Source of the DNA: Gimesia sp.
Lineage (GTDB): Bacteria; Planctomycetota; Planctomycetia; Planctomycetales; Planctomycetaceae
Assembly (NCBI RefSeq): GCF_048262075.1
Contig: NZ_JBLXFK010000011.1
Location: 55,920-119,919, forward strand
Direction of reading: 5' to 3'
DNA length: 64,000 nt
Part shown: piece by piece, positions 1-64,000 of the stretch
How the letters are laid out: every line of letters starts with the position of its first letter
Position numbering within the stretch: position 1 is the stretch's first letter
Translations under genes and position numbers: made by a program
Notes under the pieces: generated by a model
What the model was told of the DNA's origin: nothing
Databases searched by the model: none
What the model saw: only the letters and a program-made list of their open reading frames with translations

Positions 1-476
1 TGGACCACCCGCTTGTGTTTCCGTGCCGCGTCAATCATCACGGGGCCTTCGTCCACAACGAGCGTCAGCGGTTTTTCGCAATAGACGTCCTTCCCGGCGC
101 GACACGCTTCGACGGTCATCTTGGCGTGCCACTGATCGGGGACTGTCACAACGACGGCATCAAGGTCTTTGGAATCGAGCAGTCTACGATAATCATCTGT
201 CATCATTGCCGATTTATTGGCATTTTTCTTGAGATAGGAATCTGCTTCCGACAGGTAATTCTGATCCAGGTCACAGAGTGCTTCAATATTATTGAGGAAG
301 TACTTCATGTTGTTCCGCGGGCCACCCTGGTTGCCGACCCCGATCATGCCAATCCGCACGCGCTCGCTGGGCGGGACCGCAGCAAAGGTGGAGCGATAGC
401 TTTTGGCACTCAGCCCCATAAAGAGCCCGCCAAAGACAGATTTTTTCAGGAAGCGACGACGTGACAACTGAGACAT
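1..476 (-). CDS. Gfo/Idh/MocA family oxidoreductase with Tat signal (truncated by window edge)
   Basis: Not in the ORF track. Manual reverse translation from ATG at 476 gives MSQLSRRRFLK (twin-arginine), then RIGMIGVGNQG (Rossmann) and GKDVYCEKPL (family EKP motif). The frame runs off position 1. Confidence 0.9.
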   Translation of the reverse strand, partial: MSQLSRRRFLKKSVFGGLFMGLSAKSYRSTFAAVPPSERVRIGMIGVGNQGGPRNNMKYFLNNIEALCDLDQNYLSEADSYLKKNANKSAMMTDDYRRLLDSKDLDAVVVTVPDQWHAKMTVEACRAGKDVYCEKPLTLVVDEGPVMIDAARKHKRVV

Positions 477-681
477 GAAATAACTCCTCAAGCGACGAAA
501 TAAATAATATGGATGACCGGCGAATTTCCAGCAGAAATCTCACCAGATAGTGCTTTCGCGGGACCGCTTATCATAGCAGCGCCCGGACCTGAGTCAAACA
601 GATTCAGATCGGACAGAACAACTGATTTTGATGCGACGAGGGGGGGGCGCGGCTAGTGAACTCGGGACTCTATTTTAGGGA

Positions 682-2097
682 TTATTTTTTATAAAGGTTG
701 TTCATGATTTGATTATCCTTACCGCCGATGATATGGATGGCTTGTGCATCTTCACTGCCCGGCAAATCGGTACGGATCAGACAATCGGAAACGCGGCTGT
801 CGGTCACATCCTTCAACAAGAGTCCCGTAGTGGAATAATCGAGAATAGTACAAGCGGTAATATTCATCCGCCGGGAGTCACGAATTTCCAGCGCTGGGGT
901 TTCCTCGCCTGTGCCATTAATCAGGTTACCGTTTAAAGAGATGCCATCGCAGTCCGTTAACAGCATCCCCACCTGGGCTGTTGCGCCGTCGGCGTAATGA
1001 TAGCGGGGACTGCGATCAAGTACATTATTCGAGATCAGAATATTGTGGCAGTCGTGTATCCGGATGTTATGCGTGTAACCTTTCCACATGGTATTTCCCG
1101 TGACGGTGACCCCGCGCGCACTGGTGATTTCAATATTAGTCTGCACATCGGACAGCACGTTATCTGCAATTGTAATGTTTCCGTCACGGTGTTCGCGGGA
1201 ATGGGGGCGGATGCGTGCATTTTCATTGATACGAATATTGGCCGAGCCCGGGGCGAAATGATCGTGTTGAATCGTGCAGCCGACAATAGCAATCTCACCC
1301 ACCATAGCTCCCTCAGAGTCGATCAGTACATTCGCCGTCGGTTCCGAGTCTTTATCTCCCATGTTGCCTTCAATGTCGCAGGTGCCGATCTGAATGTTGC
1401 GAATGTCCCCTTTGCGGACAACCACTCCTCCACCCGCGTTATACGAGATATGACATCCTACAATATTCGACTGATGAATATTGACATGGTCGTAAAACAC
1501 GCCGACACCCCGGTTCTCATAAATATGACAGTTGGAAACAATTACGTTTCGGTTGCGCTTGACTAAATGAATTGCATGCAAAGTGCGGCGGATGGTGAGT
1601 CGTGTGAGTGTGATCTGCATTGTGCCGGTCGCTTCAACTCCACAGGCTTCCGGGTGATCGCCGACAATCTCCAGACCATCGACCAGGGGCGAACGCTGAT
1701 TCAGCCAGACGTTTTCTTTGACTGTGTGAGGACTGGCAGTTCCTTCATGTGTGCCAATGAAACGAAATGCAGGGCCTGCACCTGCCATAATGATCGTGGC
1801 CGTGCCATCCGAACTGAGAGAAGTCGGTCCTAACTGGTCTAGATCGATATTAATCGTTTTCGTGATCCGGTAGACCCCTTTGGGAAATGTGATTTGACCG
1901 ATTTGGGAATCGACGGCGCGTTGCAGTGCGGCAGAGTCATCCGTTTTACCATCTCCGGTTGCACCAAAAGATTTCACCGTTGTTACCATCGATGGTTCAA
2001 CAGGCACAGGACTCGTTTGTGATTTACTGTTCTCAGCAGAGTAAATCAGATAACCGAGAACCAGCAGTGTTGAAATACAGATCAGAGTTCCACGCAT
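682..2097 (-). CDS. Secreted right-handed parallel beta-helix protein (pectate lyase 3-like N-terminus)
   Basis: Hydrophobic N-terminus, FGATGDGKTDDSAALQRA motif, many Asn/Ile-rich beta-helix coils. Confidence 0.75.
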   Translation of the reverse strand: MRGTLICISTLLVLGYLIYSAENSKSQTSPVPVEPSMVTTVKSFGATGDGKTDDSAALQRAVDSQIGQITFPKGVYRITKTINIDLDQLGPTSLSSDGTATIIMAGAGPAFRFIGTHEGTASPHTVKENVWLNQRSPLVDGLEIVGDHPEACGVEATGTMQITLTRLTIRRTLHAIHLVKRNRNVIVSNCHIYENRGVGVFYDHVNIHQSNIVGCHISYNAGGGVVVRKGDIRNIQIGTCDIEGNMGDKDSEPTANVLIDSEGAMVGEIAIVGCTIQHDHFAPGSANIRINENARIRPHSREHRDGNITIADNVLSDVQTNIEITSARGVTVTGNTMWKGYTHNIRIHDCHNILISNNVLDRSPRYHYADGATAQVGMLLTDCDGISLNGNLINGTGEETPALEIRDSRRMNITACTILDYSTTGLLLKDVTDSRVSDCLIRTDLPGSEDAQAIHIIGGKDNQIMNNLYKK

Positions 2098-2335
2098 GTG
2101 TCATTACCTTGTTGTCGAGCAGGGGAGGGAATTAAATAGGGAAAGTTCTCAGCTGTATTCTAAGCCAGTGAACCGGTGAATCACAAACGGATCACCATGA
2201 ATCGTGGAAAGAATTCAGCAGAGAAAGTGCGGCTTTACAGGTTTCAGATGGGAACCTGGCAGCAGCGCCTTTCTTTCCAGTCGGTTCTGGATTATGTTGT
2301 GCAGGAGAGCCTTCCTTTTCTGTCAGAGATAAATT

Positions 2336-2854
2336 GTGATGATTGATCGACCCGATGATTCCGAAATCTCGCCCGGCGACCGGGACCTGTTGCAGTTGCA
2401 TACGCGCTGGATGCGGTTTGCCTATGATGAAGCCCGCGCCGCATTTGAAGAAGATGAAGTACCCGTCGGTGCCGTGATTGTTTACCAGGATCGAATCATC
2501 GCTGCTGCGCACAATCAACGCGAAATGCTGAGCGATCCCACGGCACATGCAGAAATGATTGCCATCACGCAGGCTGCAGAATCATTGGGGAGCTGGCGTC
2601 TCTCTGACTGCATTTTATACGTCACTCTGGAGCCCTGTCCCATGTGCGCGGGGGCCATTATCCAGTCACGGATTCCACTTGTGATTTATGGAACCCGCGA
2701 TGAAAAAGCAGGCGCCTGTCACTCCCTGTTTCAGATCACCAGCGATGCCCGGTTGAATCATCAGAGCACGGTCATCAGTGGTGTTATGCAGGAAGAGTGC
2801 CGCGCCATCCTGCAGGAATTTTTTCGTCGCAAACGTGCAGAAGGTAAAAAATAA
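2336..2854 (+). CDS. tadA: tRNA adenosine(34) deaminase
   Basis: [21 protein letters not shown] zinc-deaminase motifs. Confidence 0.92.
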
Positions 2855-3162
2855 GCATTCTGGTTGTGAGGTTTCCATGAAGTTTTTTACAAAATATTTA
2901 TGATAGAATGACATTCAGAAAATGGAATGAGCACAAGTCTTACTTCAGCATGCGAATAGAAAAATAAAGCGTAACTCTTTTGTCAGATACGACGAAATGA
3001 AATTTGTCAAGTGAGATTCGTAGAAAAGAAACCTCCTTAAAAATCGTTTCATTTTTTGATTACTTTCAGCTTGTCCTTCTGATTCGAGTTCGTCAGAATG
3101 GCCTACACAATAACTTTTCACAATTCACAGATTCAATTCTGAAATATCTTTGAGGCGAGCGA

Positions 3163-3354
3163 ATGCATATTATCTCTCGTGGTACGAATGAGAGTATCCT
3201 CATTGGGGAACATACCGTTGTTAAAGTACTTGAAGTATGTGAGGATCGCGTCAAACTGTCCATTGAGACACCGGGAGCGGAACCTGCCTATTGGGAGGAA
3301 ACGGTGTACCTGGACCACTCTGAAGAATTAGAGTCCGTCGAAATCAGTGGCTGA
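3163..3354 (+). CDS. csrA: CsrA/RsmA-family small protein, divergent
   Basis: 63 aa; SR..ESILIGE...VKVLEV..DRVKLSIETP matches the CsrA pattern, but HREE is replaced by YWEE. Confidence 0.7.
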   Translation: MHIISRGTNESILIGEHTVVKVLEVCEDRVKLSIETPGAEPAYWEETVYLDHSEELESVEISG

Positions 3355-3581
3355 GCTACTCATTCAGCTGACTTTCTGATTAGTACTTTCTCTGGAGCGT
3401 GTATCCTGAATGTCAGGTACGCTTGCTTTCTCTTAAGAAGCTGTGCTTTCCAACCGCGCAGCCTTGGCGTTTAAACTGAAATTTCTCACAATAGGTATGG
3501 ACAGATTCTGGTTCTGTTCACGCTGGTTGTGAAGTCAGCTGCCAGCAGACGGAAACGTCGATTCCTTTATTTTAATTCACT

Positions 3582-4346
3582 GTGAGGCTGATTGTGCCCG
3601 CCATATCGAAACAAGATGGGGAGTCGCTGGGGCTGGAGTCACAGCAACTGCCACGTCACATCGCGATTATCATGGATGGGAATGGCCGCTGGGCTTCTCG
3701 ACGTGGATTTCCACGCATTGAGGGACATCGCCAGGGCGTCAACAGTGTGCGCACCGTTGTAGAAGAGTCCACACGGCTGGGAATTGAACAACTTACGCTA
3801 TATTGTCTCAGTAGCGAGAACTGGAAGCGACCGGCGCTGGAACTCAATCTGCTGATGCAGTTGTTGAAAAAATTCGTCATCGGTGAACGCGAAGAAATCA
3901 TGCGACAGAATATCCGCTTCACCACCATCGGTCGTCGCAGCGATCTGCCCCGGGATGTACTGGTTGAGGTTGATAAAACGATTCACGAGAGCCAGGAGAA
4001 TACCGGAATGCAGCTCTGCCTGGCATTGAACTATGGCAGCCGTTCGGAAATTGTGGACGCTGTCAAATCAATCGTGGCCGATGTCGAACAGGGAAACCTG
4101 AAACAGGAAGACATCAACGAAGAAGTGATCTCCGCGCATCTTTACACCTCTGGCATGCCTGACCCTGATCTGGTGATACGCACTGCGGGAGAAATGCGAG
4201 TCAGCAATTTTCTGCTCTGGCAGATCAGTTATGCCGAGTTATGGGTGACCGAAACTTACTGGCCTGACTTCAAAGTCGCCGATTACTGGCAGGCACTGCG
4301 TGACTTTGCCGCCCGTGACCGCCGTTTCGGTGGTTTGAAAGGATAA
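3582..4346 (+). CDS. uppS: Undecaprenyl diphosphate synthase (cis-prenyltransferase)
   Basis: HIAIIMDGNGRWA, SSENWKRP, PDLVIRTAGEMRVSNFLLWQISYAEL; GTG start. Confidence 0.95.
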   Translation: MRLIVPAISKQDGESLGLESQQLPRHIAIIMDGNGRWASRRGFPRIEGHRQGVNSVRTVVEESTRLGIEQLTLYCLSSENWKRPALELNLLMQLLKKFVIGEREEIMRQNIRFTTIGRRSDLPRDVLVEVDKTIHESQENTGMQLCLALNYGSRSEIVDAVKSIVADVEQGNLKQEDINEEVISAHLYTSGMPDPDLVIRTAGEMRVSNFLLWQISYAELWVTETYWPDFKVADYWQALRDFAARDRRFGGLKG

Positions 4347-4352
4347 CACAGC

Positions 4353-5264
4353 ATGCTGGGTTGGCGGTTACTCGTTTCCGTGATCCTGATTCCACTCCTG
4401 TTCGGGCTGTTTTATCTGGATCAGCGCGCGGGAACTTCTGCTCCCTATCTGTATGGTTTGTGTTGCCTGATTATCTTTCGTGGCTGCTGGGAATTAACTC
4501 AACTCTTAACCGTACGCAAGCTGAATCCCGGATACGCGATTACCAGTCTGCTTTCATTGTTGATCTGCACATTGGCCTGGCTCCCTTATTTCAGCAATAC
4601 TGATGCGGGCAGCCCACAAGAGAGCTCGCTGGCGCTGATGTCAGTCGGCTTTTCGATTTCCATTCTGTTGATCTTTCTGAAAGGCGCAATCCGCTTTCAG
4701 GAGCCGGGACAGAGTATGGAAAACATCGGTGCAGAGATTCTCTCTGTATCCTACCTGGGATTTCTACTGGCAATGCTGGCCGAACTACGGTGGGTGGCGG
4801 GACCCGAGACCGGTTACCTGGCTTTGGGGTCACTCATTATCAGCGCTAAGATGGGAGATATTGGCGGTTACACTTTTGGCCGCTTATGGGGGAAGAAAAA
4901 ACTGGTGCCGCGACTCAGTCCAGGAAAAACATGGGTGGGTGGTTTCGGTGCCATTTTCGGAGCCGCGCTTGGATCTCTGCTCTGGTTTCAGTTCACGCCT
5001 GCTTTATTTAATCCACTCTGGACTGGCAGCAGCTGGTTCTGGGCGATCCTGTTTGGTGCCATCATCGGCCTGGTCGGACTCGTGGGTGACCTGTGTGAAT
5101 CGCTCATCAAGCGGGATGTCGGGAAAAAGGACTCCGCAGAACTCCTGCCTGGATTTGGTGGCCTGCTCGATCTCCTGGACAGTCCGCTTTATGCCGGTCC
5201 CGTGGCGTTTGTACTCTGGAAATTACTGCCACTGGTGACTGTGGTTACTGAAGCCGGCAGTTGA
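4353..5264 (+). CDS. cdsA: Phosphatidate cytidylyltransferase
   Basis: Polytopic membrane protein; SPGKTWVG, GDLCESLIKRDVGKKDS..LPGFGGLLDLLDS; directly after uppS. Confidence 0.93.
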   Translation: MLGWRLLVSVILIPLLFGLFYLDQRAGTSAPYLYGLCCLIIFRGCWELTQLLTVRKLNPGYAITSLLSLLICTLAWLPYFSNTDAGSPQESSLALMSVGFSISILLIFLKGAIRFQEPGQSMENIGAEILSVSYLGFLLAMLAELRWVAGPETGYLALGSLIISAKMGDIGGYTFGRLWGKKKLVPRLSPGKTWVGGFGAIFGAALGSLLWFQFTPALFNPLWTGSSWFWAILFGAIIGLVGLVGDLCESLIKRDVGKKDSAELLPGFGGLLDLLDSPLYAGPVAFVLWKLLPLVTVVTEAGS

Positions 5265-5833
5265 TCGGTTCGCAGGTTGCACCAGCGTAAAGCAGGTAGA
5301 TGAGCTGCGATTACAGGCAGATAGGGATCGATGGATCCTACAACTGCCAATGATGCGACTGTAGACTCGGCGGGTAAATCAAGCGACTTCAGCAGGATCA
5401 GCTCATCCGCCGGCCAGGTCAATGTCACCCAGGCCGCGATGGAATCGCTGGTTACATCCCAGGAAGCAGGTAAGGGAGCGAAGTCCACCGAGGTCGTTGT
5501 TTGCAGGTAATGTTCCGCGCAGAGTATCGGAATCTGCTGTTGCTCCCACGCTTGTTCGGCGTCTTTCTGACTGGAGACCAAACAGGTCTCGTCAAGTAGC
5601 TGGCACAGTAGCCTTTCATTCAATTTCATCGCTGCAATGGCCAGCCAGTGTGACTCGGTGGCATCCAGTTGGTGAACGGCATGCCAGTGACGTACCAGAT
5701 CGGCAGCGCTGCCTCCTCCGCAAATCAACAGGGGGCTGCGATCTTGCCAATGTCTTAGAAACTCAGAGATCCTGTCTTTCAGATCGGGGAGATCGAACAG
5801 GCTGCCTCCGAGTTTTAAGACACTGATCTTCAT
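5189..5833 (-). CDS. Amino-acid-kinase-fold protein, MfnE/Orf21-like (methanofuran/H4MPT-linked C1 pathway)
   Basis: VLKLGGSL, ICGGG, SHWLAI, SWDVTSDSIA motifs. Start moved to ATG 5833 (MKISV) because the upstream extension overlaps hisG. Confidence 0.7.
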   Translation of the reverse strand: MKISVLKLGGSLFDLPDLKDRISEFLRHWQDRSPLLICGGGSAADLVRHWHAVHQLDATESHWLAIAAMKLNERLLCQLLDETCLVSSQKDAEQAWEQQQIPILCAEHYLQTTTSVDFAPLPASWDVTSDSIAAWVTLTWPADELILLKSLDLPAESTVASLAVVGSIDPYLPVIAAHLPALRWCNLRTDQLPASVTTVTSGSNFQSTNATGPA

Positions 5834-5886
5834 CCATTTCAACCCAGCGTAAAAAGCTGACTGCTTACTGTCTCTGCGCTCAAACT

Positions 5887-6765
5887 TCAGTCGATGATTT
5901 TGGAAATCTGATATTCCACGATGCCACACGCGCCCGCTGCTTTCAGTCTGGGGACGATCGTACGGACGACTGATTCTTCCATGATCGTACTGATAGCGAC
6001 CCAGTCCGGGTCAGAGAGTGAAGAAACAGTCGGCTTCTGTAATGCGGGGAGCAGATTAAGCACTTTCTCCAGATCGGTGCGGACCACATTCATCATCACG
6101 CAGACTTTACCTTCTGCAGCCAGGCATGATTCGAGCATCATCGCGATGTTCTCCAGCTTCTCGCGCTTCCAGGGATCTTCAAACGCCTGTTTGTTGGCGA
6201 TGAATCGGGTCGTGCTCTGCATCAGCTCTTCTACAATCCGCAGGTTATTGGCCCGCAGTGAAGAACCGGTTTCGGTGACTTCCACAATCGCGTCGGCCAG
6301 CTTGGGAGGTTTGACTTCGGTCGCGCCCCAGGAAAATTCAACAGTCGCTTTCACGCCATGCTTTTCCAGGTAACGTTCTGTCATGCCGACCACTTCAGTG
6401 GCAATGCGTTTACCTTCGAGGTCTTTGACTGACTGGATGGGTGAATCTTCCGGCACACAGAGGACCCAGCGGACTGGTCGGCGGCTGACTTTAGAGAACT
6501 GCAGTTCGCAGATTTCCTGTACGTCGGCGTTGGTTTCCAGAATCCAGTCATAACCGGTAATCCCAGCATCGAGGATTCCCTGATCGACATAGCGGGCCAT
6601 TTCCTGCGCCCGGATCAGCAGGCACTCGATTTCGTCATCATCAATCGTCGGGTAGTAGGAACGGGATGAAAATTTGATGACATAGCCGGCTCGTTTGAAG
6701 AGTTCAGCCGTCGATTCCTGTAAACTTCCCGCGGGGATACCGAGTTTTAAGACCTTGTCGGACAT
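5887..6765 (-). CDS. hisG: ATP phosphoribosyltransferase (long form)
   Basis: [36 protein letters not shown]-terminal regulatory domain. Confidence 0.95.
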
Positions 6766-7224
6766 GATTCCTGTTTTTCTGAATTCGATGGTTTGATGCG
6801 TAATGTGTATGGTATTAACAGTTTAAGTATATGATCCATCACCAGCCGGGGATCAAGTTGCAAGTGGAACCTCACCAGTCGGCGAGTGATTTATGCCTGC
6901 AAAATATCCCTTGCGCGTACTCTAACAGCTAAAAAACCGCAGTTCCAGTAGCCCGGAACGAGAATGTTCATAGAAAATCCCAATCAGTGGGCTTCCATCA
7001 AGAGTGCAGTTTCTCTAGGATCGTGCAGATACGCATTCAGGATACCCGATTCCAGCCCGATTATCACTGCTGGAACCCGTGTGCATTCCGTGGAATGTCT
7101 CGGTAGTCCCACGAGGATTTGAATCCGAATAGCCACAGAGGCACACGAGTCAGCCTCTGTTCCGGCTTTAAAGATAGATTTCGTTTCCAAAATATTTTAT
7201 TAATGAGTAAGGAGAAATTCCTCG

Positions 7225-7836
<612 letters not shown>

Positions 7837-7876
7837 GTCGACCGCGACAGCAGAAATGCTGTTGCAATGAAAAATT

Positions 7877-7916
7877 AAAAACCTCAGTCAGTATGTTACG
7901 CTGGCTGAGGTTTTTT
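7877..7916. terminator. Intrinsic terminator, likely bidirectional (cysC / sulfatase)
   Basis: AAAAACCTCAGTCAG-loop-CTGGCTGAGGTTTTTT between convergent genes. Confidence 0.85.
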
Positions 7917-8025
7917 CATATCCATCTATGATCTTTTTTTACTACCACGAAAAAACACGAATGCGATTAGAAATCTAGGCACAAGCAGGGAGCGAGAGCA
8001 ATTTTCTTCCCTCCCCGAATTCCGG

Positions 8026-9561
8026 TTAATCCTCTGTTTTCTGTTCAATCTTATAAGGCCCCAGAGCCGCGTCTCGCAGGAACCAGTCTTGCGGACGGTT
8101 CTTGAGCTGATCCGAATAAACTCGGATCGAACGTTCGTCCCAGAACTCGGGAATGGATGGGTCTTCCGGGATGCGTCCTTTGTCTTCGATTTCCTCCATC
8201 CAGGTATTCAGGGCTGAGGCCAGTCGCTGCTTGACATTCTGGTAGTCAGGGGAATCTGCCAGGTTATTCGTTTCCCAGGGATCCTTTTCTAAATCATACA
8301 GCTCTTCTGCAGGTCGAGTCTCCGCCATCAGCTTGAGAGGTGGTCCTGACAGTTCCCCCCTGCGATGCAGATCTCTTAACAGACCGATGATCGGGTAGGA
8401 CTTTTCCTTATAGCGGTTGATTTGCAGGAAGGGACGTTCAGGGTACTTGTTTCGCAGGTAACGATATTGCTTATCGCGCACCGTACGGATATGCAATACG
8501 GTTTCATCGCCTCGATCGCGTCCGCCAAACAGATACTCACGCGGAGGCTCTGCCTGTTGGCCCAGAAAGACTTGTCCCTGCATTTGTTCAGGCTTGGTAA
8601 TGTCGGCGACCGCCAGTGATGTGGCACTCAGATCGATGGAAGAAATCAGCTGCTCACTTTTTTGACCCCGCTGATAGTGTGCAGGTGCAGGCAGGTCCGC
8701 GTTGCCTTCGGGCCAGTAAATGATGAGGGGAATATGCAGGCCGCTGTCATAAGGCCATTGTTTACCGCGTGGCATTGCCCGGCCATGATCGCCCAGGAAA
8801 ACAACTATCGTGTTTTTCTCTAGCTTGTCCCGCTTCAGTAAATCCAGGATGAATGCGACCTTCTTATCAACAGCCATCACCGCGTTCAGATACTGAGCCC
8901 AGACTCCACGCGTGACGGCGTGATCGGGGTAGTAAGGCGGAATTTCAACTTTGGCAGGGTCCGCCTGGTAACCGATGTGTTCGTGAGACGTATTCCAGGC
9001 ACCGCCTCGATGAGTCTCTGAAAAGTTGATCTGGGCATAGAACGGCTGATGCTGTTTTAATTCGTTCCAGTCCTTGAGGTCAAAGGGTTGTTTGCCTTTG
9101 GGGTATGTGAAATTCCAGTCTGTCTTGCCGGTCCCTTTGTAGAACTTTGCCAGTTTGCGATCGTTGGTAAGGTTCTTGATATTCGCCGTCGTATAGCCGG
9201 CGGGACGGAACCAGTCAGTAATGACCCGCACGCCTTCAGGCAGAGGGTTTGTGCCCTCACGGTGCGAACGATGGTTTTGCGCATCGATGGCCATCGCATA
9301 CATGCCTGTCATGAATGAAGAACGACTGGTAGAGCAGACGGGAGTCACCGTGAATGCGTTCTGGAACAGCATTCCGTTTTTTGCCAATTGATCCAGGGTC
9401 GGCGTTTTAACTTCGGGAGTGCCATAACAGCCGAGTTCGGGACCCATGTCTTCGGCGATGATCCACAGAATATTAGGCCGCTGGTCGGCTGCCTGTACTG
9501 CTTCGGCTGGAGGGAAGGAAATGAATAAAAGAATTGCGAACGCGAAAAGAAATCGATGCAT
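8026..9561 (-). CDS. Sulfatase (formylglycine-dependent, S1 family), secreted
   Basis: Signal peptide, RPNILWIIAEDMG, CSTSR catalytic motif, GDHG, ELYDLEKDPWETNNLA. Confidence 0.92.
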   Translation of the reverse strand: MHRFLFAFAILLFISFPPAEAVQAADQRPNILWIIAEDMGPELGCYGTPEVKTPTLDQLAKNGMLFQNAFTVTPVCSTSRSSFMTGMYAMAIDAQNHRSHREGTNPLPEGVRVITDWFRPAGYTTANIKNLTNDRKLAKFYKGTGKTDWNFTYPKGKQPFDLKDWNELKQHQPFYAQINFSETHRGGAWNTSHEHIGYQADPAKVEIPPYYPDHAVTRGVWAQYLNAVMAVDKKVAFILDLLKRDKLEKNTIVVFLGDHGRAMPRGKQWPYDSGLHIPLIIYWPEGNADLPAPAHYQRGQKSEQLISSIDLSATSLAVADITKPEQMQGQVFLGQQAEPPREYLFGGRDRGDETVLHIRTVRDKQYRYLRNKYPERPFLQINRYKEKSYPIIGLLRDLHRRGELSGPPLKLMAETRPAEELYDLEKDPWETNNLADSPDYQNVKQRLASALNTWMEEIEDKGRIPEDPSIPEFWDERSIRVYSDQLKNRPQDWFLRDAALGPYKIEQKTED

Positions 9562-9625
9562 GAAAGTGACTCTTCACCAAAAGAGAAAATAATAGAGAGA
9601 TCGGAACCGGACTTTCCAACCTCTT

Positions 9626-9654
9626 ATCATCGGCGATGCAACGAGCATTGTCAA
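9626..9654 (-). promoter_or_regulatory. Sigma70-like promoter for sulfatase gene
   Basis: Minus strand TTGACA-17 nt-GATGAT about 65 nt upstream of the sulfatase ATG. Confidence 0.5.
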
Positions 9655-9712
9655 TCAATGTCAGGTTGCTGTGGTCGTATTCCGGCTTGCGTTCATTCGT
9701 TCCGATTTTGAT

Positions 9713-12367
9713 TCAGGCGCCGCTATAATCGCGCTGTTTAAAACTCATTTTCTGGAAGTCATCTTTAAATGGAGAAGCTCCCTGTTTTTCAATGTTGGCT
9801 TTCCCCAGTTTATAGCGATAACTGTGTGTGATGGGGTCGGGCACGCGATGCACCAGGCTGTTACCCATTCGTTTTCCATACAGAAACATGCCAAATAACA
9901 GGCCCGGTTTGACAGCCGTTGTCAGGATGGCGACGGCTTTCATTTCTCCGCTGCCAACGCGAATGTGACCCTCTTTCATTAATTGCGTGAAGGAAAAACT
10001 CTTGGGTTCAATATGCTGGAAGCCACTCTGCTGAACCAGAATGTCATCGCTCCACAATCGTAGATAATCACCGCTCTCAATTCCGAGCGGGCCTGCATCG
10101 TCCGGATGAATCTCTACAAACGCATCAGGCCAGCGATCCGTGAGATATTTTTCCCGTAACGTATCGAAGCCTGACTGCCAGGTTTCGTTAATTCGACCTA
10201 CGGTAAACCAGAATTCACCCTGATCACGCTGGGGCGAAATACGTTCGTAATAGTCTACGAATAACTCCCACGGACTTTGAATCAAAAGTGCTTTGCCCGA
10301 GTGCGTATTGAAATGCGTCAACCATTTAGGATGGGAAGTTGGTCCTTGTGGCGTTCCCAGGTTGAGTTCTGGATCATGCAGGCGTCTTGTGCCAACCAAT
10401 TCGTTTTCTTCGAGTCGGATCGGCGTCTGAATGCCGGTCGTTCCCAGTTCGCGCAGTGCTTCATGACCTTTGACTCCCTCCTGTTTGGCTTTCCAGACGA
10501 GCGGATAATAGTCGAGAATGTTCCCACGGCTGAAGCGGGCTGCTTCTTCAAATACGGTATTCGCGTCCTTCCAGTCAAAGCCTTTGAATCCCATTTTTTG
10601 TGCGAACTGGCTGATGGCCCACCAGTCCGGTTTGGCTTCTCCGGGCGCATCACAGAATTGGGAATACAGACGCAAACGCCGTTCGCCGTTACAGCGGGCG
10701 CCGTCATGTTCTCCCCACTGGGCGGCTGGCAGGACGATGTCTGACAATTCGGTATTGAGTGGTTCGACCGGATAAATATCGGAATCCACCAGTACCATCC
10801 CGCCACTGTCTACGCGATCGATGAGCGTCTGGATGATTTCTTCACGATTGCGACTCGAAACTTGATGCGGGTTCTCCGTCGTTTGTTGACGAAACCTCTT
10901 CAGTAGTTCCTGACTGGCGGTCATTGCGCCCAGCCATGTGGTGCCAATCACCCAGGCAAAGCGGACTTGCCCCGCGGTGACCCAGCGGTCCAGGTCGAGT
11001 TCGAGTCTACGGCGGCCGGGAAGTTTCTCTGGCGATTTGGTGCGCGGATAAGAAGCCGCTCCAATCCAGCCACGTTGGTGTCCTCCCAGACGACTGACGA
11101 CGCGGCCCGGTCGATTGCCGGCACCACATAATAATGCCAGTGCAGCGAAGCTGGTTGTGTTGGTGTAATTGTTACTCCAGTAATTCCCTTTTTCGAAACC
11201 GAAGCTGGTACGCGGCCGTTTGCCGCCGCCACCGGAAATCATTTGAGCCGCTTGTTGAATTTTCTCTGGCGGGATGCCGGTGATTTTGGCTGCCGATTCC
11301 AGTTCCGCGGGGGCGTAGTTCAGTAACCAGTCCTTATATTTTTCAAAGGACAAGGCACCGATGCTGCCCCAGGTGGTTCTCCACTGCCAAGGCGTATTGC
11401 GGGTTCCCCGTCCAAAACCGCTGTCGATCTCCCATTCGTCGGCGATCCATTTCGAGATGAACTCTTTGTCTTCCCAATTGTTTTCCAGAATGATCCGATT
11501 CATTGCCAGATGTAGTAGTGTATCGGTGCCGGGATTGATTTGCAGAAACAGGCCGCCGTTTTTTTCCGCATACGCGACTCCCGCCGTCCGTCGCGGCAGG
11601 ACCATGATGATTTTGTTGTCCTGGTTCATCATCCATTCGGTAAACAGAACCGTTTTTGATTCGTAAGGATCGGTTCCTGAAATGAACAATACTTCCGCTT
11701 CGGACCAGTCCTGATAACTGGCGCTGAACGTTTTAATGCCGGCGTCATCAAGGCCCGCCGTATCGTTGCCCATACTTGGTTTGTCATGCACAGCATAAGC
11801 GGGGGTTTGAATGGCTTCGAATGCGAGTTTGGTGATGGCGTACGTGTTTTCGAAAAACTCGTACGAATACGTTTTCATCGCCCACGCCGATTCCCCATAC
11901 TTCTTCAGCACATGCTGACTGATGGCGGCCATCACATCGAGTGCCAGATCCCAGCTAACGCGTTGCAGCTTGCCGTTAATTCTGATTTGAGGATACAGCA
12001 GCCGATCTTTGGTGGGGGCTGAGGGGTGATAACATTTCTTGGCCAGAACACCGCCTCGAATCGAGTGGTTTCCATTGGGATTCACGACGGTCGCGTCGAA
12101 GTCGGGCAGCACGGCGACGTGCTGATCTTGACCGTCGAGTTGCACTATCGCATGCTGATTCGGACTGATCCAGGGCCCAAACTGCTCACCCGGAAAATCG
12201 ACTCCCAGCGCATTCTCCTTTGCTTGAGGCTTGCCTTCCTTGCCGAGCGGCCAAGTGTAGACTTTGTATCCACAGCCGACAATGCAGTATGCACAGACGG
12301 TCGTGCTGACTTTGGCATCAACCGGGGGCAGGGGGATGGCGTCATTCGTTTGCTGGTAATCTGTCAT
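9713..12367 (-). CDS. idrA: DMSO-reductase-family molybdoenzyme large subunit, AioA/IdrA family; most likely iodate reductase IdrA-like
   Basis: CAYCIVGC (C-X2-C-X3-C) plus NHSIRGG ([3Fe-4S] type), YSYEFFENTYAITKL, C-terminal molybdopterin-binding domain, no own signal peptide; next to Rieske and peroxidase genes. Confidence 0.8.
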   Translation of the reverse strand: MTDYQQTNDAIPLPPVDAKVSTTVCAYCIVGCGYKVYTWPLGKEGKPQAKENALGVDFPGEQFGPWISPNQHAIVQLDGQDQHVAVLPDFDATVVNPNGNHSIRGGVLAKKCYHPSAPTKDRLLYPQIRINGKLQRVSWDLALDVMAAISQHVLKKYGESAWAMKTYSYEFFENTYAITKLAFEAIQTPAYAVHDKPSMGNDTAGLDDAGIKTFSASYQDWSEAEVLFISGTDPYESKTVLFTEWMMNQDNKIIMVLPRRTAGVAYAEKNGGLFLQINPGTDTLLHLAMNRIILENNWEDKEFISKWIADEWEIDSGFGRGTRNTPWQWRTTWGSIGALSFEKYKDWLLNYAPAELESAAKITGIPPEKIQQAAQMISGGGGKRPRTSFGFEKGNYWSNNYTNTTSFAALALLCGAGNRPGRVVSRLGGHQRGWIGAASYPRTKSPEKLPGRRRLELDLDRWVTAGQVRFAWVIGTTWLGAMTASQELLKRFRQQTTENPHQVSSRNREEIIQTLIDRVDSGGMVLVDSDIYPVEPLNTELSDIVLPAAQWGEHDGARCNGERRLRLYSQFCDAPGEAKPDWWAISQFAQKMGFKGFDWKDANTVFEEAARFSRGNILDYYPLVWKAKQEGVKGHEALRELGTTGIQTPIRLEENELVGTRRLHDPELNLGTPQGPTSHPKWLTHFNTHSGKALLIQSPWELFVDYYERISPQRDQGEFWFTVGRINETWQSGFDTLREKYLTDRWPDAFVEIHPDDAGPLGIESGDYLRLWSDDILVQQSGFQHIEPKSFSFTQLMKEGHIRVGSGEMKAVAILTTAVKPGLLFGMFLYGKRMGNSLVHRVPDPITHSYRYKLGKANIEKQGASPFKDDFQKMSFKQRDYSGA

Positions 12368-12433
12368 GAGATTTCCGATGAGTGAATGTTGTCGATGGTG
12401 CTGTTCATGTGAAGCAGCGGCTGTGTGAATCTT

Positions 12434-12991
12434 CTAGGCAGGCGCCTGATGGTTATTTGCATAGCCGAATATTAATCCTTGAATACCGACGGCGTAGATC
12501 TCATCGCCTTCGGTTTCGAGCAGGATTTGAGGCAAGCCGGCTGTAGCATGTCCTGAAATGACCATGCCGTGTCGTGTTAGATCAAAGGTCGTCCAGTGCA
12601 GATAACAGGGGCCTGCGATACATGCTTTGCCGTCAAAGTTTTCATCGAGCCTTGCGCCCTGATGCGTACACAGACTGTTAAACGCGACGACGTTGCTCTC
12701 GGGCCCGACCCCTCCGCCGGCGGGTTCACTCAGACGAATCAGAAAATTCTCTGCATTCACATGATCCCAGGGGTAGCGAAACTTCTGAGGCTGGTTTGAT
12801 TTGAGTTGGCTCAAGTTTCCGATTTTTTTCCGGGGATACTCGCTGCGCAGGACTTGTGATTCTCCTAAAGTGGGGAGTGTCAACGTCAGCAGGGCGGCGC
12901 CTGAGCCAAACAGGAAGTGACGACGACTTAATTGGCCGAGCTCACCCGAGCAGCCTGCGGAGGGTGTCTCACATTCAGTCTGTTTTTTCAC
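12434..12991 (-). CDS. idrB: Tat-exported Rieske [2Fe-2S] small subunit (AioB/IdrB-like)
   Basis: SRRHFLF twin-arginine signal; CTH...CYLH Rieske ligands; TTFDLTRHGMVISGHAT. Likely start GTG 12991 with AAGGA upstream (ORF track extends to 13024). Confidence 0.8.
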   Translation of the reverse strand: MKKQTECETPSAGCSGELGQLSRRHFLFGSGAALLTLTLPTLGESQVLRSEYPRKKIGNLSQLKSNQPQKFRYPWDHVNAENFLIRLSEPAGGGVGPESNVVAFNSLCTHQGARLDENFDGKACIAGPCYLHWTTFDLTRHGMVISGHATAGLPQILLETEGDEIYAVGIQGLIFGYANNHQAPA

Positions 12992-15617
12992 GAGAATGAT
13001 TTCCTTCCGATTTAGGATCGGCACTTTGGTATTCAGGCAGTGAGGGACGTTTCATCGGAATCGGTTTGCCCGATAAGGACTTGAGGAACGCCAATAAGTC
13101 GCTTCGTTCTAACTCATCCAGACCCAGTGGGCGAATCAAACTACTTTGATTCGCAGTTGAGCCGCCGCCCGTATTATAAAAATCGATGACTTCTTCCAGC
13201 GTCCCGAACAAGCCGTTGTGCATATAGGGAGCAGTATGCGTGAGACCGCGAAGCGAAGGCGTGCGAAATTTGCCACGATCTGCTTCGCGTTTGGTGACGT
13301 AATATAAGCCGTCATCAGTGAAAGCGCTGCGATAGATATTTTGGGGCACACCTTTCGCAGCGAGTTCATAGCGGAACGTAATCTGCTTGATCGGGCTGGT
13401 CAGAAAGCCTGGATTCTGCGGAACCCCGATCGCGTAATAATTGTCATCGCTGGCCAGGGGGCCGTTGTGACAGGAAATACAGCCTGCTTTACCCTGAAAC
13501 AGATGATAACCCCGCTTGGCGGCCGGTGAGAGCGCGCTGGGGTCGCCTTTCAGAAAACGGTCAAAGGGAGTGTTATTGCTGACGATGGTTCTCTGAAATG
13601 AAGCGACGGATCGTAAAGCGTCATCCCAGCGAGGCAGGTCCGTTCCATAAATGGATTGAAACTGTTTGACATAGTCTGGTATCTGGGCAAGCCGTTCTTC
13701 ACCCAGAGTCGGGTCAAGATTACTGGCGACCGCGCCCGTCCAGGCACCGTTGTTTTGACTCTCGATACTGGTTTTGGCACCATCCCAGTTCAGCTTTCCA
13801 TAGTATCCCACGTTGAGAATGGTTTGCGAGTTCCTCCAGTGACTGGTTCCCGGTCCGCCCATGGAAATCGGCGTTTGGATCGTCCAGCCAGTATTGACCG
13901 GGTGACAACTGTTGCAGCTCATCGAACTGTCAGCCGACATTCGATGGTCAAAATAGAGCTGTCGGCCCAGTTCAATCTTTTCAGGAGTCAACGGGTTATC
14001 GGCGGGAGTGGGCACTGCAGGCAGTAAAGCTAGCGGAGGGAACGTTCGTGAGTTGTCAGCTTGTGCTGGCGTTGGTTTATTGGTTTGCTCCTGTGCCGCT
14101 GTTTCTCTACGCGGCAATAACTGATACGCGGGCAACTCGGGCCGTTCAACTTCGACGGATTTACTGCTCAAACTTTTCAGGAAGGCGACCAGGGCTTGCT
14201 GTTCCGGTCCTGTGAGATTCAATGGTTTCAGATCGGCTGTCTGCTGCGGACCGCCGCCTGCGTTATAAAAGGAGATGACCTCTTCCAGTGTTTTCAAGCT
14301 GCCGTTATGCATATAAGGAGCAGTTTTGGCGACTTCATACAGAGAGGGGGTACGAAACTTACCACGATCTTGTGTGTGGAAGGTCATTGATTCCCGACCG
14401 GGGTCCTGTTTCCGATTGCGGTAGTTGGGAGTTCCCAGGATGCGGAAGAAGCGGCGAAACGTGACCGCGCGTTCCGGGTCAGCCAGCAGATCGACTTTTT
14501 TAGGGACATCGAGGGCATGAAATCTCTGATCGGTGAGCGTCGGCTCTTGATGACAGTTCACACAACCTGCTTTGCCGCGAAACAGTACCAGCCCCCATTG
14601 TGCTTGATTCGAAAGGGCAGCGGTTTGTCCTGCCTGAAACGCGTCGTAAGGTGTCTGTCGGGAATTGAGTGTCCTGACATAAGCGGTTAACGCATTGAGG
14701 ATGCGACCAAACCGTGGTGCGCCACCATAGGCTTTTTCAAACAGTTCGCGATACGCGGGGACTTGTACCATGCGTTCGACCAGCAGCCTGCCATCACTGG
14801 CCATGAAATGGGCTTCAGTGAGATGGTCGCGGACCACGCTGGGTAAGTCGCCGATGCGTCCATCCAGAAAATATTCCTTCTGATAGCGGAGGTTTGAGAG
14901 TGAAGGCGTATTGCGAAACAGTTTCGTGGAAGGAAAACCTTTACTGAGCGGGCTGCCGTCAGTCCAGCTTATATCGGGTTGATGGCAGTTGGCGCAACTG
15001 AGCGAATTATTGGCTGAGAGGCGTTTATCGAAAAAAAGATAACGTCCAAGTGTGATCTCGGCTGCAGAAGGTACACTGAGACCGCCTGCTTTCAATGGAG
15101 CAGTATTGGATTCAACTGGCAAAGCGACTTCAATTGATTTTTGTTGTGTGGAGGAGTGATTGAAGGGAGACGCTGTCGCCGGTTTTCCCAGTGAGTCGAG
15201 GTAATTCACAATCAGATCCAGATCGTCGGCACTCAGCGAGTCTGCGAATGACTGCAACATGACACCCGCGGGATACTCATTTTCGGTTCCCTCAGGGGCG
15301 ATGAACGCATCAGGATTTTGAATCGACTCGCGAATATATTGTTTCGCGGTCTGATTTTTTCTGCGAGTTGCTGCTGTGATTCCCAGGCGAGATAGATCAG
15401 GGCCGACTTCACCATCGGCACCGGGCACACCGGGAATGATGTGGCAGCCGGCACAGCCTCCCAGATTGAAAGCATTAATGACGGCAAAAAGATTTTGTTT
15501 CGCTTTTGAATCCGACTTTTTTGAGTTTGATTGTGCGAAACCAGTTTCGAATCCCGAGAGGCAAAAAAATAAACACCAGATCATAACGGGTAGAATCGTT
15601 CTTTGAGGAATCATCAA
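12975..15617 (-). CDS. Pentaheme fusion: class I cytochrome c plus two di-heme cytochrome c peroxidase/MauG-like modules (IdrP1-P2 fusion-like)
   Basis: Signal peptide; five CXXCH motifs (CAGCH, CANCH, CVNCH, CNSCH, CISCH); two copies each of LG..L.FD.R.S, GKFRTPSL and APYMHNG. Confidence 0.85.
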   Translation of the reverse strand: MMIPQRTILPVMIWCLFFCLSGFETGFAQSNSKKSDSKAKQNLFAVINAFNLGGCAGCHIIPGVPGADGEVGPDLSRLGITAATRRKNQTAKQYIRESIQNPDAFIAPEGTENEYPAGVMLQSFADSLSADDLDLIVNYLDSLGKPATASPFNHSSTQQKSIEVALPVESNTAPLKAGGLSVPSAAEITLGRYLFFDKRLSANNSLSCANCHQPDISWTDGSPLSKGFPSTKLFRNTPSLSNLRYQKEYFLDGRIGDLPSVVRDHLTEAHFMASDGRLLVERMVQVPAYRELFEKAYGGAPRFGRILNALTAYVRTLNSRQTPYDAFQAGQTAALSNQAQWGLVLFRGKAGCVNCHQEPTLTDQRFHALDVPKKVDLLADPERAVTFRRFFRILGTPNYRNRKQDPGRESMTFHTQDRGKFRTPSLYEVAKTAPYMHNGSLKTLEEVISFYNAGGGPQQTADLKPLNLTGPEQQALVAFLKSLSSKSVEVERPELPAYQLLPRRETAAQEQTNKPTPAQADNSRTFPPLALLPAVPTPADNPLTPEKIELGRQLYFDHRMSADSSMSCNSCHPVNTGWTIQTPISMGGPGTSHWRNSQTILNVGYYGKLNWDGAKTSIESQNNGAWTGAVASNLDPTLGEERLAQIPDYVKQFQSIYGTDLPRWDDALRSVASFQRTIVSNNTPFDRFLKGDPSALSPAAKRGYHLFQGKAGCISCHNGPLASDDNYYAIGVPQNPGFLTSPIKQITFRYELAAKGVPQNIYRSAFTDDGLYYVTKREADRGKFRTPSLRGLTHTAPYMHNGLFGTLEEVIDFYNTGGGSTANQSSLIRPLGLDELERSDLLAFLKSLSGKPIPMKRPSLPEYQSADPKSEGNHSREKTD

Positions 15618-15885
15618 TACCCTGTTTCATTCGCGAGTTGTGCTGGTTTCGATTTTCAGAAAAACTTCAGTTTGAGTATAGGCCATGCGAATGGGAAATG
15701 TAATACAGGGTAGAAGACTCTCTTCAGTAACCGGCAGCATGAGCCCCACTGAGGACAGATGACCAGTTATGGTTATAAGAAACGACGTGGGAAAAACAGG
15801 ATATCGAGCATTCAATTCTGGCGAGATTTGCAAACAGACTACATTGACTCCCGGTTCAGTTTATCACCGGAGCGTGTACCAAAGA

Positions 15886-15921
15886 AAAACGTCCTGAACC
15901 AGGATTGGTCCAGGACGTTTT
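15886..15921 (-). terminator. Hairpin terminator downstream of tRNA-Gln
   Basis: AAAACGTCCTG...CAGGACGTTTT inverted repeat immediately 3' of the tRNA. Confidence 0.75.
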
Positions 15922-15925
15922 AAAA

Positions 15926-15996
15926 TTGCCCGACTAGGATTCGAACCTAGACTAAGTGAGTCAGAGTCACTCGTGCTACCGTTACACTATCAGGCA
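15926..15996 (-). tRNA. tRNA-Gln (anticodon CTG), CCA not encoded
   Basis: Reverse complement folds: TGCCTGA/TCGGGCA acceptor stem, AGTGA-CT-CTG-AC-TCACT anticodon arm, CTAGG-TTCGAAT-CCTAG T-arm. Confidence 0.95.
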
Positions 15997-16219
15997 ATAG
16001 ATGGTGCATGATATTACGTTGATAAGCTTAGTGGATAGCATCACTTGCAGCTTTCTCAGGCCATTATAGGGAATTTTTCTTCTACGCCAAGTCGATCAGG
16101 GAGAGAATTTTCTATTCTTTTTGGTCTGTTTCACACTTTTAAGCTGTTTGCGAGTATGACAGTATATAAACAGGGTCGGTTCATACGAAAGGGCCTGTCA
16201 TCGATTACTTTTCCCGGGA

Positions 16220-17020
16220 ATGGGGGCTTTAATGCGTTATTGGATTTTGCGAGCGGGGCTCTGTTTTTTCGTCTGCCTGGTCTCTTCTCGAGGGATCATT
16301 CAGGCTGACGAACCGAAAGCGGATCAGACAACTGCCCGTTTACAGGCCAAATTGAAAGAGACGATCCAGCAACTGTCCGAGCAAATTACACAGACTCCAG
16401 GAGTGTCGTCCCTCTATTCCCGACGCGGCGATGCTCATTTCTTTAAGGGAGATTTCAAAGCAGCAGTCGCCGATTACAACAAAATGATCGAACTGAACCC
16501 CTCAATCTCAGCCTCTCACTGGAGACGGGGGATCGCCTGTTACTATGCGAAGCAGTATACAGAAGCAGCGAAGCAATTCGAAATCTATCATTCGTTCGAT
16601 AACGTCGATCGCGAGAACGGCATCTGGCGGTTCTTTTCCCAGTACAAGGCTAAAGGTGCCGCTGCAGCGCAACAGGGGTTGCTCAAATATGAAAAGGATG
16701 ATCGGGAACCCTTTCCCGATCTGTATCGGATGTTTCAGGGCAAGACGACTCCGGAAACCGTAGTAAAAAATATTGAGACTGCCGAGATTGATGCGCAGGA
16801 ACGCAGTAAACGCTATTTTTATGCGTACCTTTATATCGGCTTAAACGAATCGTTGCATGGTCGTCAGGAGCAGGCACGAAGTTTTCTCACTAAGTCTGTT
16901 GAGAATGACTGGGGGCCGGCTGCCGGTTTTGGCCCTAATTATATGTGGCATACCGGACGACTCGAGTTACAATTGCTTTCGGCACCAAACGAAAAACCGG
17001 AAGCAAAGCCAGAAAAATAA
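16220..17020 (+). CDS. Secreted tetratricopeptide-repeat protein (NlpI-like)
   Basis: Signal peptide; TPR patterns (RRGDAHFFKGDFKAAVADYNKMIELNP); YFYAYLYIG. Confidence 0.7.
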   Translation: MGALMRYWILRAGLCFFVCLVSSRGIIQADEPKADQTTARLQAKLKETIQQLSEQITQTPGVSSLYSRRGDAHFFKGDFKAAVADYNKMIELNPSISASHWRRGIACYYAKQYTEAAKQFEIYHSFDNVDRENGIWRFFSQYKAKGAAAAQQGLLKYEKDDREPFPDLYRMFQGKTTPETVVKNIETAEIDAQERSKRYFYAYLYIGLNESLHGRQEQARSFLTKSVENDWGPAAGFGPNYMWHTGRLELQLLSAPNEKPEAKPEK

Positions 17021-17089
17021 GCTCTGACTGTTCTTCAACCAGAAAAACTCAACGTCAGTACTGCGAAGTACTTGAAGGGATCTGCGAAG

Positions 17090-18472
17090 ATGAAATGGAA
17101 CCTGTCTGCCTGCTGCCTGAATTATTTACTGGCGCTATTAGTAGTCCCGTTTCTGTCCGTTGAAGTCTGTCTGGCTCAAGACGCTCTGCCCGGGGTCAAG
17201 TCGGAGGCATCGTCCGCCGAGCTGCAGGAAAAACAAAAAGAAGCGCTGGCCCACGCACAACAGGGGCAGGCCTTGCTTAACCAGAAAGACTGGAAAGGTG
17301 CGATTGCAGAATTCGAACAATCAGTTGAATTACAGCCGGAAAACAGCATGTTGCATTATCTGCTGGGCATTGCATATCTGGAGAATTCCCAAGCCAGTAA
17401 AAGTTGGGTTGAGATCCGCAAAGCGGTCCTGCTGGATACGGGAAATAAACGGGCAGTTCAGGATTACCTCAAATTCTGGAGCTTTTTCGATCGCAAGGGG
17501 ATCCTCAATGTCGGGACACCGGAGGTCGAAGTGCTCAAACTACTGGGGAAACCAGACAGTCAACGGGAGAATAAAGGTGAAACCCGCTTGATTTATGGAT
17601 TCATGTGGCTCAATTTCCGTAATGCCAGCCTGTATGCCGTGATTGATACGCGGGGATTGTCGGCGAAATATATGGCTGCAGTTAAGTCGATGAAATTTCA
17701 TTTGGGGGATCCCTGGCGAGAGGGTTATCGCATGATGAATTCCACGAACGCACTCACCGAATATATCATTCCCCCTGAAACCGTTCAGGATTATCAACAG
17801 CTGTTTTCCACGCAACGATTATTTAAACTCGGCGAGCAGACATCTGCCAGGGAAATGATGAATCGCATGAAGAGCCTGGTTGAAAAGTCATATCAACTGG
17901 AAGAGTGGAATGTGATTGAGGATGGCGAGGATGATATCCTGTATGAATGGCGGGTTGCAAAAAGTGACAATACACCTGCACAACATGAAATCAACAGAAT
18001 GGTGCGCGGCGGGCGTGATATGCATCGCCTGGGATATGTCTCTCGGAAACTGCCTCTCAAAGCAGCAGATCGTGAGGAATGGATTAAAAGGCTGAAATCG
18101 GCGGACCTGATTGTCGCTCATCCCGAAACGGCGAACCTGACGGCCGCTCAGAAGCAGGAGCTGGCAGACCAGCTGAAATCGAAATCGAGAGAGATTATCA
18201 AGAAGCAATTGCAGTACATCCGTAAGGGAGATGTGGCCTCCATGCAACCTTATTTTACGGAACGGGTCAGAAAGTTCATCACAAAAGAATCGCTCAATCA
18301 GGCAAAAGCACAGGCCGAATCTGCCAACCCGGAGGAGCTCGTCCATGATATCGAAATACAGGAAGTTGATGGCACTCTTCAGGCAAAAATCAAGATGAAA
18401 AATGGCCGAACCCTGACAACACTCGTCCCCGTTAACGGGAAATGGGAAGCTGACACAATCTGGTTTGAGTAA
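17090..18472 (+). CDS. Secreted TPR-containing multidomain hypothetical protein
   Basis: Signal peptide from ATG 17090; TPR (GQALLNQKDWKGAIAEFEQSVELQPEN); further uncharacterised domains. Confidence 0.65.
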   Translation: MKWNLSACCLNYLLALLVVPFLSVEVCLAQDALPGVKSEASSAELQEKQKEALAHAQQGQALLNQKDWKGAIAEFEQSVELQPENSMLHYLLGIAYLENSQASKSWVEIRKAVLLDTGNKRAVQDYLKFWSFFDRKGILNVGTPEVEVLKLLGKPDSQRENKGETRLIYGFMWLNFRNASLYAVIDTRGLSAKYMAAVKSMKFHLGDPWREGYRMMNSTNALTEYIIPPETVQDYQQLFSTQRLFKLGEQTSAREMMNRMKSLVEKSYQLEEWNVIEDGEDDILYEWRVAKSDNTPAQHEINRMVRGGRDMHRLGYVSRKLPLKAADREEWIKRLKSADLIVAHPETANLTAAQKQELADQLKSKSREIIKKQLQYIRKGDVASMQPYFTERVRKFITKESLNQAKAQAESANPEELVHDIEIQEVDGTLQAKIKMKNGRTLTTLVPVNGKWEADTIWFE

Positions 18473-19013
18473 GCCTTAAATTCAATCGTAAGTTTCCCAT
18501 ACCTCCTGTTTTATGCTGTCCAGAGAATCGCTACTAACGTTGATGGACAATGTTTCATGCATTGATCGTTGGTGACCCTGATTTTCGCCCCAAAAATATT
18601 GATTAATTTTTTAATCAGATTGCCCCGCGTCCCGCCTCTCAGTTGATCGGACAAGATCAGTATAAGGGTATGAAATGTAAGTACTTGCGCTTTGTTAAGT
18701 ATGACCTGATTTCACTTCTTCACTTCTGCGTTTTCCAAGCACCCCTACGATTAGCATATTTCGTCTCAACTTCACAATGCGATTATTCCGAAAGATCAGA
18801 ATAACCGCTTGTACCCGGATAATCGGTAGAGTTTTACATCCGACCGGGGATGAGCGAAAGAATAGAACAGGTTTCGCCTGCCTATTCGCTTCGAACGGTC
18901 TTGCACACAAAGGATCAGACATCCTGATTGTGAAAGACCGGGAGATGATGAGGAACGAAGTTGATCGTCTGGAATCGTAAGAGACGAGTTATACATCGAC
19001 GTTGGAGCATTCG

Positions 19014-22000
19014 ATGAAGAAATTAAGTGTCAGCCTGGCCTGCTTCTTTTTAGCCTCTCAGTACGTACTGGTGTCTGCCTTTGCAGATCCAGCGTCCCCT
19101 GAAGGTAATCAATCAGAGGGACAAGCGACGATTGGTGAGCCAGCAGGTTCTGCTATCGTAGGAAACGTTTCTTCGGGTGTGTTCAGGCATGATTTTATTC
19201 CTGCGAACACAGTCCAGAGAAATAATGTTCCTGGTTATACAACCATGAAGGAAGTGGGTTACCAGGATAACTTACAGGGATATGCTCCCTACAGATATCC
19301 TGATCCTCGCACCATGGAAGTCAACGAATTTGTCGATAACGGAGCCGGTTATCAGCCCATGGATGTGGATGCGTTCCATCCCCTCTTCCGCCTGGATAAA
19401 GGCATTGGTGGTGGTATTGGTTACGACGATGGTTATTCCAACTTGGGTGTCTTACTCCCGTTCACGATCAACCCTGAGCAAAGCATGCTCTTCCTTGATC
19501 TGCGGGCTATGGTCACCGACCAGGGAGCCGGCGGTGTTAACCTCGGGGCTGGCTGGCGGGCTTACAGCGACAATCTTGATAAGATTTTCACGGTAGCAGG
19601 CTGGTACGATTACGATGACGGACACTTCCAGGATTACCACCAGATCGGTTTGAGTGGTGAAGTCATTGGCCAGTATCTGACAACGCGCGTTAACGGTTAT
19701 TTTCCCATCAATAATAATGAGATCATTGTCTCTAACAACCTGTCAGGAAGTGCCTACTTCCAGTCAAATCGAATTTATCTGAACCGCACGCGACGGTCTG
19801 AATCTTCTTATGGTGGTGTCGACGCAGAAGTCGGTGGTCCGCTGCCTGTACTCGGAAAATTTGGTATCGACGCCTTTGTCGGCGGATACTATTACAATTC
19901 TGATCACGACAAGAGTGCCGCAGGTGCCAAGTTCCGTGCGGAAGCCAATATCAATGACTGGTGGCAGATGAGTGTCAGCTATGCCAAGGACTCCGTCTTC
20001 GGTTCCAACGCATGGATGAATGTGACGCTCTCGATTCCTGAAGGCCGATCTGACAAGTGGATGCGGCCCAAAACATTGCAACAGCGCATGTATCAGCCTA
20101 TGAATCGTAACTACCGCGTTGTTGCCAACGTGAAAGAAACGACAACAAATGAACTCGCTATCAATCCTGATGATGGCCTGCCTTATACCGTTGCACACAT
20201 TGATCCGGATTACGGTGCTGTCGGCGATGGTACTTATGAAACACCATTCGGTTCAGTCGCCTCCTACAACGCTTCACCACCAACTACCATGACAGATATC
20301 ATCTTCGTACAGGACGGTAACGAGCTGAACCTGGATGGCCAGATCACTCTGCTGGATAACGGTGGTGGAATCGGTGGAGTTACCGGTCAGCGTCTGTTGA
20401 GTGAAGCGGTAGAGCATAGCTTCAATACACTCGATACCAATGGAAATGTCGTCAGTCTTACTCTGCCTGGATACAACTCGTCAGCCAGCCGTCCTACACT
20501 CACTAACTTAAATGGTGCGGGTGGATTTGCCGGTGCGGTTGTCGTCGGTGAAGGTGGCGCCTGGGAGGTCTCAGGTTTCAATATCAGTGGGGTTCGGACA
20601 GCAGGTCTGGCACATAATGATGGTATCTACTCAGCGGGAACTCGCGGTTTCGATATCAACCGGAACACTTTTGTGCTGTTCAACAGTGGTGTTAATGTCA
20701 CCAACAATGCCAGTGAAACGGGAATTGTTTCCAGTAACACCTTTTCTGGCGATGGTGTGAATTCTTTTTACGGTGCCCAGATCACACAAACTTCAGGCAC
20801 AATGGAACTGTCGTTTAAGGATAACGCCGCGACGAATGTGCTTGGTGTTACTCCACCAGGTTCAGGAATCGGCTTTGAAATTAATGCGAATGCGGGAAGT
20901 ACCATTGATGGTGTCGGAACCGCCACTGATGGGGTGACAGCACTCGGTATTACCGGGAATACGGCCAACAGCAACGGGACCGGTATGATTATTACTGCCG
21001 ATGGCGCTTCCACGATCGATACTGATTTTTCCAACAACACCTTCAGTAATAATACAAATGCCACCACAAGTGGTCTGGTTGTCAATTCCGATGATAGTAC
21101 AGTCATCTTTCGCAGCTTCGATACGATCACAGCCAGCAACAATGCCGGAAATGGTATAGCCTTTAATACCACTAGAACAGGTGTCGGCGGAACAATATCT
21201 GCCCTCTCAGAAGACCTGAACCAGAACAATATTCTCGATCCGGGTGAAGATCTGAACGGGGATGGCGAACTCAATCTGGGTATGACCAGCATCAATGCCA
21301 GCAATAACGGTGTTGATGGTTTTGTAGCGACTTCCGATGGAGCCGGTTCAACCATCAATTTGAATCTTGGAAATGCCAATGCTACCACAAACATTTTTAG
21401 CAGCAACGGCCAGAACGGTATCAGCCTGAATACGTCAACCAATGGTGCGATTGGCGGCAGTATCGTCAATAACACTGCTTCTGCGAATGGTCAGGATGGT
21501 TTAGCCTTTACACTCACCACCGGTACGATTGATCTGACTGGCTTTGGTTCACCTTCCATCGGCAGTAACAGCCTCACAGGCAACACCCGCCACGGGATGA
21601 GCATTGTGAACAACACAGGCGGTGCCTTCACTACCTCGCTGATTTCTTCTAACGACTTCAGTAATAACACCGAAGCCGGGATGTTTATCGGGGGAGCTGC
21701 CCTGGGCGGAACCAACACTGCCGTCAACACGCTGGGCAGTATCGATTCCAATAATTTCGATCGGACGACGCTCGGCACATATGGTATCCAGTTTGATTCC
21801 AGCGATGTCCGAACGACAGCCACGATCACCAGCAACTCATTCATCGGACGTGCTCCCAACGCACCTGATGCTGGAGCCGGTCCTGGCGTCGGCGGTACGG
21901 TTACCGGTACGACCACCGTTGGTGGAAACGGTGGTGTGACCCTGACCTTTGGTAATCTGGCCTCCATTGATAACTCAGAGGTCAATATCTTCCAGAACAA

Positions 22001-23891
22001 CGGCGATGCTCATATCGGTATCGTGATGGAAGGCAATACGACCAATACTGTGAATGTTGACCAGCACGACTTTAACACCGCCGTAGATACCACTGTGAAC
22101 ACTGACTTCGACGGACAGGGCGTAGGGTTTATCCTGCGGGATACAGCAACTATGACAGGAATATTCCAGCGTAACACCTTCCAGAACAACGAGGCATCCG
22201 GCCTGTTCTTTAGTGTAACCGGTAATAATGGTGCCGACTTCGCTCAACTCAACAATATCTCTGTCGGTACTGGTACCGAACCATTCGGAAATACATTCAC
22301 CGGTAACGGCGGCAGTGGTCTGGAAGTTATTCGTACTGCCAACGGTGTCGTGAATAATTTCTCGGTCCTGTATAACACCTTTACTGCCAACACTCTGGAC
22401 GGGATCAGCCTGACCGCTGCGAATGCAGATCAGGTTGATACCTATACCGTCAACGATAACACCATTACAGGAAACCTTCAGAATGGTATTGATATCAGAG
22501 TGCAGGCCGATGCAGAGCTGAATGCGAATATGACACGCAATACGATTACCGGAAACCAGGCGAATGGTATCCGCACTACGGAACAGGCCAACGATCCTTC
22601 AGATAATCGTACTGTCTCAGGGAACTGGACTGCAAATACGATCACGGGCAATACTTTGAGTGGTATCAACCTCGATGCTCACTCAGATGGTCTGGTGATC
22701 GGGGATACGGCCAATTCTGCCCTGGGCAACGAAATTTCGAATAACGGTGATGATGGTCTGTCGCTCACAGGGCCTGCTACAGGAGCGGGGCTGACCATTG
22801 GATATAACATGATTTCTGAAAACACAGTCCATGGTATTGATATGGATGTGCGTGCCTCAAATATCACCAATATTGTGAATAACGATATTACTCTGAACGG
22901 TGGTGATGGTATTGAATTTACTAATGCCACGTCAGGGGGCTTTGCTCTGGTGGTCACGGGTAACACAATCGACTTCAACAATGGTCGTGGTTTCGACGTT
23001 CTGACTCGTCCAGGTTCACTGGGGGCAGCAAGCTACGATATTACCTTTAATAATAACATCGTGAATGCGAACCTTGAGGAAGGGGTGTATGTCGTCTACA
23101 CCGCTTCAAATACGCAGACACAGGATGTTGCTTCCACGGTGGCATTGAACAGTGATGGTAACCTGACACACGTAGTCTTCCTGGATATGGATATGGATAA
23201 TAACCAGATTCTGGCAAACGGATTTAACAGTGGGTTCTCTGCGACTGGCCTGGTGGTTCGTGTTGGTACAACCGATGGAGAGAATGGATCTCTGAATAAT
23301 TACGATGACGGTGGCTTTGCCAGCAATGGAGCGGGAGTCGCAAGCCGTTCCGGTGTTATCATGTCGGTAACGAATTCAACGCTGACAGGCAACTATGGTT
23401 CTGACGCGTTCTTCGAATCCTTCGTCTCCACAGTTGATCCCGTGGCGACAGCCGGAACTTGGGGGGCCACAAACGACCCAACCGCCATCACAGCATTTCA
23501 ATCAGACGCTCTCGCCCGTTTAGACCTGTTGTGGGATAATAACACCACAATCTCGGCTGATGTGAATAACATCGGTGCCGCTTACAATAATTCCGATACC
23601 TTTAAGTCGCGTTTGAATACTGTAGCTACTACGCCGGGGCCATTTACTTCAAATACACGACGTCGTAATGCTCAACGTCAGGCTGCCCGTATTCCGAACC
23701 TGATTGCTCCAGGGGCAGGTACCTTCCTCTACTCAGGTATCGGAGCCAGTACCTTCCGTGTTGACAGCTCAGGTGATACCGGACTCTTCTTTCTGGACGG
23801 AAATCCCTATACCACAACCGGAGATGCAAACGGTATCAACTATGGTGGTGCGATTACCGGCGAACTGCCATTCGGCTGGGGACAGTACTAA
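19014..23891 (+). CDS. Large surface protein: inverse-autotransporter-like beta-barrel plus Asn/Gly/Thr-rich beta-helix passenger
   Basis: GGAG 6 nt before ATG 19014; signal peptide; alternating-aromatic barrel segment (GVNLGAGWRAY, GWYDYD, TTRVNGYFP); about 1100 aa of N..G..G repeats. Confidence 0.75.
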   Translation: MKKLSVSLACFFLASQYVLVSAFADPASPEGNQSEGQATIGEPAGSAIVGNVSSGVFRHDFIPANTVQRNNVPGYTTMKEVGYQDNLQGYAPYRYPDPRTMEVNEFVDNGAGYQPMDVDAFHPLFRLDKGIGGGIGYDDGYSNLGVLLPFTINPEQSMLFLDLRAMVTDQGAGGVNLGAGWRAYSDNLDKIFTVAGWYDYDDGHFQDYHQIGLSGEVIGQYLTTRVNGYFPINNNEIIVSNNLSGSAYFQSNRIYLNRTRRSESSYGGVDAEVGGPLPVLGKFGIDAFVGGYYYNSDHDKSAAGAKFRAEANINDWWQMSVSYAKDSVFGSNAWMNVTLSIPEGRSDKWMRPKTLQQRMYQPMNRNYRVVANVKETTTNELAINPDDGLPYTVAHIDPDYGAVGDGTYETPFGSVASYNASPPTTMTDIIFVQDGNELNLDGQITLLDNGGGIGGVTGQRLLSEAVEHSFNTLDTNGNVVSLTLPGYNSSASRPTLTNLNGAGGFAGAVVVGEGGAWEVSGFNISGVRTAGLAHNDGIYSAGTRGFDINRNTFVLFNSGVNVTNNASETGIVSSNTFSGDGVNSFYGAQITQTSGTMELSFKDNAATNVLGVTPPGSGIGFEINANAGSTIDGVGTATDGVTALGITGNTANSNGTGMIITADGASTIDTDFSNNTFSNNTNATTSGLVVNSDDSTVIFRSFDTITASNNAGNGIAFNTTRTGVGGTISALSEDLNQNNILDPGEDLNGDGELNLGMTSINASNNGVDGFVATSDGAGSTINLNLGNANATTNIFSSNGQNGISLNTSTNGAIGGSIVNNTASANGQDGLAFTLTTGTIDLTGFGSPSIGSNSLTGNTRHGMSIVNNTGGAFTTSLISSNDFSNNTEAGMFIGGAALGGTNTAVNTLGSIDSNNFDRTTLGTYGIQFDSSDVRTTATITSNSFIGRAPNAPDAGAGPGVGGTVTGTTTVGGNGGVTLTFGNLASIDNSEVNIFQNNGDAHIGIVMEGNTTNTVNVDQHDFNTAVDTTVNTDFDGQGVGFILRDTATMTGIFQRNTFQNNEASGLFFSVTGNNGADFAQLNNISVGTGTEPFGNTFTGNGGSGLEVIRTANGVVNNFSVLYNTFTANTLDGISLTAANADQVDTYTVNDNTITGNLQNGIDIRVQADAELNANMTRNTITGNQANGIRTTEQANDPSDNRTVSGNWTANTITGNTLSGINLDAHSDGLVIGDTANSALGNEISNNGDDGLSLTGPATGAGLTIGYNMISENTVHGIDMDVRASNITNIVNNDITLNGGDGIEFTNATSGGFALVVTGNTIDFNNGRGFDVLTRPGSLGAASYDITFNNNIVNANLEEGVYVVYTASNTQTQDVASTVALNSDGNLTHVVFLDMDMDNNQILANGFNSGFSATGLVVRVGTTDGENGSLNNYDDGGFASNGAGVASRSGVIMSVTNSTLTGNYGSDAFFESFVSTVDPVATAGTWGATNDPTAITAFQSDALARLDLLWDNNTTISADVNNIGAAYNNSDTFKSRLNTVATTPGPFTSNTRRRNAQRQAARIPNLIAPGAGTFLYSGIGASTFRVDSSGDTGLFFLDGNPYTTTGDANGINYGGAITGELPFGWGQY

Positions 23892-23929
23892 GATCACGAC
23901 TCTGGTCTGACCTGAGTATCAGTGAAAAC

Positions 23930-23969
23930 AAAAAACACCATCCTGAGAAATCGGGATGGTGTTTTTTTT
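23930..23969. terminator. Intrinsic terminator, likely bidirectional
   Basis: AAAAAACACCATCCTGA-GAAA-TCGGGATGGTGTTTTTTTT between convergent genes. Confidence 0.9.
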
Positions 23970-23996
23970 ATGGTGTCAGATCAACTCAGACCAATA

Positions 23997-25196
23997 TTAA
24001 GCTGGTGACAGAAACTGTTCGATACGATCCAGGCCGGCTTCCAGTGTTTTCAAATCTGTGGCAAATGACAGACGGACATAACCGGGTGCCCCAAAGGCAT
24101 CGCCGGTCACCAAAGCCACATGTGCTTCTTCCAGTAATGCGGTACAGAACTCGCTGGAGTCGGTGACCACTTTGCCGCCTCCCAGTGGTTTGTTGAAGTG
24201 GGCACTCACATTGAAGAAGGCGTAAAACGCACCACCTGGTTCGGCGAAGCTGATCTCCGGAAACTTTCGCAGACGTTCGAGGACATAGGCGCGACGTTCT
24301 TTGAATGCAGTCAGCATGTCCGCCACGCTTTCCTGGGGACCGCTTAAAGCGGCAATCGTCGCGGCCTGACTGATACTGCAGGGATTGGAGGTTTCCTGGC
24401 TCTGCAGTTTGGTCATGGCGGCGGTTAACTCAGGGCTGGCCAGTGTCCAGCCAATCCGCCAGCCGGTCATCGCATAAGCTTTACTGACACCACTGACAAT
24501 AATCGTTCGCTCAGCCACTTCCGGGCCGAAGGAAGCGAAGCTGCGAAATTCAGAACCTTCATAAATCAGTTTTTCATAGATCTCGTCCGAGAGCACCGCG
24601 ACATCTTTTTCCACGGCGACTTTCGCCAGCGCTTCGAGTGCTTCGACCGGGTAGGCGGCACCCGTCGGGTTACAGGGGTTATTGAGCATCATCAGTTTGG
24701 TTTTCGGGGTGATGGCCGCAGCGAACTGTTCCGCGTTCATGCAGAAGCCGCTCTCTTCCGAAGTTTCCACCATTACGGGAGTCGCGCCGGTCAGTTCGAC
24801 CAGGGCACTGTAGCTGACCCAATAGGGAGTCGGGATGATGACTTCATCACCGGGACCACATAAAGCGGTCAGCACATTATGAATTGAATGTTTGGCACCA
24901 TTCGAAACGACCACCTGGTTCGGCTGATAACTCAATCCATAATCACGCTGGTAAGCATCGCAGATCGCCTGTTTGACTTCGAGGGTACCCGCTGCCGGGG
25001 TGTAATGGGTCTGGCCGGCATCCATGGCGTCTTTAGCCGCCTGGCAGATATGAGCGGGGGTGGTGAAGTCTGGCTCTCCCAGGGTGAACTCGTAGACTTT
25101 GACGCCGGTACTTTTTAATTCCTTGGCTTTTGCTGCAGCGGCAATGGTCGCGGAGGGTTTGAGTTTCTGAACAGTAGCTGAGAGCTGCATCGACAT
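23997..25196 (-). CDS. PLP-dependent class I/II (aspartate) aminotransferase
   Basis: GEPDFTTP, LNNPCNPTG, SDEIY, SKAYAMTGWRIG; start trimmed to MSMQLS. Confidence 0.92.
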   Translation of the reverse strand: MSMQLSATVQKLKPSATIAAAAKAKELKSTGVKVYEFTLGEPDFTTPAHICQAAKDAMDAGQTHYTPAAGTLEVKQAICDAYQRDYGLSYQPNQVVVSNGAKHSIHNVLTALCGPGDEVIIPTPYWVSYSALVELTGATPVMVETSEESGFCMNAEQFAAAITPKTKLMMLNNPCNPTGAAYPVEALEALAKVAVEKDVAVLSDEIYEKLIYEGSEFRSFASFGPEVAERTIIVSGVSKAYAMTGWRIGWTLASPELTAAMTKLQSQETSNPCSISQAATIAALSGPQESVADMLTAFKERRAYVLERLRKFPEISFAEPGGAFYAFFNVSAHFNKPLGGGKVVTDSSEFCTALLEEAHVALVTGDAFGAPGYVRLSFATDLKTLEAGLDRIEQFLSPA

Positions 25197-25433
25197 AATG
25201 GTGATCTTTGTTCTCTGAATGAATAAAAGTTGGTGGATCTGAAAACCGGGATCAGATCTCGGGAGTTCCCCACGCAGACACAGGGGAAGCAAAGATGTTC
25301 GTAAACACCTGATTCTTTTCACCTGTGAGGACAGCGTCAAGTCTCGGGTGGTATTGTTTGCAAATCGAACAGGAATCCCACCTGAAATCGGATCAGGCAG
25401 GATAGAGGCAGTGCACAGCGGATTCGTCGGTGT

Positions 25434-26252
25434 TCAGCGTGATGCCGGCAGTTCGCTCTCTGCATTTTTCCCCACTTCGTGGGCCGACATGTTCACCTGA
25501 ATCAGTGATGTCTGTTTGAAGTCAGTACGGGGCAGAGTTCCTCCCTTGGTTTCGCGTGTGATGACCACAGACCATTTGGCCACACCGAACGGGATTTCTG
25601 AGGTCCGCCAGATTTTGCCCTCATTTTTTGAGCGGGTCGTGGTGCTTTCACTGAGGAAGCTCCCCTGGTATTCCCGCGCTGAGACGGTGGCAGCCGGTGT
25701 TTCCACACTGGCAGGCTCTCCTACGGAATCCCATTCAGTATAGTGTCCCAGCATGGTGATCATGGGGTAGAATCGCAGAACGCTTGTTTTCAGTGGCTCA
25801 ACAGGCCGATCACCTGTTTTTCGATAGCCGCGAACGATAGGTAGAAACGTGATGGGCAGTTCATTTTTACCAATCAGCGCTTTAATTTGACCGTTGATTG
25901 CTTTTTCAGGAACCAGAACCTTGTAAATGCGAGGGCCTGAAACCCCAGGGGCCACCCCTGATTCCGTTGGTTTACCCGTGATGCATTTGAACTCCAGCCA
26001 ACGACAGGCGGTCTGTGTGCCTTCAAACTCGGCCATTTCAGAGCCCACAGAACTGATGACCAGATGCCGCGTCCATTGCAGTTTGATGTTCAAATCGTTG
26101 GATTCCGGTCCCGGCATCTCTTTTTCATAAGTTCCTTCAAAACGAACCCAGGAACCATCGGCGGGCAGTTCCCAGATCAGCCCCTGGGCAGACAGGGAAC
26201 CCGAGAAGGAAACAACGCAGATCAGTGACAGAATAAAAGTGCGTACAGACAT
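25434..26252 (-). CDS. Secreted hypothetical protein
   Basis: Signal peptide MSVRTFILSLICVVSFSGSLSA from ATG 26252; no recognised family. Confidence 0.65.
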   Translation of the reverse strand: MSVRTFILSLICVVSFSGSLSAQGLIWELPADGSWVRFEGTYEKEMPGPESNDLNIKLQWTRHLVISSVGSEMAEFEGTQTACRWLEFKCITGKPTESGVAPGVSGPRIYKVLVPEKAINGQIKALIGKNELPITFLPIVRGYRKTGDRPVEPLKTSVLRFYPMITMLGHYTEWDSVGEPASVETPAATVSAREYQGSFLSESTTTRSKNEGKIWRTSEIPFGVAKWSVVITRETKGGTLPRTDFKQTSLIQVNMSAHEVGKNAESELPASR

Positions 26253-26573
26253 GTTTGATAAACCACAGTGAGTACAGGGAACGAAGCAGTGACCAGAGAT
26301 CACGCGAGAAACCAGCCGTTCCAGTGTGACAAATGAAGCATCCTCTGACAACACTTTTTGGTTTTTCCCTCAGGAATTTTCTGAAGCAAACGCATTTCAG
26401 TGCGTATAACGGGAGCATCAGTCAACTCTTTCTTGACCGTAGCCCGTCGTACCACTTAGACTGCTTATAGCAGTTAATACGAATTTAACGTTTTCCAGAG
26501 TGATCTCTTCTGCTGCATTACAACGGTTCTGGCTCTGCAAACACTACAAACGTCCCTGTTCTGGAGATTTCTG

Positions 26574-28382
26574 ATGTCAATGACTGTTCATAAAAATCGG
26601 TGGTTCCTCGTTGCGCTGCTTCTGGGGTGTACGCTGATCCTGATGCCAAATCCTGTTTCTGCTGCAGAAGAGGAAGCCAAGCCGACCCGTGAAAACTGGG
26701 CACACATGGTGATTAAGGGGTCCTATCCCGAAGGTCCCCAGATGCCCGGCCTGTTTGGCGATGTCACCGAGTCACTCTCCAGGGTGGTTTCGCGGCTGGA
26801 GAAGGCGGCTGAAGACAAATCACTGACCGGCGTCGTACTGCATTTCAAAGGCACCGAACTCGGCTGGGCCAAGTTGAATGAACTGAGACAGGCGATTCAG
26901 AAAGTCCGCCAGAGCGACAAGAAGGTCTTTGCCTGGATTGAATCGGGGATGACCAAAGATTATCTGATTGCTTCTGCCTGTGACCAGATCGTGATGCCCG
27001 AGTCGGCTTCACTGATTCTGCTGGGTCTGCGTGCAGAGGTTAGTTTTTATAAGAATCTGTTCGATATACTGGATATCAAGCCTGATATCCTGCGTGTTGG
27101 AAAATATAAGTCGGCTGCAGAACCTTATACGCGTACGGAGATGAGCGAGGCATTTCGTGAAGAAATGGAAGCACTGCTCGATAATTATTTTGGACAGATT
27201 ACCAATATGATTTCCCAATCCCGGGGAATGTCAGCCGAGAAAGTGGAAGCGGCCATCAACGGTGGTCCGTATATGGCAGCGGAAGCAAAGAAACTGGGAT
27301 TGATCGACCATATTGCCTATGAAGATCAACTCCCCAAACTGCTCACAGGGGAGAAGAGTAAAAACGAAGTCAAGCTGATCAAAAAATATGCGAAAAAACG
27401 GGCCGACACCGATTTCTCCGGAATCGCCGGGTTGATCAAACTGATGGACCTGCTGGCAGGCATTGATTCCTCACAACGGATCGGTTCCGGTCCGCGGATT
27501 GCCGTCATTTATGCTACGGGGGCGATCATGTCCGGTTCTTCTGCCCAGGGAAGTCTGCTGGGTGGCAACGTCCTGGGCTCAGACACCTTTATCAAGGCAG
27601 TTAAAAAAGCAGCCGATGATGATCAGGTCAAAGCGATCGTGGTACGTGTCAACAGCCCGGGAGGCAGCGCCCTCGCCAGTGATCTGATGTGGCGTGCACT
27701 CGAAGAAGCCGGGAAGCCGGTTGTCGTCAGCATGGGCGATGTTGCCGCCAGTGGTGGTTACTACATTTCCATGGGCGCAGAACGCATTTTTGCTGAGCCG
27801 GGCACTCTGACCGGTTCGATTGGTGTCGTGGGCGGCAAGCTGGCGATTGAAGGTCTCTACAAGAAAATCGGGATTACCACCAGTGTGATTTCGCGAGGCA
27901 GCAACAGTGGAACCTTCAGCCCGCTGAATGGTTTTACGGAATCGGAACGCGTCGCCGTCACAGGCATGCTGAACGCTATTTACAAACAGTTTACCGAAAA
28001 AGCTGCCGCCGGACGCAAAATGGAGTACGACAAACTGGAAGCACTGGCCCGTGGTCGGGTCTATACCGGGGAGATGGCGTTAAAACTCGGGTTAGTGGAC
28101 CAGTTGGGAACACTGGACCAAGCCATCGATCATGCCCGCAAACTGGGGAAAATCAAAGAGGGCGAAAAGTTTGAAAAACTGATTCTCCCTCGACCGACCA
28201 GCCCGTTCGAACAGTTGTTTGGCCCCGTCGATGGCGATACTCAACAGCATCAACAGATCTCGCGAATGCTGGATTCCATTGCCCCGGGGCTGGCCGAACA
28301 GGTGAAAAAAATGGACCTGATCAATTTACTGGCACGGGAAAAGTCACTCACAATTATGCCATTTGAGATTCGCGTCCAGTAA
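26574..28382 (+). CDS. sppA: Signal peptide peptidase SppA (67K type, S49)
   Basis: Two S49 domains; GKYKSAAE (Lys), RVNSPGGSALAS, AASGGYYI (Ser), TGSIGV, GRVYTG. Confidence 0.93.
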   Translation: MSMTVHKNRWFLVALLLGCTLILMPNPVSAAEEEAKPTRENWAHMVIKGSYPEGPQMPGLFGDVTESLSRVVSRLEKAAEDKSLTGVVLHFKGTELGWAKLNELRQAIQKVRQSDKKVFAWIESGMTKDYLIASACDQIVMPESASLILLGLRAEVSFYKNLFDILDIKPDILRVGKYKSAAEPYTRTEMSEAFREEMEALLDNYFGQITNMISQSRGMSAEKVEAAINGGPYMAAEAKKLGLIDHIAYEDQLPKLLTGEKSKNEVKLIKKYAKKRADTDFSGIAGLIKLMDLLAGIDSSQRIGSGPRIAVIYATGAIMSGSSAQGSLLGGNVLGSDTFIKAVKKAADDDQVKAIVVRVNSPGGSALASDLMWRALEEAGKPVVVSMGDVAASGGYYISMGAERIFAEPGTLTGSIGVVGGKLAIEGLYKKIGITTSVISRGSNSGTFSPLNGFTESERVAVTGMLNAIYKQFTEKAAAGRKMEYDKLEALARGRVYTGEMALKLGLVDQLGTLDQAIDHARKLGKIKEGEKFEKLILPRPTSPFEQLFGPVDGDTQQHQQISRMLDSIAPGLAEQVKKMDLINLLAREKSLTIMPFEIRVQ

Positions 28383-28466
28383 TGATTCTGGTTATGCTGA
28401 TCGAAAAAAACAGGCATACATTGAACATCAATACGACGCAGTTTTGAAATACAGCAAGGAGACAGG

Positions 28467-30797
28467 ATGTTAAACGGCTCAAGGAAATCAATCAGAATTC
28501 TCTGTCTGGCATTACTGGCCATCTACTGCGTCGCAGGCGATGGGCTGCGGGTTTACTCAGACGAAAAAGTGAAGCTGGGAGATTCTTACGGCTTTAAACC
28601 ACTGGAACTTTTCAAGCTCTCCGACCGGTCATCCAATATGCTGGCCCACGATCTGAATGGGGATGGGCTGAATGATCTGATTCTGATTGATAACAGCAAC
28701 AGCCGCATTGATGTGCTGCAGCAACGCGCGCCTGGAGAAGAAGTCGCCGCGGATGAAATCTCAGACGAGGTGAATGGGATTCCCAATGATGCACGTTTAA
28801 AACACATCAAAATCCCCGTGGATGTCTCAATCTCTGCCCTGACAGTAGGAGATTTTAATGGTGACGGACTCAATGATCTGGCTTACCTGGCACTGCCGGA
28901 CCGGCTGATTATTCGTTATCAGACGAAAGCCGGAGAATGGTCTGATCGCAAACGGATCCGACTGGCCGATCTGCAGGCGACCCAATGGACGATTGCCGCC
29001 GGTGATCTCAATTTCGATCAGAAAACCGATTTGATCGTGCTGGGGACGAATCATACCTATGTCATCCTGCAGGATGACAAAGGGAATTTGAAAACGCCAC
29101 GCCCGATCCTGAATACCTCACCCAAACTCGGCCTTGCTGCCATCGCTGATCTGAATGGGGATGGGCGAAATGATTTTACCTATGCCACTCGCGATGGCAA
29201 AGATCAGATGCTTTGTGCACGGCTGCAGAAACCGGACGGAAATCTCGGCCCGGAAATCCGATTTGAACTTTCTAATCCCCGTTCCATCACCCTGGCTGAT
29301 ATCGATGGTCAGGCAGGTTCGGAAATACTCACCATCGATTCCCAGACCGGGAGAATGAGAATTCAACAGCTCGAAAATTCGTCGACTCAGAATGGGGATC
29401 TTTCGAAACGACTCACCATGTATGGTTTCGGCGAAGAAGGGTCCGGACGAAATCGTGGTTTTGATCTGGGAGATATTAACGGCGATGGAATCACCGACGT
29501 TGTTGTTTCCGATCCGGAAACCGCACAGATGCTGGTCTATCTGCAGGCGAAAGACAGGGGCCTGGATCTGGGGCAGACCTATCCCGGTCTGCAGGGGGTA
29601 GAACAGTTACGTATTGAAGATATCAACGGCGATGGACGAGCAGAAGTGTTTGTTCTCAGCGAACGGGAAAAGATTATCGGCGTCAGTTCATTTGAAAATC
29701 AGCGTCTCTCCTTCCCCAAAATTCTGCCGGTGAAGGGGGAGCCTGTTGCCTTTGAAATGGCGGACCTGGATGGCAATCGATCACCCGAATTGATCTATGT
29801 CTCCAAGGTTAATTCCAATCAATATAAACTACAGGCATTAAAACTAAATCCGGATGGTTCCTGGGCCGAGTATCATTTCCCCAGTAATCCACCTAACCTG
29901 GAAGCCCCTAAGTCATTAGTCAAACTCGATGCCAATGGCGATGGGATTTTTGAACTGATGGCGTTTTACGGGCTCTCCCGTTCTCCCAAAATGATCACCC
30001 TGACTCCGAAGCAGTCTCCTCAACTGATTACGCCTTCCGGGGGAATCAACCTGGATGAGATTAAACCGGAATCCATTTTTATCGGCGGCCCGAAACGGGA
30101 TTGGATACTAACGGCCCAGAACAATTTTGCCCGCAGGCTGGTTTTGAATTCCGATAATCAGTGGCAGGTGCTCGATCAGTTCAATGCGCCTGAAAGTAAG
30201 GCCCGCGTAGTGGGGGCCGTGAATATTAACCTGGATGGTGAACCAGGGGATGAAATCGTGTTGATTGATCTGGGCGTGCAGAAACTGCGAATCCTGCGAA
30301 AAGAAGCCAACGTGTATCGCCCCTGGAAGGAAGTGGAGATCGGCGAATTTCCTTTCCTGTCCGCACATGTCGCTGACCTGAATGGGGATCAATTGTCTGA
30401 TCTGGTTTTATTTGGTCGCGGTCAGTTCGGGATCCTTTACTCAGGCCAGACGCCTCCTACTTTGAAAGACGTGGCCTCCTACGAATCCAAAATTCCGCAA
30501 GCTTATTTTACCGACTCCGTCGCCGGCGATCTGAACGGCGATGGTCAGTCGGATGTTGTCATCCTGGACTTGCGCACGCATCATGTGGAAATCCTGAATT
30601 TCCAGCAAGAGGAAGGCTTAAAGCATGCATTGAACTTTAAAGTGTTCGAAGAGAAAACTTTTTCACGTTCGAACCGGGCAGGCGTCGATCCACGGGAAGC
30701 CGTCATTGCCGACCTGACAGGTGACAAACGGAAAGATCTGATTCTGTTATGTCATGATCGCGTGCTGCTCTACCCTCAGGATGATGGTGAGAAGTAA
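28467..30797 (+). CDS. Secreted FG-GAP/VCBS repeat (beta-propeller) protein
   Basis: Many D-[LIF]-N-G-D-G repeats; signal peptide. Confidence 0.85.
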   Translation: MLNGSRKSIRILCLALLAIYCVAGDGLRVYSDEKVKLGDSYGFKPLELFKLSDRSSNMLAHDLNGDGLNDLILIDNSNSRIDVLQQRAPGEEVAADEISDEVNGIPNDARLKHIKIPVDVSISALTVGDFNGDGLNDLAYLALPDRLIIRYQTKAGEWSDRKRIRLADLQATQWTIAAGDLNFDQKTDLIVLGTNHTYVILQDDKGNLKTPRPILNTSPKLGLAAIADLNGDGRNDFTYATRDGKDQMLCARLQKPDGNLGPEIRFELSNPRSITLADIDGQAGSEILTIDSQTGRMRIQQLENSSTQNGDLSKRLTMYGFGEEGSGRNRGFDLGDINGDGITDVVVSDPETAQMLVYLQAKDRGLDLGQTYPGLQGVEQLRIEDINGDGRAEVFVLSEREKIIGVSSFENQRLSFPKILPVKGEPVAFEMADLDGNRSPELIYVSKVNSNQYKLQALKLNPDGSWAEYHFPSNPPNLEAPKSLVKLDANGDGIFELMAFYGLSRSPKMITLTPKQSPQLITPSGGINLDEIKPESIFIGGPKRDWILTAQNNFARRLVLNSDNQWQVLDQFNAPESKARVVGAVNINLDGEPGDEIVLIDLGVQKLRILRKEANVYRPWKEVEIGEFPFLSAHVADLNGDQLSDLVLFGRGQFGILYSGQTPPTLKDVASYESKIPQAYFTDSVAGDLNGDGQSDVVILDLRTHHVEILNFQQEEGLKHALNFKVFEEKTFSRSNRAGVDPREAVIADLTGDKRKDLILLCHDRVLLYPQDDGEK

Positions 30798-30808
30798 TCG
30801 CACATTGA

Positions 30809-31828
30809 TCAGAGTTCGGATGTCCCATGCATGGCATATTTGCGAGAGAGAGTATCCAGCCCCCAGATTAAAATGATGGCGACAATCATCAATCCGATCG
30901 AAGTCCAGAACGTGCCGTCAAATGCTGTGGGCCAGACATTTTCATAGATCCGATGTTTGAATGGTACCATTTCGGGAGTCTGATCGGCGGTGTAGGGGGT
31001 GATATCTACTTTGAACGGCCAGATGCGTCTGAGCGATCCCACCATCAGGCCACACAAGACTGCCATCGTCAGAGTATGATAATTGTGTAGCAGCCAGCGT
31101 AATACTTTGCTGAACAGAATCAGGCCAATCAGGCAGCCCATGACAAACACGAACACGGTCACGAGGCCACTCCAGTCAATGTTTCCCTTGAGCAGTTCTT
31201 TCGGGATCGTTTTGAGCAGTCCCGTCACATCGTGATATTTTCCCAACAGGATCAGAATCAGGGCACCGCTGATGCCAGGCAGGATCATCGCACAGATGGC
31301 AATCATCCCACAGAAAAAGACGTACAGGTTCCCCTCGGGAGGCTGAATTGAATGTTCGCCGACCAGAATATAGACGCCAGCCAGTGAAACCAGAAATGCC
31401 AGCACATTTAAGACGGTCCAGCGGTTGACCATCTGCGCGACCAGGTAACTCGAAGCCAGAATTAAGCCGAAGAAAACAGAGAGTGTCAGCTGCAGGTGGT
31501 AATCGAGCAGATAATGCATCAGACTGGCCAGGCTCACTACACCCGTCAATATTCCGACACCCAGAGGGAGAATAAACCGCAGATCCAGATGCGCTGTGAC
31601 TTCAGACCATTGTCGCTTTGCCAGTAACTGAAACAGCCGGGTGTCACAGTGGCTGATGGCGGTGACCAGACGCTGATAGATCCCCAGAATCAGAGCAACG
31701 GTGCCTCCTGAGACTCCGGGGATAATGTCGGCCCCCCCCATTAATAACCCGCGGCCGACCTGGATCAGATCGGCTTTAGCGGGAAATCCGGGGGCAGTAT
31801 TTGCTACAGGCTGTTCGGAATCTGACAT
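30809..31828 (-). CDS. DUF368 family membrane protein (putative undecaprenyl-phosphate translocase)
   Basis: MGGADIIPGVSGGTVALILGIYQRL and repeat AMILPGISGA; start trimmed to MSDSEQ. Confidence 0.88.
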   Translation of the reverse strand: MSDSEQPVANTAPGFPAKADLIQVGRGLLMGGADIIPGVSGGTVALILGIYQRLVTAISHCDTRLFQLLAKRQWSEVTAHLDLRFILPLGVGILTGVVSLASLMHYLLDYHLQLTLSVFFGLILASSYLVAQMVNRWTVLNVLAFLVSLAGVYILVGEHSIQPPEGNLYVFFCGMIAICAMILPGISGALILILLGKYHDVTGLLKTIPKELLKGNIDWSGLVTVFVFVMGCLIGLILFSKVLRWLLHNYHTLTMAVLCGLMVGSLRRIWPFKVDITPYTADQTPEMVPFKHRIYENVWPTAFDGTFWTSIGLMIVAIILIWGLDTLSRKYAMHGTSEL

Positions 31829-32001
31829 CAATAGACCTTGATATAATGAACAAAAGAGCTGTCGCAGCAATTATTTCTACGCCAGCAATTGAACAGGGCA
31901 TACGGGATCAGGTATCTTTCATTGAGACGAGAGTGTAGTGTAGTCAGACAATTGTGAAAAGTGTTGATTTCTGGAACTCCAGCAGCAAAGTGAAGTGAAC
32001 T

Positions 32002-32436
32002 ATGAAAGGCCCCGGTTTAAAGCTGGATCTTGATGTCAGACGGCACTGGAAATGCCCCCAGACCGGGCAGACGATCCGCTTAAGCGGAGACGTCACTGCG
32101 AAATCGGTGGAAGTGGGTGGGAAAACCGTCTTTATGCAACTGGTGGAAGAGAAACGCAGCCAGTATCGAGACCCGTTTCATTTCGAATACTATCAACCGC
32201 CGGCACAAGATCAGTCTTCTTCCGAACGCGCCGCTGCTGCTGCCCGTTCCCTGGATGAACCGGAGACTGCCCCCGTTGATACACCGGTTGACAATGTTTC
32301 CGATCACTCTATAAATGAAGTGACCTCAACTACTCCCGCTGAGGCGCCACAAGCTGCTCCCCCGCCTCCCTCGGAATCAGAGCCCCCGAAGCCGTCCGAA
32401 GAAGAGGAAGACACATTCGGTGGCGGGTTACTGTAA
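32002..32436 (+). CDS. Hypothetical protein with Pro/acidic disordered tail
   Basis: 144 aa ORF upstream of uvrA; compact N-terminus, low-complexity tail ending DTFGGGLL. Confidence 0.7.
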   Translation: MKGPGLKLDLDVRRHWKCPQTGQTIRLSGDVTAKSVEVGGKTVFMQLVEEKRSQYRDPFHFEYYQPPAQDQSSSERAAAAARSLDEPETAPVDTPVDNVSDHSINEVTSTTPAEAPQAAPPPPSESEPPKPSEEEEDTFGGGLL

Positions 32437-32523
32437 ACCTGTTTTGAATGCTCTGCGTTCGATTTGATCTATTTCCACCAGCGATTTTCAGCGCGGCGTC
32501 AGCCGTTTGGTATACCGCGGCCC

Positions 32524-35500
32524 ATGTCACAAAAAGATATCATTATTACCGGTGCTCGAGAGCACAATCTGCAGAACGTCAGTGTTCGACTTCCCCGAAA
32601 TCAGCTGATCGTCATGACCGGCGTGAGTGGCTCCGGAAAAAGTTCACTCGCCTTCGATACCCTGTATGCAGAAGGTCAGCGTCGCTACGTCGAATCACTG
32701 TCCAGTTACGCACGCCAGTTTCTCGGGCAGATGCCGAAACCCGAAGTCGATGCGATTTCCGGCCTCGCACCTTCGATTTCCATTCAGCAGAAAATGAGTG
32801 GCCGCAACCCCCGCAGTACCGTGGGGACGATCACAGAAATTTACGATTACCTCCGCGTCCTGTTTGCCCGGGTAGGACAGGGTTTCTGCGAAAATTGTGG
32901 AAAACCGATCAGCTCGCAAAGCAGCGAACGTATTATCGATTCGATCACGCTGCTCCCGGAAAAGACCCGATATTCCATTCTCGCGCCGTTGATTCAGCAG
33001 CAGAAGGGAGAGTACAAAGACCTGTTTGAAGATCTGCTCAAACAGGGCTTTCTCCGGGCTCGCGTGGATGGTCGCATTATTCAACTGTCCGATCAACTGC
33101 AGCTCGACCGCCAGATGCGTCACACCATCGAAGTCGTGATTGACCGTCTCGTCGCCGGCAAAGTCAGTCGGGCCCGCCTGGCAGAGTCCGTGGAACTCGC
33201 CTTGAAACTGGCGAACGGCACACTGATTATCGCCACAGAAGTCTCAAAGAAAACAGAGAGCAGCGACAGCGAAGAAAGCCTGCAGGACAAACTCTATAGT
33301 TCCCGCTATGCCTGTACTGATTGCGGCATCAGTTACGAACCACCCACGCCGCAGTTGTTCAGCTTTAACAGTCCCCTGGGGATGTGCGGTGAATGTAACG
33401 GGCTGGGAATGCGGTACGATTTTCCACTCGATGCATTGATTTCCAAAGAGACCGTGTCGATTCAAAAAGGGGCCTTTGAACTGCTGGGGCCGCTCAGCAA
33501 AGTCGGTAAGTGGCGACGTCACATTTATAATGGCGTCGCACGTTCGATTGAAAACGATCTGAATCTTGACGAAGACAGCTTCCTGAAAACTCCCTGGAAT
33601 GAATTGCCTGCCGCCGCACAACAACAGTTTCTGTACGGGACCGGCGATCGCAATATCACCTTCAGCTGGCGGCATTCGGGGGGCATCTGGAAACATGGGG
33701 GCACCTGGGATGGCTATGTCGAAGAACTGCTGGAAAGTTACCGCAAAACCAGTAATCCCATGCGGCGGAAACAGCTCGAAAAATACATGGACTTTGTTGA
33801 ATGCTCGAGCTGTCACGGCACGCGTCTGAATTCGCAGGCCCGGCATGTGCGCATTACCTCTCTCAGTGAGTCGCACACCAGCAAACAGTCACACACTTCA
33901 AAAACTCTACCCGAGGTCTGTGCCTTCAGTATCGAAGAAGCCGCCGGTTTCTTTGAAACTTTGGATCTGGATGAAACCGGTTTACTGATCGCCGACGAAG
34001 TCCTCAAAGAGATTCGCGGCCGACTCGGATTTCTACTGCGTTGCGGCTTGAATTATCTGACGCTGGATCGCACCGCGCCTACACTTTCCGGCGGTGAAAG
34101 TCAGCGAATTCGCCTCGCCGGGCAGATTGGCTGTGGCCTGGTGGGGGTCGTCTATATTCTGGATGAACCTTCGATTGGCCTGCATCCCCGCGACAATACG
34201 ATGCTGCTGGAAAGTCTCTGCGACTTGCGCGATCAGGGCAATACGGTCATCGTCGTCGAACACGATGAAGAAACCATGCGCGCCGCCGATCACATTGTAG
34301 ACTTCGGACCCGGCCCAGGTGTGCGTGGCGGTTACATCGTTGCAGAAGGCTCGTATCAGAAAGTTCTTAAGGCGAAGGAGAGCGTCACCGGGCAGTTCCT
34401 TTCCGGTAAAGAGAAAATCGAGATCCCCGAGCAGCGCCGGACACTCGTCAAAAAAGATTCGATTGTCATCAAAGGGGCGAAGCATCATAACCTGAAAGAC
34501 ATCACCGCCCGCATTCCCACCAAAGGGCTGATCTGTGTGACCGGCGTGAGCGGGTCGGGAAAAAGTTCTCTCATCAACGATATTCTCTGGCCGGTCCTGA
34601 ATAAAAACGTGAATCGCGGCAAAGGGAATCCCGGTGCGCATCGGAGTGTGACCGGCCTGGATCTGATCGACAAAGCCATCGACATCGATCAGTCCCCCAT
34701 CGGCCGCACGCCCCGTTCCAATCCGGCGACTTACGTGAAGGTATTCGATCTGATTCGGGACCTGTATGCCAAACTCCCCGATTCCCGCATGCGAGGCTAT
34801 AAAGCGGGACGTTTCAGCTTCAATGTGCCCGGCGGTCGCTGTGAAGCCTGCGAAGGGCACGGCGCCAATAAACTGGAAATGGATTTTCTCGCGGATGTCT
34901 GGGTTCCCTGTCCGGTGTGCGAAGGCCGCCGCTTTCATCATGAGACACTCGAGATTCGCTATAAAGACGCGAACATCGCTGAAGTACTCGAGATGGATAT
35001 TCAGCAGGCGATTGAACATTTTCAGAATGTACCCAAAATCTTAAAGCTGCTCGAATCCCTGCATGACGTGGGCCTGGACTATCTGAAACTCGGGCAACCC
35101 TCGCCGACCCTCTCCGGCGGGGAAGCACAGCGAGTCAAACTCGCCCGTGAACTCGGGAAACGTTCCACAGGCAGTACCTTTTATCTGCTGGATGAACCAA
35201 CGACCGGATTGCATTTTGCCGATGTGAAACTGCTGCTCAAAGTGCTGCATCATCTGGCGGATGCCGGCAATACGGTGCTCGTGGTCGAACATCACCTGGA
35301 TGTCATTAAAACCGCCGACTGGGTGATCGACCTCGGTCCCGAAGGAGGCGAAGGGGGAGGCACGATTCTGGTAGAAGGCACGCCGGAAGAAGTCGCCGCC
35401 TGTCCCTGGTCGTACACGGGGCTGGCACTCAAAGAACAGACTGATCTGGTTCCCGCGAAAACCGTCAAAGGGAAAAAGAAACAGGCACTGATCCTGAATA

Positions 35501-38500
35501 ATCCGCATCTGCGCTGGCAGTCTGCCAATACGAAACGGAGCGGGAAATCCAACGGCGACAGTACACAGATCACGATCCGCGGCGCAGGCCAGCATAATCT
35601 GCAGAACCTGGACCTGCAGATTACCCGGGATCAGATGAATGTCTTCTGTGGCCCGAGTGGCAGTGGTAAATCGTCTTTGGCCATGGATACACTCTACGCG
35701 GAAGGTCAGCGTCGCTATGTGGAATCATTGTCCGCGTATGCCCGGCAATTCCTGGGACAGATGCCTAAACCGAAATTCGAGCACATTCACGGCCTCTCGC
35801 CGGCGATTGCCATCGAACAGAAAACAACCGGGCATTCCCCCCGTTCCACTGTGGGGACTGTTACGGAAATCTATGACTACCTGCGCGTGCTCTATGCCCG
35901 CCTGGGAAAAATGTATTGCCCCGACTGTGACGTTCCTGTCGAAACGCAGACCACCGACGAAGTGATTGAACGCATTCTCGCGATGGAAGCAGGCACCAAA
36001 CTGCTGATTCTGGCGCCCGTGGATATCAACGTGGGACAGGCTTACGATACGCTCTGGGAAAAATTACGTACACAAGGCTTCCTCCGCGTCCGTATTGATG
36101 GCGTGACATATCGCCTGGAAGACGTACCCGATATCGATCGTCGTCGTCGTCATGAAGTGGAAGTGGTAATCGACCGTATCACCGTCGCTGCTAAAAATCG
36201 TTCGCGCATTGCCGATTCGGTTGAATCCGCTTTAGCGCTCGGCGAAGGTCTGATGTATGCCTGCTACTGCGACGACGAAGTTCCCGAACAGGAATGGGAT
36301 TTCGAAACCTTCAGCCTGTTCTACTTCTGTGATCAGTGTGGCCAGAGCTTTGAAGAGCTGACGCCTCACAATTATTCCTTTAACAGTCCCCTGGGCTGGT
36401 GTGAATTTTGTGAAGGGTTGGGAACCGAACTGGGCACGAACCTCTCAGAACTGATTCCTGACCCCAACCGCAGTCTGCAGGACGCCGCCATCGCCGCCTG
36501 GCCTGATCCGCGGAGCAATCCCGAATTCAAGAAAACGTTAGCCGCGATAGCGAAGCAATTCCGGATTCCACTGGATGTCCCCTTCAATCAACTCAGTGTG
36601 AAGCAGCAGCGGTTTATCTTGTATGGCGATGAAGATCGTTGGATTCCACTCGATGAAGCGGGCACGATCCAGTTTCAATACAAAGGTCTCTATCCGGCCA
36701 TTGAAGAGGCCTCGCGACTGTCGTTTGGGTTTCGCAGTCGTCTGCAGGAAATGACGGGGGAAGTCCCCTGTTCGGTCTGTAACGGGAGTCGCCTGCGAAC
36801 GGATGCCGCCGCGGTCCGTTTTCAGGGGAAGACCGTTGGTCAGTTCTGTGATCTCCCATTAAAAGCTGCGCTGGCGTTCATCAAGACCGCAAAACTCGAC
36901 AAGCGGGAAAAACAGATCGCGGGAGATTTGATCAAAGAAGCCACCAGCCGCCTGCAGTTTCTCGTTGATGTTGGTCTGGAATACCTGACGTTGAGCCGTC
37001 CTCTGCCCACACTGTCGGGGGGGGAAAGCCAGCGAATTCGACTGGCGGGACAGGTAGGTCGCTCGCTGACAGGCGTGTTGTATGTTTTGGATGAACCAAC
37101 GATTGGCCTGCATCCCCGCGACAATACACGGTTGATTAATACTCTGAAAAAACTCCGTGATATCGGCAATACAATCGTGATGGTCGAACATGACCGGGAA
37201 GTTCTGGAAGCTTCGGATTGCCTGTATGATTTTGGGCCGGGTGCGGGTCGCTTTGGTGGCACGATTGTGGGTAAAGGTTCGCCGAAACAATTGAAACGCA
37301 AAAAGAAATTTCTGACCGGCCAGTATCTCTCGGATCAACTGACGATCCCGCTGCCTCAGGAACGCCGCGTCGTTTATAAAAAACAGGGCAAGGCGGAAAC
37401 TCCCGTTTCTCCCACCGGTCACTGGCTCGAATTGAAAGGCGCCCGGCAGCACAATCTGAAGTCTGTGGATCTGAAAATCCCCCTGGGGTCCTTTACCTGT
37501 ATCACCGGCGTTTCGGGATCCGGTAAGAGTTCCCTGGTGGAAGAAACACTAGCCCGGGCAGTGACGAAAAAACTGCATCGATCCAAAGAGGCACCCGGAC
37601 CGCATGATGCCCTGCTGGGCCTTGACCAGATTAATAAGGCGATTATCGTCGATCAGAAACCGTTGGGAAATACGCCCGCTTCCAACCCGGCGACTTATAC
37701 AGGCGTTTTCGATCAGATACGCGAACTGTTCTCGCGGCTTCCGGATGCCAAAGTGCGTGGCTATCAGCCGGGACGCTTCAGCTTCAATCGTTCAGGCGGT
37801 CGTTGTGAAGACTGTGATGGGAATGGTCAGCGCTGTATCGAAATGCACTTCCTGCCTGATGTCTGGGTAACCTGCGAGACCTGTAATGGCAAGCGTTATA
37901 ACCAGGAGACACTCTCGGTCAAGTACAAAGGAAAGTCCATCGCGGATGTGTTGGAGATGTCCATCGGAGATGTCGCCGAGTTATTCAATAATATCCCGGC
38001 GATCCGACGTACGATGGAAACGCTGTGTGCGATTGGCCTGGATTACCTGACATTGGGACAATCCGCGCCGACACTCTCCGGCGGGGAGTCGCAGCGGGTG
38101 AAGCTGGCAGCCGAACTGGCGCGACCCAGTACGGGGAAGACGCTTTACCTGCTCGACGAACCGACAACGGGCCTGCATTTCGACGATATTGCCAAACTGT
38201 TGAAAGTATTGAACAGTTTGGTCGAACTCGGAAATACGGTCATTGTCATCGAACATAATCTGGATGTGATTAAAACAGCAGACTGGCTGGTCGACGTCGG
38301 GCCGGAAGCGGGCAGTGCTGGCGGGCAGATCATTGCCTCGGGGACGCCTGAGAAACTGGTCGCGCATGCAGAGTGTTACCAGAAACAGGGCAAGACCACC
38401 AAAGCACGAAAAACCAGTCAGGAACCGTTGCTCAGATCTTATACCGGTGAGATTCTTCAGCCGATCATCTCGACGGGGAAACGTGTCGAACGAGAAATCT

Positions 38501-39483
38501 TTGACGCGCAGAGCCTGGGGGAAAAGCAGGAGGGGGATCTCGATCTCAAACAGATCGGTCGCGATGCCCAGATGCCGTGGCAGAAAGAGGGACGCCGCTG
38601 GCATACCCAGGACCATGTTTCCCTGTCAGGAGCTGCCTGTCAGTGGGAAGGAGCCGCCCTGGAAAGCGTGATTGACTTCATCGAAAACAAAGAGGGCTTC
38701 GGCGAAATCAACTGGAATCATCGCAGCATCGTCGAAGTCAATGGCCCGGTGAAAAAGCAGGGCTGGTTCCTGCATGCCAATACCGGCGATGAATGGCTAC
38801 TGCGACTCAGCTTCCGCGTGAAACGGAATACGTTCAAACAGGATGAACTCCGCGACCAGTTGTCTTTAAAATCCCTTGACGATCTGGATGAGCTGCCGAT
38901 CTACGGTCGTTCCAATCGGGTGCGCGTCAAAAACCTGAAAGGTCCCTGGCAGGAAGTCAGTTTGACGATTCACTGGCAGGAAGAAATTGAGACGCCCGGC
39001 TTCCAGGAGTTTCTGGAAACCGCCTGTGAATCGTACCTCGGTTTAATTCACCGTGATGAAATTAAGCCCGAGGAGATCATGCCCTGGAAAGTTTTAAAGA
39101 AAAAATGGCATCTCTCCCGGAAGGGGTTCCCGAACAATAAGCGGGTCCGCTGGGATGTGGATCTATTAGAATCATTATTTGACCTGCTGGAGCAGACCTA
39201 TCCTGCTGCATCGTTCCAATGGGACAGTAAGTCACTGGTCAATCTGTCGCACCCCGGGAAAAAGAAAGCATTCATTACCGTTCACACCAAAAGACGGGAA
39301 GGGGTAGACCTGACGTTGCAGGGGACGGGGGGGGAAATTGCTCTGGGTAAAATTGCTGACTTGGGGAACGAGCGGGAGATGAAAACGGATGCACGTGGGA
39401 AAGAACAGGCCCGCATCCGTTTCACGCAGAAAAAACAGGTGGAGTCAAAATCGTTCAAAGCACTGCTGAAATCAATTACTTAA
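32524..39483 (+). CDS. uvrA: Excinuclease ABC subunit A, tandem double UvrA with C-terminal extension
   Basis: Four Walker A motifs (G[VP]SGSGKSS), four LSGGE[SA]QR signatures, Zn fingers; ATG 32524 ([16 protein letters not shown]). Confidence 0.95.
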
Positions 39484-39559
39484 GTGTCGATTGCACAGCA
39501 TTCTGAATGCGGAATATCCCTGATTGATGGCGGTAAATGACATCACGGGGGAAAAGATG

Positions 39560-39588
39560 TTGACGTTTTTTCAACGAACAGATAGGAT
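39560..39588 (+). promoter_or_regulatory. Sigma70-like promoter upstream of ispE-spoVG
   Basis: TTGACG-17 nt-TAGGAT. Confidence 0.55.
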
Positions 39589-39745
39589 ACTCCCTGTGGT
39601 AATAGTCTTGGTATTACCACGTCGTATACAAGTCGAATCTTAATCAGGTCAAGCTGCTCTACTCTCTCACAACTCAAAAGGTGGGGACCTGTTCAATAAA
39701 CGATGAAAGACTCGTTTTTAAGTAGGAAATTTGGAATTGTGACGG

Positions 39746-40660
39746 ATGCTATTCGCTTACTCCAATCCTGGCGCCCTGACAGTTCATGCTCCTGCTAAGT
39801 TAAATTTATTCTTAAGCATCGATGATAAACGAACCGATGGCTTTCACGAAATTACTTCGTTGATGCTTTCGGTAGGAATATACGACACTTTAGTTTTCAC
39901 GGAGGAGCCTTCAACCGAAGTTGAATTGCGTGTTGCCGAAGCCAATTCACTACTAACCCCTCGCAATAAACGGCAGCGTATCCCCGGCGGCGAAGAGAAT
40001 CTGGTTGTCAGAGCAATCCGGTTAATTCAAGAACAGACGGGGCATCGTCAGGGAATTCGAATTGAGTTAATCAAACGAATTCCAGCAGAAGCCGGCCTGG
40101 GAGGGGGATCGAGTGATGCAGCTGCAGCCTTATTTGCTGCCAATAAACTTTGGCGTTTGGGATTGTCGATTTCAGAACTATGTGAAATCGCGGCGAAACT
40201 GGGCAGTGATATCCCTTTCTTTCTGACAGCCAGCCATAGTGCCATCTGTCGTGGGAGAGGCGAAATCATTGAACCTGTTTCCGTTCCCCAATGTCTGCAT
40301 TTTGTGGTTGTGCGACCTCAATCGGGGTTATCAACGGCAGAAGTTTATCGGCACTGTCGAGTGGGAAGCCACTCTAAAAATCAGGCGGAGCAACTTGTCA
40401 GCAAACTGGCTTCTGGTCAATTTCATGCATTATCCAGCCTGATGCTGAATGATCTGCAGGCACCCGCCGAAAAACTGAATTCCGATATATTAATATTAAA
40501 AGATTACTTCTCAAAACAGTCCGTTTTGGGGCATATGATGAGTGGAAGTGGGACTGCCTACTTTGGAGTCTGCCAAAACAGAGCACAGGCATCTCAAATT
40601 GCTGCGCGATTACGATCCACAGTGAAAGGGCATGTATTTGTCGTCCAGAACCGCCTATAG
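39746..40660 (+). CDS. ispE: 4-diphosphocytidyl-2-C-methyl-D-erythritol kinase
   Basis: APAKLNLFL, KRIPAEAGLGGGSSDAAA, LGSDIPFF, MSGSGT. Confidence 0.95.
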   Translation: MLFAYSNPGALTVHAPAKLNLFLSIDDKRTDGFHEITSLMLSVGIYDTLVFTEEPSTEVELRVAEANSLLTPRNKRQRIPGGEENLVVRAIRLIQEQTGHRQGIRIELIKRIPAEAGLGGGSSDAAAALFAANKLWRLGLSISELCEIAAKLGSDIPFFLTASHSAICRGRGEIIEPVSVPQCLHFVVVRPQSGLSTAEVYRHCRVGSHSKNQAEQLVSKLASGQFHALSSLMLNDLQAPAEKLNSDILILKDYFSKQSVLGHMMSGSGTAYFGVCQNRAQASQIAARLRSTVKGHVFVVQNRL

Positions 40661-40698
40661 ATGAGCAATTTTAAATTTGGCACAAATGGAGTGAGGCC

Positions 40699-41361
40699 AT
40701 GGAGATCAGTGAAGTACGCATCAAGTTGATGAATGATCCACACGAAAGATTACTGGCGTTTTGCTCAATTACTTTCGATGTTTCGTTTGTCATCAGAGAT
40801 CTGAAAATCATCCAGGGAGCAAAAGGTGCCTTTGTGGCAATGCCCAGCCGCAAACTGATGGATCGGTGTCCCAAATGTCACACCAAAAACCATCTGCGGG
40901 CTTCCTTCTGTAATCAGTGTGGCGTCAGACTTGATGAAAATCGAGCCGACAAAGATGACGCCGGTCGCGCCAGGCTTTATGCGGATATCGCGCATCCGAT
41001 CAATTCCGAGTGCCGTGAACTGATTCAGGAAGAAGTGTTAAAGTCTTACCACGAAGAAAAAATCTCCGCGCAACAGGCTGGTTACATCTGTCGTTATGAC
41101 GATTTCGGAGAAGAAGACTTTGCCCGCCTCGGGCCATACGAAGAAGATTACGAGGAGGCACCTGTCGAACAGGCTTCCGTTTCGGAGTCGACTCAAATTC
41201 GTAAGAATAATCAGGTTTTCCGTATCGATTCTGGCGAGTCAGGTACAGACCGTAGCCGACCTCACCACACGGCAGCAGATCAACCCACGTCCAATAAAGT
41301 TACCTCAAATGAGAATGAGGCGGGGGGTAAGGGGGATACCTTCGGATCAGGTATCGTCTGA
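40699..41361 (+). CDS. spoVG: SpoVG family protein with Zn-ribbon insert and acidic tail
   Basis: [45 protein letters not shown]. Confidence 0.88.
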
Positions 41362-41449
41362 ATTTCGATTCTGCTATGCGGCAGACTGCTGCAGTCATAG
41401 CAGAATCACTGACAGTTCACGTCCTCAGGTTGCCACTCTGGTATTACTG

Positions 41450-41695
41450 TTACATCATGAATAAGCCGACCACCATGATGGTAATGCCGGTCGCTTTGGA
41501 TGTCAGCATGTTCTGCAGACGATCTAAAACATTCTCGCTGGGATGGAAAGCGACAATTTCTTTCTTTTCGACCTCTTTTCGCAGTTCCGCATTCAGCCAT
41601 TCCAGTACTGAAATACTCAGGATTTGTCGCTGATCTGCTGCTGCCTCCTCAATTTGCTGAGAGCGAGTTGCAGACTCTGGTTGGATTGTCTTCAT
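41450..41695 (-). CDS. Small hypothetical protein (81 aa) with hydrophobic C-terminus
   Basis: GGAG 5 nt upstream of ATG 41695; ends GITIMVVGLFMM. Confidence 0.45.
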   Translation of the reverse strand: MKTIQPESATRSQQIEEAAADQRQILSISVLEWLNAELRKEVEKKEIVAFHPSENVLDRLQNMLTSKATGITIMVVGLFMM

Positions 41696-42169
41696 TTCTT
41701 CTCCAGGCGGAGAAGTCACTAATTGTTGCATGATAGCCCATTTCTATCCCGGTAAGTTACCGAAATCGTGCTTGGAAGACACCGGTCGCCGGGGTCAGTT
41801 TGTTTGATTCTGGTGTGAAACAGTTTTCCTGTCAGGCGAGTCAGTCAAAGGAGAGTTAGTATTATCTATCGGTAATTTCTGCGGTTTCTCCCGCATCTCT
41901 TCGTTATTTTCTTAAGTAAAACTGCTGTGTTGAAGGAAGCTGTATCGATTATAGCTGTCTTGAGAGGCAGGTGGCGTGACTGGCATTCGCCTGTTTACAG
42001 ATTGGAAATCGCATCTCCAGAATCAGATGTCAAAAGTGTTGAAATCGTCGTCATGATTTCGTACGTCTTCACTTATGTGTTGCCGGTATTGTACGTTAGA
42101 ATGTGAATACAAGATGAAGTTATGCTTCAGATCAGAATTATCTTTTGACTTTTCGGAAAGAGACGTTTT

Positions 42170-42889
42170 ATGAAATCCCTGAATCGACTTTTGCCTCTGC
42201 TTTCACTGGTCTGTCTGCTGGCGGGCTGTTCCGATTCCGGCCCGACGGAAGCACAAAAACAGGAAGCCGCCGATGAAGTATCTGCCATCGATCTTCCTGA
42301 AAAAACGTTAGAATCGTTATTTGATGTGGAAGATGGTTTCACGCTGCTCAACCTGAAAGATTTTGAAATCTTCAACGGCAAAACCAAAGAGCCCGTCGAG
42401 GGCAAAAACTGGAGCGAAGTAGACGGCGTGATTTCCTGCCAGGGTACACCGCGCGGCTATCTGTATTCCAATGAGTCGTTTGGTAATTGCACGATCCGCC
42501 TGGAATACCGTTTCCCGGTAGCCGCTGAGAAAAATGAAAATCCGAATACCGGGTTCCTGTTTTTCATCACGGGTGAAAACCGGGTCTGGCCGAAATGCCT
42601 GGAAGTTCAAGGCAAATTCGCAGAGATGGCTCACATCAAGTCAAACAGCAAAGAGATCCTGCTTGAAGTCACAGACAATGAAGCAGCCCGGGAAAAAGCC
42701 CGTCGTCCGATTGGTGAATGGAATACCATTGAAGTCGTCTGCAAAGACGGGGCCTTAACTTCTGTCCTGAATGGTACTCAGATCGCAACCTCGAAGCCCA
42801 GCGAACTGAAGTCCGGCTTTTTCGGTATTCAGTCCGAAGGCGACGCCGTCGAGTTTCGTAACATCCGCGTGCAGAAACTGACCGATTAA
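42170..42889 (+). CDS. DUF1080 (3-keto-disaccharide hydrolase-like) lipoprotein
   Basis: Lipobox LLAGC; GEWNTIEV, GFFGIQSEG..VEFRNIRV. Confidence 0.85.
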   Translation: MKSLNRLLPLLSLVCLLAGCSDSGPTEAQKQEAADEVSAIDLPEKTLESLFDVEDGFTLLNLKDFEIFNGKTKEPVEGKNWSEVDGVISCQGTPRGYLYSNESFGNCTIRLEYRFPVAAEKNENPNTGFLFFITGENRVWPKCLEVQGKFAEMAHIKSNSKEILLEVTDNEAAREKARRPIGEWNTIEVVCKDGALTSVLNGTQIATSKPSELKSGFFGIQSEGDAVEFRNIRVQKLTD

Positions 42890-42980
42890 GTCTTTTGCTT
42901 TGCAATCATTCAGATGTTCTCCTTAAAATGAATGTATGAATTCACACAACATACACATACTCAACTGTGGAGCGATCACC

Positions 42981-43841
42981 ATGAGTTTCCGATTTTTGAC
43001 AGCCTGCTGTCTGCTGGTTAGTTCCGTTCTGGCTTTTTCCTCTTACTCGTACGCCGCCGAGGGGAAGACCAGGGTGCTGATGCTCACACAGAGCAAAGGT
43101 TACACACACGGTTCCGTCAAACGACAGAAAGAAGAACTGGCTCCTGCTGAAATCGCCATGATTCAATTAGGCAAACAGTCCGGCCTGTTCACCGTGGATT
43201 GTACCCAGGACGCCGCCGCAGATTTCACGAAAGAGAATTTGCAGGACTACGACCTCGTCATGTTCTACACCACGGGCATGCTGCCCATCAAAGATGAAGA
43301 TATGCAGTATTTTCTGAACGACTGGCTCAAGCAGAAAGGGCATGGCTTTATCGGCTTTCACTCGGCCACCGATACCTATAAATCTTATGAACCTTACTGG
43401 GACATGGTGGGCGGTTCGTTTAACGGGCATCCCTGGACCGCCGGCAATACAGTGACGATTACCGTACATAATCCTGATTTTCCCGCGATGAAACCGTTCG
43501 GCAAAGAGTTTCAGTTTAAAGATGAAATCTACCAGTACAAAAACTGGCAGCCGGAAAAAGTACATGTACTGATGAGTCTGAACATGGCAAAGTGTAATCC
43601 CAGCAAGCCCTATCAGGTGCCAGTTGCCTGGGCCAAAGAATGGGGGCAGGGGAAAGTCTTCGTCAACAACCTGGGACACAATCCTGAAACATGGGCCAAT
43701 CCCATGTTTCAGGATTCAGTGATCGGAGCCATCAAATGGATACGTGGCGACGCACCGGCCGCAGTACCACCCAATCCAGAGCTTTCCAAAAAAGAAGACG
43801 AAAAAGCAGCAGCAGCTGCTGCCAAAACAGAATCGAAATGA
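42981..43841 (+). CDS. ThuA-like domain protein, secreted
   Basis: GFIGFHSATDT, FNGHPW, DEIYQY, WGQGKVFVNNLGH; GGAG before ATG 42981. Confidence 0.82.
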   Translation: MSFRFLTACCLLVSSVLAFSSYSYAAEGKTRVLMLTQSKGYTHGSVKRQKEELAPAEIAMIQLGKQSGLFTVDCTQDAAADFTKENLQDYDLVMFYTTGMLPIKDEDMQYFLNDWLKQKGHGFIGFHSATDTYKSYEPYWDMVGGSFNGHPWTAGNTVTITVHNPDFPAMKPFGKEFQFKDEIYQYKNWQPEKVHVLMSLNMAKCNPSKPYQVPVAWAKEWGQGKVFVNNLGHNPETWANPMFQDSVIGAIKWIRGDAPAAVPPNPELSKKEDEKAAAAAAKTESK

Positions 43842-43873
43842 GCTGACGAACAGCGGAAACAGGGATAGCCAGT

Positions 43874-44557
43874 ATGTCGAAAGTGATTGTCATCACCGGT
43901 GTGACCCAGGGACTGGGCCGCGCCATGACGCAGGCGTTTATTGCAGCAGGGCACACCGTTGCTGGCTGTGGCCGCTCTGCCTTTAAAATCGCCGAGCTCG
44001 CGGAGCAGTTCGGTGCGCCCCATCAGTTTTCGACAGTCGATATATCCGATGACCGTGCGGTCGCGAACTGGGCGACGACGATCATTGATCAACTGGGCCC
44101 GCCTGATTTGCTATTAAACAATGCGGCAGTGATCAATGAGAACGCCCCGCTCTGGGAAATCCCTGCAGACGAGATTGATACGATTATTGACGTTAATATC
44201 AAAGGTACCATCAATACGATTCGTCACTTTGTCCCCGCGATGGTCGAGCGTCAGTCTGGTGTGATCGTCAATTTCAGTTCCGGCTGGGGGCGTTCGGCTT
44301 CTGCGGAAGTCGCCTCCTATTGTGCGACCAAGTGGGCCATCGAAGGCCTCACTCAGTCTCTGGCACAGGAATTACCGCAGGGCATGGCGGCAATTCCCCT
44401 GAACCCGGGAGTCATCAATACCGCTTTGCTGCAAAGTTGTTTCGGTGAGCATGCAGAACATTATGCGACAGCTGAGGAATGGGGCGAGTCGGCAGTTCCT
44501 TTTCTACTGAAGCTCTCCGCCCGGGATAACGGGAAACCATTGACGGCTCCTGCTTGA
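43874..44557 (+). CDS. Short-chain dehydrogenase/reductase
   Basis: TGVTQGLG, LLNNAA, NFSSGWG, YCATK. Confidence 0.92.
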   Translation: MSKVIVITGVTQGLGRAMTQAFIAAGHTVAGCGRSAFKIAELAEQFGAPHQFSTVDISDDRAVANWATTIIDQLGPPDLLLNNAAVINENAPLWEIPADEIDTIIDVNIKGTINTIRHFVPAMVERQSGVIVNFSSGWGRSASAEVASYCATKWAIEGLTQSLAQELPQGMAAIPLNPGVINTALLQSCFGEHAEHYATAEEWGESAVPFLLKLSARDNGKPLTAPA

Positions 44558-44693
44558 GATTTTCAATCTCTCGCTCATTGCAGGATATCGAATCCTGATG
44601 GTGAATGGCATTTCACGAATGGTTTGAGTAAACTCGTTGCAGTAAAAATACGAACTTCCGTGATCTTCAACTGCATAAAAAAAGTCTTTCCTC

Positions 44694-46136
44694 ATGGCCA
44701 AATACTTCAAGTATAAATCTCCTGCCGACGTTGTAGCTGACTCTGAACGTCTGGGCTGTCCGATTCAGGTTTCCGACAATTTCGATGTCCTGTATCAGCC
44801 CATTCAGATCGGTCATTTGCAGGCCAAAAGTCGACTCGGAATTCAGCCGATGGAAGGCTGTGACGGAACCACCGATGGCTTCCCTGACGAATTGACCTAT
44901 CGGCGTTATCAGCGATTCGGAGCCGGGGGCGCTTCACTCATCTGGGGGGAAGCGACTGCGATCGGCCCGGAAGCACGGATGAATCCCCGCCAATTGATGA
45001 TCAATGAAAAAACGGCATCCTCACTGGAAAAGATGCTGGCCGGCTGCCGCGATGCACATGCGGAAGTCTTCGGTTCAGCCGATGGCCTGGTGATTGGACT
45101 GCAGTTGACGCATTCCGGGCGGTTCAGTTTTGAAAAACCTCTGCTGGCCACTCATGACCCGGTGCTTGACCCCCGTACTGTAGAGAAATCAACCGGGCGC
45201 ATCGTCGATGACAGTTATCCGTTGCTCTCAGACGACGATCTGAAACATATCGAAGATCAGTATGTCACTGCTGCAAAACTGGCGGAATCCATTGGGGTCG
45301 GCTTTGTCGATATCAAGCAGTGTCACCGCTACCTGCTCTCCGAATTGTTGGCTGCAAAAAATCGTCCCGGGGAATATGGTGGTTCTCTGGAGAACCGCAC
45401 GCGTCTGGTGCGCAACGTCGTGAAGCGGATTCGCGAAGAGTGCCCGACCCTGGTGATCGGCACCCGCATGAATGGTTACGACGGGATTCCCTACCAGGGA
45501 GCAGGCGATGACTTTATCGGCGAACCCTGCCCGCATGAGTTGCCGCTGCAAACCGCGTTCGGCACCAATCCCGACGATCATCTGCAGGAAGATCTGACGG
45601 AACCAGTCCAGGTGGCTAAGCTCCTGAAAGAGTGGGGCGTCGGTATGATCAATATCTCCAACGGAAATCCTTATGCGAATCCGCATATCGTGAGACCTGC
45701 CGAATTTCCGCCCACCGATGGCTACCATGCGCCCGAACATCCGCTGATCGGAGTGGCCCGTCATTTCCGGATTGCCGGTCAGATCCAGGCAGCAGTTCCG
45801 GATATTCCCGTGGTCGGCAGTGGCTATAGTTGGCTGCAGGACTTCGCCATGCATGCGGCCGCTGCGAATGTGGAATCAGGAAGTATTTCCATCGTCGGCA
45901 TGGGACGCGCGACACTCTCACAGCCTGAGTTTGCCAAGCAACTGCAGGAAGAAGGTAAACTCAACCGCAAAACTGTCTGCCGGACATTTTCGTATTGCAC
46001 CAACCTCATGCGCACGAAGGATCATCCCCTGGGACAGTATCCCACCGGATGTCCTCCGTTCGACAAAGAGGTTTATGATCCACTCTGGAAAGAAGCCAAA
46101 GCCAAACTGGAAGAGAAACAGAAGGCAGCCGAGTGA
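44694..46136 (+). CDS. NADH:flavin oxidoreductase / Old Yellow Enzyme-like protein
   Basis: QPMEGCD, LIWGEATA, LQLTHSGR, RPGEYGGSLENRTR. Confidence 0.85.
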   Translation: MAKYFKYKSPADVVADSERLGCPIQVSDNFDVLYQPIQIGHLQAKSRLGIQPMEGCDGTTDGFPDELTYRRYQRFGAGGASLIWGEATAIGPEARMNPRQLMINEKTASSLEKMLAGCRDAHAEVFGSADGLVIGLQLTHSGRFSFEKPLLATHDPVLDPRTVEKSTGRIVDDSYPLLSDDDLKHIEDQYVTAAKLAESIGVGFVDIKQCHRYLLSELLAAKNRPGEYGGSLENRTRLVRNVVKRIREECPTLVIGTRMNGYDGIPYQGAGDDFIGEPCPHELPLQTAFGTNPDDHLQEDLTEPVQVAKLLKEWGVGMINISNGNPYANPHIVRPAEFPPTDGYHAPEHPLIGVARHFRIAGQIQAAVPDIPVVGSGYSWLQDFAMHAAAANVESGSISIVGMGRATLSQPEFAKQLQEEGKLNRKTVCRTFSYCTNLMRTKDHPLGQYPTGCPPFDKEVYDPLWKEAKAKLEEKQKAAE

Positions 46137-46961
46137 TCAGGCTGCCTGTTGAATCGGTGCTTCTTCCACTTGCTCGTCAGCAATAATTTCTTCGACCAGT
46201 CCACCATAATCTTTGGCGCCGGGACAGGAACTGGAATAATCGAAGACAGATTGCCCATAGCTGGGCGCTTCGGCCAGTTTGATATTCCGTCGAATCCGAC
46301 TCTGGAATACTTTTGCTGATGCCCAGGGGGCTTCCGGATCGCTATTGGTCAGAAAGGCAGATAAGTCGTCGGTCACGTCAGCCGCCAGGCGGGTTCCCGT
46401 TTCATACAGACAGAGCACGACGCCGGAGACTCGCAGATCGCGGTTCAAACGTCGACGGACCAGCGCCGTAGTTTCGAACAACTTGGAGAGCCCCTGTAAA
46501 GCGAAGAAGTGTGGCTGCAGAGGAATGATCACTTCGCTGGCAGCAGTCAATGCATTGATGGTCAGCACACCCAGGGAAGGGGGGCAGTCCATAATGATGT
46601 AGTCGAACGGTTCGGTCTCTGCCATTTTGCGGATCGCCTGACGCAGAACAATTTCGCGGTTGTCGGCGTCGACCAGTTCCAGCTCTGTGGCTGCCAGATC
46701 CAGTGTCGCAGGCACGACCCATAAATTTTTGGCAACCAGTTGCCGTGTTTCGGCCAGTGTTTTAAAACCGGAAAAGACATCGTAGGCGGTCGGGACATTT
46801 CCGAACGGTTCGATGCCCAGATGTAAAGAGGCATGTCCCTGTGGGTCGAGGTCGATCAGGCAGACTTTCTTGCCCTGCATCGCCAGGCCGGCAGCCATGT
46901 TCACGCTCGACGTCGTTTTGCCGACGCCCCCTTTTTGATTCATGATTGCTATGATACGCAT
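46137..46961 (-). CDS. parA: ParA/Soj family ATPase
   Basis: [37 protein letters not shown]. Confidence 0.88.
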
Positions 46962-47218
46962 CGGGAGTCCTTTCCCTCTTTCTCTTTGATAAAATCGGGT
47001 CGCTTGCTTGTTTCAAACTCTTGTGTATTCAAGTCTTAGGTCGCGATCGTCTTGTCGCAAACCCAGATGACTGTCCAGCATTTCCATACTGAAGGTGGGG
47101 CAGTATATCGGGATATTCGAATTTTGGAAACAGGAATTGGGCAGCGGAAAAGCGAATTATTTCGATGGAGTTTTATCCTGGACCAGGAAATGATGTACGT
47201 CACACTGGGGACCGGCGT

Positions 47219-47911
47219 TTACCTGGGGATCGGCGCTGAGTGTCCGGTCGAGGTCTGTTCGGAGACTCGAGTTTCTCCGGGTGCAGCCTGCCGCTGCAGG
47301 ACATAGAGTACATGCTGTGCCCGCAGGTTGGCCAGCCAGGCTTTTTCGATGGCCCGGTGATTGATAATCGGAATTTCCTGCAGGATTTCGATGCCCAGCA
47401 GCCGCATCAGATCCTGAAAATCATGCATGGACATCAGATGCAGGTTGGGGGTGTTATACCATTCGTAAGGCAGAACTTCGGTGACCGGGGCGCGCCCCTG
47501 TTTGAGTACCTGCAGGCGGATTCGCCAGTTCCCAAAATTAGGGACGACGACCAGTGCTTTTTTGGCGACACGCACCATCTCTTCCAGCAACTGCTTGGGA
47601 TGCAGAACCTGTTGCAGCGTCTGGCTCAGAACCACATAGTCAAAGGCACCATCGGGAATATCCAGCAGCCCTTCGTCCAGGTCGGCCTGAATCACGGGGA
47701 CCCCGCGTGCAATCGCGGCATGATGTTGTGTGATATCGATCTCGATCCCCAGGACCGAAGCTCCCCGTTCTTCACGCAGCCGCGCCAGCAGGCGGCCATC
47801 ACCACAACCCAGGTCAAGCACGCGGCTGCCTGGTTGGATCTGTTCCAGCAGCAACCGGTCGGTCATCTCCAGGGAAGGGTCCTGCATACAATATCGATGT
47901 TGAGCACGCAT
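47219..47911 (-). CDS. metW: Methionine biosynthesis protein MetW
   Basis: VLDLGCGDG, FDYVVLSQTLQ, YEWYNTPNLH; directly after metX. Confidence 0.92.
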   Translation of the reverse strand: MRAQHRYCMQDPSLEMTDRLLLEQIQPGSRVLDLGCGDGRLLARLREERGASVLGIEIDITQHHAAIARGVPVIQADLDEGLLDIPDGAFDYVVLSQTLQQVLHPKQLLEEMVRVAKKALVVVPNFGNWRIRLQVLKQGRAPVTEVLPYEWYNTPNLHLMSMHDFQDLMRLLGIEILQEIPIINHRAIEKAWLANLRAQHVLYVLQRQAAPGETRVSEQTSTGHSAPIPR

Positions 47912-47928
47912 GGTTGAGATCCGCTTGA

Positions 47929-49128
47929 CTAAGTCCTGTTACTTTCGGCGAGGCGCGAGGAGTATGCCTGTTCCAGAAAAGGGGTAATCATGTTATTCAG
48001 CTGTTCAATTTCGATCAGAAAGGAATCATGACCGAACGGGCTTTTGAGCTCAATAAAAGAGACATGTTTTCCGCACTCGATCAAAGCCCTGACGATCTCC
48101 TTGCTCTGAGTGGTGGTAAACAGCCAGTCAGAATCATATGAGGCAATCAGGAAGCGGGCATCTGTTTTTCCCAACGCATTGACCAGTGATCCATGCTGGG
48201 AAAGCAGATCGAAGTAATCCATCGCGCGGGTCAGGTAGAGATAACTGTTCGCATCAAAGCGTTCGACGAACCGCTTGCCCTGGTAATGCAGGTAACTCTC
48301 GACCTGAAACTCTACTTCCGGGAGCATTTCGTAAGTAAAGGTATCATGATCCTGCAGACGTCGCCCGAATTTCATTTCGATCGACTGATCCGAGAGGTAC
48401 GTGATGTGGGCGATCATGCGGGCCAGGGCCAGGCCGTAGCGAGGACCGGCGCCCACTTCATATTCCCCATCCTTGAATTCCGGATCGGTTTTGATGGCAC
48501 GTCTTCCCACCGCGTTGAAGGCAATTCCCTGAGCCGAAAGTTGAGCGGCGGAAGCCAGGCAGATGGCACCACGTAACTGATCGGGAAAACGGGTGGCCCA
48601 TTCCAGAACCTGCATGCCTCCCAGGCTGCCTCCGATGACAGCAAGTAACTGATCGATGCCCAGATGTTTGGTGAGGGCAGAATGTACTTCGACAATATCG
48701 CCGACGGTGATGAAAGGAAATCCCAGTCGATACGCCTGGTTGGTGTCTGGGTTGATGCTGCCTGGTCCGGTCGTTCCCTGACAGCCTCCCAGGACATTCG
48801 CACAGATTACATAGTATTTATCTGTGTCGAGTGTGCGCCCCGGACCAATCAGGTCGTCCCACCAGCCCGGCTTGGCTTTCTCGTCATCATCTTCATAATA
48901 ACCGGCAGCGTGGGCGTCTCCTGTGAGTGCGTGACAGATAAAGATCGCGTTATCTTTTGCAGGGGTCAACTCGCCATAGGTTTCATAGGCAACCTGAATG
49001 GGGCCCAGTTCACCGCCGCCTGCCAGCTTGAGCCAGTTCGGAGGCGCAAACAGGGTTGCCAGCCTGGTTTGGACAATCCCAACCCCTGAATCCTGCCGGA
49101 TTTCTGATAGTTCCTGTTGTGTTGCCAT
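47929..49128 (-). CDS. metX: Homoserine O-acetyltransferase
   Basis: CHALTGDAH, NVLGGCQGTTGP, GGSLGGMQ, FDANSYLY, GHDSFL. Confidence 0.93.
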   Translation of the reverse strand: MATQQELSEIRQDSGVGIVQTRLATLFAPPNWLKLAGGGELGPIQVAYETYGELTPAKDNAIFICHALTGDAHAAGYYEDDDEKAKPGWWDDLIGPGRTLDTDKYYVICANVLGGCQGTTGPGSINPDTNQAYRLGFPFITVGDIVEVHSALTKHLGIDQLLAVIGGSLGGMQVLEWATRFPDQLRGAICLASAAQLSAQGIAFNAVGRRAIKTDPEFKDGEYEVGAGPRYGLALARMIAHITYLSDQSIEMKFGRRLQDHDTFTYEMLPEVEFQVESYLHYQGKRFVERFDANSYLYLTRAMDYFDLLSQHGSLVNALGKTDARFLIASYDSDWLFTTTQSKEIVRALIECGKHVSFIELKSPFGHDSFLIEIEQLNNMITPFLEQAYSSRLAESNRT

Positions 49129-49431
49129 AGAATAAATGCTTTTCAGTATTCCAGCAAAATCATCAGCTGTCTGTCGTTTCGTTCGTTCTCAAGGAATCTT
49201 CCACACCTGATCCGAAGTAGATTGATACCCGGTCTTGCGGGAGTGGTTTTCCGTCGTTCAGACAGTATACCCAAGCTTGTTAAGAATTTCGACACGCTAC
49301 GGAACGAAAGACCTCAGATCCTGAAGCATTTCAAAGGATCCGCGGATCAGTCAGGGGGGAAAACAGGCTGACTCTCTTTATGAGCGTTTTACCAGCGAAT
49401 ACCAGGCTTAAGCTCAATGATTGCAGAGGGA

Positions 49432-51246
49432 TCAGTCTGCCAGTTCCAGGAAGCGATCCACGCGACGGTCGATAATATCAATACTTTTGTTCCAGAAATC
49501 CGCTTCACCCAGATGGTAGCCGAATGTATTGAACACGGCGTCTTCAGTTACCTGACAGCCGGTGGCAATCAGAAGTTCACGGTATTTGTCCGCAAACTCT
49601 GACTGATCGGTAAATGTATCCGCCAGTGCATAAACTCCCAGAGAGAGTAAATATCCGAATGTATAAGGGAAATTATAGAAGGGTAATTCACTGATATAGA
49701 AATGGAGTTTGGAAATCCAGAAAGAAGGGTTCCAACCGGAATCATCAAGGGCACCCGCGTAGGCTTCTTTTTGCGCTGCCAGCATGAGTTCTGAAAAACG
49801 CTCGGGGGTTAACTCACCGCTCGCCCGTTCCTGATGCAGGCGATCTTCAAACAGGAAGCGGGTGTGTATATTCATCATGAATGCCACGGAATCTCCCAGC
49901 ATGCCATCCAGAATCTGTAATTCTTCATCGCGGGACTGGGCGGCTTTCAGACGTTGTTCCCCAAGAACTGCTTCTGCAAATGTGGAGGCCGTTTCTGCCA
50001 GGTTCATCGGATAATCGCTTAGTACAAAGGGAGCATCTTTCAGCACGTGCGAATGATAGGCATGACCCAGTTCATGGGCGAGGGTCGACATACTGTCGGC
50101 CGAGTCAGTATAGGTCATGAAAATCCGTGACTGCTTCTGCATTGGGAATGTGGTGCAGAAGCCCCCTTGACGCTTGCCCGGTCGATTTTCCGCTTCGATC
50201 CACTGTTCACGAAGTGCCGTCTCTGCAAACTGGCTCAGGTCGGGACTGAATTTTTCAAACGAATTCACGACCAGTTCACAGGCACGGTTGTAGCTGAGTT
50301 CAGGAGATTCCCCCCCTGAAAGCGGCAGTGGTGCATTCAGGTCGTACCAGCAGAGTTTTTCGAGACCCAGCAGTTCCGCTTTCTTCTCAAGAAACTGGAC
50401 CAGCTTCTGTTTTCGTCGGGAGATGACCGACCACATCGTATCCAGGGTGGCCCGCTGCATGCGGTTGTAAACTAACGGGGCGTCCAGGTGGTCTGTGACG
50501 GGCAGATGACTATAGAGCGTAAGCCTGGTTCCTGACAGATGATTCAAGGCGTCGGCGCACGAATCGGCAATCGTATCCCAGGCTTTGTTGGCTGCATAGA
50601 AATTATTCTGGCGCACAAAACGCTGTGGTGAATCGAACTGGACCTGTCCCGGAGAACGTTCCACGAGTTCTCCTTTTTCCATCAGCTGGATTTTCAGGTC
50701 ACCTGAGAGCCGATCATAAAGTCGTCCCCAGGCATGTAGTCCATCCACGGCCAGTTGCGATGCCAGGATTTCCTGTTCCTTAGGGAGTCTTAATGTCGCG
50801 TTTCGTTTCGAGTCTTCCAGGAAAAACTGAATCTGCTTCAGGCGGGAGTCCTGTTCTGTGAATTGCTGAAGTTTTTCATCGGGGATTTCCCGGATCGTCA
50901 ACTGCAGTTGGGTTTCGATATTCTCTTTCAGCGGTCTGATACTGGCTAGCCGTGCCATCAGGATTTGAAAGCGTTTGTTATGTGCGTCTTCCGCGCAATA
51001 ACATTCCAGAAATGCAAATAATCCAGCCAGCTCGGCAACAGCAGTCTGGTAGTCGGTCAAAAAATCCCCCCAGAGGGAAGCATGCTGTTGGGGATCTGTC
51101 GCCTGCGATAATTCCGCAACACGTAAGACCAAGTCTTCCAGCGACACTTTTATCTGCCGGAGACAGTTCTCAAACTCGGGTTGTTCAGGATGAGGGTACA
51201 GCGAGGCCAGTTCCCAGGTCAGCGGATAAGCGGTCGACTCAGTCAT
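49432..51246 (-). CDS. pepF: Oligoendopeptidase F (M3B)
   Basis: WELASLYP, GKRQGGFC, TLAHELGHAYH, LAETASTFAE, FYNFPYTFG. Confidence 0.88.
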   Translation of the reverse strand: MTESTAYPLTWELASLYPHPEQPEFENCLRQIKVSLEDLVLRVAELSQATDPQQHASLWGDFLTDYQTAVAELAGLFAFLECYCAEDAHNKRFQILMARLASIRPLKENIETQLQLTIREIPDEKLQQFTEQDSRLKQIQFFLEDSKRNATLRLPKEQEILASQLAVDGLHAWGRLYDRLSGDLKIQLMEKGELVERSPGQVQFDSPQRFVRQNNFYAANKAWDTIADSCADALNHLSGTRLTLYSHLPVTDHLDAPLVYNRMQRATLDTMWSVISRRKQKLVQFLEKKAELLGLEKLCWYDLNAPLPLSGGESPELSYNRACELVVNSFEKFSPDLSQFAETALREQWIEAENRPGKRQGGFCTTFPMQKQSRIFMTYTDSADSMSTLAHELGHAYHSHVLKDAPFVLSDYPMNLAETASTFAEAVLGEQRLKAAQSRDEELQILDGMLGDSVAFMMNIHTRFLFEDRLHQERASGELTPERFSELMLAAQKEAYAGALDDSGWNPSFWISKLHFYISELPFYNFPYTFGYLLSLGVYALADTFTDQSEFADKYRELLIATGCQVTEDAVFNTFGYHLGEADFWNKSIDIIDRRVDRFLELAD

Positions 51247-51390
51247 AGCGGTAAATCCATTTCAGAAAAAGAGAGATGATCAATCTATAGTGACTGTATT
51301 GGATCAATGGCCATCCCGTCAATTATAGACGGATAGAATCAAAACCTCTCTGCCGAAGCAAGAATTCCAGGCATGATCTGAGATTGCATG

Positions 51391-51399
51391 TGGTATAAT
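51391..51399 (+). promoter_or_regulatory. Extended -10 promoter element
   Basis: TGGTATAAT (TGn-TATAAT) about 60 nt upstream of the next CDS. Confidence 0.55.
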
Positions 51400-51461
51400 A
51401 CTAAAAAAGGAATTTCAGGAGGTGCGTATTACTTCCTGCAGAAACGGAGAAAGGCAGTTCA

Positions 51462-52289
51462 TTGATTTATGAGACCCCGACGATCCTGATGTGTCCCCCT
51501 GAATATTATGGGATTGAGTATGAAATCAATCCCTGGATGAGCCGCAGTCAGCAGAGCGATCTGCCGCTGGCTCGACAGCAGTGGGAGTCACTCTATCAAC
51601 TGCTGCAGAGTCAGAATGCCAGCATCGAACTCATGACGCCGGTCAAAGGACTTCCCGATCTGGTCTTCACTGCCAATGCGGGTTTGATCTGGAAGGATCG
51701 TGTGTTTCTTTCGCTGTTTCGCCACGCAGCGCGTCAGGGAGAAACGCCCCTGGATCGCGACTGGTTTCAAAAAGCCGGATTTGAAACCATTGATATGCCC
51801 GAAGGTTTTTATTTTGAAGGTGCCGGCGATGCGTTATTCTGTGGCGATACCCTCTTTGCCGGCTATCTGATTCGCAGTGATGTCAGGGCGCTGCAGTGGG
51901 TTGCTGGAAAAATGAACTGTCGGGTGATACCTCTGCAACTGGTTGACGAATTTTATTATCACCTTGACACCTGCTTTTGTCCTCTGAGTGAAACAGAAGC
52001 CATCTACTATCCGCCCGCTTTCGACGAGTATGCACAACAGGCTTTAAAGGAGTATATCCCGCATCTGATCCCGGTAGTGAAAGCAGAAGCACAGCGGTTT
52101 GCCTGTAATGCAGTCGTGATTGGAGAAACCGTCGTCATGAATACCGGCTGTCCCCAGTTGGAAGCAGATTTACAGCAGCGGGGTTATCAGACCCTGAGCA
52201 CACCGCTGGATGAATTCATCAAAGCGGGGGGCTCTGCCAAGTGCCTGACCTTAAGGCTGGATGGTGAGCGGGCGGCTGTTTGGCCTTGA
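51462..52289 (+). CDS. Pentein/amidinotransferase-superfamily hydrolase, ArgZ/AgrE arginine-dihydrolase-like
   Basis: LMCPP, INPWM, PDLVFTANAG, FEGAGD, YHLDTCFCPL, FACNAV, KAGGSAKCLTL; TTG start. Confidence 0.8.
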   Translation: MIYETPTILMCPPEYYGIEYEINPWMSRSQQSDLPLARQQWESLYQLLQSQNASIELMTPVKGLPDLVFTANAGLIWKDRVFLSLFRHAARQGETPLDRDWFQKAGFETIDMPEGFYFEGAGDALFCGDTLFAGYLIRSDVRALQWVAGKMNCRVIPLQLVDEFYYHLDTCFCPLSETEAIYYPPAFDEYAQQALKEYIPHLIPVVKAEAQRFACNAVVIGETVVMNTGCPQLEADLQQRGYQTLSTPLDEFIKAGGSAKCLTLRLDGERAAVWP

Positions 52290-53459
52290 AGGACCGTTAT
52301 AGTTAAGCCGACTTGTTCGCGAAATGCCCGTCGATGTCGTTTCTCCCGGAAAGAAGCGGGTTCCGGTCGTCGCCAAAGTAGAATCTCGATTGAGGGAGAT
52401 GTGTTTTAAGGGGACAGCGGGAGTGGACGCTTCAAAGGTTCCCTTGCCGGGAGAACGCAGGTTGACCTGAACTTCTCCCAACACATAAACATTCTGGTTA
52501 TGTTCCGGGATTTGCGGAAAGAGCTTGATGATCCAGGTTTGATCCGATGCCTGACCGGTACCGAACTGATTTCCTGCACGGGGCGCTTGAACCAGAGGCG
52601 TCGTGGCACAATTGCGGGTCCACTGTCCCAGGGAAATCGTTTCCTGGGGGATTGCGGCAAAGTGTTGATCCCAAACTGGCAGCAGCATTTGTCGCTGACC
52701 GAATAACTGGATTTTCACATTTCCAGTTAATGCAGCAGGATTCCCCAGTTGGTCAAATCCCTGCAGTCGAACTGTCAGAGCGTTCCAGTCCGCTTTTCCC
52801 TGTGTATTCATGGGGGTTGCCTGAACGCTGATTTGAGTTAATTTCCCCAGCAGTGGTTCGTCGGCAGGTGCGGGAAGGAAATTTCCGGGAACAGGAACAG
52901 GTTCATAACCCAGCGCCTGTTGCGCTACAGTCGCACGCATCAGTCCCAGAGCATATCCGCGTTCCAGTGTTGGTACTCCATTCGGATAATACTGTTTCAA
53001 AAGAGGTTGGTAGGCACTCAGGGGGTCTTCGTGGACTCCGATGATGATTCCTCGACTACAGTCGGTATTGCAGGGGGCGATGAAAGTCTCTATTGGCTGT
53101 ATGGGAACATGCAAAGGACTCTGATATACGGGAGCAGGCAGTTGGGAATATCGTTTGTGCTTATGGGAAGCGAACAGGACTGCCTGGTTCTGCTGGTATT
53201 GGGCCGCTGCCAGTTGAATCGTTTCCCGGTCATACTCGGAATGCTCGATCTTCAAGCGTTTGATGCTTTGGAGATAAATTGATCTGGGTTGTTGTCCTGC
53301 TTCTTCGAGAATCAGCGTTGAGTCGAGTCCCCACTGGATGTGGTCCACATGGATCGTGTTACCGGAGTTTAAGGTGATTTCGACATCAGCTCGGGTACTT
53401 AACGCTGAAAATAGAAAGAAAGCCCAAAAGAAGGCTAAGAAAGTAAGGTGACGTTGCAT
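52251..53459 (-). CDS. Secreted hypothetical protein
   Basis: 402 aa ORF with signal peptide; no family recognised. Confidence 0.7.
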   Translation of the reverse strand: MQRHLTFLAFFWAFFLFSALSTRADVEITLNSGNTIHVDHIQWGLDSTLILEEAGQQPRSIYLQSIKRLKIEHSEYDRETIQLAAAQYQQNQAVLFASHKHKRYSQLPAPVYQSPLHVPIQPIETFIAPCNTDCSRGIIIGVHEDPLSAYQPLLKQYYPNGVPTLERGYALGLMRATVAQQALGYEPVPVPGNFLPAPADEPLLGKLTQISVQATPMNTQGKADWNALTVRLQGFDQLGNPAALTGNVKIQLFGQRQMLLPVWDQHFAAIPQETISLGQWTRNCATTPLVQAPRAGNQFGTGQASDQTWIIKLFPQIPEHNQNVYVLGEVQVNLRSPGKGTFEASTPAVPLKHISLNRDSTLATTGTRFFPGETTSTGISRTSRLNYNGPSRPNSRPLTIQP

Positions 53460-54218
53460 GACAATCCCCGCTTGAACAGACAGTCTCCGTCACTGTTTAA
53501 TGACGAGATGAAGTGGGCCATAGGGAATGGAAAGGCAAACAACGCGCCCGAAGGGGGACGTGTCTCAGTCACAAAGGCCGGAAGCAGGGTTTTACCAGGC
53601 AGGAAGCGTGTTAGCAGAATAATGACAGTTGCAGGTGTTGTGGCTGATTCGATCCTGCGGATTCGAATGAGGTCCAGGCATAAAAGATTTTTTATTTAGT
53701 GGAGACATCCCACAGAAGTCAGCTTCTTGTTTCAATTTATGAACATCATTTCCAGGTCGATGTCTTAATGTCTTAACAAAATTCAATTTAAGATGTGAAG
53801 GTTAAGGAATACAACGTTACGCACGGAGAGTCAGATTTCCCTTCAGAATGGGGGGTTTTGACATTCTGAGCCTGCGAGATTACACAAAGTCTGCTGAATA
53901 TGGCACTTAGACCCCTGGAATCCCGCAAACAATCTTGCGAATATGCTTGACAGCAAGGAAAGAAAGCGTGATGATCATGCAATACCGGGGACTTGTGGTC
54001 CTCATTCAAATTGATGTTAGTCTATCGGGAATATCTGTTTAGATAATTTCTTTTTCAGGCTCAACGCGTATAATTTGATACTTGATTCAATTCGTTTTAT
54101 GATCGATTCCGATCGGGCCAGGCAGTCGTCGATACTCTAAATCTTCGATAATGGATTCACAGGGAATTCATGTGCCTACGTCGGATTTTATCTTTTTAGA
54201 AGAGGGTGGGCTGGAATT

Positions 54219-54575
54219 ATGGCAGCTGGTCACCGTCGTGTTGACATCGAGGAAGTTTCAGATGTCACCATTGCAAAATTTATTGACAAGAAAATTCTTG
54301 ATGAAGGAAATATCCAGATCATCGGGACCCAGTTATTTGGACTTGTTGATGAAGATGGACGCAAGAAGATCATTCTTGACTTTTCCAACGTCGAATATCT
54401 TTCCAGTGCTGCACTGGGTAAGCTGATTACGCTGGATAAAAAGGTCAAAAAGGCAAAAGGTAAATTGAAGCTGTGTTCAATTCGTCCTGATATTTATGAG
54501 GTTTTTGCCATTACGAGACTGAATCAACTGTTTGACATCGCCGAAACACAGGAGGCGGCTCTTGAAGGTTTTTAA
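54219..54575 (+). CDS. STAS-domain anti-sigma factor antagonist (SpoIIAA/RsbV-like)
   Basis: IILDFSNVEYLSSAALGKLI, VFAITRL. Confidence 0.9.
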   Translation: MAAGHRRVDIEEVSDVTIAKFIDKKILDEGNIQIIGTQLFGLVDEDGRKKIILDFSNVEYLSSAALGKLITLDKKVKKAKGKLKLCSIRPDIYEVFAITRLNQLFDIAETQEAALEGF

Positions 54576-54769
54576 CTTTGGTTCGGTAATTGCAGTTTCA
54601 TGTGCTGTCTGCAACGACCATTCCTCAGTGAAGATTCTTAGAGAACAATGATTGTGAGGGGTTCAGATAGGGAAGTAAGTTGTGAAAAACAACCTTCTCA
54701 TTGTAAGTCTGGATGCTCTTTAAATTTAGTTACTGGATAAACACCAGAAATCGTGTGTTGGCCAAATTC

Positions 54770-55213
54770 ATGTCATCGGACGAACACTTTGAAGTAACGA
54801 TTCCCAGTGATACCTCGGAAGGTCAGGCTGTACAGGCCCGAATCGTCGAGGCTCTGGAGGTACGTGAATACCCGGAGAAAGATGTCTTCTCGGTGCGTCT
54901 TGCGCTGGAAGAGGCTTTAGTTAATGCGATTAAACATGGTAATCGCATGTCTCCAGATAAAAGTGTCGAGATCAACTGCTGGATCAGCGATGAGCGGGTT
55001 CGCGTTGAAATCCAGGACGAAGGAGAAGGGTTCGACCGCAGTCATGTCCCTGATCCAACACTGCTGGAGAACCTGGAACGTCCCTGTGGCAGAGGGATTA
55101 TGCTCATGGGAGCCTTCATGAATCTCATTGAATATAATGAACAGGGAAACAAAGTCATCCTCGAAAAGATTAAAGGAGTTTCCCCCAAGCCACCAGACAC
55201 CGAAGCTGAGTAA
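54770..55213 (+). CDS. Anti-sigma factor / Ser kinase (RsbW/SpoIIAB-like HATPase)
   Basis: LALEEALVNAIKHGN, IQDEGEGFD, GRGIMLM; start ATG 54770. Confidence 0.9.
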   Translation: MSSDEHFEVTIPSDTSEGQAVQARIVEALEVREYPEKDVFSVRLALEEALVNAIKHGNRMSPDKSVEINCWISDERVRVEIQDEGEGFDRSHVPDPTLLENLERPCGRGIMLMGAFMNLIEYNEQGNKVILEKIKGVSPKPPDTEAE

Positions 55214-55295
55214 GTCAAAACAGTTACTATTCTTACAAGCCGGCAAAATTCTCAAATATTTTGCCAGAACCCCAGCGGTTCCTGTTTAACATCGG

Positions 55296-55324
55296 TTGAC
55301 TTCATACATTTCTCACAATATGTT
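55296..55324 (+). promoter_or_regulatory. Sigma70-like promoter of tRNA-Asn
   Basis: TTGACT-17 nt-TATGTT, 45 nt upstream of the tRNA. Confidence 0.6.
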
Positions 55325-55368
55325 ATACGCACAATGAGGTTGGGATCTGCTCCTAATCACAGAACTAA

Positions 55369-55441
55369 TCCTCGATAGCTCAATCGGTAGAGCGAGCGGC
55401 TGTTAACCGCTAGGTTGTAGGTTCGAGTCCTACTCGAGGAG
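55369..55441 (+). tRNA. tRNA-Asn (anticodon GTT), CCA not encoded
   Basis: TCCTCGA/TCGAGGA acceptor stem, AGCGG-CT-GTT-AA-CCGCT anticodon arm, GTAGG-TTCGAGT-CCTAC T-arm. Confidence 0.96.
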
Positions 55442-55466
55442 CTTGTTTTCTCAGGAAGCTCAATTC

Positions 55467-55506
55467 AATCAGGCCCGATATCGCATTATCGATATCGGGC
55501 CTGATT
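55467..55506 (+). terminator. Perfect 17-bp inverted repeat after tRNA-Asn (probable terminator)
   Basis: AATCAGGCCCGATATCG-CATTAT-CGATATCGGGCCTGATT followed by TGTTT. Confidence 0.7.
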
Positions 55507-55824
55507 TGTTTCATCTCAGCAAAACTCACTAAAAACGGAGCGTACCATCCCCTTCCGTGCGTGAATTGCAAGCCCCCTCCCCAAAAACGAGAAAGACCAG
55601 GATTTCCCAAATTTTCTGTTTTGAATCACAGAAATCAGGTTGCTTTATTTTGGGATTTTCAATACCAAACGCTAGCTTTGATAACTGTTTGTATGTCTGG
55701 AAGCTTCATATTGAAGACCGAATGCAAAAGTAGTCCAGAGAATAGGTGTTTTCATTTCAATTGCAAGAACGCCCTCTTGTCTTGGATTTTTACATTATTG
55801 TCTACAGAAGTATGGGGATGAAGT

Positions 55825-56709
55825 ATGTCGAGAAAAGGTATTGTTTTAGCAGGAGGTACAGGAACACGGCTCCATCCTGTGACAAAAGTAATTTCGAAAC
55901 AACTTCTCCCGATCTACGATAAACCGATGATTTATTATCCGCTGTCATCGTTGATGCTGGCGGGGATCAAAGAGATTCTGATCATTTCCACTCCGCATGA
56001 TCTTCCAATGTTTCAGGATTTGCTGGGTAGTGGCGAACAGTGGGGAGTCCGGTTTGAATATGCAGAGCAACCTTCGCCCGATGGACTTGCTCAGGCTTTC
56101 CTGATTGGTGAAGACTTTATCGGCACCGATGATGCCTGCCTGATTTTAGGTGACAATATCTTTTACGGGCATGGGTTTACTGAAAGTCTGAAATCAGCAG
56201 CCGGGCGAGAATCCGGTGCCACAGTTTTTGGTTACCAGGTGCACGATCCGGAACGCTTTGGTGTAGTGGAATTTGACAGTGAACAACGTGCGATTTCCAT
56301 CGAAGAAAAGCCTGCCAAACCCAGGTCCAATTTTGCCGTCACCGGGCTGTATTTTTACGACAATGAAGTGATCGAAATCGCTAAGAATGTGAAGCCTTCT
56401 GCGCGAGGCGAGTTGGAGATTACATCTGTCAACAACGCCTATCTGGAACGGGGCGGCTTGAACGTCGAGTTGCTCGGTCGCGGTCATGCCTGGTTCGATA
56501 CGGGGACTCACGAAAGTCTGCAGGAAGCCAGTCATTTCTTTCAGACCATCGAAAAAAGGCAGGGGTTGAAAATCGCCTGTCTGGAAGAAATTGCGTACCA
56601 GAAAGGCTGGATTACGAAAGATCAATTAAAGAGCCAGGCAGATCAGCTTGGGAAGACCAACTATGGTCAATATCTCATGCGAATTGTAGATGATCTTTCA
56701 CACAAATAG
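55825..56709 (+). CDS. rfbA: Glucose-1-phosphate thymidylyltransferase
   Basis: [45 protein letters not shown]. Confidence 0.96.
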
Positions 56710-56897
56710 TAATTCTTATATAAATCACTGCTCTAAGTGATTCACTGGAGCTTGAAGGGGAATCCCCTCAAGGTTGGGGGAGAGCATGAAGCCACTCCTC
56801 CCGGTTCTGATTATTCATGATCCTTACTGAATGAAGTATGCTGACAGGATGTTAAAAACGAATTTACTGCAAGAGCCAAAGTCTGAGAGGCACTGAA

Positions 56898-57725
56898 ATG
56901 AATCCTTACAATTCAGTGTCAATTGCACCTCGGCAATTGTTAAAAAGTCTGGTGATCAACCGTCGATTGATTTACCAGATGTCGAAACGAGAGGTGATAG
57001 GCAGGTACCGTGGATCGGTACTGGGGCTGGCGTGGTCGTTTTTTAACCCTCTGATCATGCTGGTTGTTTATACCTTTGTTTTCAGCATCGTCTTCAAAGC
57101 GCGCTGGCAAACCGGTTCTGACAGCAAAACGGAATTTGCGCTGGCACTGTTTATTGGCATGATTGTGCATGGTTTACTTGCAGAATGCGTCAATAGAGCA
57201 CCCAGCCTGATTGTGGGAAATGTAAATTATGTCAAGAAAGTCATTTTCCCACTGGAGGTACTGCCCTGGATTGCGATGGGAGCCACGCTCTTTCACACAC
57301 TGATTAGTCTGGTGGTCTGGGGGCTGTTTTTTGTTCTCGTGAATCAGACATTTTACTGGACCGCGTTGTTTCTGCCGCTGCTGTTCTTACCGCTGATCCT
57401 GTTTACGATGGGGATGACCTGGTTTCTTGCCTCATTCGGCGTCTATTTGCGGGATGTGGGGCAGATCACGGGCGTGTTTACCATGGTCCTGCTCTTTATG
57501 TCACCTGTTTTTTATCCGATCTCAAACCTGCCCGAACGCATTCAACCTTTGATGTATGCCAATCCGCTGACATTTATTATCGAACAATCGCGTGCTGTTT
57601 TAATGTGGGGACAGTTCCCAAACTGGGGAGGAGTTTGTATTTCATTCGTCATCAGTGCAGTTGTGGCCTGGTTAGGTTTCGCCTGGTTCCAGAAAACACG
57701 TAGAGGTTTTGCTGATGTACTCTGA
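56898..57725 (+). CDS. wzm: ABC-2 polysaccharide exporter permease
   Basis: RYRGSVLGLAWSFFNPL, YVKKVIFP, NPLTFII, RGFADVL. Confidence 0.92.
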   Translation: MNPYNSVSIAPRQLLKSLVINRRLIYQMSKREVIGRYRGSVLGLAWSFFNPLIMLVVYTFVFSIVFKARWQTGSDSKTEFALALFIGMIVHGLLAECVNRAPSLIVGNVNYVKKVIFPLEVLPWIAMGATLFHTLISLVVWGLFFVLVNQTFYWTALFLPLLFLPLILFTMGMTWFLASFGVYLRDVGQITGVFTMVLLFMSPVFYPISNLPERIQPLMYANPLTFIIEQSRAVLMWGQFPNWGGVCISFVISAVVAWLGFAWFQKTRRGFADVL

Positions 57726-59079
57726 CGCTGGCGCAAAGCAAGCCGTGGCAATCAGTCTGGAATCGGTCAGTAAATCGTTCCAGATCTATGAAAAACCCCA
57801 TCACCGGTTAATGCAGGGATTGTTCAGAGGGAAAAAACAGTTTTACCGGGAATTCAAAGCGGTTAGTAATATCTCGTTTGAAATTCCTCAAGGCGAGACT
57901 GTCGGAATCATTGGTCGTAACGGAGCAGGGAAGTCTACATTGCTGCAGATGATTTGTGGCACCATGACTCCCACAAGTGGAACGGTACAAATAAATGGCC
58001 GGGTTGCAGCATTGCTGGAACTGGGATCCGGTTTCAATCCAGAATTTACCGGCCGGGAAAACGTGTACATGAATGGAGCGATTCTGGGTTTGACTCGTGA
58101 TGAAGTCGAGAATCGCTTTGATGATATCATCGCCTTTGCTGAGATTGGTGATTTTATAGATCAACCGGTCAAAACTTATTCCAGTGGTATGTATGTAAGA
58201 CTGGCCTTTGCAGTGATTGCCCATGTAGACGCCGATATTCTGATCATCGATGAAGCGTTATCAGTAGGAGATGCGCTCTTTACACAAAAATGTATGAGGT
58301 TTATTCGCTCGTTTAAGGAACAGGGGACTTTATTGTTTGTCAGCCACGACATGGGGTCAGTCTTGTCCTTATGCGAAAAAGCGGTATGGCTTGAAAAAGG
58401 AATTGTAAAAAGCAGCGGCGAAGCTAAACAGGTTTCCGAAGAGTATCTGCAGTATACCCTGCAGGAAACTTATCACGATGAGGCTTCGCTTGTTTCTACA
58501 AAACCTGAACGACAACAGAAGCAGGAAAGTCCGCAGGCTCAGAACTCGGTCTCAACTAAGAAGAAAATATCGTCAGTAGCTGCCTATGAAAGTGAATGCA
58601 AAGTCACCAGCAATATCTCAAATTCATCCGGGTGGAAAACCGGTGAGGCAGAGATCGTCGCTGTGACATTAGAGGATTTAAATTCCGATTCGGAAGGCGC
58701 CCTGTTTAAAGGGGGAGAGCAGGTAAAACTGTCCATTTATGCAAAAACATATAAGGATCTTGAGAATCCCATTTTAGGTTTTGTCGTCAAAGACCGTTTA
58801 GGGCAGGACCTGTTCGGGGAGAATACACTTCCTGAAACAAATCAGAATCCGATTTCCTTTCGGGCAGGTGAAACACTTTTGGGGGAATTTACATTTATGT
58901 TGCCAATGCTCCCCAATGGAGAATATGCCGTTATGGCATCAATTGCAGACGGTAATCTTTATGAAAATATCCAACACCATTACCTGCACGATGCACTCTT
59001 GATCAATGTCTCGTCAAGCACAATTCGGTGGGGGCTTGTCGGTATTGCGTTTGAAAATATATCTTTAAGGAAAGATTAA
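57715..59079 (+). CDS. wzt: ABC polysaccharide exporter ATPase with C-terminal carbohydrate-binding domain
   Basis: GRNGAGKST, YSSGMYVRLAF, IIDEALSVGD, Wzt_C-like tail; AGAGG before ATG 57715. Confidence 0.92.
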   Translation: MYSDAGAKQAVAISLESVSKSFQIYEKPHHRLMQGLFRGKKQFYREFKAVSNISFEIPQGETVGIIGRNGAGKSTLLQMICGTMTPTSGTVQINGRVAALLELGSGFNPEFTGRENVYMNGAILGLTRDEVENRFDDIIAFAEIGDFIDQPVKTYSSGMYVRLAFAVIAHVDADILIIDEALSVGDALFTQKCMRFIRSFKEQGTLLFVSHDMGSVLSLCEKAVWLEKGIVKSSGEAKQVSEEYLQYTLQETYHDEASLVSTKPERQQKQESPQAQNSVSTKKKISSVAAYESECKVTSNISNSSGWKTGEAEIVAVTLEDLNSDSEGALFKGGEQVKLSIYAKTYKDLENPILGFVVKDRLGQDLFGENTLPETNQNPISFRAGETLLGEFTFMLPMLPNGEYAVMASIADGNLYENIQHHYLHDALLINVSSSTIRWGLVGIAFENISLRKD

Positions 59080-61790
59080 TGACAAAAAAATCACTTCAGG
59101 ATATCTATAAGAACCATGAAGGCAAAGTGTCAGATAAATGGACCCTCTATATTTCAGAGTATGAGCGGTTATTTGCTGAATATCGAACGGTTCCTGTTCG
59201 ATTGCTAGAAATTGGAATTCAAAATGGTGGCTCATTAGATATCTGGTCAAAATATTTTGATACGCTGAAAAAAGCGGTTGGCTGTGAAATCAATCCAGAT
59301 AGCGGCAAGTTGAGATATGAGAATCCCAATGTGATGGTCGTGATTGGCGATGCAAATGAAGATCCGACAGAACAGGAAATATTAGAGCAGTGCCAGTCGT
59401 TTGAAATCATTATTGATGATGGCTCGCATAAGTCCAGTGATATTATCGCTTCTTTTAATCGCTACTTTCCCTACCTGGAAAACAATGGTGTGTATGTCGC
59501 GGAAGACTTGCACTGCAGTTATTGGAATGAATTTGGAGGAGGTTTATTTGACCCCTTTTCCTCCATGGCTTTCTTCAAACGCCTGGCTGATATCATCAAT
59601 CATGAGAGCTGGGGCATTGATAAAAATCGGGTTGATCTCCTGCAAAGCTTTGAAGAGCATTATCAGCTTTCATTTAGTGAAGACATCCTGAGAACAATCC
59701 ATTCCATCGAGTTCATGAATTCGATGTGTGTGATTCACAAAGCCTCGCCAGAGCAAAATCTCCTTGGCGAGAGAATCATTACGGGGCAATCGGATGAAGT
59801 TCTTTCACTGAGTAATATGCCTCGCGATTTCGAGAATTTTGTGCCGGATGAATCCACCAACAAGTGGTCAACCCTGACACTCGGTATGGAACTGACATTA
59901 AGTTCCAAACTAAAAGAGATCGATCAACTGAAGGAAAAAACTTCAACTTATGAAGCAGAAATTGAAAATTTAAAGCAAGCAAATACGGATTTAAATCAAT
60001 TGGTTCAGAATCTTGTAAGCAGCCATTCCTGGTTGATCACAAGACCACTCAGAGGCTTTGGGCGTGCAGCCCGTTCATTGAAGAAGCTGATCGATCCCCG
60101 CAGATATCAGGACATGAGCACTAATTATAATGTATGGAGCAGAGTGACTGGATTGAAAGAAGCCGAGGGAATCCTGTCGCGTCTCCCGGATTTAGAGGCT
60201 CCTTTGATTTCAATTATTTTGCCTACCTATAATACGAATGAGAAAATTCTTCGCTCCTGTATCGAGTCTGTTCTGGCACAGACATATTCTAATTGGGAAC
60301 TTTGTATTGCAGACGATGCGTCGACAAAAAGTCGTGTCCGCGAAGTAATTAATGAATATTCCAAACAGGATTCAAGAATCAAATTCGTATTTAGACCTGA
60401 AAATGGCCATATATCAGAGGCGATGATCAGTGCAGCGGAACTGATGGAAGGGGACTATATCTCGTTCCTGGATCACGATGATGAACTCAATAAAAATGCC
60501 CTGTTATTCATTGTTGATGCGATAAACCGATCTCCTGAATCAGAGTTCTTTTACTCAGATGAAGATCACATCAATAAACATGGTAAACATCAGAGTCCAT
60601 TCTTTAAGCCTGACTGGTCTCCCTCTCTACTGTATTCACAAAATTACATTGGCCATTTCTTGTGCTTGTCGAAATCGTTATATGAGCGGATTGGTGGCAT
60701 TCGAAGAGGCTTTGATGGTGCTCAGGACTATGATCTGGTGTTAAGGGCCGGTGATGCGGCAAAAAATGTGTATCATATTCCTAAGGTACTTTATCATTGG
60801 AGAGAGCACGAAAATTCTACTTCAAGCAATTCTGAATGTAAGCCGTACGCACATGAGGCAGGCAAAGCGGCGGTTGCTGATTTTCTCAAACAGAAATACA
60901 GTTCCAGACTGATTGATGTCTGTGATGGTGAAGGGCTCTTTACCTATTCACCAAAATTCCGGTTTGACAGCGAACATCGGGTTTCAATTATTATACCAAC
61001 CAAAGACAAAATTGATTTGCTGGATGACTGTATCGAGTCAATCAGAAGTCGGTCTTCGCATCTCAACTGGGAAATTATTATTGTTGACAACCGCTCGGAA
61101 GAAGCTGCGTCCCAAGAATATTTTTCCACAGTTGTGCAGGACAGCAGGATTAATGTCGTACAGGCTGATGTAGAGTTCAACTGGTCGATGATAAATAACA
61201 TTGGGGCGCAAGCCGCTACCGGTGATGTATTTGTGTTTTTAAATAACGACACATTAGTCATTACATCAGACTGGATCGAAAAACTGGCTTCCTGGGCCAG
61301 CTTACCTGAAGTTGGCTTAGTCGGCCCTCAATTACTTTATGAGGACAATACAATTCAACATGCAGGCGTTGTTGTCGGCATGGGAGGTTGGGCCGATCAT
61401 GTATTCAAGAATCAGCCACCTGTTCATCGTTCAAGTCCGTTTGTTTCTCCTATGCTCAATCGAAATGTGCTGGCTATTACGGGTGCATGCCAGGTAATCG
61501 AACGAGCGAAGTTCGAACAACTGGGTGGATTTGATGAACAGTTCATTATCTGTGGCAGTGACGTCGACATCTGCATTCGCGCTCATCAACAGGGGCTACA
61601 GACTGTCTACTGTGCTGATGCAGCTTTGCACCACCTGGAATCGAAAAGCCGATCCTCGTTCATTCCCAAACAGGACTTTCTCATGTCCGAAATCAGATAT
61701 GCTCCCTATCGAAAGGAAAAAGGCGATCCTTATTACAATGAGAATCTCGACTTGATGTCAACAGTGCCCAGGATGCTGACGAATGCTTAA
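59079..61790 (+). CDS. Methyltransferase - coiled coil - GT2 - GT2 fusion (WsaE-like)
   Basis: LLEIGIQNGGS and IIDDGSH (SAM MTase); heptad segment ending SHSWLITRPLR; two GT2 domains (SIILPTYNT, SIIIPTKD, FLDHDDEL, FLNNDT). Confidence 0.85.
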   Translation: MTKKSLQDIYKNHEGKVSDKWTLYISEYERLFAEYRTVPVRLLEIGIQNGGSLDIWSKYFDTLKKAVGCEINPDSGKLRYENPNVMVVIGDANEDPTEQEILEQCQSFEIIIDDGSHKSSDIIASFNRYFPYLENNGVYVAEDLHCSYWNEFGGGLFDPFSSMAFFKRLADIINHESWGIDKNRVDLLQSFEEHYQLSFSEDILRTIHSIEFMNSMCVIHKASPEQNLLGERIITGQSDEVLSLSNMPRDFENFVPDESTNKWSTLTLGMELTLSSKLKEIDQLKEKTSTYEAEIENLKQANTDLNQLVQNLVSSHSWLITRPLRGFGRAARSLKKLIDPRRYQDMSTNYNVWSRVTGLKEAEGILSRLPDLEAPLISIILPTYNTNEKILRSCIESVLAQTYSNWELCIADDASTKSRVREVINEYSKQDSRIKFVFRPENGHISEAMISAAELMEGDYISFLDHDDELNKNALLFIVDAINRSPESEFFYSDEDHINKHGKHQSPFFKPDWSPSLLYSQNYIGHFLCLSKSLYERIGGIRRGFDGAQDYDLVLRAGDAAKNVYHIPKVLYHWREHENSTSSNSECKPYAHEAGKAAVADFLKQKYSSRLIDVCDGEGLFTYSPKFRFDSEHRVSIIIPTKDKIDLLDDCIESIRSRSSHLNWEIIIVDNRSEEAASQEYFSTVVQDSRINVVQADVEFNWSMINNIGAQAATGDVFVFLNNDTLVITSDWIEKLASWASLPEVGLVGPQLLYEDNTIQHAGVVVGMGGWADHVFKNQPPVHRSSPFVSPMLNRNVLAITGACQVIERAKFEQLGGFDEQFIICGSDVDICIRAHQQGLQTVYCADAALHHLESKSRSSFIPKQDFLMSEIRYAPYRKEKGDPYYNENLDLMSTVPRMLTNA

Positions 61791-63075
61791 GTGGTTTCTC
61801 AAAACAGGCCTGAAGAATAGATATCTCTATGATCTTGCCAAGCAGGTTCACCAGGAATCGTCTACCCGGGTGAGTCTGAATCAGGATATCCAGATTCCCG
61901 AAATTACACCGTTTGAATTTCAATCGAGTAAGTTAAAGGGAAAACGAATCAACTTACTGGTACCCGCGCTCTCCGAAAAGCATATTTTCGGCGGGATCGC
62001 GACGGCCCTGCGCCTGTTTCGAGAAATGATCAAAGCGTTTCCTTCTGTCAGAATCATCGTTACAGACGAAGCCTCAGTCATACTGCCTGAAAATGAATTC
62101 TTTTCAGACTGGACTGTGAAAGAAGTCGATACGGAAGATTCAGAAGGAAACTCAATTGTCGTCTCTGGGAATCGCTACGGAAAAACGCTTCCGATTCGCG
62201 AAGAAGATTACTTTGTGGCTACTGCCTGGTGGACTGCCTTCAATGCGTTCAGAGCGATGGAGTGGCAACAGGAAGCATATTCGACACCAAAACGAAAAAT
62301 GACTTATCTTGTTCAGGACTTCGAACCAGGATTTTATCCCTGGTCGACAAGATTTGCTCTCGCCGATTCCACTTATCGCCATCCGGAACTGACAATTCCG
62401 GTTTTCAATACAGGGCTACTGTTCGACTTTTTTAAACAGCAGAATTATCAATTTGAGCAGGCCTATTACTTTGAGCCCAAGTTTAACCCGGTTCTCAATG
62501 ACTGGAGAGGGAAAAAAGGGGATGCGGCCAAGAAGAAACAAATTCTGGTGTATGGAAGACCCAGTGTTGAACGTAATCTGTTTCCCCTGATTGTGCAGAC
62601 GATTGCAATCTGGAGTCAAAAATACAGCAACGCAGCCGAGTGGGAAGTGATTTCCGCGGGGGAATGCCACGATGACATTCCTGTGAATGCGACAACAGTA
62701 CTTAAGTCGGTGGGAAAAGTTTCTTTAGAAGAGTATGCCACTATTTTATCGGAAACTTCCATTGGTGTTTCCCTGATGCTTTCTCCCCACCCGAGTTACC
62801 CACCTCTAGAAATGGCCATGTATGGTGTGAAGGTGGTTACCAATAAATATGCCAATAAAGACCTGTCACAGCTCAGCCCACTGATCAAATCCGTTGATTC
62901 ACTGGATCCGAATGTGCTGGCTGATCAACTGATCGAACTTTGTGAATGCCGATCGACTGAAATCAAGACAGGTCTTGAGTTAAAAGATGCCTGCGATGAG
63001 CGATGTGAATCATTATTTAATCAGGGAACCGGTCCCGAGTTCGAATTTGTTCACGAACTGATTCAGCAAATGTAA
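61783..63075 (+). CDS. WsaF-like GT-B (GT4) glycosyltransferase, probable rhamnosyltransferase
   Basis: RINLLVP, FGGIATAL, ATAWWTA, QDFEPGFY, YGRPSVERN, SPHPSYPPLEMA match recalled Geobacillus WsaF motifs. Confidence 0.8.
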   Translation: MLKWFLKTGLKNRYLYDLAKQVHQESSTRVSLNQDIQIPEITPFEFQSSKLKGKRINLLVPALSEKHIFGGIATALRLFREMIKAFPSVRIIVTDEASVILPENEFFSDWTVKEVDTEDSEGNSIVVSGNRYGKTLPIREEDYFVATAWWTAFNAFRAMEWQQEAYSTPKRKMTYLVQDFEPGFYPWSTRFALADSTYRHPELTIPVFNTGLLFDFFKQQNYQFEQAYYFEPKFNPVLNDWRGKKGDAAKKKQILVYGRPSVERNLFPLIVQTIAIWSQKYSNAAEWEVISAGECHDDIPVNATTVLKSVGKVSLEEYATILSETSIGVSLMLSPHPSYPPLEMAMYGVKVVTNKYANKDLSQLSPLIKSVDSLDPNVLADQLIELCECRSTEIKTGLELKDACDERCESLFNQGTGPEFEFVHELIQQM

Positions 63076-63155
63076 AAATCAACGGGAAGTGAATTGAGCC
63101 GACTGGAAATGAAGTGCTCAATCATTAGCCTGTATCAATTATCGATCGATTACTT

Positions 63156-64000
63156 ATGGCATCGAAATTCGACTCATCTGATTCTGTGGTTTCTATCGTA
63201 GTGACCTACTTTCCCGATCCGGGGGGATTGAAAAATCTGTTAGCAGAATTGAGCCATCAAACAGATACCGTCATTACTGTAGATAACAGCAATGACCAGA
63301 ACACACTGGCCATGATATCTGAGTGTATTCCTGAGAATGGTATATTAATCGATCAGAAAGAAAACTCTGGTATCGCTGCTGCAATTAATTGCGGAATCAG
63401 GCAGGCGCAAAAGCAGAACGCCGGCTATGTCGTGTTGTTTGATCAGGACAGTCTGCCCGGCCCGGGGATGATCCAGACCCTGCATTCTGAATTACAGAGA
63501 CATGCTCAATCGGGTGATAAAATTGCCGCCGTCGGACCGAAATATAATGATATTAAAGGCGAGCTCAAATCGCCTTTTGTCCGACTGGATGGCAGAAAAC
63601 TGTTAAGGGTAGATTGTGCAGAAGATGAAGTCGTCCAGGTGGATCATCTCATTTCCTCGGGTTGCTTAATTTCGATGGCTGCTTTGCAGGACATCGGCGA
63701 GATGGAAGAAGAACTGTTTATCGATTATGTTGACACAGAGTGGTGTTTAAGAGCGATTAACAAAGGTTACTTGCTGTATGGTGTCGGGGCGGCTCAGATG
63801 CAACACAGCCTGGGCGATCAATTGACAACATTGTTCGGGCGATCTCATCCAGTACGTGGTTCACTGCGATATTACTATCTGATTCGAAATGGGATCTGGG
63901 TTTTACGTCGCCCCTGGATTTCACAATCCTGGCGAATTATGGATCGACGGCGATTGTTGCTTATCTATATCGGTTGTTCATTATTTCTCGGAACTCGATT
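63156..64000 (+). CDS. GT2 rhamnosyltransferase, RfbF/RhlC-like (truncated by window edge)
   Basis: Not in the ORF track. Manual translation from ATG 63156: IVVTYFPD, VDNS, NSGIAAAINCG, LFDQDS, LISSGCLI, LFIDYVDTEWCLRA; open to the window end. Confidence 0.85.
   Translation, partial: MASKFDSSDSVVSIVVTYFPDPGGLKNLLAELSHQTDTVITVDNSNDQNTLAMISECIPENGILIDQKENSGIAAAINCGIRQAQKQNAGYVVLFDQDSLPGPGMIQTLHSELQRHAQSGDKIAAVGPKYNDIKGELKSPFVRLDGRKLLRVDCAEDEVVQVDHLISSGCLISMAALQDIGEMEEELFIDYVDTEWCLRAINKGYLLYGVGAAQMQHSLGDQLTTLFGRSHPVRGSLRYYYLIRNGIWVLRRPWISQSWRIMDRRRLLLIYIGCSLFLGTR

Follow-up and report, generated by a model that had tools for sequence, protein, structure and literature searches.

The idr genes of Pseudomonas sp. 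SCT and Denitromonas IR-12 occur in the order idrP2, idrP1, idrB, idrA (PMC10989891). The two di-haem peroxidase genes upstream have been described as what distinguishes idr neighbourhoods from those of aio (PMC8692401), and nitrate reductases are present in all five isolated iodate respirers (PMC13455634). Idr clusters of OMZ MAGs (Fu_MAG_99, Arabian10_MAG_27) have been validated by expression in E. coli DH5alpha (PMC13455634). The aerobic marine bacterium Roseovarius azorensis also reduces iodate, which serves it as an additional electron sink when oxygen is limiting; its IdrA (WP_093034476) was traced through a band with iodate-reductase activity (PMC11445184). Planctomycetaceae were placed among the deep-branching IdrA hosts by Reyes-Umana et al. 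in 2021, and the best match of the IdrA of Ca. M. iodofontis comes from Planctomycetaceae. The planctomycete genomes are not identified in the supplements of PMC8692401, and we found no literature on iodate in Gimesia or on idrA in Planctomycetes.

In this study, we analysed a 64,000-nucleotide stretch of a Gimesia genome, hereafter the window. A sequence-only reading of this DNA had pointed to an iodate-reductase-like operon in a probable planctomycete, and the host is indeed a planctomycete, a marine Gimesia. We consider it likely (probability about 0.75) that the locus encodes a periplasmic Idr-type iodate reductase (idrP2-idrP1-idrB-idrA). The locus was compared directly with the idr cluster of Azonexus hydrophilus NCP973 (L083), a cultured and proven iodate respirer, and with those of Denitromonas iodatirespirans IR-12 and Pseudomonas sp. 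SCT as described in PMC8692401, PMC13455634 and PMC10989891.

Structure of the operon

The features of the locus are listed in Table 1. Three co-oriented, tightly spaced genes had been proposed, and this layout was confirmed. The peroxidase gene overlaps the Rieske gene by 17 bp when the latter starts at GTG 12991, and the gap between the Rieske gene and the Mo enzyme gene is 66 bp. This GTG is the start used in the sequence-only reading (12434-12991); the Rieske ORF itself spans 12434-13024. An alternative start of the fusion gene, TTG at 15617, lies one codon upstream of the ATG and would give 880 aa, and database entry P0124 begins at the ATG. The operon is surrounded by genes for a sulfatase, APS kinase, HisG and TPR proteins and by tRNA-Gln. 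Neither a regulator nor a dedicated electron-donor gene was found next to the operon, and no aioXSR, ars or phosphonate-type genes were found near it.

Table 1. Positions of the operon, its protein modules and the surrounding landmarks in the window
Feature	Coordinates	Strand	Basis and remarks
idrP2P1 fusion gene	12975..15614	-	879 aa from ATG at 15614; Pfam Cytochrom_C and 2x CCP_MauG, five CxxCH
N-terminal monohaem cytochrome c domain	15189..15458	-	residues ~54-143, CAGCH; Pfam PF00034, 56 bits
Peroxidase module A, IdrP2-like	14118..15062	-	residues ~186-500; equivalent of first ccp gene by position and best match
Peroxidase module B, IdrP1-like	13008..13997	-	residues ~541-870; equivalent of second ccp gene
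idrB, TAT-exported Rieske [2Fe-2S] small subunit	12434..12991	-	TIGR02694, Pfam Rieske and TAT_signal, motifs
idrA, Mo-bisPGD catalytic subunit	9713..12367	-	HMMs, identities, trees, signature columns
Accessory block, 6.3 kb	9578..15884		blastn of window against G009, G002, G013
tRNA-Gln(CTG)	15925..15997	-	ARAGORN; landmark outside the system, upstream border of block
Terminator, 16-bp stem, after tRNA-Gln	15886-15921		terminator scan

The large subunit belongs to the IdrA clade

The large subunit (884 aa) contains the Rieske_3 [3Fe-4S], Molybdopterin and Molydop_binding domains, and the C-X2-C-X3-C motif of the [3Fe-4S] cluster is present (CAYCIVGC at residue 25, followed by HSIRGG). It lacks a signal peptide. 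Its best match among solved structures was AioAB (E 4e-88). The fold family, and the pairing of a Mo-bisPGD/[3Fe-4S] large subunit with a TAT-exported Rieske small subunit, are shared with the AioAB of Pseudorhizobium banfieldiae NT-26 (PDB 4AAY) and Alcaligenes faecalis (1G8K). The large subunit scored 446 bits with TIGR02693 (cut-off 359). The small subunit is an AioB/IdrB-type Rieske protein that scored 99 bits with TIGR02694 (cut-off 96) and carries the twin-arginine motif SRRHFLF and the motifs CTH and CYLH. Public annotation names such a locus an arsenite oxidase (AioAB), here one with accessory peroxidases; both HMM scores agree with this name, and relatives appear in public records under 'arsenate reductase (azurin) large subunit' or 'arsenite oxidase'. 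However, TIGR02693 and TIGR02694 also capture validated IdrA and IdrB, and since the same kind of label is attached to the IdrA of Azonexus NCP973 and of R. azorensis, these hits do not discriminate between the two families.

Identity of the large subunit was bimodal among annotated plasmid-borne homologues: 55% to Azonexus hydrophilus NCP973 and 48% to a Vibrio homologue, against 25-30% to every canonical AioA. The value for NT-26 AioA was 28%. In a careful maximum-likelihood (ML) tree built with IQ-TREE, AioA formed a clade with support of 97/95. IdrA and a peroxidase-less Dehalococcoidia sequence were together set apart from AioA by a branch of length 1.23 with support of 100/100, and the IdrA clade proper had support of 95/93. 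The window protein fell in a 100/99 subclade with sequences of Gemmataceae, Phycisphaerae, other Planctomycetota, Lindowbacteria and Chloroflexota. The neighbouring subclade held the IdrA of Azonexus and that of R. azorensis, the latter placed via its 90% cluster. All members of the IdrA clade have two genes for di-haem peroxidases upstream, and the window protein is nested within this clade with 95-100% support. Validated enzymes were represented in the ML tree by the IdrA of Azonexus and that of R. azorensis, and a quick tree of 54 rows likewise placed the large subunit in the IdrA clade, apart from AioA.

We then compared the residues at the 13 columns that separate AioA from IdrA. IdrA-type residues were found at 12 columns and an AioA-type residue at one. 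At the DHGGxGGG loop of AioA, the window protein has SY and a deletion of four residues; it has HDKP for HNRP, and HQRGW plus an insert for HQEGY. The peroxidase-less Dehalococcoidia outgroup carries 11 of the 13 IdrA signature residues, so these signatures mark IdrA together with the outgroup and not iodate activity as such. The phylogeny that had been suggested as a check thus nests the protein in the IdrA clade, outside AioA, and together with the identities and signature columns it indicates that the Mo enzyme is of the IdrA type and not of the AioA type.

The residues of the AioA substrate funnel, which we take to be His, Arg and His together with a Glu, were also compared. The His, Arg and His are kept in both families and only the Glu differs, being Asp, so, judged on sequence alone, the substrate may be arsenite or another oxyanion. 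Moreover, the clade that lies immediately outside IdrA includes organisms for which arsenite oxidation has been noted (Reyes-Umana et al.). Both points speak for an arsenite oxidase, but the low identity to real AioA, the long branch that splits AioA off, the loss of the DHGGxGGG loop with a single AioA-invariant discriminating residue left, and the absence of aioXSR, ars and phosphonate-type genes from the neighbourhood all speak against it. We therefore regard an arsenite oxidase as very improbable, and catalysis by the Gimesia enzyme is expected to be reductive, not oxidative.

Two peroxidases and a cytochrome c domain are fused in one protein

The fusion product, expected at roughly 95 kDa, consists, in order, of a Sec signal, a class I cytochrome c domain, an IdrP2-like module, a linker rich in Pro, Ala and Thr, and an IdrP1-like module. 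Its CxxCH motifs lie at residues 55, 208, 352, 568 and 713, the first in the cytochrome c domain and the other four in the two peroxidase modules, and it contains two PYMHNG motifs. The nearest solved structures of the modules were bacterial cytochrome c peroxidases (CCPs; 3O5C, 4AAL, 1IQC and 1EB7; E 1e-40 to 1e-44), whereas the match to MauG was far weaker (E 1e-14). By sequence similarity, the modules are classed as the bacterial di-haem cytochrome c peroxidase type rather than MauG or MbnH. In tblastn searches with the modules against 80+ loci, the first ccp gene of unfused loci was usually closer to module A, and the second ccp genes compared showed ~45-57% identity to module B versus ~33-44% to module A.

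No PDB sequence match was found for the N-terminal cytochrome c domain. The separate c-type cytochrome of the Azonexus idr cluster was considered as its unfused form, but it showed no significant similarity, the BLASTP alignment covering the haem motif only (E 0.037). An extra N-terminal haem c domain before a di-haem CCP module is known from the trihaem peroxidases (E. coli YhjA, quinol peroxidases), where it serves for electron entry. Proteins of the YhjA type are quinol peroxidases anchored in the membrane, and each has a single CCP module. The likeness is one of domain arrangement: the Gimesia fusion contains two CCP modules behind a signal that is probably cleaved off, and it is linked to idrBA.

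The fusion is also 879 aa long in a second Gimesia genome, with 89.5% identity, and comparable fused genes were found upstream of idrB-idrA in four further loci (L002, L003, L247 and L249), so it is not an assembly artefact. At least 52 environmental protein clusters contain the fusion as well.

The gene order is that of known idr clusters

The sequence-only reading had taken the locus for a rearranged three-gene form of the iodate reductase operon. Among related loci with enough upstream sequence, idrB-idrA was directly preceded by two ccp genes or by one fused gene in 93, and the order ccp-ccp-Rieske-Mo with separate genes was found in 91 of the 93 related loci showing both peroxidases, including Azonexus hydrophilus NCP973. 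P2-P1-B-A is thus the canonical order, as it is in the published clusters (PMC10989891), and the idea of a rearrangement has to be dropped. The operon has three genes rather than four only because P2 and P1 are fused, and this fusion with its added cytochrome c domain is the sole unusual feature of the gene layout. No peroxidase gene was seen in the aio loci compared, including those of NT-26 and Acidiphilium; they contained aioXSR, ars or cytochrome c genes instead. The peroxidase pair therefore holds as a hallmark that separates idr from aio loci.

As in the isolated iodate reducers, the four functional modules have the same order and orientation, IdrB carries a TAT signal, IdrA carries none, and the peroxidase has a Sec signal; the IdrA proteins belong to the same clade and share the signature residues. 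Unlike in those bacteria, P2 and P1 form a single polypeptide in Gimesia, the host is an aerobic planctomycete that has neither Nar nor Nap, and its IdrA belongs to a different subclade. The Azonexus cluster also has a separate c-type cytochrome gene and moaA downstream and a sigma-54/sensor pair upstream, which the Gimesia locus lacks. R. azorensis resembles Gimesia as an aerobic marine heterotroph, and its IdrA is ~56% identical as measured via the proxies L022 and P0248, but its peroxidase genes are separate and its IdrA falls in a different subclade. The activity in R. azorensis was assigned by activity staining and LC-MS/MS (PMC11445184), whereas that of the Gimesia enzyme is predicted.

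Identity between the window IdrA and the closest validated enzymes is no more than 55-56%. An Idr-like reductase with a different substrate, such as bromate, chlorate or another high-potential oxyanion or oxidant, would fit the ~45% of residues that differ from the validated subclade and the position of the Azonexus and R. azorensis enzymes outside the window's own subclade. It would also fit the different accessory architecture, namely the cytochrome c domain, the fusion, and the ECF sigma or two-component neighbours seen in relatives, as well as a host that lacks the denitrification background common to all isolated iodate respirers. If such a reduction yielded a peroxide-type by-product, it would explain the conserved peroxidase partners as well. 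However, of the 157 columns that are invariant in 26 sequences of the two other IdrA subclades, 154 are kept in the window IdrA, and the three changed columns also vary inside its own subclade. The identical P2-P1-B-A synteny and the marine habitat likewise favour iodate. Iodate in seawater is sub-micromolar, but it occurs everywhere and exceeds bromate and chlorate by far. Taken together, a substrate other than iodate appears unlikely.

The operon is a rare accessory block under purifying selection

The survey of planctomycete genomes that had been called for was performed. The operon was present in 2 of 22 Gimesia genomes, and it was intact in 5 of 401 sampled Planctomycetota genomes, this one included (~1%). 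A decayed idrA remnant was found in a sixth genome, of the same family. The operon had been proposed to tie planctomycetes to marine iodine cycling; it is present as claimed, but at these frequencies the link is overstated for the group as a whole. Its description as unexpected in this lineage also went too far, Planctomycetaceae having been listed as IdrA hosts in 2021.

In blastn comparisons with G009, G002 and G013, the same site in sister Gimesia genomes lacked the block, and homology broke at 15885. The block contains the idr operon, its promoter region, a terminator-like hairpin and nothing else, and it sits in a variable slot beside tRNA-Gln. No idr remnants were found in the empty sites of G009 and G002, so gain and loss are indistinguishable there. 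We looked around the block for an integrase and for direct repeats of the att type; only short chance repeats and no mobility genes were found. Between the two Gimesia copies of the operon, dN/dS was 0.04-0.09 at a dS of ~0.5, and IdrB was 93% identical over 185 aa. The operon is under strong purifying selection.

The host genome encodes MoaA and two cytochrome b genes. It encodes neither a Nar nor a Nap nitrate reductase, a cbb3 oxidase is likewise missing, and its other MopB proteins are NasA-like and YdeP-like only. A chlorite dismutase partner was also considered and rejected, the only Cld-family gene of the host being HemQ. The patchy distribution, the variable slot beside a tRNA gene, the decayed remnant elsewhere in the family and the lack of an adjacent regulator could suggest a recently acquired passenger block that is unexpressed or has no role in the host. 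Yet all three ORFs are intact, dN/dS is low, the GC content is not deviant, and MoaA cofactor biosynthesis and cytochrome b complexes are available in the genome. A passenger block is thus highly unlikely.

Proposed mechanism and significance

In the iodate reductase that we propose, one of the two complexes that contain cytochrome b would transfer electrons from the quinol pool to a c-type haem, and from there they would move via the Rieske cluster of IdrB and the [3Fe-4S] cluster of IdrA to Mo-bisPGD, where IO3- would be reduced. According to published models, the products would be HIO and H2O2; HIO would then be converted to iodide, and H2O2 would be removed by the two di-haem peroxidase modules. 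Of the two reductase subunits only IdrB carries a TAT signal, so IdrA is presumably exported together with it, and the fusion would be exported via its Sec signal. Since the two peroxidases and the cytochrome c domain form one polypeptide, the IdrP2/IdrP1 pair is presumed to be present at 1:1 with an electron-entry haem of its own. As Nar, Nap and cbb3 are absent, the likely role resembles that in R. azorensis: iodate would be a supplementary electron sink when oxygen runs short rather than the basis of strict anaerobic growth. A more speculative possibility, which we put forward only tentatively, is that the pentahaem fusion might be a single-chain IdrP heterodimer that doubles as a dedicated electron-entry wire for IdrAB, thereby supplying the sole alternative acceptor for respiration in a Gimesia that is otherwise strictly aerobic.

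The identification as an Idr-type locus is correct but was largely anticipated, and the gain is incremental, because Planctomycetaceae were already on the list of IdrA hosts and few genomes of the phylum carry the trait. The conversion of iodate to iodide in seawater affects iodine speciation and, via iodide, the deposition of ozone at the sea surface, and the known enzymatic iodate converters form a short list that is almost entirely proteobacterial. An intact, selectively maintained idr operon from a large non-proteobacterial branch of IdrA is now documented for Gimesia, a genus with cultured species, in a genome whose quality is isolate-like. The labels 'arsenite oxidase' and 'arsenate reductase (azurin)' in public annotation again cover enzymes of the iodate-reductase type. 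The fusion bears on the role of IdrP1 and IdrP2: the covalent joining of the two, with cytochrome c built in, points to peroxidases that act together, in fixed stoichiometry with the reductase. Close relatives lack exactly the 6.3-kb block and can therefore be used as natural controls. If the fusion does act as an electron wire, sister species with and without the block would offer a ready test of the role of the Idr peroxidases and of the published H2O2 versus HIO models.

The idr operon and the identity of its large subunit

The sequence-only reading had described three tightly spaced, co-oriented genes at window positions 9713-15617, and these were confirmed as minus-strand ORFs. The reported 17-bp overlap and 66-bp gap are exact when the GTG start of idrB is used. 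The fusion protein begins with a hydrophobic signal, followed by a single cytochrome c domain of class I (56 bits on Pfam PF00034). It also contains two CCP_MauG di-haem peroxidase domains (Pfam), module A (IdrP2-like) and module B (IdrP1-like), with a Pro/Ala/Thr-rich linker between them, and carries five CxxCH and two PYMHNG motifs. IdrB scored above the cut-off of the AioB-type model TIGR02694. IdrA has Rieske_3 [3Fe-4S], Molybdopterin and Molydop_binding domains and scored 446 bits on TIGR02693 (cut-off 359).

Features of the window and of compared loci
Feature	Locus	Coordinates	Strand	Description
Accessory block	window	about 9578-15884		6.3 kb
idrA	window	at the 9713 end of 9713-15617	minus	884 aa, last ORF
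[3Fe-4S] motif	window	12272-12295		CAYC, IdrA residues 25-32
idrB	window	GTG start at 12991	minus	Rieske protein, middle ORF; SRRHFLF, CTH and CYLH motifs
idrP2P1 fusion ORF	window	12975-15617, ATG at 15614	minus	879-880 aa, most upstream of the three
tRNA-Gln(CTG) and terminator hairpin	window	15886-15997	minus	
Very long ORF	window	19002-23891		1629 aa, beta-helix domain
Very long ORF	window	32464-39483		2339 aa
Slot without operon	L338 (G009)	5204-7224		2 kb
Slot without operon	L339 (G002)	4452-5107		655 bp
ECF sigma and fused peroxidase genes	L247	2237-6370		metagenomic relative
ECF sigma and fused peroxidase genes	L249	2256-6300		metagenomic relative
IdrA homologue, other partner set	L004	3523-10703		Planctomycetaceae MAG
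idrA remnant	L337	G325:C1:5657090-5657812		two in-frame TGA

The large subunits of iodate reductase (IdrA) and arsenite oxidase (AioA) cannot be told apart with the NCBIfam "arsenite oxidase" models, since the same product name is carried by the proteins of Azonexus hydrophilus NCP973, a cultured iodate respirer (PMC13455634), and Roseovarius azorensis (WP_093034476), which was recovered from an iodate-reductase activity band (PMC11445184). In tblastn searches of annotated plasmids, identities to the window IdrA were bimodal: Azonexus IdrA reached 55% and a Vibrio homologue 48%, versus 25-30% for every canonical AioA, including those of NT-26 and Thermus HB8.

A 54-row quick tree and a careful 39-row IQ-TREE tree (LG+C20) agreed. 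The four AioA sequences formed a single clade (support 97/95), split from all other sequences by a 100/100 branch of length 1.2. On the non-AioA side, the first sequence to branch was one from Dehalococcoidia that has no peroxidase genes beside it; its position corresponds to the "unknown clade" described by Reyes-Umana et al. (PMC8692401). The rest of the tree was the IdrA clade (95/93) with three subclades. One contained marine Alpha- and Gammaproteobacteria with Ca. Methylomirabilis iodofontis, and another the validated enzymes of Azonexus and R. azorensis. The window IdrA fell in the third (100/99), with Gemmataceae, Phycisphaerae, other Planctomycetota, Lindowbacteria, Omnitrophica, Acidobacteria and Chloroflexota.

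We then compared 13 signature columns at which AioA is invariant and ≥95% of IdrA sequences differ. At 12 of them, the window protein has the IdrA residue. Where AioA has the DHGGxGGG loop, the window protein has SY and a deletion of four residues; HDKP stands in place of HNRP, and HQRGW with a nine-residue insert in place of HQEGY. The AioA funnel residues used, which we take to be His195, Glu203, Arg419 and His423 of the Alcaligenes enzyme, were located via the NT-26 alignment. The window IdrA also retains 154 of the 157 columns invariant in the other two IdrA subclades (26 sequences), and the three exceptions are variable inside its own subclade too; only 58 columns are invariant over AioA and IdrA combined. 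Since the peroxidase-less outgroup carries 11 of the 13 signatures, these mark IdrA plus the outgroup, and tree position and synteny decide the final step. The earlier proposal that the 884-aa protein is of IdrA type was upheld by the trees, the bimodal identity, the signatures and the invariant core, and the phylogeny that it had called for separates the protein from both AioA and the Dehalococcoidia outgroup.

The [3Fe-4S] motif of the window IdrA reads CAYC, as in its three nearest relatives of an alignment excerpt (Gemmataceae, Chloroflexota and database protein P0005); the remaining IdrA sequences of the excerpt have CDYC. With Ala instead of Asp beside one of its ligands, the cluster might have a shifted potential.

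Gene order and the peroxidase fusion

Loci were fetched with the window or Azonexus IdrA as query, and in 93 of them the two peroxidase modules precede idrB-idrA. Of these, 91 have separate di-haem cytochrome c peroxidase (ccp) genes in the order ccp-ccp-Rieske-Mo. Azonexus has the same order, and the genes are described as running idrP2,P1,B,A in Pseudomonas sp. SCT, Denitromonas IR-12 and Ca. M. iodofontis (PMC10989891). Therefore, the window order is canonical and not "rearranged", as had been suggested; the fusion of P2 and P1 accounts for the number of three genes. Module A is usually the better match of the first ccp gene of unfused loci, and module B is clearly closer to the second (about 45-57% vs 33-44%). 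Both modules matched bacterial di-haem peroxidases (Shewanella, Geobacter MacA, Nitrosomonas, Pseudomonas) with E values of 1e-40 to 1e-44, but MauG with only 1e-14, which places them, by sequence, far closer to genuine bacterial di-haem peroxidases than to MauG.

The fusion is genuine and occurs repeatedly. An 876-aa cytochrome c-P2-P1 gene is present in a Gemmataceae metagenome-assembled genome (MAG), and a Phycisphaerae MAG has a 766-aa P2-P1 gene that lacks the cytochrome c domain. Among the IdrA homologues whose contigs were examined, the two nearest (78% and 74% identity) are accompanied by fused genes of 885 and 1153 aa, and their surroundings, which include DUF1501 and sulfatase genes, are planctomycete-like. 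A length-restricted homology search found at least 52 cluster representatives of fusion-like proteins (≥780 aa, ≥5 CxxCH). A relative at 72% identity has a cytochrome c-CCP gene and a separate CCP gene, and a Chloroflexota locus has an intermediate arrangement; thus, the window's subclade gained the cytochrome c domain and the fusion in steps.

Other arrangements were also observed. An ECF sigma factor gene lies directly upstream of the fused gene in the nearest metagenomic relatives, L247 and L249, and the window operon has no regulator of this kind. The L249 fusion has an additional N-terminal extension of about 270 aa, overlapping the end of the sigma gene, which may be an anti-sigma domain. 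In three proteins of about 1000 aa from Elusimicrobiota and metagenomes (P0191, P0193, P0201), CCP and cytochrome c domains akin to those of the fusion occur together with a WD40 beta-propeller. In L004, an IdrA homologue at 60% identity is preceded by a 1426-aa DUF7133-HEAT-cytochrome c protein, and tblastn detected no peroxidase or Rieske genes at this locus.

An accessory block in Gimesia

HisG of the window shared 93-98% identity with Gimesia MAGs, followed by Planctomycetaceae, so the suspected planctomycete host is Gimesia. The host genome (7.3 Mb, 41 contigs) is 100% complete. Alignment with sister genomes showed that the operon is a clean presence/absence block between a conserved sulfatase gene and the tRNA-Gln(CTG) gene with its terminator hairpin, immediately past which the block starts. 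In the closest relative (L338; flanks 83-88% identical), the slot holds repetitive non-coding DNA with repeated units of about 300 bp, and L339 is another relative with a short slot. The slot beside the tRNA gene looks like a variable hotspot. Neither integrase genes nor flanking (att) repeats were found around the block.

A second operon-bearing species, L340 (G013), has the block at the same site. Between the two, dS of the idr genes (window 9713-15614) was 0.44-0.61, well below that of the flanking genes (APS kinase 0.87, hisG 1.03, sulfatase and TPR about 1.9-2 or saturated). This suggests that the operon was exchanged within the genus once the two species had separated, at a later time than the divergence of the flanks. 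The dN/dS of the idr genes was 0.04-0.09, which shows strong purifying selection on the operon.

Full-length IdrA homologues were found in 2 of 22 genomes of the genus, 3 of 61 near relatives and 5 of 401 Planctomycetota genomes, an evenly drawn sample that includes the window genome. A sixth genome, from another genus of Planctomycetaceae, has an interrupted idrA remnant (L337) comprising only the C-terminal quarter, with 65% identity to residues 642-883; this decayed copy points to idrA loss.

The operon neighbours are unrelated genes for a sulfatase, APS kinase, HisG, TPR proteins and a giant beta-helix protein. The host genome encodes a bona fide MoaA, two cytochrome b genes and only two other MopB proteins, a NasA/NasC-like cytoplasmic enzyme and an FdhF/YdeP-family enzyme. 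Nar, Nap and cbb3-type CcoN were not found in it, and its sole chlorite-dismutase-family protein is the haem synthase HemQ.

A known system and its proposed role

Judged from sequence, the locus carries every computationally testable defining feature of idrABP1P2. An AioAB identity is very unlikely, as the locus fails the discriminating AioAB features. Deeper-branching IdrA hosts are already known to include Planctomycetaceae, Rokubacteria, Lindowbacteria and NC10 (Reyes-Umana et al. 2021, PMC8692401), and Ca. M. iodofontis IdrA had its best hit in a Planctomycetaceae protein (PMC10989891). The word fusion does not occur in these two papers, and the literature searched, which gave partial coverage, had no mention of Gimesia with iodate or of planctomycetes with idrA. 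For these reasons, we regard the locus as a known system with a new architecture, in a subclade apart from that of the validated enzymes in the tree.

Domain content, clade membership, synteny, selection and the accessory status of the block are established by the analysis; we infer the substrate, electron route and role of the system by homology with published Idr models (PMC8692401, PMC13455634, PMC10989891). IdrAB would be exported by TAT, and electrons would pass from a c-type haem through the Rieske and [3Fe-4S] clusters to Mo-bisPGD. Iodate would be reduced to HIO, with H2O2 also formed in one published model; IdrP1/P2 would clear the peroxide, and HIO would end up as iodide. Here, both peroxidases and a monohaem cytochrome c domain are joined in one Sec-exported polypeptide, which fixes their stoichiometry. 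The cytochrome c domain is probably the electron-entry haem of the fusion; that it also feeds IdrB is speculation. R. azorensis reduces iodate in static, oxygen-limited conditions and is induced at 0.1 uM iodate. As the Gimesia host is an aerobic heterotroph without nitrate respiration, R. azorensis is its nearest physiological precedent.

Follow-up and report, generated by a model that had tools for sequence, protein, structure and literature searches.

In the window, a 64,000-nucleotide stretch of a contig (NZ_JBLXFK010000011.1) from a marine Gimesia planctomycete, a three-gene cassette is lodged between a sulfatase gene and a TPR gene (Table 1). It contains only a fused gene, idrB and idrA, with idrB and then idrA lying directly downstream of the fused gene; the probable start of idrB is near 12991, which gives a 17 nt overlap with the fused gene. 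Of the 22 genomes of the genus Gimesia, two carry this cassette, which is an insertion; in seven idr-free congeners the sulfatase and TPR genes are spaced by 0.9-2.4 kb. A stand-alone cytochrome c gene, moaA and a sigma-54 regulator gene are all absent from the cassette.

Table 1. Features of the cassette, its flanking genes and the fused gene (window coordinates; residues counted from TTG)
Feature	Position	Strand	Residues	Remarks
Sulfatase gene	8026-9561			flanks the cassette
Inserted cassette	9562-16219	.		between sulfatase gene and TPR gene
idrA	9713-12367	-	884 aa	Mo-bisPGD / [3Fe-4S] catalytic subunit, IdrA clade
idrB	12434-13024	-		Rieske [2Fe-2S] small subunit; Tat signal RRHFL, motif CTH-X18-CYLH
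Fused gene	12975-15617	-	880 aa	Sec signal, monohaem cytochrome c, IdrP2-type module, linker, IdrP1-type module
Module 2, IdrP1-type di-haem	13023-14042	-	~526-865	CNSCH 568, CISCH 713
Linker, Pro/Gln/Thr-rich	14043-14111	-	503-525	RRETAAQEQTNKPTPAQADNSRT
Module 1, IdrP2-type di-haem	14112-15092	-	~176-502	CANCH 208, CVNCH 352
Class I cytochrome c domain	15183-15485	-	~45-145	CAGCH 55; PF00034 and translation
Predicted Sec signal peptide	15531-15617	-	1-29	MMIPQRTILPVMIWCLFFCLSGFETGFAQ; read from sequence
TPR gene	16220-17020			flanks the cassette

The fused gene is a single uninterrupted ORF. The ATG at 15614, the codon after the TTG, is the likelier start and yields 879 aa, which is the database entry P0004. 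The calculated mass is ~93.5 kDa for the mature apoprotein and roughly 96-97 kDa with the five haems of its five CxxCH sites. Pfam recognizes two PF03150 (CCP_MauG) stretches along with PF00034, the latter at residues 54-143 (E 9.6e-15), and the motifs LG..L.FD.R.S and APYMHNG are present in both modules. Thus, the claim made from the sequence alone, that one ORF holds two complete di-haem CcP/MauG-like modules joined by a Pro/Gln/Thr linker, is borne out by the ORF, the haem sites, the Pfam matches and the motifs, and the linker has been placed as given in Table 1. The range then proposed, 12975-15050, covers both modules but stops short of the signal peptide and cytochrome c domain at the N-terminus. 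The linker occupies the place where free IdrP1 has its signal peptide, and module 2 opens with PPLxxLPxVPxPADNP, the motif at which mature free IdrP1 begins.

The iodate reductase enzyme system itself is already known. Its features have been listed as a CX2CX3C [3Fe-4S] motif with a downstream Ser in IdrA, and CXHX18CX2H with a Tat signal in IdrB (PMC10149662). In Gimesia, CAYCIVGC and HSIRGG are found in IdrA, where PF18465 is also matched, and CTH-X18-CYLH and RRHFL in IdrB. The synteny criterion of Reyes-Umana et al. (PMC8692401) asks for a pair of genes for di-haem, peroxidase-type proteins immediately ahead of idrB-idrA; here a single ORF supplies both partners, as modules, in the right order. 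The gene order idrP2, P1, B, A has been stated in PMC10989891, and it was observed in essentially all of the 84 loci compared in a survey of the best 80 of 573 relatives. The module order P2::P1 of the fused protein matches this gene order. It had been claimed that characterised clusters encode P1 and P2 separately, which holds for Azonexus NCP973 and Denitromonas IR-12.

The locus has been auto-annotated as an arsenite oxidase (AioBA), beside which the peroxidase would be an unrelated neighbour. In NCBIfam, TIGR02693 (arsenite_ox_L) reaches 446 bits (cut-off 359) and TIGR02694 reaches 99.4 (cut-off 95.65), and close homologues are named 'arsenate reductase (azurin) large subunit' in the database. 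However, the experimentally validated iodate reductase of Azonexus NCP973 carries the same label, and therefore the NCBIfam AioA HMM does not discriminate. Gimesia IdrA is 55% identical to the IdrA of Azonexus NCP973 and 57% to that of Denitromonas IR-12, against 27-30% to all AioA, and both FastTree and IQ-TREE place it inside the IdrA clade, with a support of 100 for the split from the AioA of NT-26, Thermus and Hydrogenophaga. The segments KTYSY-EFFENTY, HDKP, GGHQRGW and VIGTTW are common to Gimesia and validated IdrA and different in AioA, while the active-site-proximal segments of AioA (DHGGAGGG...ENTW; HNRPAYNSE) are replaced; also, peroxidase genes are absent from the true aio loci examined. 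The AioA assignment was rejected on the low identity, the separate clade and the replaced segments, and we regard the arsenite oxidase reading as very unlikely. The Gimesia locus is an iodate-reductase-type operon, idrP2-idrP1-idrB-idrA. As regards the fused gene, it is extremely improbable that two separate genes look joined because an assembly or sequencing artefact masks a stop codon or frameshift: in the independent assembly of a sister Gimesia species (loci L006/L001, 89-91% aa identity) the frame is intact, no codon is gapped and many of the differences are synonymous. Synonymous and non-synonymous changes between the two number 93/26 and 93/18 in the modules, and 7/15 in the linker, which is relaxed. 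The full length is also common to ~55 database clusters from many projects (~790-965 aa, covering 88-100% of the fused query at 51-89% identity), and seven further species-level loci among the best 80 of 573 relatives have the same five-haem ORF. The ORF is a genuine gene fusion under purifying selection. The 42% identity between the modules might suggest that one peroxidase was recently duplicated in tandem within the gene, but the probability of this is practically nil, as each module is nearer to the orthologue that unfused clusters encode. With the Azonexus proteins, module 1 shares 43% identity to IdrP2 and 38% to IdrP1, and module 2 shares 52% to IdrP1 and 41% to IdrP2. In IQ-TREE, the N-terminal modules and the promoter-distal genes form one clade, IdrP2 (100/99), and the C-terminal modules and the idrB-adjacent genes form the other, IdrP1 (100/93.7); two other CcPs of the same Gimesia genome fall outside both. 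A tree that forces the Gimesia modules together was rejected (ΔlnL 193.5, p-AU 5e-48). The two modules are, as the sequence-only reading had it, equivalents of IdrP1 and IdrP2, being neither copies of each other nor generic peroxidases; its order of naming is to be corrected to P2 and then P1.

The fusion is not confined to this genome. Among the 69 loci with readable architecture in the same survey (best 80 of 573 relatives), about five independent origins of the P2::P1 fusion are counted, with five changes of state on the IdrA tree and five to six on the module trees; a single origin of all fusions was rejected on the IdrA tree (ΔlnL 699, p-AU 8e-69). The architecture had been put forward as one not known to be described, and indeed no description of a P2::P1 fusion was found in the literature searched (iodate reductase with fusion, Planctomycetes and MauG), but it is common in public data. 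The loci that bear cytochrome c form one 14-locus clade with a support of 100 among the best 80 of 573 relatives, and the five-haem loci form one clade with a support of 75. The phylogeny shows a two-step origin, cytochrome c first and then read-through into idrP1. In the first step, a class I cytochrome c domain joined the N-terminus of IdrP2, a state shared with relatives in Chloroflexota and Actinomycetota. In the second, within a planctomycete-centred lineage, the neighbouring idrP1 was read through in frame, a flexible ~23-aa linker replacing its signal peptide. The fused cytochrome c might conceivably stand in for a separate donor gene downstream of idrA: none of the 10 loci of the fused clade has a small cytochrome c ORF there, compared with 13 of the 61 others (best 80 of 573 relatives), a pattern too weak to decide, and the fused domain gave no BLAST hit at 1e-3 to the Azonexus cytochrome.

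The modules were mapped onto bCcP and MauG by sequence alignment, in P. nautica/P. aeruginosa numbering. The classical bCcP residues are Met275 (of the His/Met high-potential haem), the distal His71 and the catalytic Gln104 and Glu114. At the Met275 position, which is that of MauG Tyr294, module 1 has Tyr451 and module 2 has Tyr814. Tyrosine in place of the Met haem ligand, as in MauG, is seen in all of the sequences examined (65/65 P2 and 75/75 P1). His71 is replaced by Phe in module 1 and Gly in module 2, and Glu114, which is absent from both the P2 and P1 clades, by Phe and Ala, respectively. Gln104 is kept in module 2 only (Gln621), being absent from module 1 and the P2 clade, and the inter-haem Trp94 is Leu in module 1 and Trp611 in module 2. 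The Ca2+-site residues Asn79, Thr256 and Pro258 are present, as are the two CxxCH sites and the di-haem fold of a bCcP. Since the modules are without the classical peroxidase residues, bCcP-type reduction of H2O2 is not assured.

What the two modules do, and whether they do it together, admits further explanations. Rather than detoxifying H2O2 as peroxidases, the IdrP modules may be an integral part of the reductase, either as high-valent haem units like MauG or as subunits that simply transfer electrons. The universal tyrosine, the missing Glu114 in both clades and the missing Gln104 in P2 argue for this, and the MbnH-family model TIGR04039 (NCBIfam) scores 392.8 over a cut-off of 362.85 when summed over the two modules; the functions of IdrP1 and IdrP2 were said to 'remain unclear' in 2024 (PMC11445184). 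However, the predicted fold is nearest to bCcPs (Foldseek TMt 0.85-0.88 to MacA and Shewanella CcP) and less near to MauG (~0.71), and the residue mapping is one of sequence alignment. We regard this view as possible, though not probable. As to togetherness, the fusion could be a near-neutral by-product of tight adjacency, with the modules acting independently or pairing between two polypeptides. As P2 and P1 lie ~10 nt apart or overlap in unfused clusters, they become one gene once a single stop codon is lost; moreover, the genes stay separate in most lineages, and the linkers are long, variable and poorly predicted. Yet five independent fusions, always in the same order, have been retained under purifying selection. 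The AlphaFold model of the whole 880 aa (pLDDT 88.4, low only in the linker and termini, and below 55 across residues 1-40) has a pTM of 0.88; this value implies that the modules are placed with confidence relative to each other, but is an indirect indicator of their packing. According to PMC10149662, which recounts Yamazaki 2020, IdrA, IdrB, IdrP1 and IdrP2 co-migrate in the active native band. The by-product explanation is distinctly unlikely in our judgement.

That the same join arose repeatedly, at least five times, suggests from comparison of sequences that IdrP2 and IdrP1 work as a pair. The proposal of an obligate P2-P1 heterodimer gains strength from the roughly five fusions, the predicted placement of the modules and the co-migration recounted in PMC10149662, and such a dimer is plausible; the fusion alone does not prove it, because adjacent co-translated genes fuse easily. 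Taken together, a selected fusion in a Gimesia iodate-reductase-type operon, giving a paired pentahaem partner of IdrAB, is the probable reading, in which we infer the pairing, the electron route and the substrate. The product would be a Sec-exported periplasmic pentahaem protein with the di-haem modules probably packed as a fixed 1:1 pair, a covalent version of an IdrP2-IdrP1 heterodimer that would itself derive from a di-haem peroxidase fold of homodimeric type. The protein would serve IdrAB, the Tat-exported molybdoenzyme whose genes follow directly. The built-in cytochrome c would take electrons from the respiratory chain and feed the four peroxidase-type haems, which would in turn dispose of the oxidant from iodate reduction by IdrAB: H2O2 in published models, or possibly HOI. 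Iodate is the presumed substrate in the Gimesia clade by extrapolation from the proteobacterial enzymes, to which the IdrA identity is 55-57%; the validated iodate-reducing members in PMC13455634, PMC10149662 and PMC8692401 are proteobacterial only.

A bolder version of this reading may be ventured. IdrP2-IdrP1 could be a MauG-type, His/Tyr-ligated heterodimeric four-haem unit, a stoichiometric subunit of the iodate reductase that is wired to the respiratory chain via cytochrome c, here a built-in one, and enters a high-valent state with the oxidant of IdrAB, possibly HOI. The repeated fusion, the universal change from Met to Tyr and the complementary residue losses of P2 and P1 fit such a unit but do not prove it, and as a whole it is speculative and rather unlikely. 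If the oxidant is hypoiodous acid, the IdrP unit would be the missing two-electron step from HOI to iodide.

Published work has yet to settle what IdrP1 and IdrP2 do in iodate respiration (PMC11445184), and the fusion bears on this in more than one way. A natural head-to-tail fusion with about five origins is comparative evidence for P2 and P1 as a 1:1 pair, and the Gimesia protein offers the pair as one chain, complete with its own cytochrome for electron entry, that could be expressed and studied by spectroscopy and structural methods. Since Tyr universally replaces the Met ligand, it is questionable whether any member of the IdrP family should be called a 'peroxidase'. In surveys, the fused gene can pass for a missing idrP, so that the operon seems incomplete; the 'incomplete' Methylomirabilota operon of PMC10989891 (GCA_001771285.1) may be the fused Rokubacteria locus L044. 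Idr-type clusters were noted in Planctomycetaceae in PMC8692401, and the present survey widens them to Gimesia, Gemmataceae and Isosphaeraceae, in all of which the surveyed clusters are annotated as arsenite oxidase.

Among known systems, AioBA of NT-26, Alcaligenes faecalis and Thermus resembles the Gimesia locus in its Mo-bisPGD / [3Fe-4S] large subunit, its Tat-exported Rieske small subunit and its small-then-large gene order, but it differs in identity (27-30%), clade and active-site-proximal segments and is without peroxidase genes. The E. coli YhjA (PDB 9qdt), one of the trihaem peroxidases, similarly carries an extra c-type haem domain N-terminal to a di-haem CcP fold (TMt 0.63), but only one peroxidase module is present there, outside any Idr context. 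Enzymes of the YhjA type are quinol peroxidases anchored in the membrane. MauG, MbnH and BthA share the di-haem CcP fold, and both Gimesia modules have Tyr at the position of MauG Tyr294; in contrast, no MauG/MbnH-type substrate partner genes (mauA/mauB, preMADH or mbnP) are found in the cassette, neither module has an equivalent of Glu113, and module 1 is also without those of Gln103 and Trp93. The same head-to-tail join of P2 and then P1 is seen in the four-haem fusions of Rokubacteria GWA2_73_35, Phycisphaerae, Myxococcota and Planctomycetaceae MAGs and in the WD40::P2::P1 of Elusimicrobiota. Genes like idrB and idrA adjoin most of these, some have WD40 propellers, some have the order P-A-B and one is without an idrBA neighbour; they differ from the Gimesia gene in their independent origins and in being without the cytochrome c domain. 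The closest counterparts are the IdrP2 and IdrP1 of Pseudomonas sp. SCT, Denitromonas iodatirespirans IR-12, Azoarcus sp. DN11 and Azonexus hydrophilus NCP973, which are orthologous to the modules, stand in the same order directly upstream of idrB-idrA and likewise have Tyr at the Met275 position along with Asn79, Thr256 and Pro258. Gimesia differs from them in its one polypeptide, its N-terminal cytochrome c, the linker that replaces the P1 signal peptide and its planctomycete host.

The peroxidase-type gene upstream of idrB and idrA is present as one reading frame with two di-haem modules at 13023-15092, as the sequence-only reading had described and as ORF, motif and Pfam analysis confirmed. 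The interval given by that reading covers both modules and leaves out the N-terminal cytochrome c. The codon after the TTG start is an ATG at 15614, and the protein database has an identical entry of 879 aa (P0004). The Rieske gene has a probable start near 12991, which gives a 17 nt overlap with the fused gene.

Features of the fused gene and its operon, in window coordinates
Feature	Position	Strand	Description
Fused ORF	12975-15617	minus	single ORF, 880 aa from TTG
Signal sequence of fused protein	N-terminal	minus	hydrophobic stretch
Class I cytochrome c domain	after signal sequence	minus	CAGCH at residue 55; PF00034, E 9.6e-15
Module 1	after cytochrome c	minus	PF03150 CCP_MauG; CANCH 208, CVNCH 352
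Inter-module linker RRETAAQEQTNKPTPAQADNSRT	14043-14111 (residues 503-525)	minus	from sequence
Module 2	C-terminal	minus	PF03150 CCP_MauG; CNSCH 568, CISCH 713
Rieske protein gene (idrB)	12434-13024	minus	Tat-signalled; CTH-X18-CYLH; directly after fused gene
Mo-bisPGD/[3Fe-4S] protein gene (idrA)	9713-12367	minus	884 aa; after Rieske gene
Fusion-idrB-idrA cassette	9562-16219		between sulfatase and TPR genes

That the fused frame is an artefact is ruled out by its conservation in the sister species (a Gimesia MAG and a TARA scaffold), where the ORF is kept with no gap codon at 89-91% amino acid identity, and by the same architecture in other sequences. In a search of 5.8 billion proteins, about 55 clusters of ~790-965 aa span 88-100% of the fused query at 51-89% identity, while dozens of further clusters of 700-770 aa carry both modules without the cytochrome c. 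Against the sister species, synonymous and non-synonymous changes number 93/26 and 93/18 in the two modules, and 7/15 in the linker, which is relaxed. The fused gene is under purifying selection.

NCBIfam labels both downstream proteins as arsenite oxidase subunits. This label does not discriminate, since the iodate reductase of Azonexus hydrophilus NCP973, a validated iodate-reducing strain (PMC13455634), bears it too. In tblastn against plasmids, the matches of the window IdrA had a bimodal spread, with Azonexus and Thiothrix at 55-56% identity, a Vibrio at 48%, and every true AioA at just 27-30%; PDB AioA chains score ~300 bits. Scanned in the same way, species-representative genomes yielded 80 loci, the best 80 of 573 relatives; Denitromonas iodatirespirans IR-12 is among them at 57% and a Gimesia MAG at 96%. 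In a tree rooted on the AioA of NT-26, Thermus and Hydrogenophaga, the 84 Idr-type sequences all fall in one clade (support 100), within which the window is nested. Furthermore, the window and validated IdrA share KTYSY-EFFENTY, HDKP and GGHQRGW where AioA has FDHGGAGGGxENTW, HNRPAYNSE and GGHQEGY, as well as a VIGTTW segment in which AioA differs, and no peroxidase genes were found at the aio loci examined. Identity, clade, replaced segments and the lack of aio peroxidase genes together make an arsenite oxidase very unlikely. The operon is an idr cluster by the published criteria, namely IdrA clade and conserved peroxidase synteny (PMC8692401); the sub-clade of the window would be expected to reduce iodate. 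In NCP973, the validated genes lie on a 319-kb plasmid under the name 'arsenate reductase (azurin)' subunits, with TnsA-like and IS21 genes a few kb downstream.

The genes are published in the order idrP2, P1, B, A (PMC10989891), and the consecutive accession numbers of Azoarcus DN11 are consistent with it (PMC10149662). Of the Azonexus proteins, module 1 is nearer to P2, from the distal gene (43% identity, against 38% for P1), and module 2 to P1, encoded next to idrB (52%, against 41% for P2); between the modules themselves identity is 42%. Module 1 is the best match of the distal gene or module, and module 2 that of the proximal one, in 84/84 loci. In an IQ-TREE analysis of 94 rows (LG+C20+F+G4), all distal genes and N-modules form one clade (UFBoot/SH-aLRT 100/99), and all proximal genes and C-modules the other (100/93.7). 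Module 1 is therefore orthologous to IdrP2 and module 2 to IdrP1, which bears out the earlier proposal that they are equivalents of the two proteins. It would have fallen had the modules been nearest to each other or to non-Idr peroxidases; however, an internal duplication, with the Gimesia modules constrained together, was rejected (ΔlnL 193.5, p-AU 5e-48), and the two other CcPs of the genome lie outside both clades. The start of module 2, PPLALLPAVPTPADNP, is that of mature free IdrP1 (in Azonexus PPLAPLPPVPIPADNP, right after the signal peptide), and the linker thus sits where the P1 signal peptide was.

Across the 84 loci, the four-part order P2-P1-B-A is nearly universal. Separate P2 and P1 are the majority form, seen in the cultured planctomycete Stieleria marina and, as the sequence-only reading had stated for characterised clusters, in Denitromonas and Azonexus. 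A cytochrome c::P2 with separate P1 occurs in Anaerolineales, Promineifilaceae and Acidimicrobiia, and a four-haem cytochrome c::P2::cytochrome c (four CxxCH, ~700 aa) with separate P1 in Caldilineaceae and other Chloroflexota (L014, L015, L019, L021). The five-haem cytochrome c::P2::P1 is found in Gimesia, other Planctomycetaceae, Gemmataceae, Isosphaeraceae and Planctomycetia, and the four-haem P2::P1 in Phycisphaerae, Rokubacteria GWA2_73_35, a Planctomycetaceae MAG and Myxococcota. An IdrA IQ-TREE of the 69 Idr-type loci whose architecture is known puts those with a cytochrome c in a single clade (support 100) and, inside it, the five-haem loci in another (75); every four-haem fusion nests among unfused relatives. 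This implies five state changes; the module trees need 5-6. A single origin of all fused loci was rejected (ΔlnL 699, p-AU 8e-69), and as the groups were set after the first tree was seen, the formal p-values are weakened and the pattern is unaffected. The linkers, 20-45 aa and of low complexity, are unrelated between lineages. The P2::P1 fusion is recurrent. Clustering at 50% reduces each architecture to about one representative.

Several loci depart from these layouts. Outside the 80 loci, an elusimicrobial one (L089, GCA_043827405.1) has the Mo subunit after the fusion and then a 177-aa ORF, perhaps in the order P-A-B, and its 195-kb contig also carries six WD40::P2::P1 paralogues. Another fusion beyond the 80 loci occurs in P-B-A arrangement. 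On a proteobacterial 3.7-Mb contig (L090, P0114), likewise beyond the 80, a P2::P1-type fusion adjoins DUF1329/DUF1302/MMPL/BNR genes, with no idrB/idrA alongside; in L091 the same gene set is followed by a fusion-B-A cluster. In L081 (Planctomycetota) and L084 (Verrucomicrobia), the open frames that end in the P2 module are 1100-1400 aa long and those with P1 700-800 aa, so that each module has a large N-terminal extension. Four Dehalococcoidia loci (L062, L063, L064, L068) carry a P1-type gene alone ~30 nt upstream of idrA, with no P2 or Rieske gene between. The four-haem fusion of Candidatus Rokubacteria GWA2_73_35 (L044) lies at 4210-6408. An 'incomplete operon (idrP1,B,A)' is described in the Methylomirabilota MAG GCA_001771285.1 (PMC10989891); this may be the same assembly as L044, its fused gene having been scored as a single one.

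Within the genus, the fused gene is present in 2/22 genomes, that of the window and the Gimesia MAG; the remaining ones have just a 349-aa housekeeping CcP. The flanking TPR and sulfatase genes are 0.9-2.4 kb apart in 7/9 idr-negative congeners checked (far apart on the chromosome in G003 and G004) and 6.7-7.6 kb apart in both idr-positive genomes. From this spacing, the three-gene cassette is an insertion, which agrees with the proposed horizontal mobility of idr (PMC8692401). It includes neither a regulator gene, nor moaA, nor a separate cytochrome gene.

An AlphaFold2 model of the whole 880-residue chain (79-sequence alignment) gave a mean pLDDT of 88.4 and a pTM of 0.88, with low confidence limited to the termini, the cytochrome c loops and residues ~501-520. 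As this pTM is high for three domains, the predicted module arrangement appears confidently fixed. By Foldseek, each module resembles di-haem peroxidases, with MacA and Shewanella CcP at TMt 0.85-0.88 and MauG at ~0.71; trihaem YhjA reached 0.63, and no solved chain among the matches spans more than one module.

It is proposed that modules 1 and 2 pair within the one chain, as the counterpart of an IdrP2-IdrP1 heterodimer, and that this pair would associate with IdrAB; published active native bands include IdrA, IdrB, IdrP1 and IdrP2 (PMC10149662). Electrons would enter through the fused cytochrome c, and the haem unit would remove an oxidant arising in iodate reduction. Both published models take this oxidant to be H2O2 (PMC8692401); one may speculate that it is HOI, because of the MauG-like ligation predicted here. 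The Idr system and its presence in Planctomycetaceae were already known (PMC8692401). The earlier reading knew of no description of the fused architecture, and no mention of a fused P2-P1 gene or of the cytochrome c addition was found in the idr literature searched, Yamazaki et al. 2020 being outside its coverage. The fusion is of moderate value: it is chiefly comparative evidence for what IdrP1 and IdrP2 do, and the fused protein is a convenient experimental handle.

Active-site residues were mapped by sequence alignment in P. nautica CcP (1NML) numbering, which recovers Cys51/Cys54/His55, His71, Asn79, Trp94, Gln104, Glu114, Thr256/Pro258 and Met275. We take Met275 to be a haem ligand of classical peroxidases and Trp94 to be the inter-haem Trp position.

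Residues of IdrP2, IdrP1 and the fused protein at peroxidase active-site positions
Position	P2	P1	Module 1	Module 2
Met275	Tyr 65/65	Tyr 75/75	Tyr451	Tyr814
His71	Tyr 63/65	Tyr 61/75	Phe	Gly
Gln104	Leu or Val	Gln 75/75	Val	Gln
Glu114	Phe or Thr	Ala	Phe	Ala
Trp94	Trp 60/65	Trp in almost all	Leu	Trp

Both Gimesia species share the module 1 Phe, in place of the Tyr of 63/65 P2, and the Leu at the Trp94 position (residue 251, window ~14862-14864). The two other CcPs of the genome (contigs C4 and C12) also have Tyr at the Met275 position. Tyr451 and Tyr814 align with MauG Tyr294, a likeness to MauG/MbnH at the second haem that, as predicted from sequence, is a property of all Idr systems, beyond the fusion alone. 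The full active site of bCcP is, in contrast, absent from both paralogues, P2 being without Gln104 and Glu114 and P1 without Glu114. This Tyr and the missing residues together point to an IdrP family that is MauG/MbnH-like at the second haem and has no full bCcP active site.
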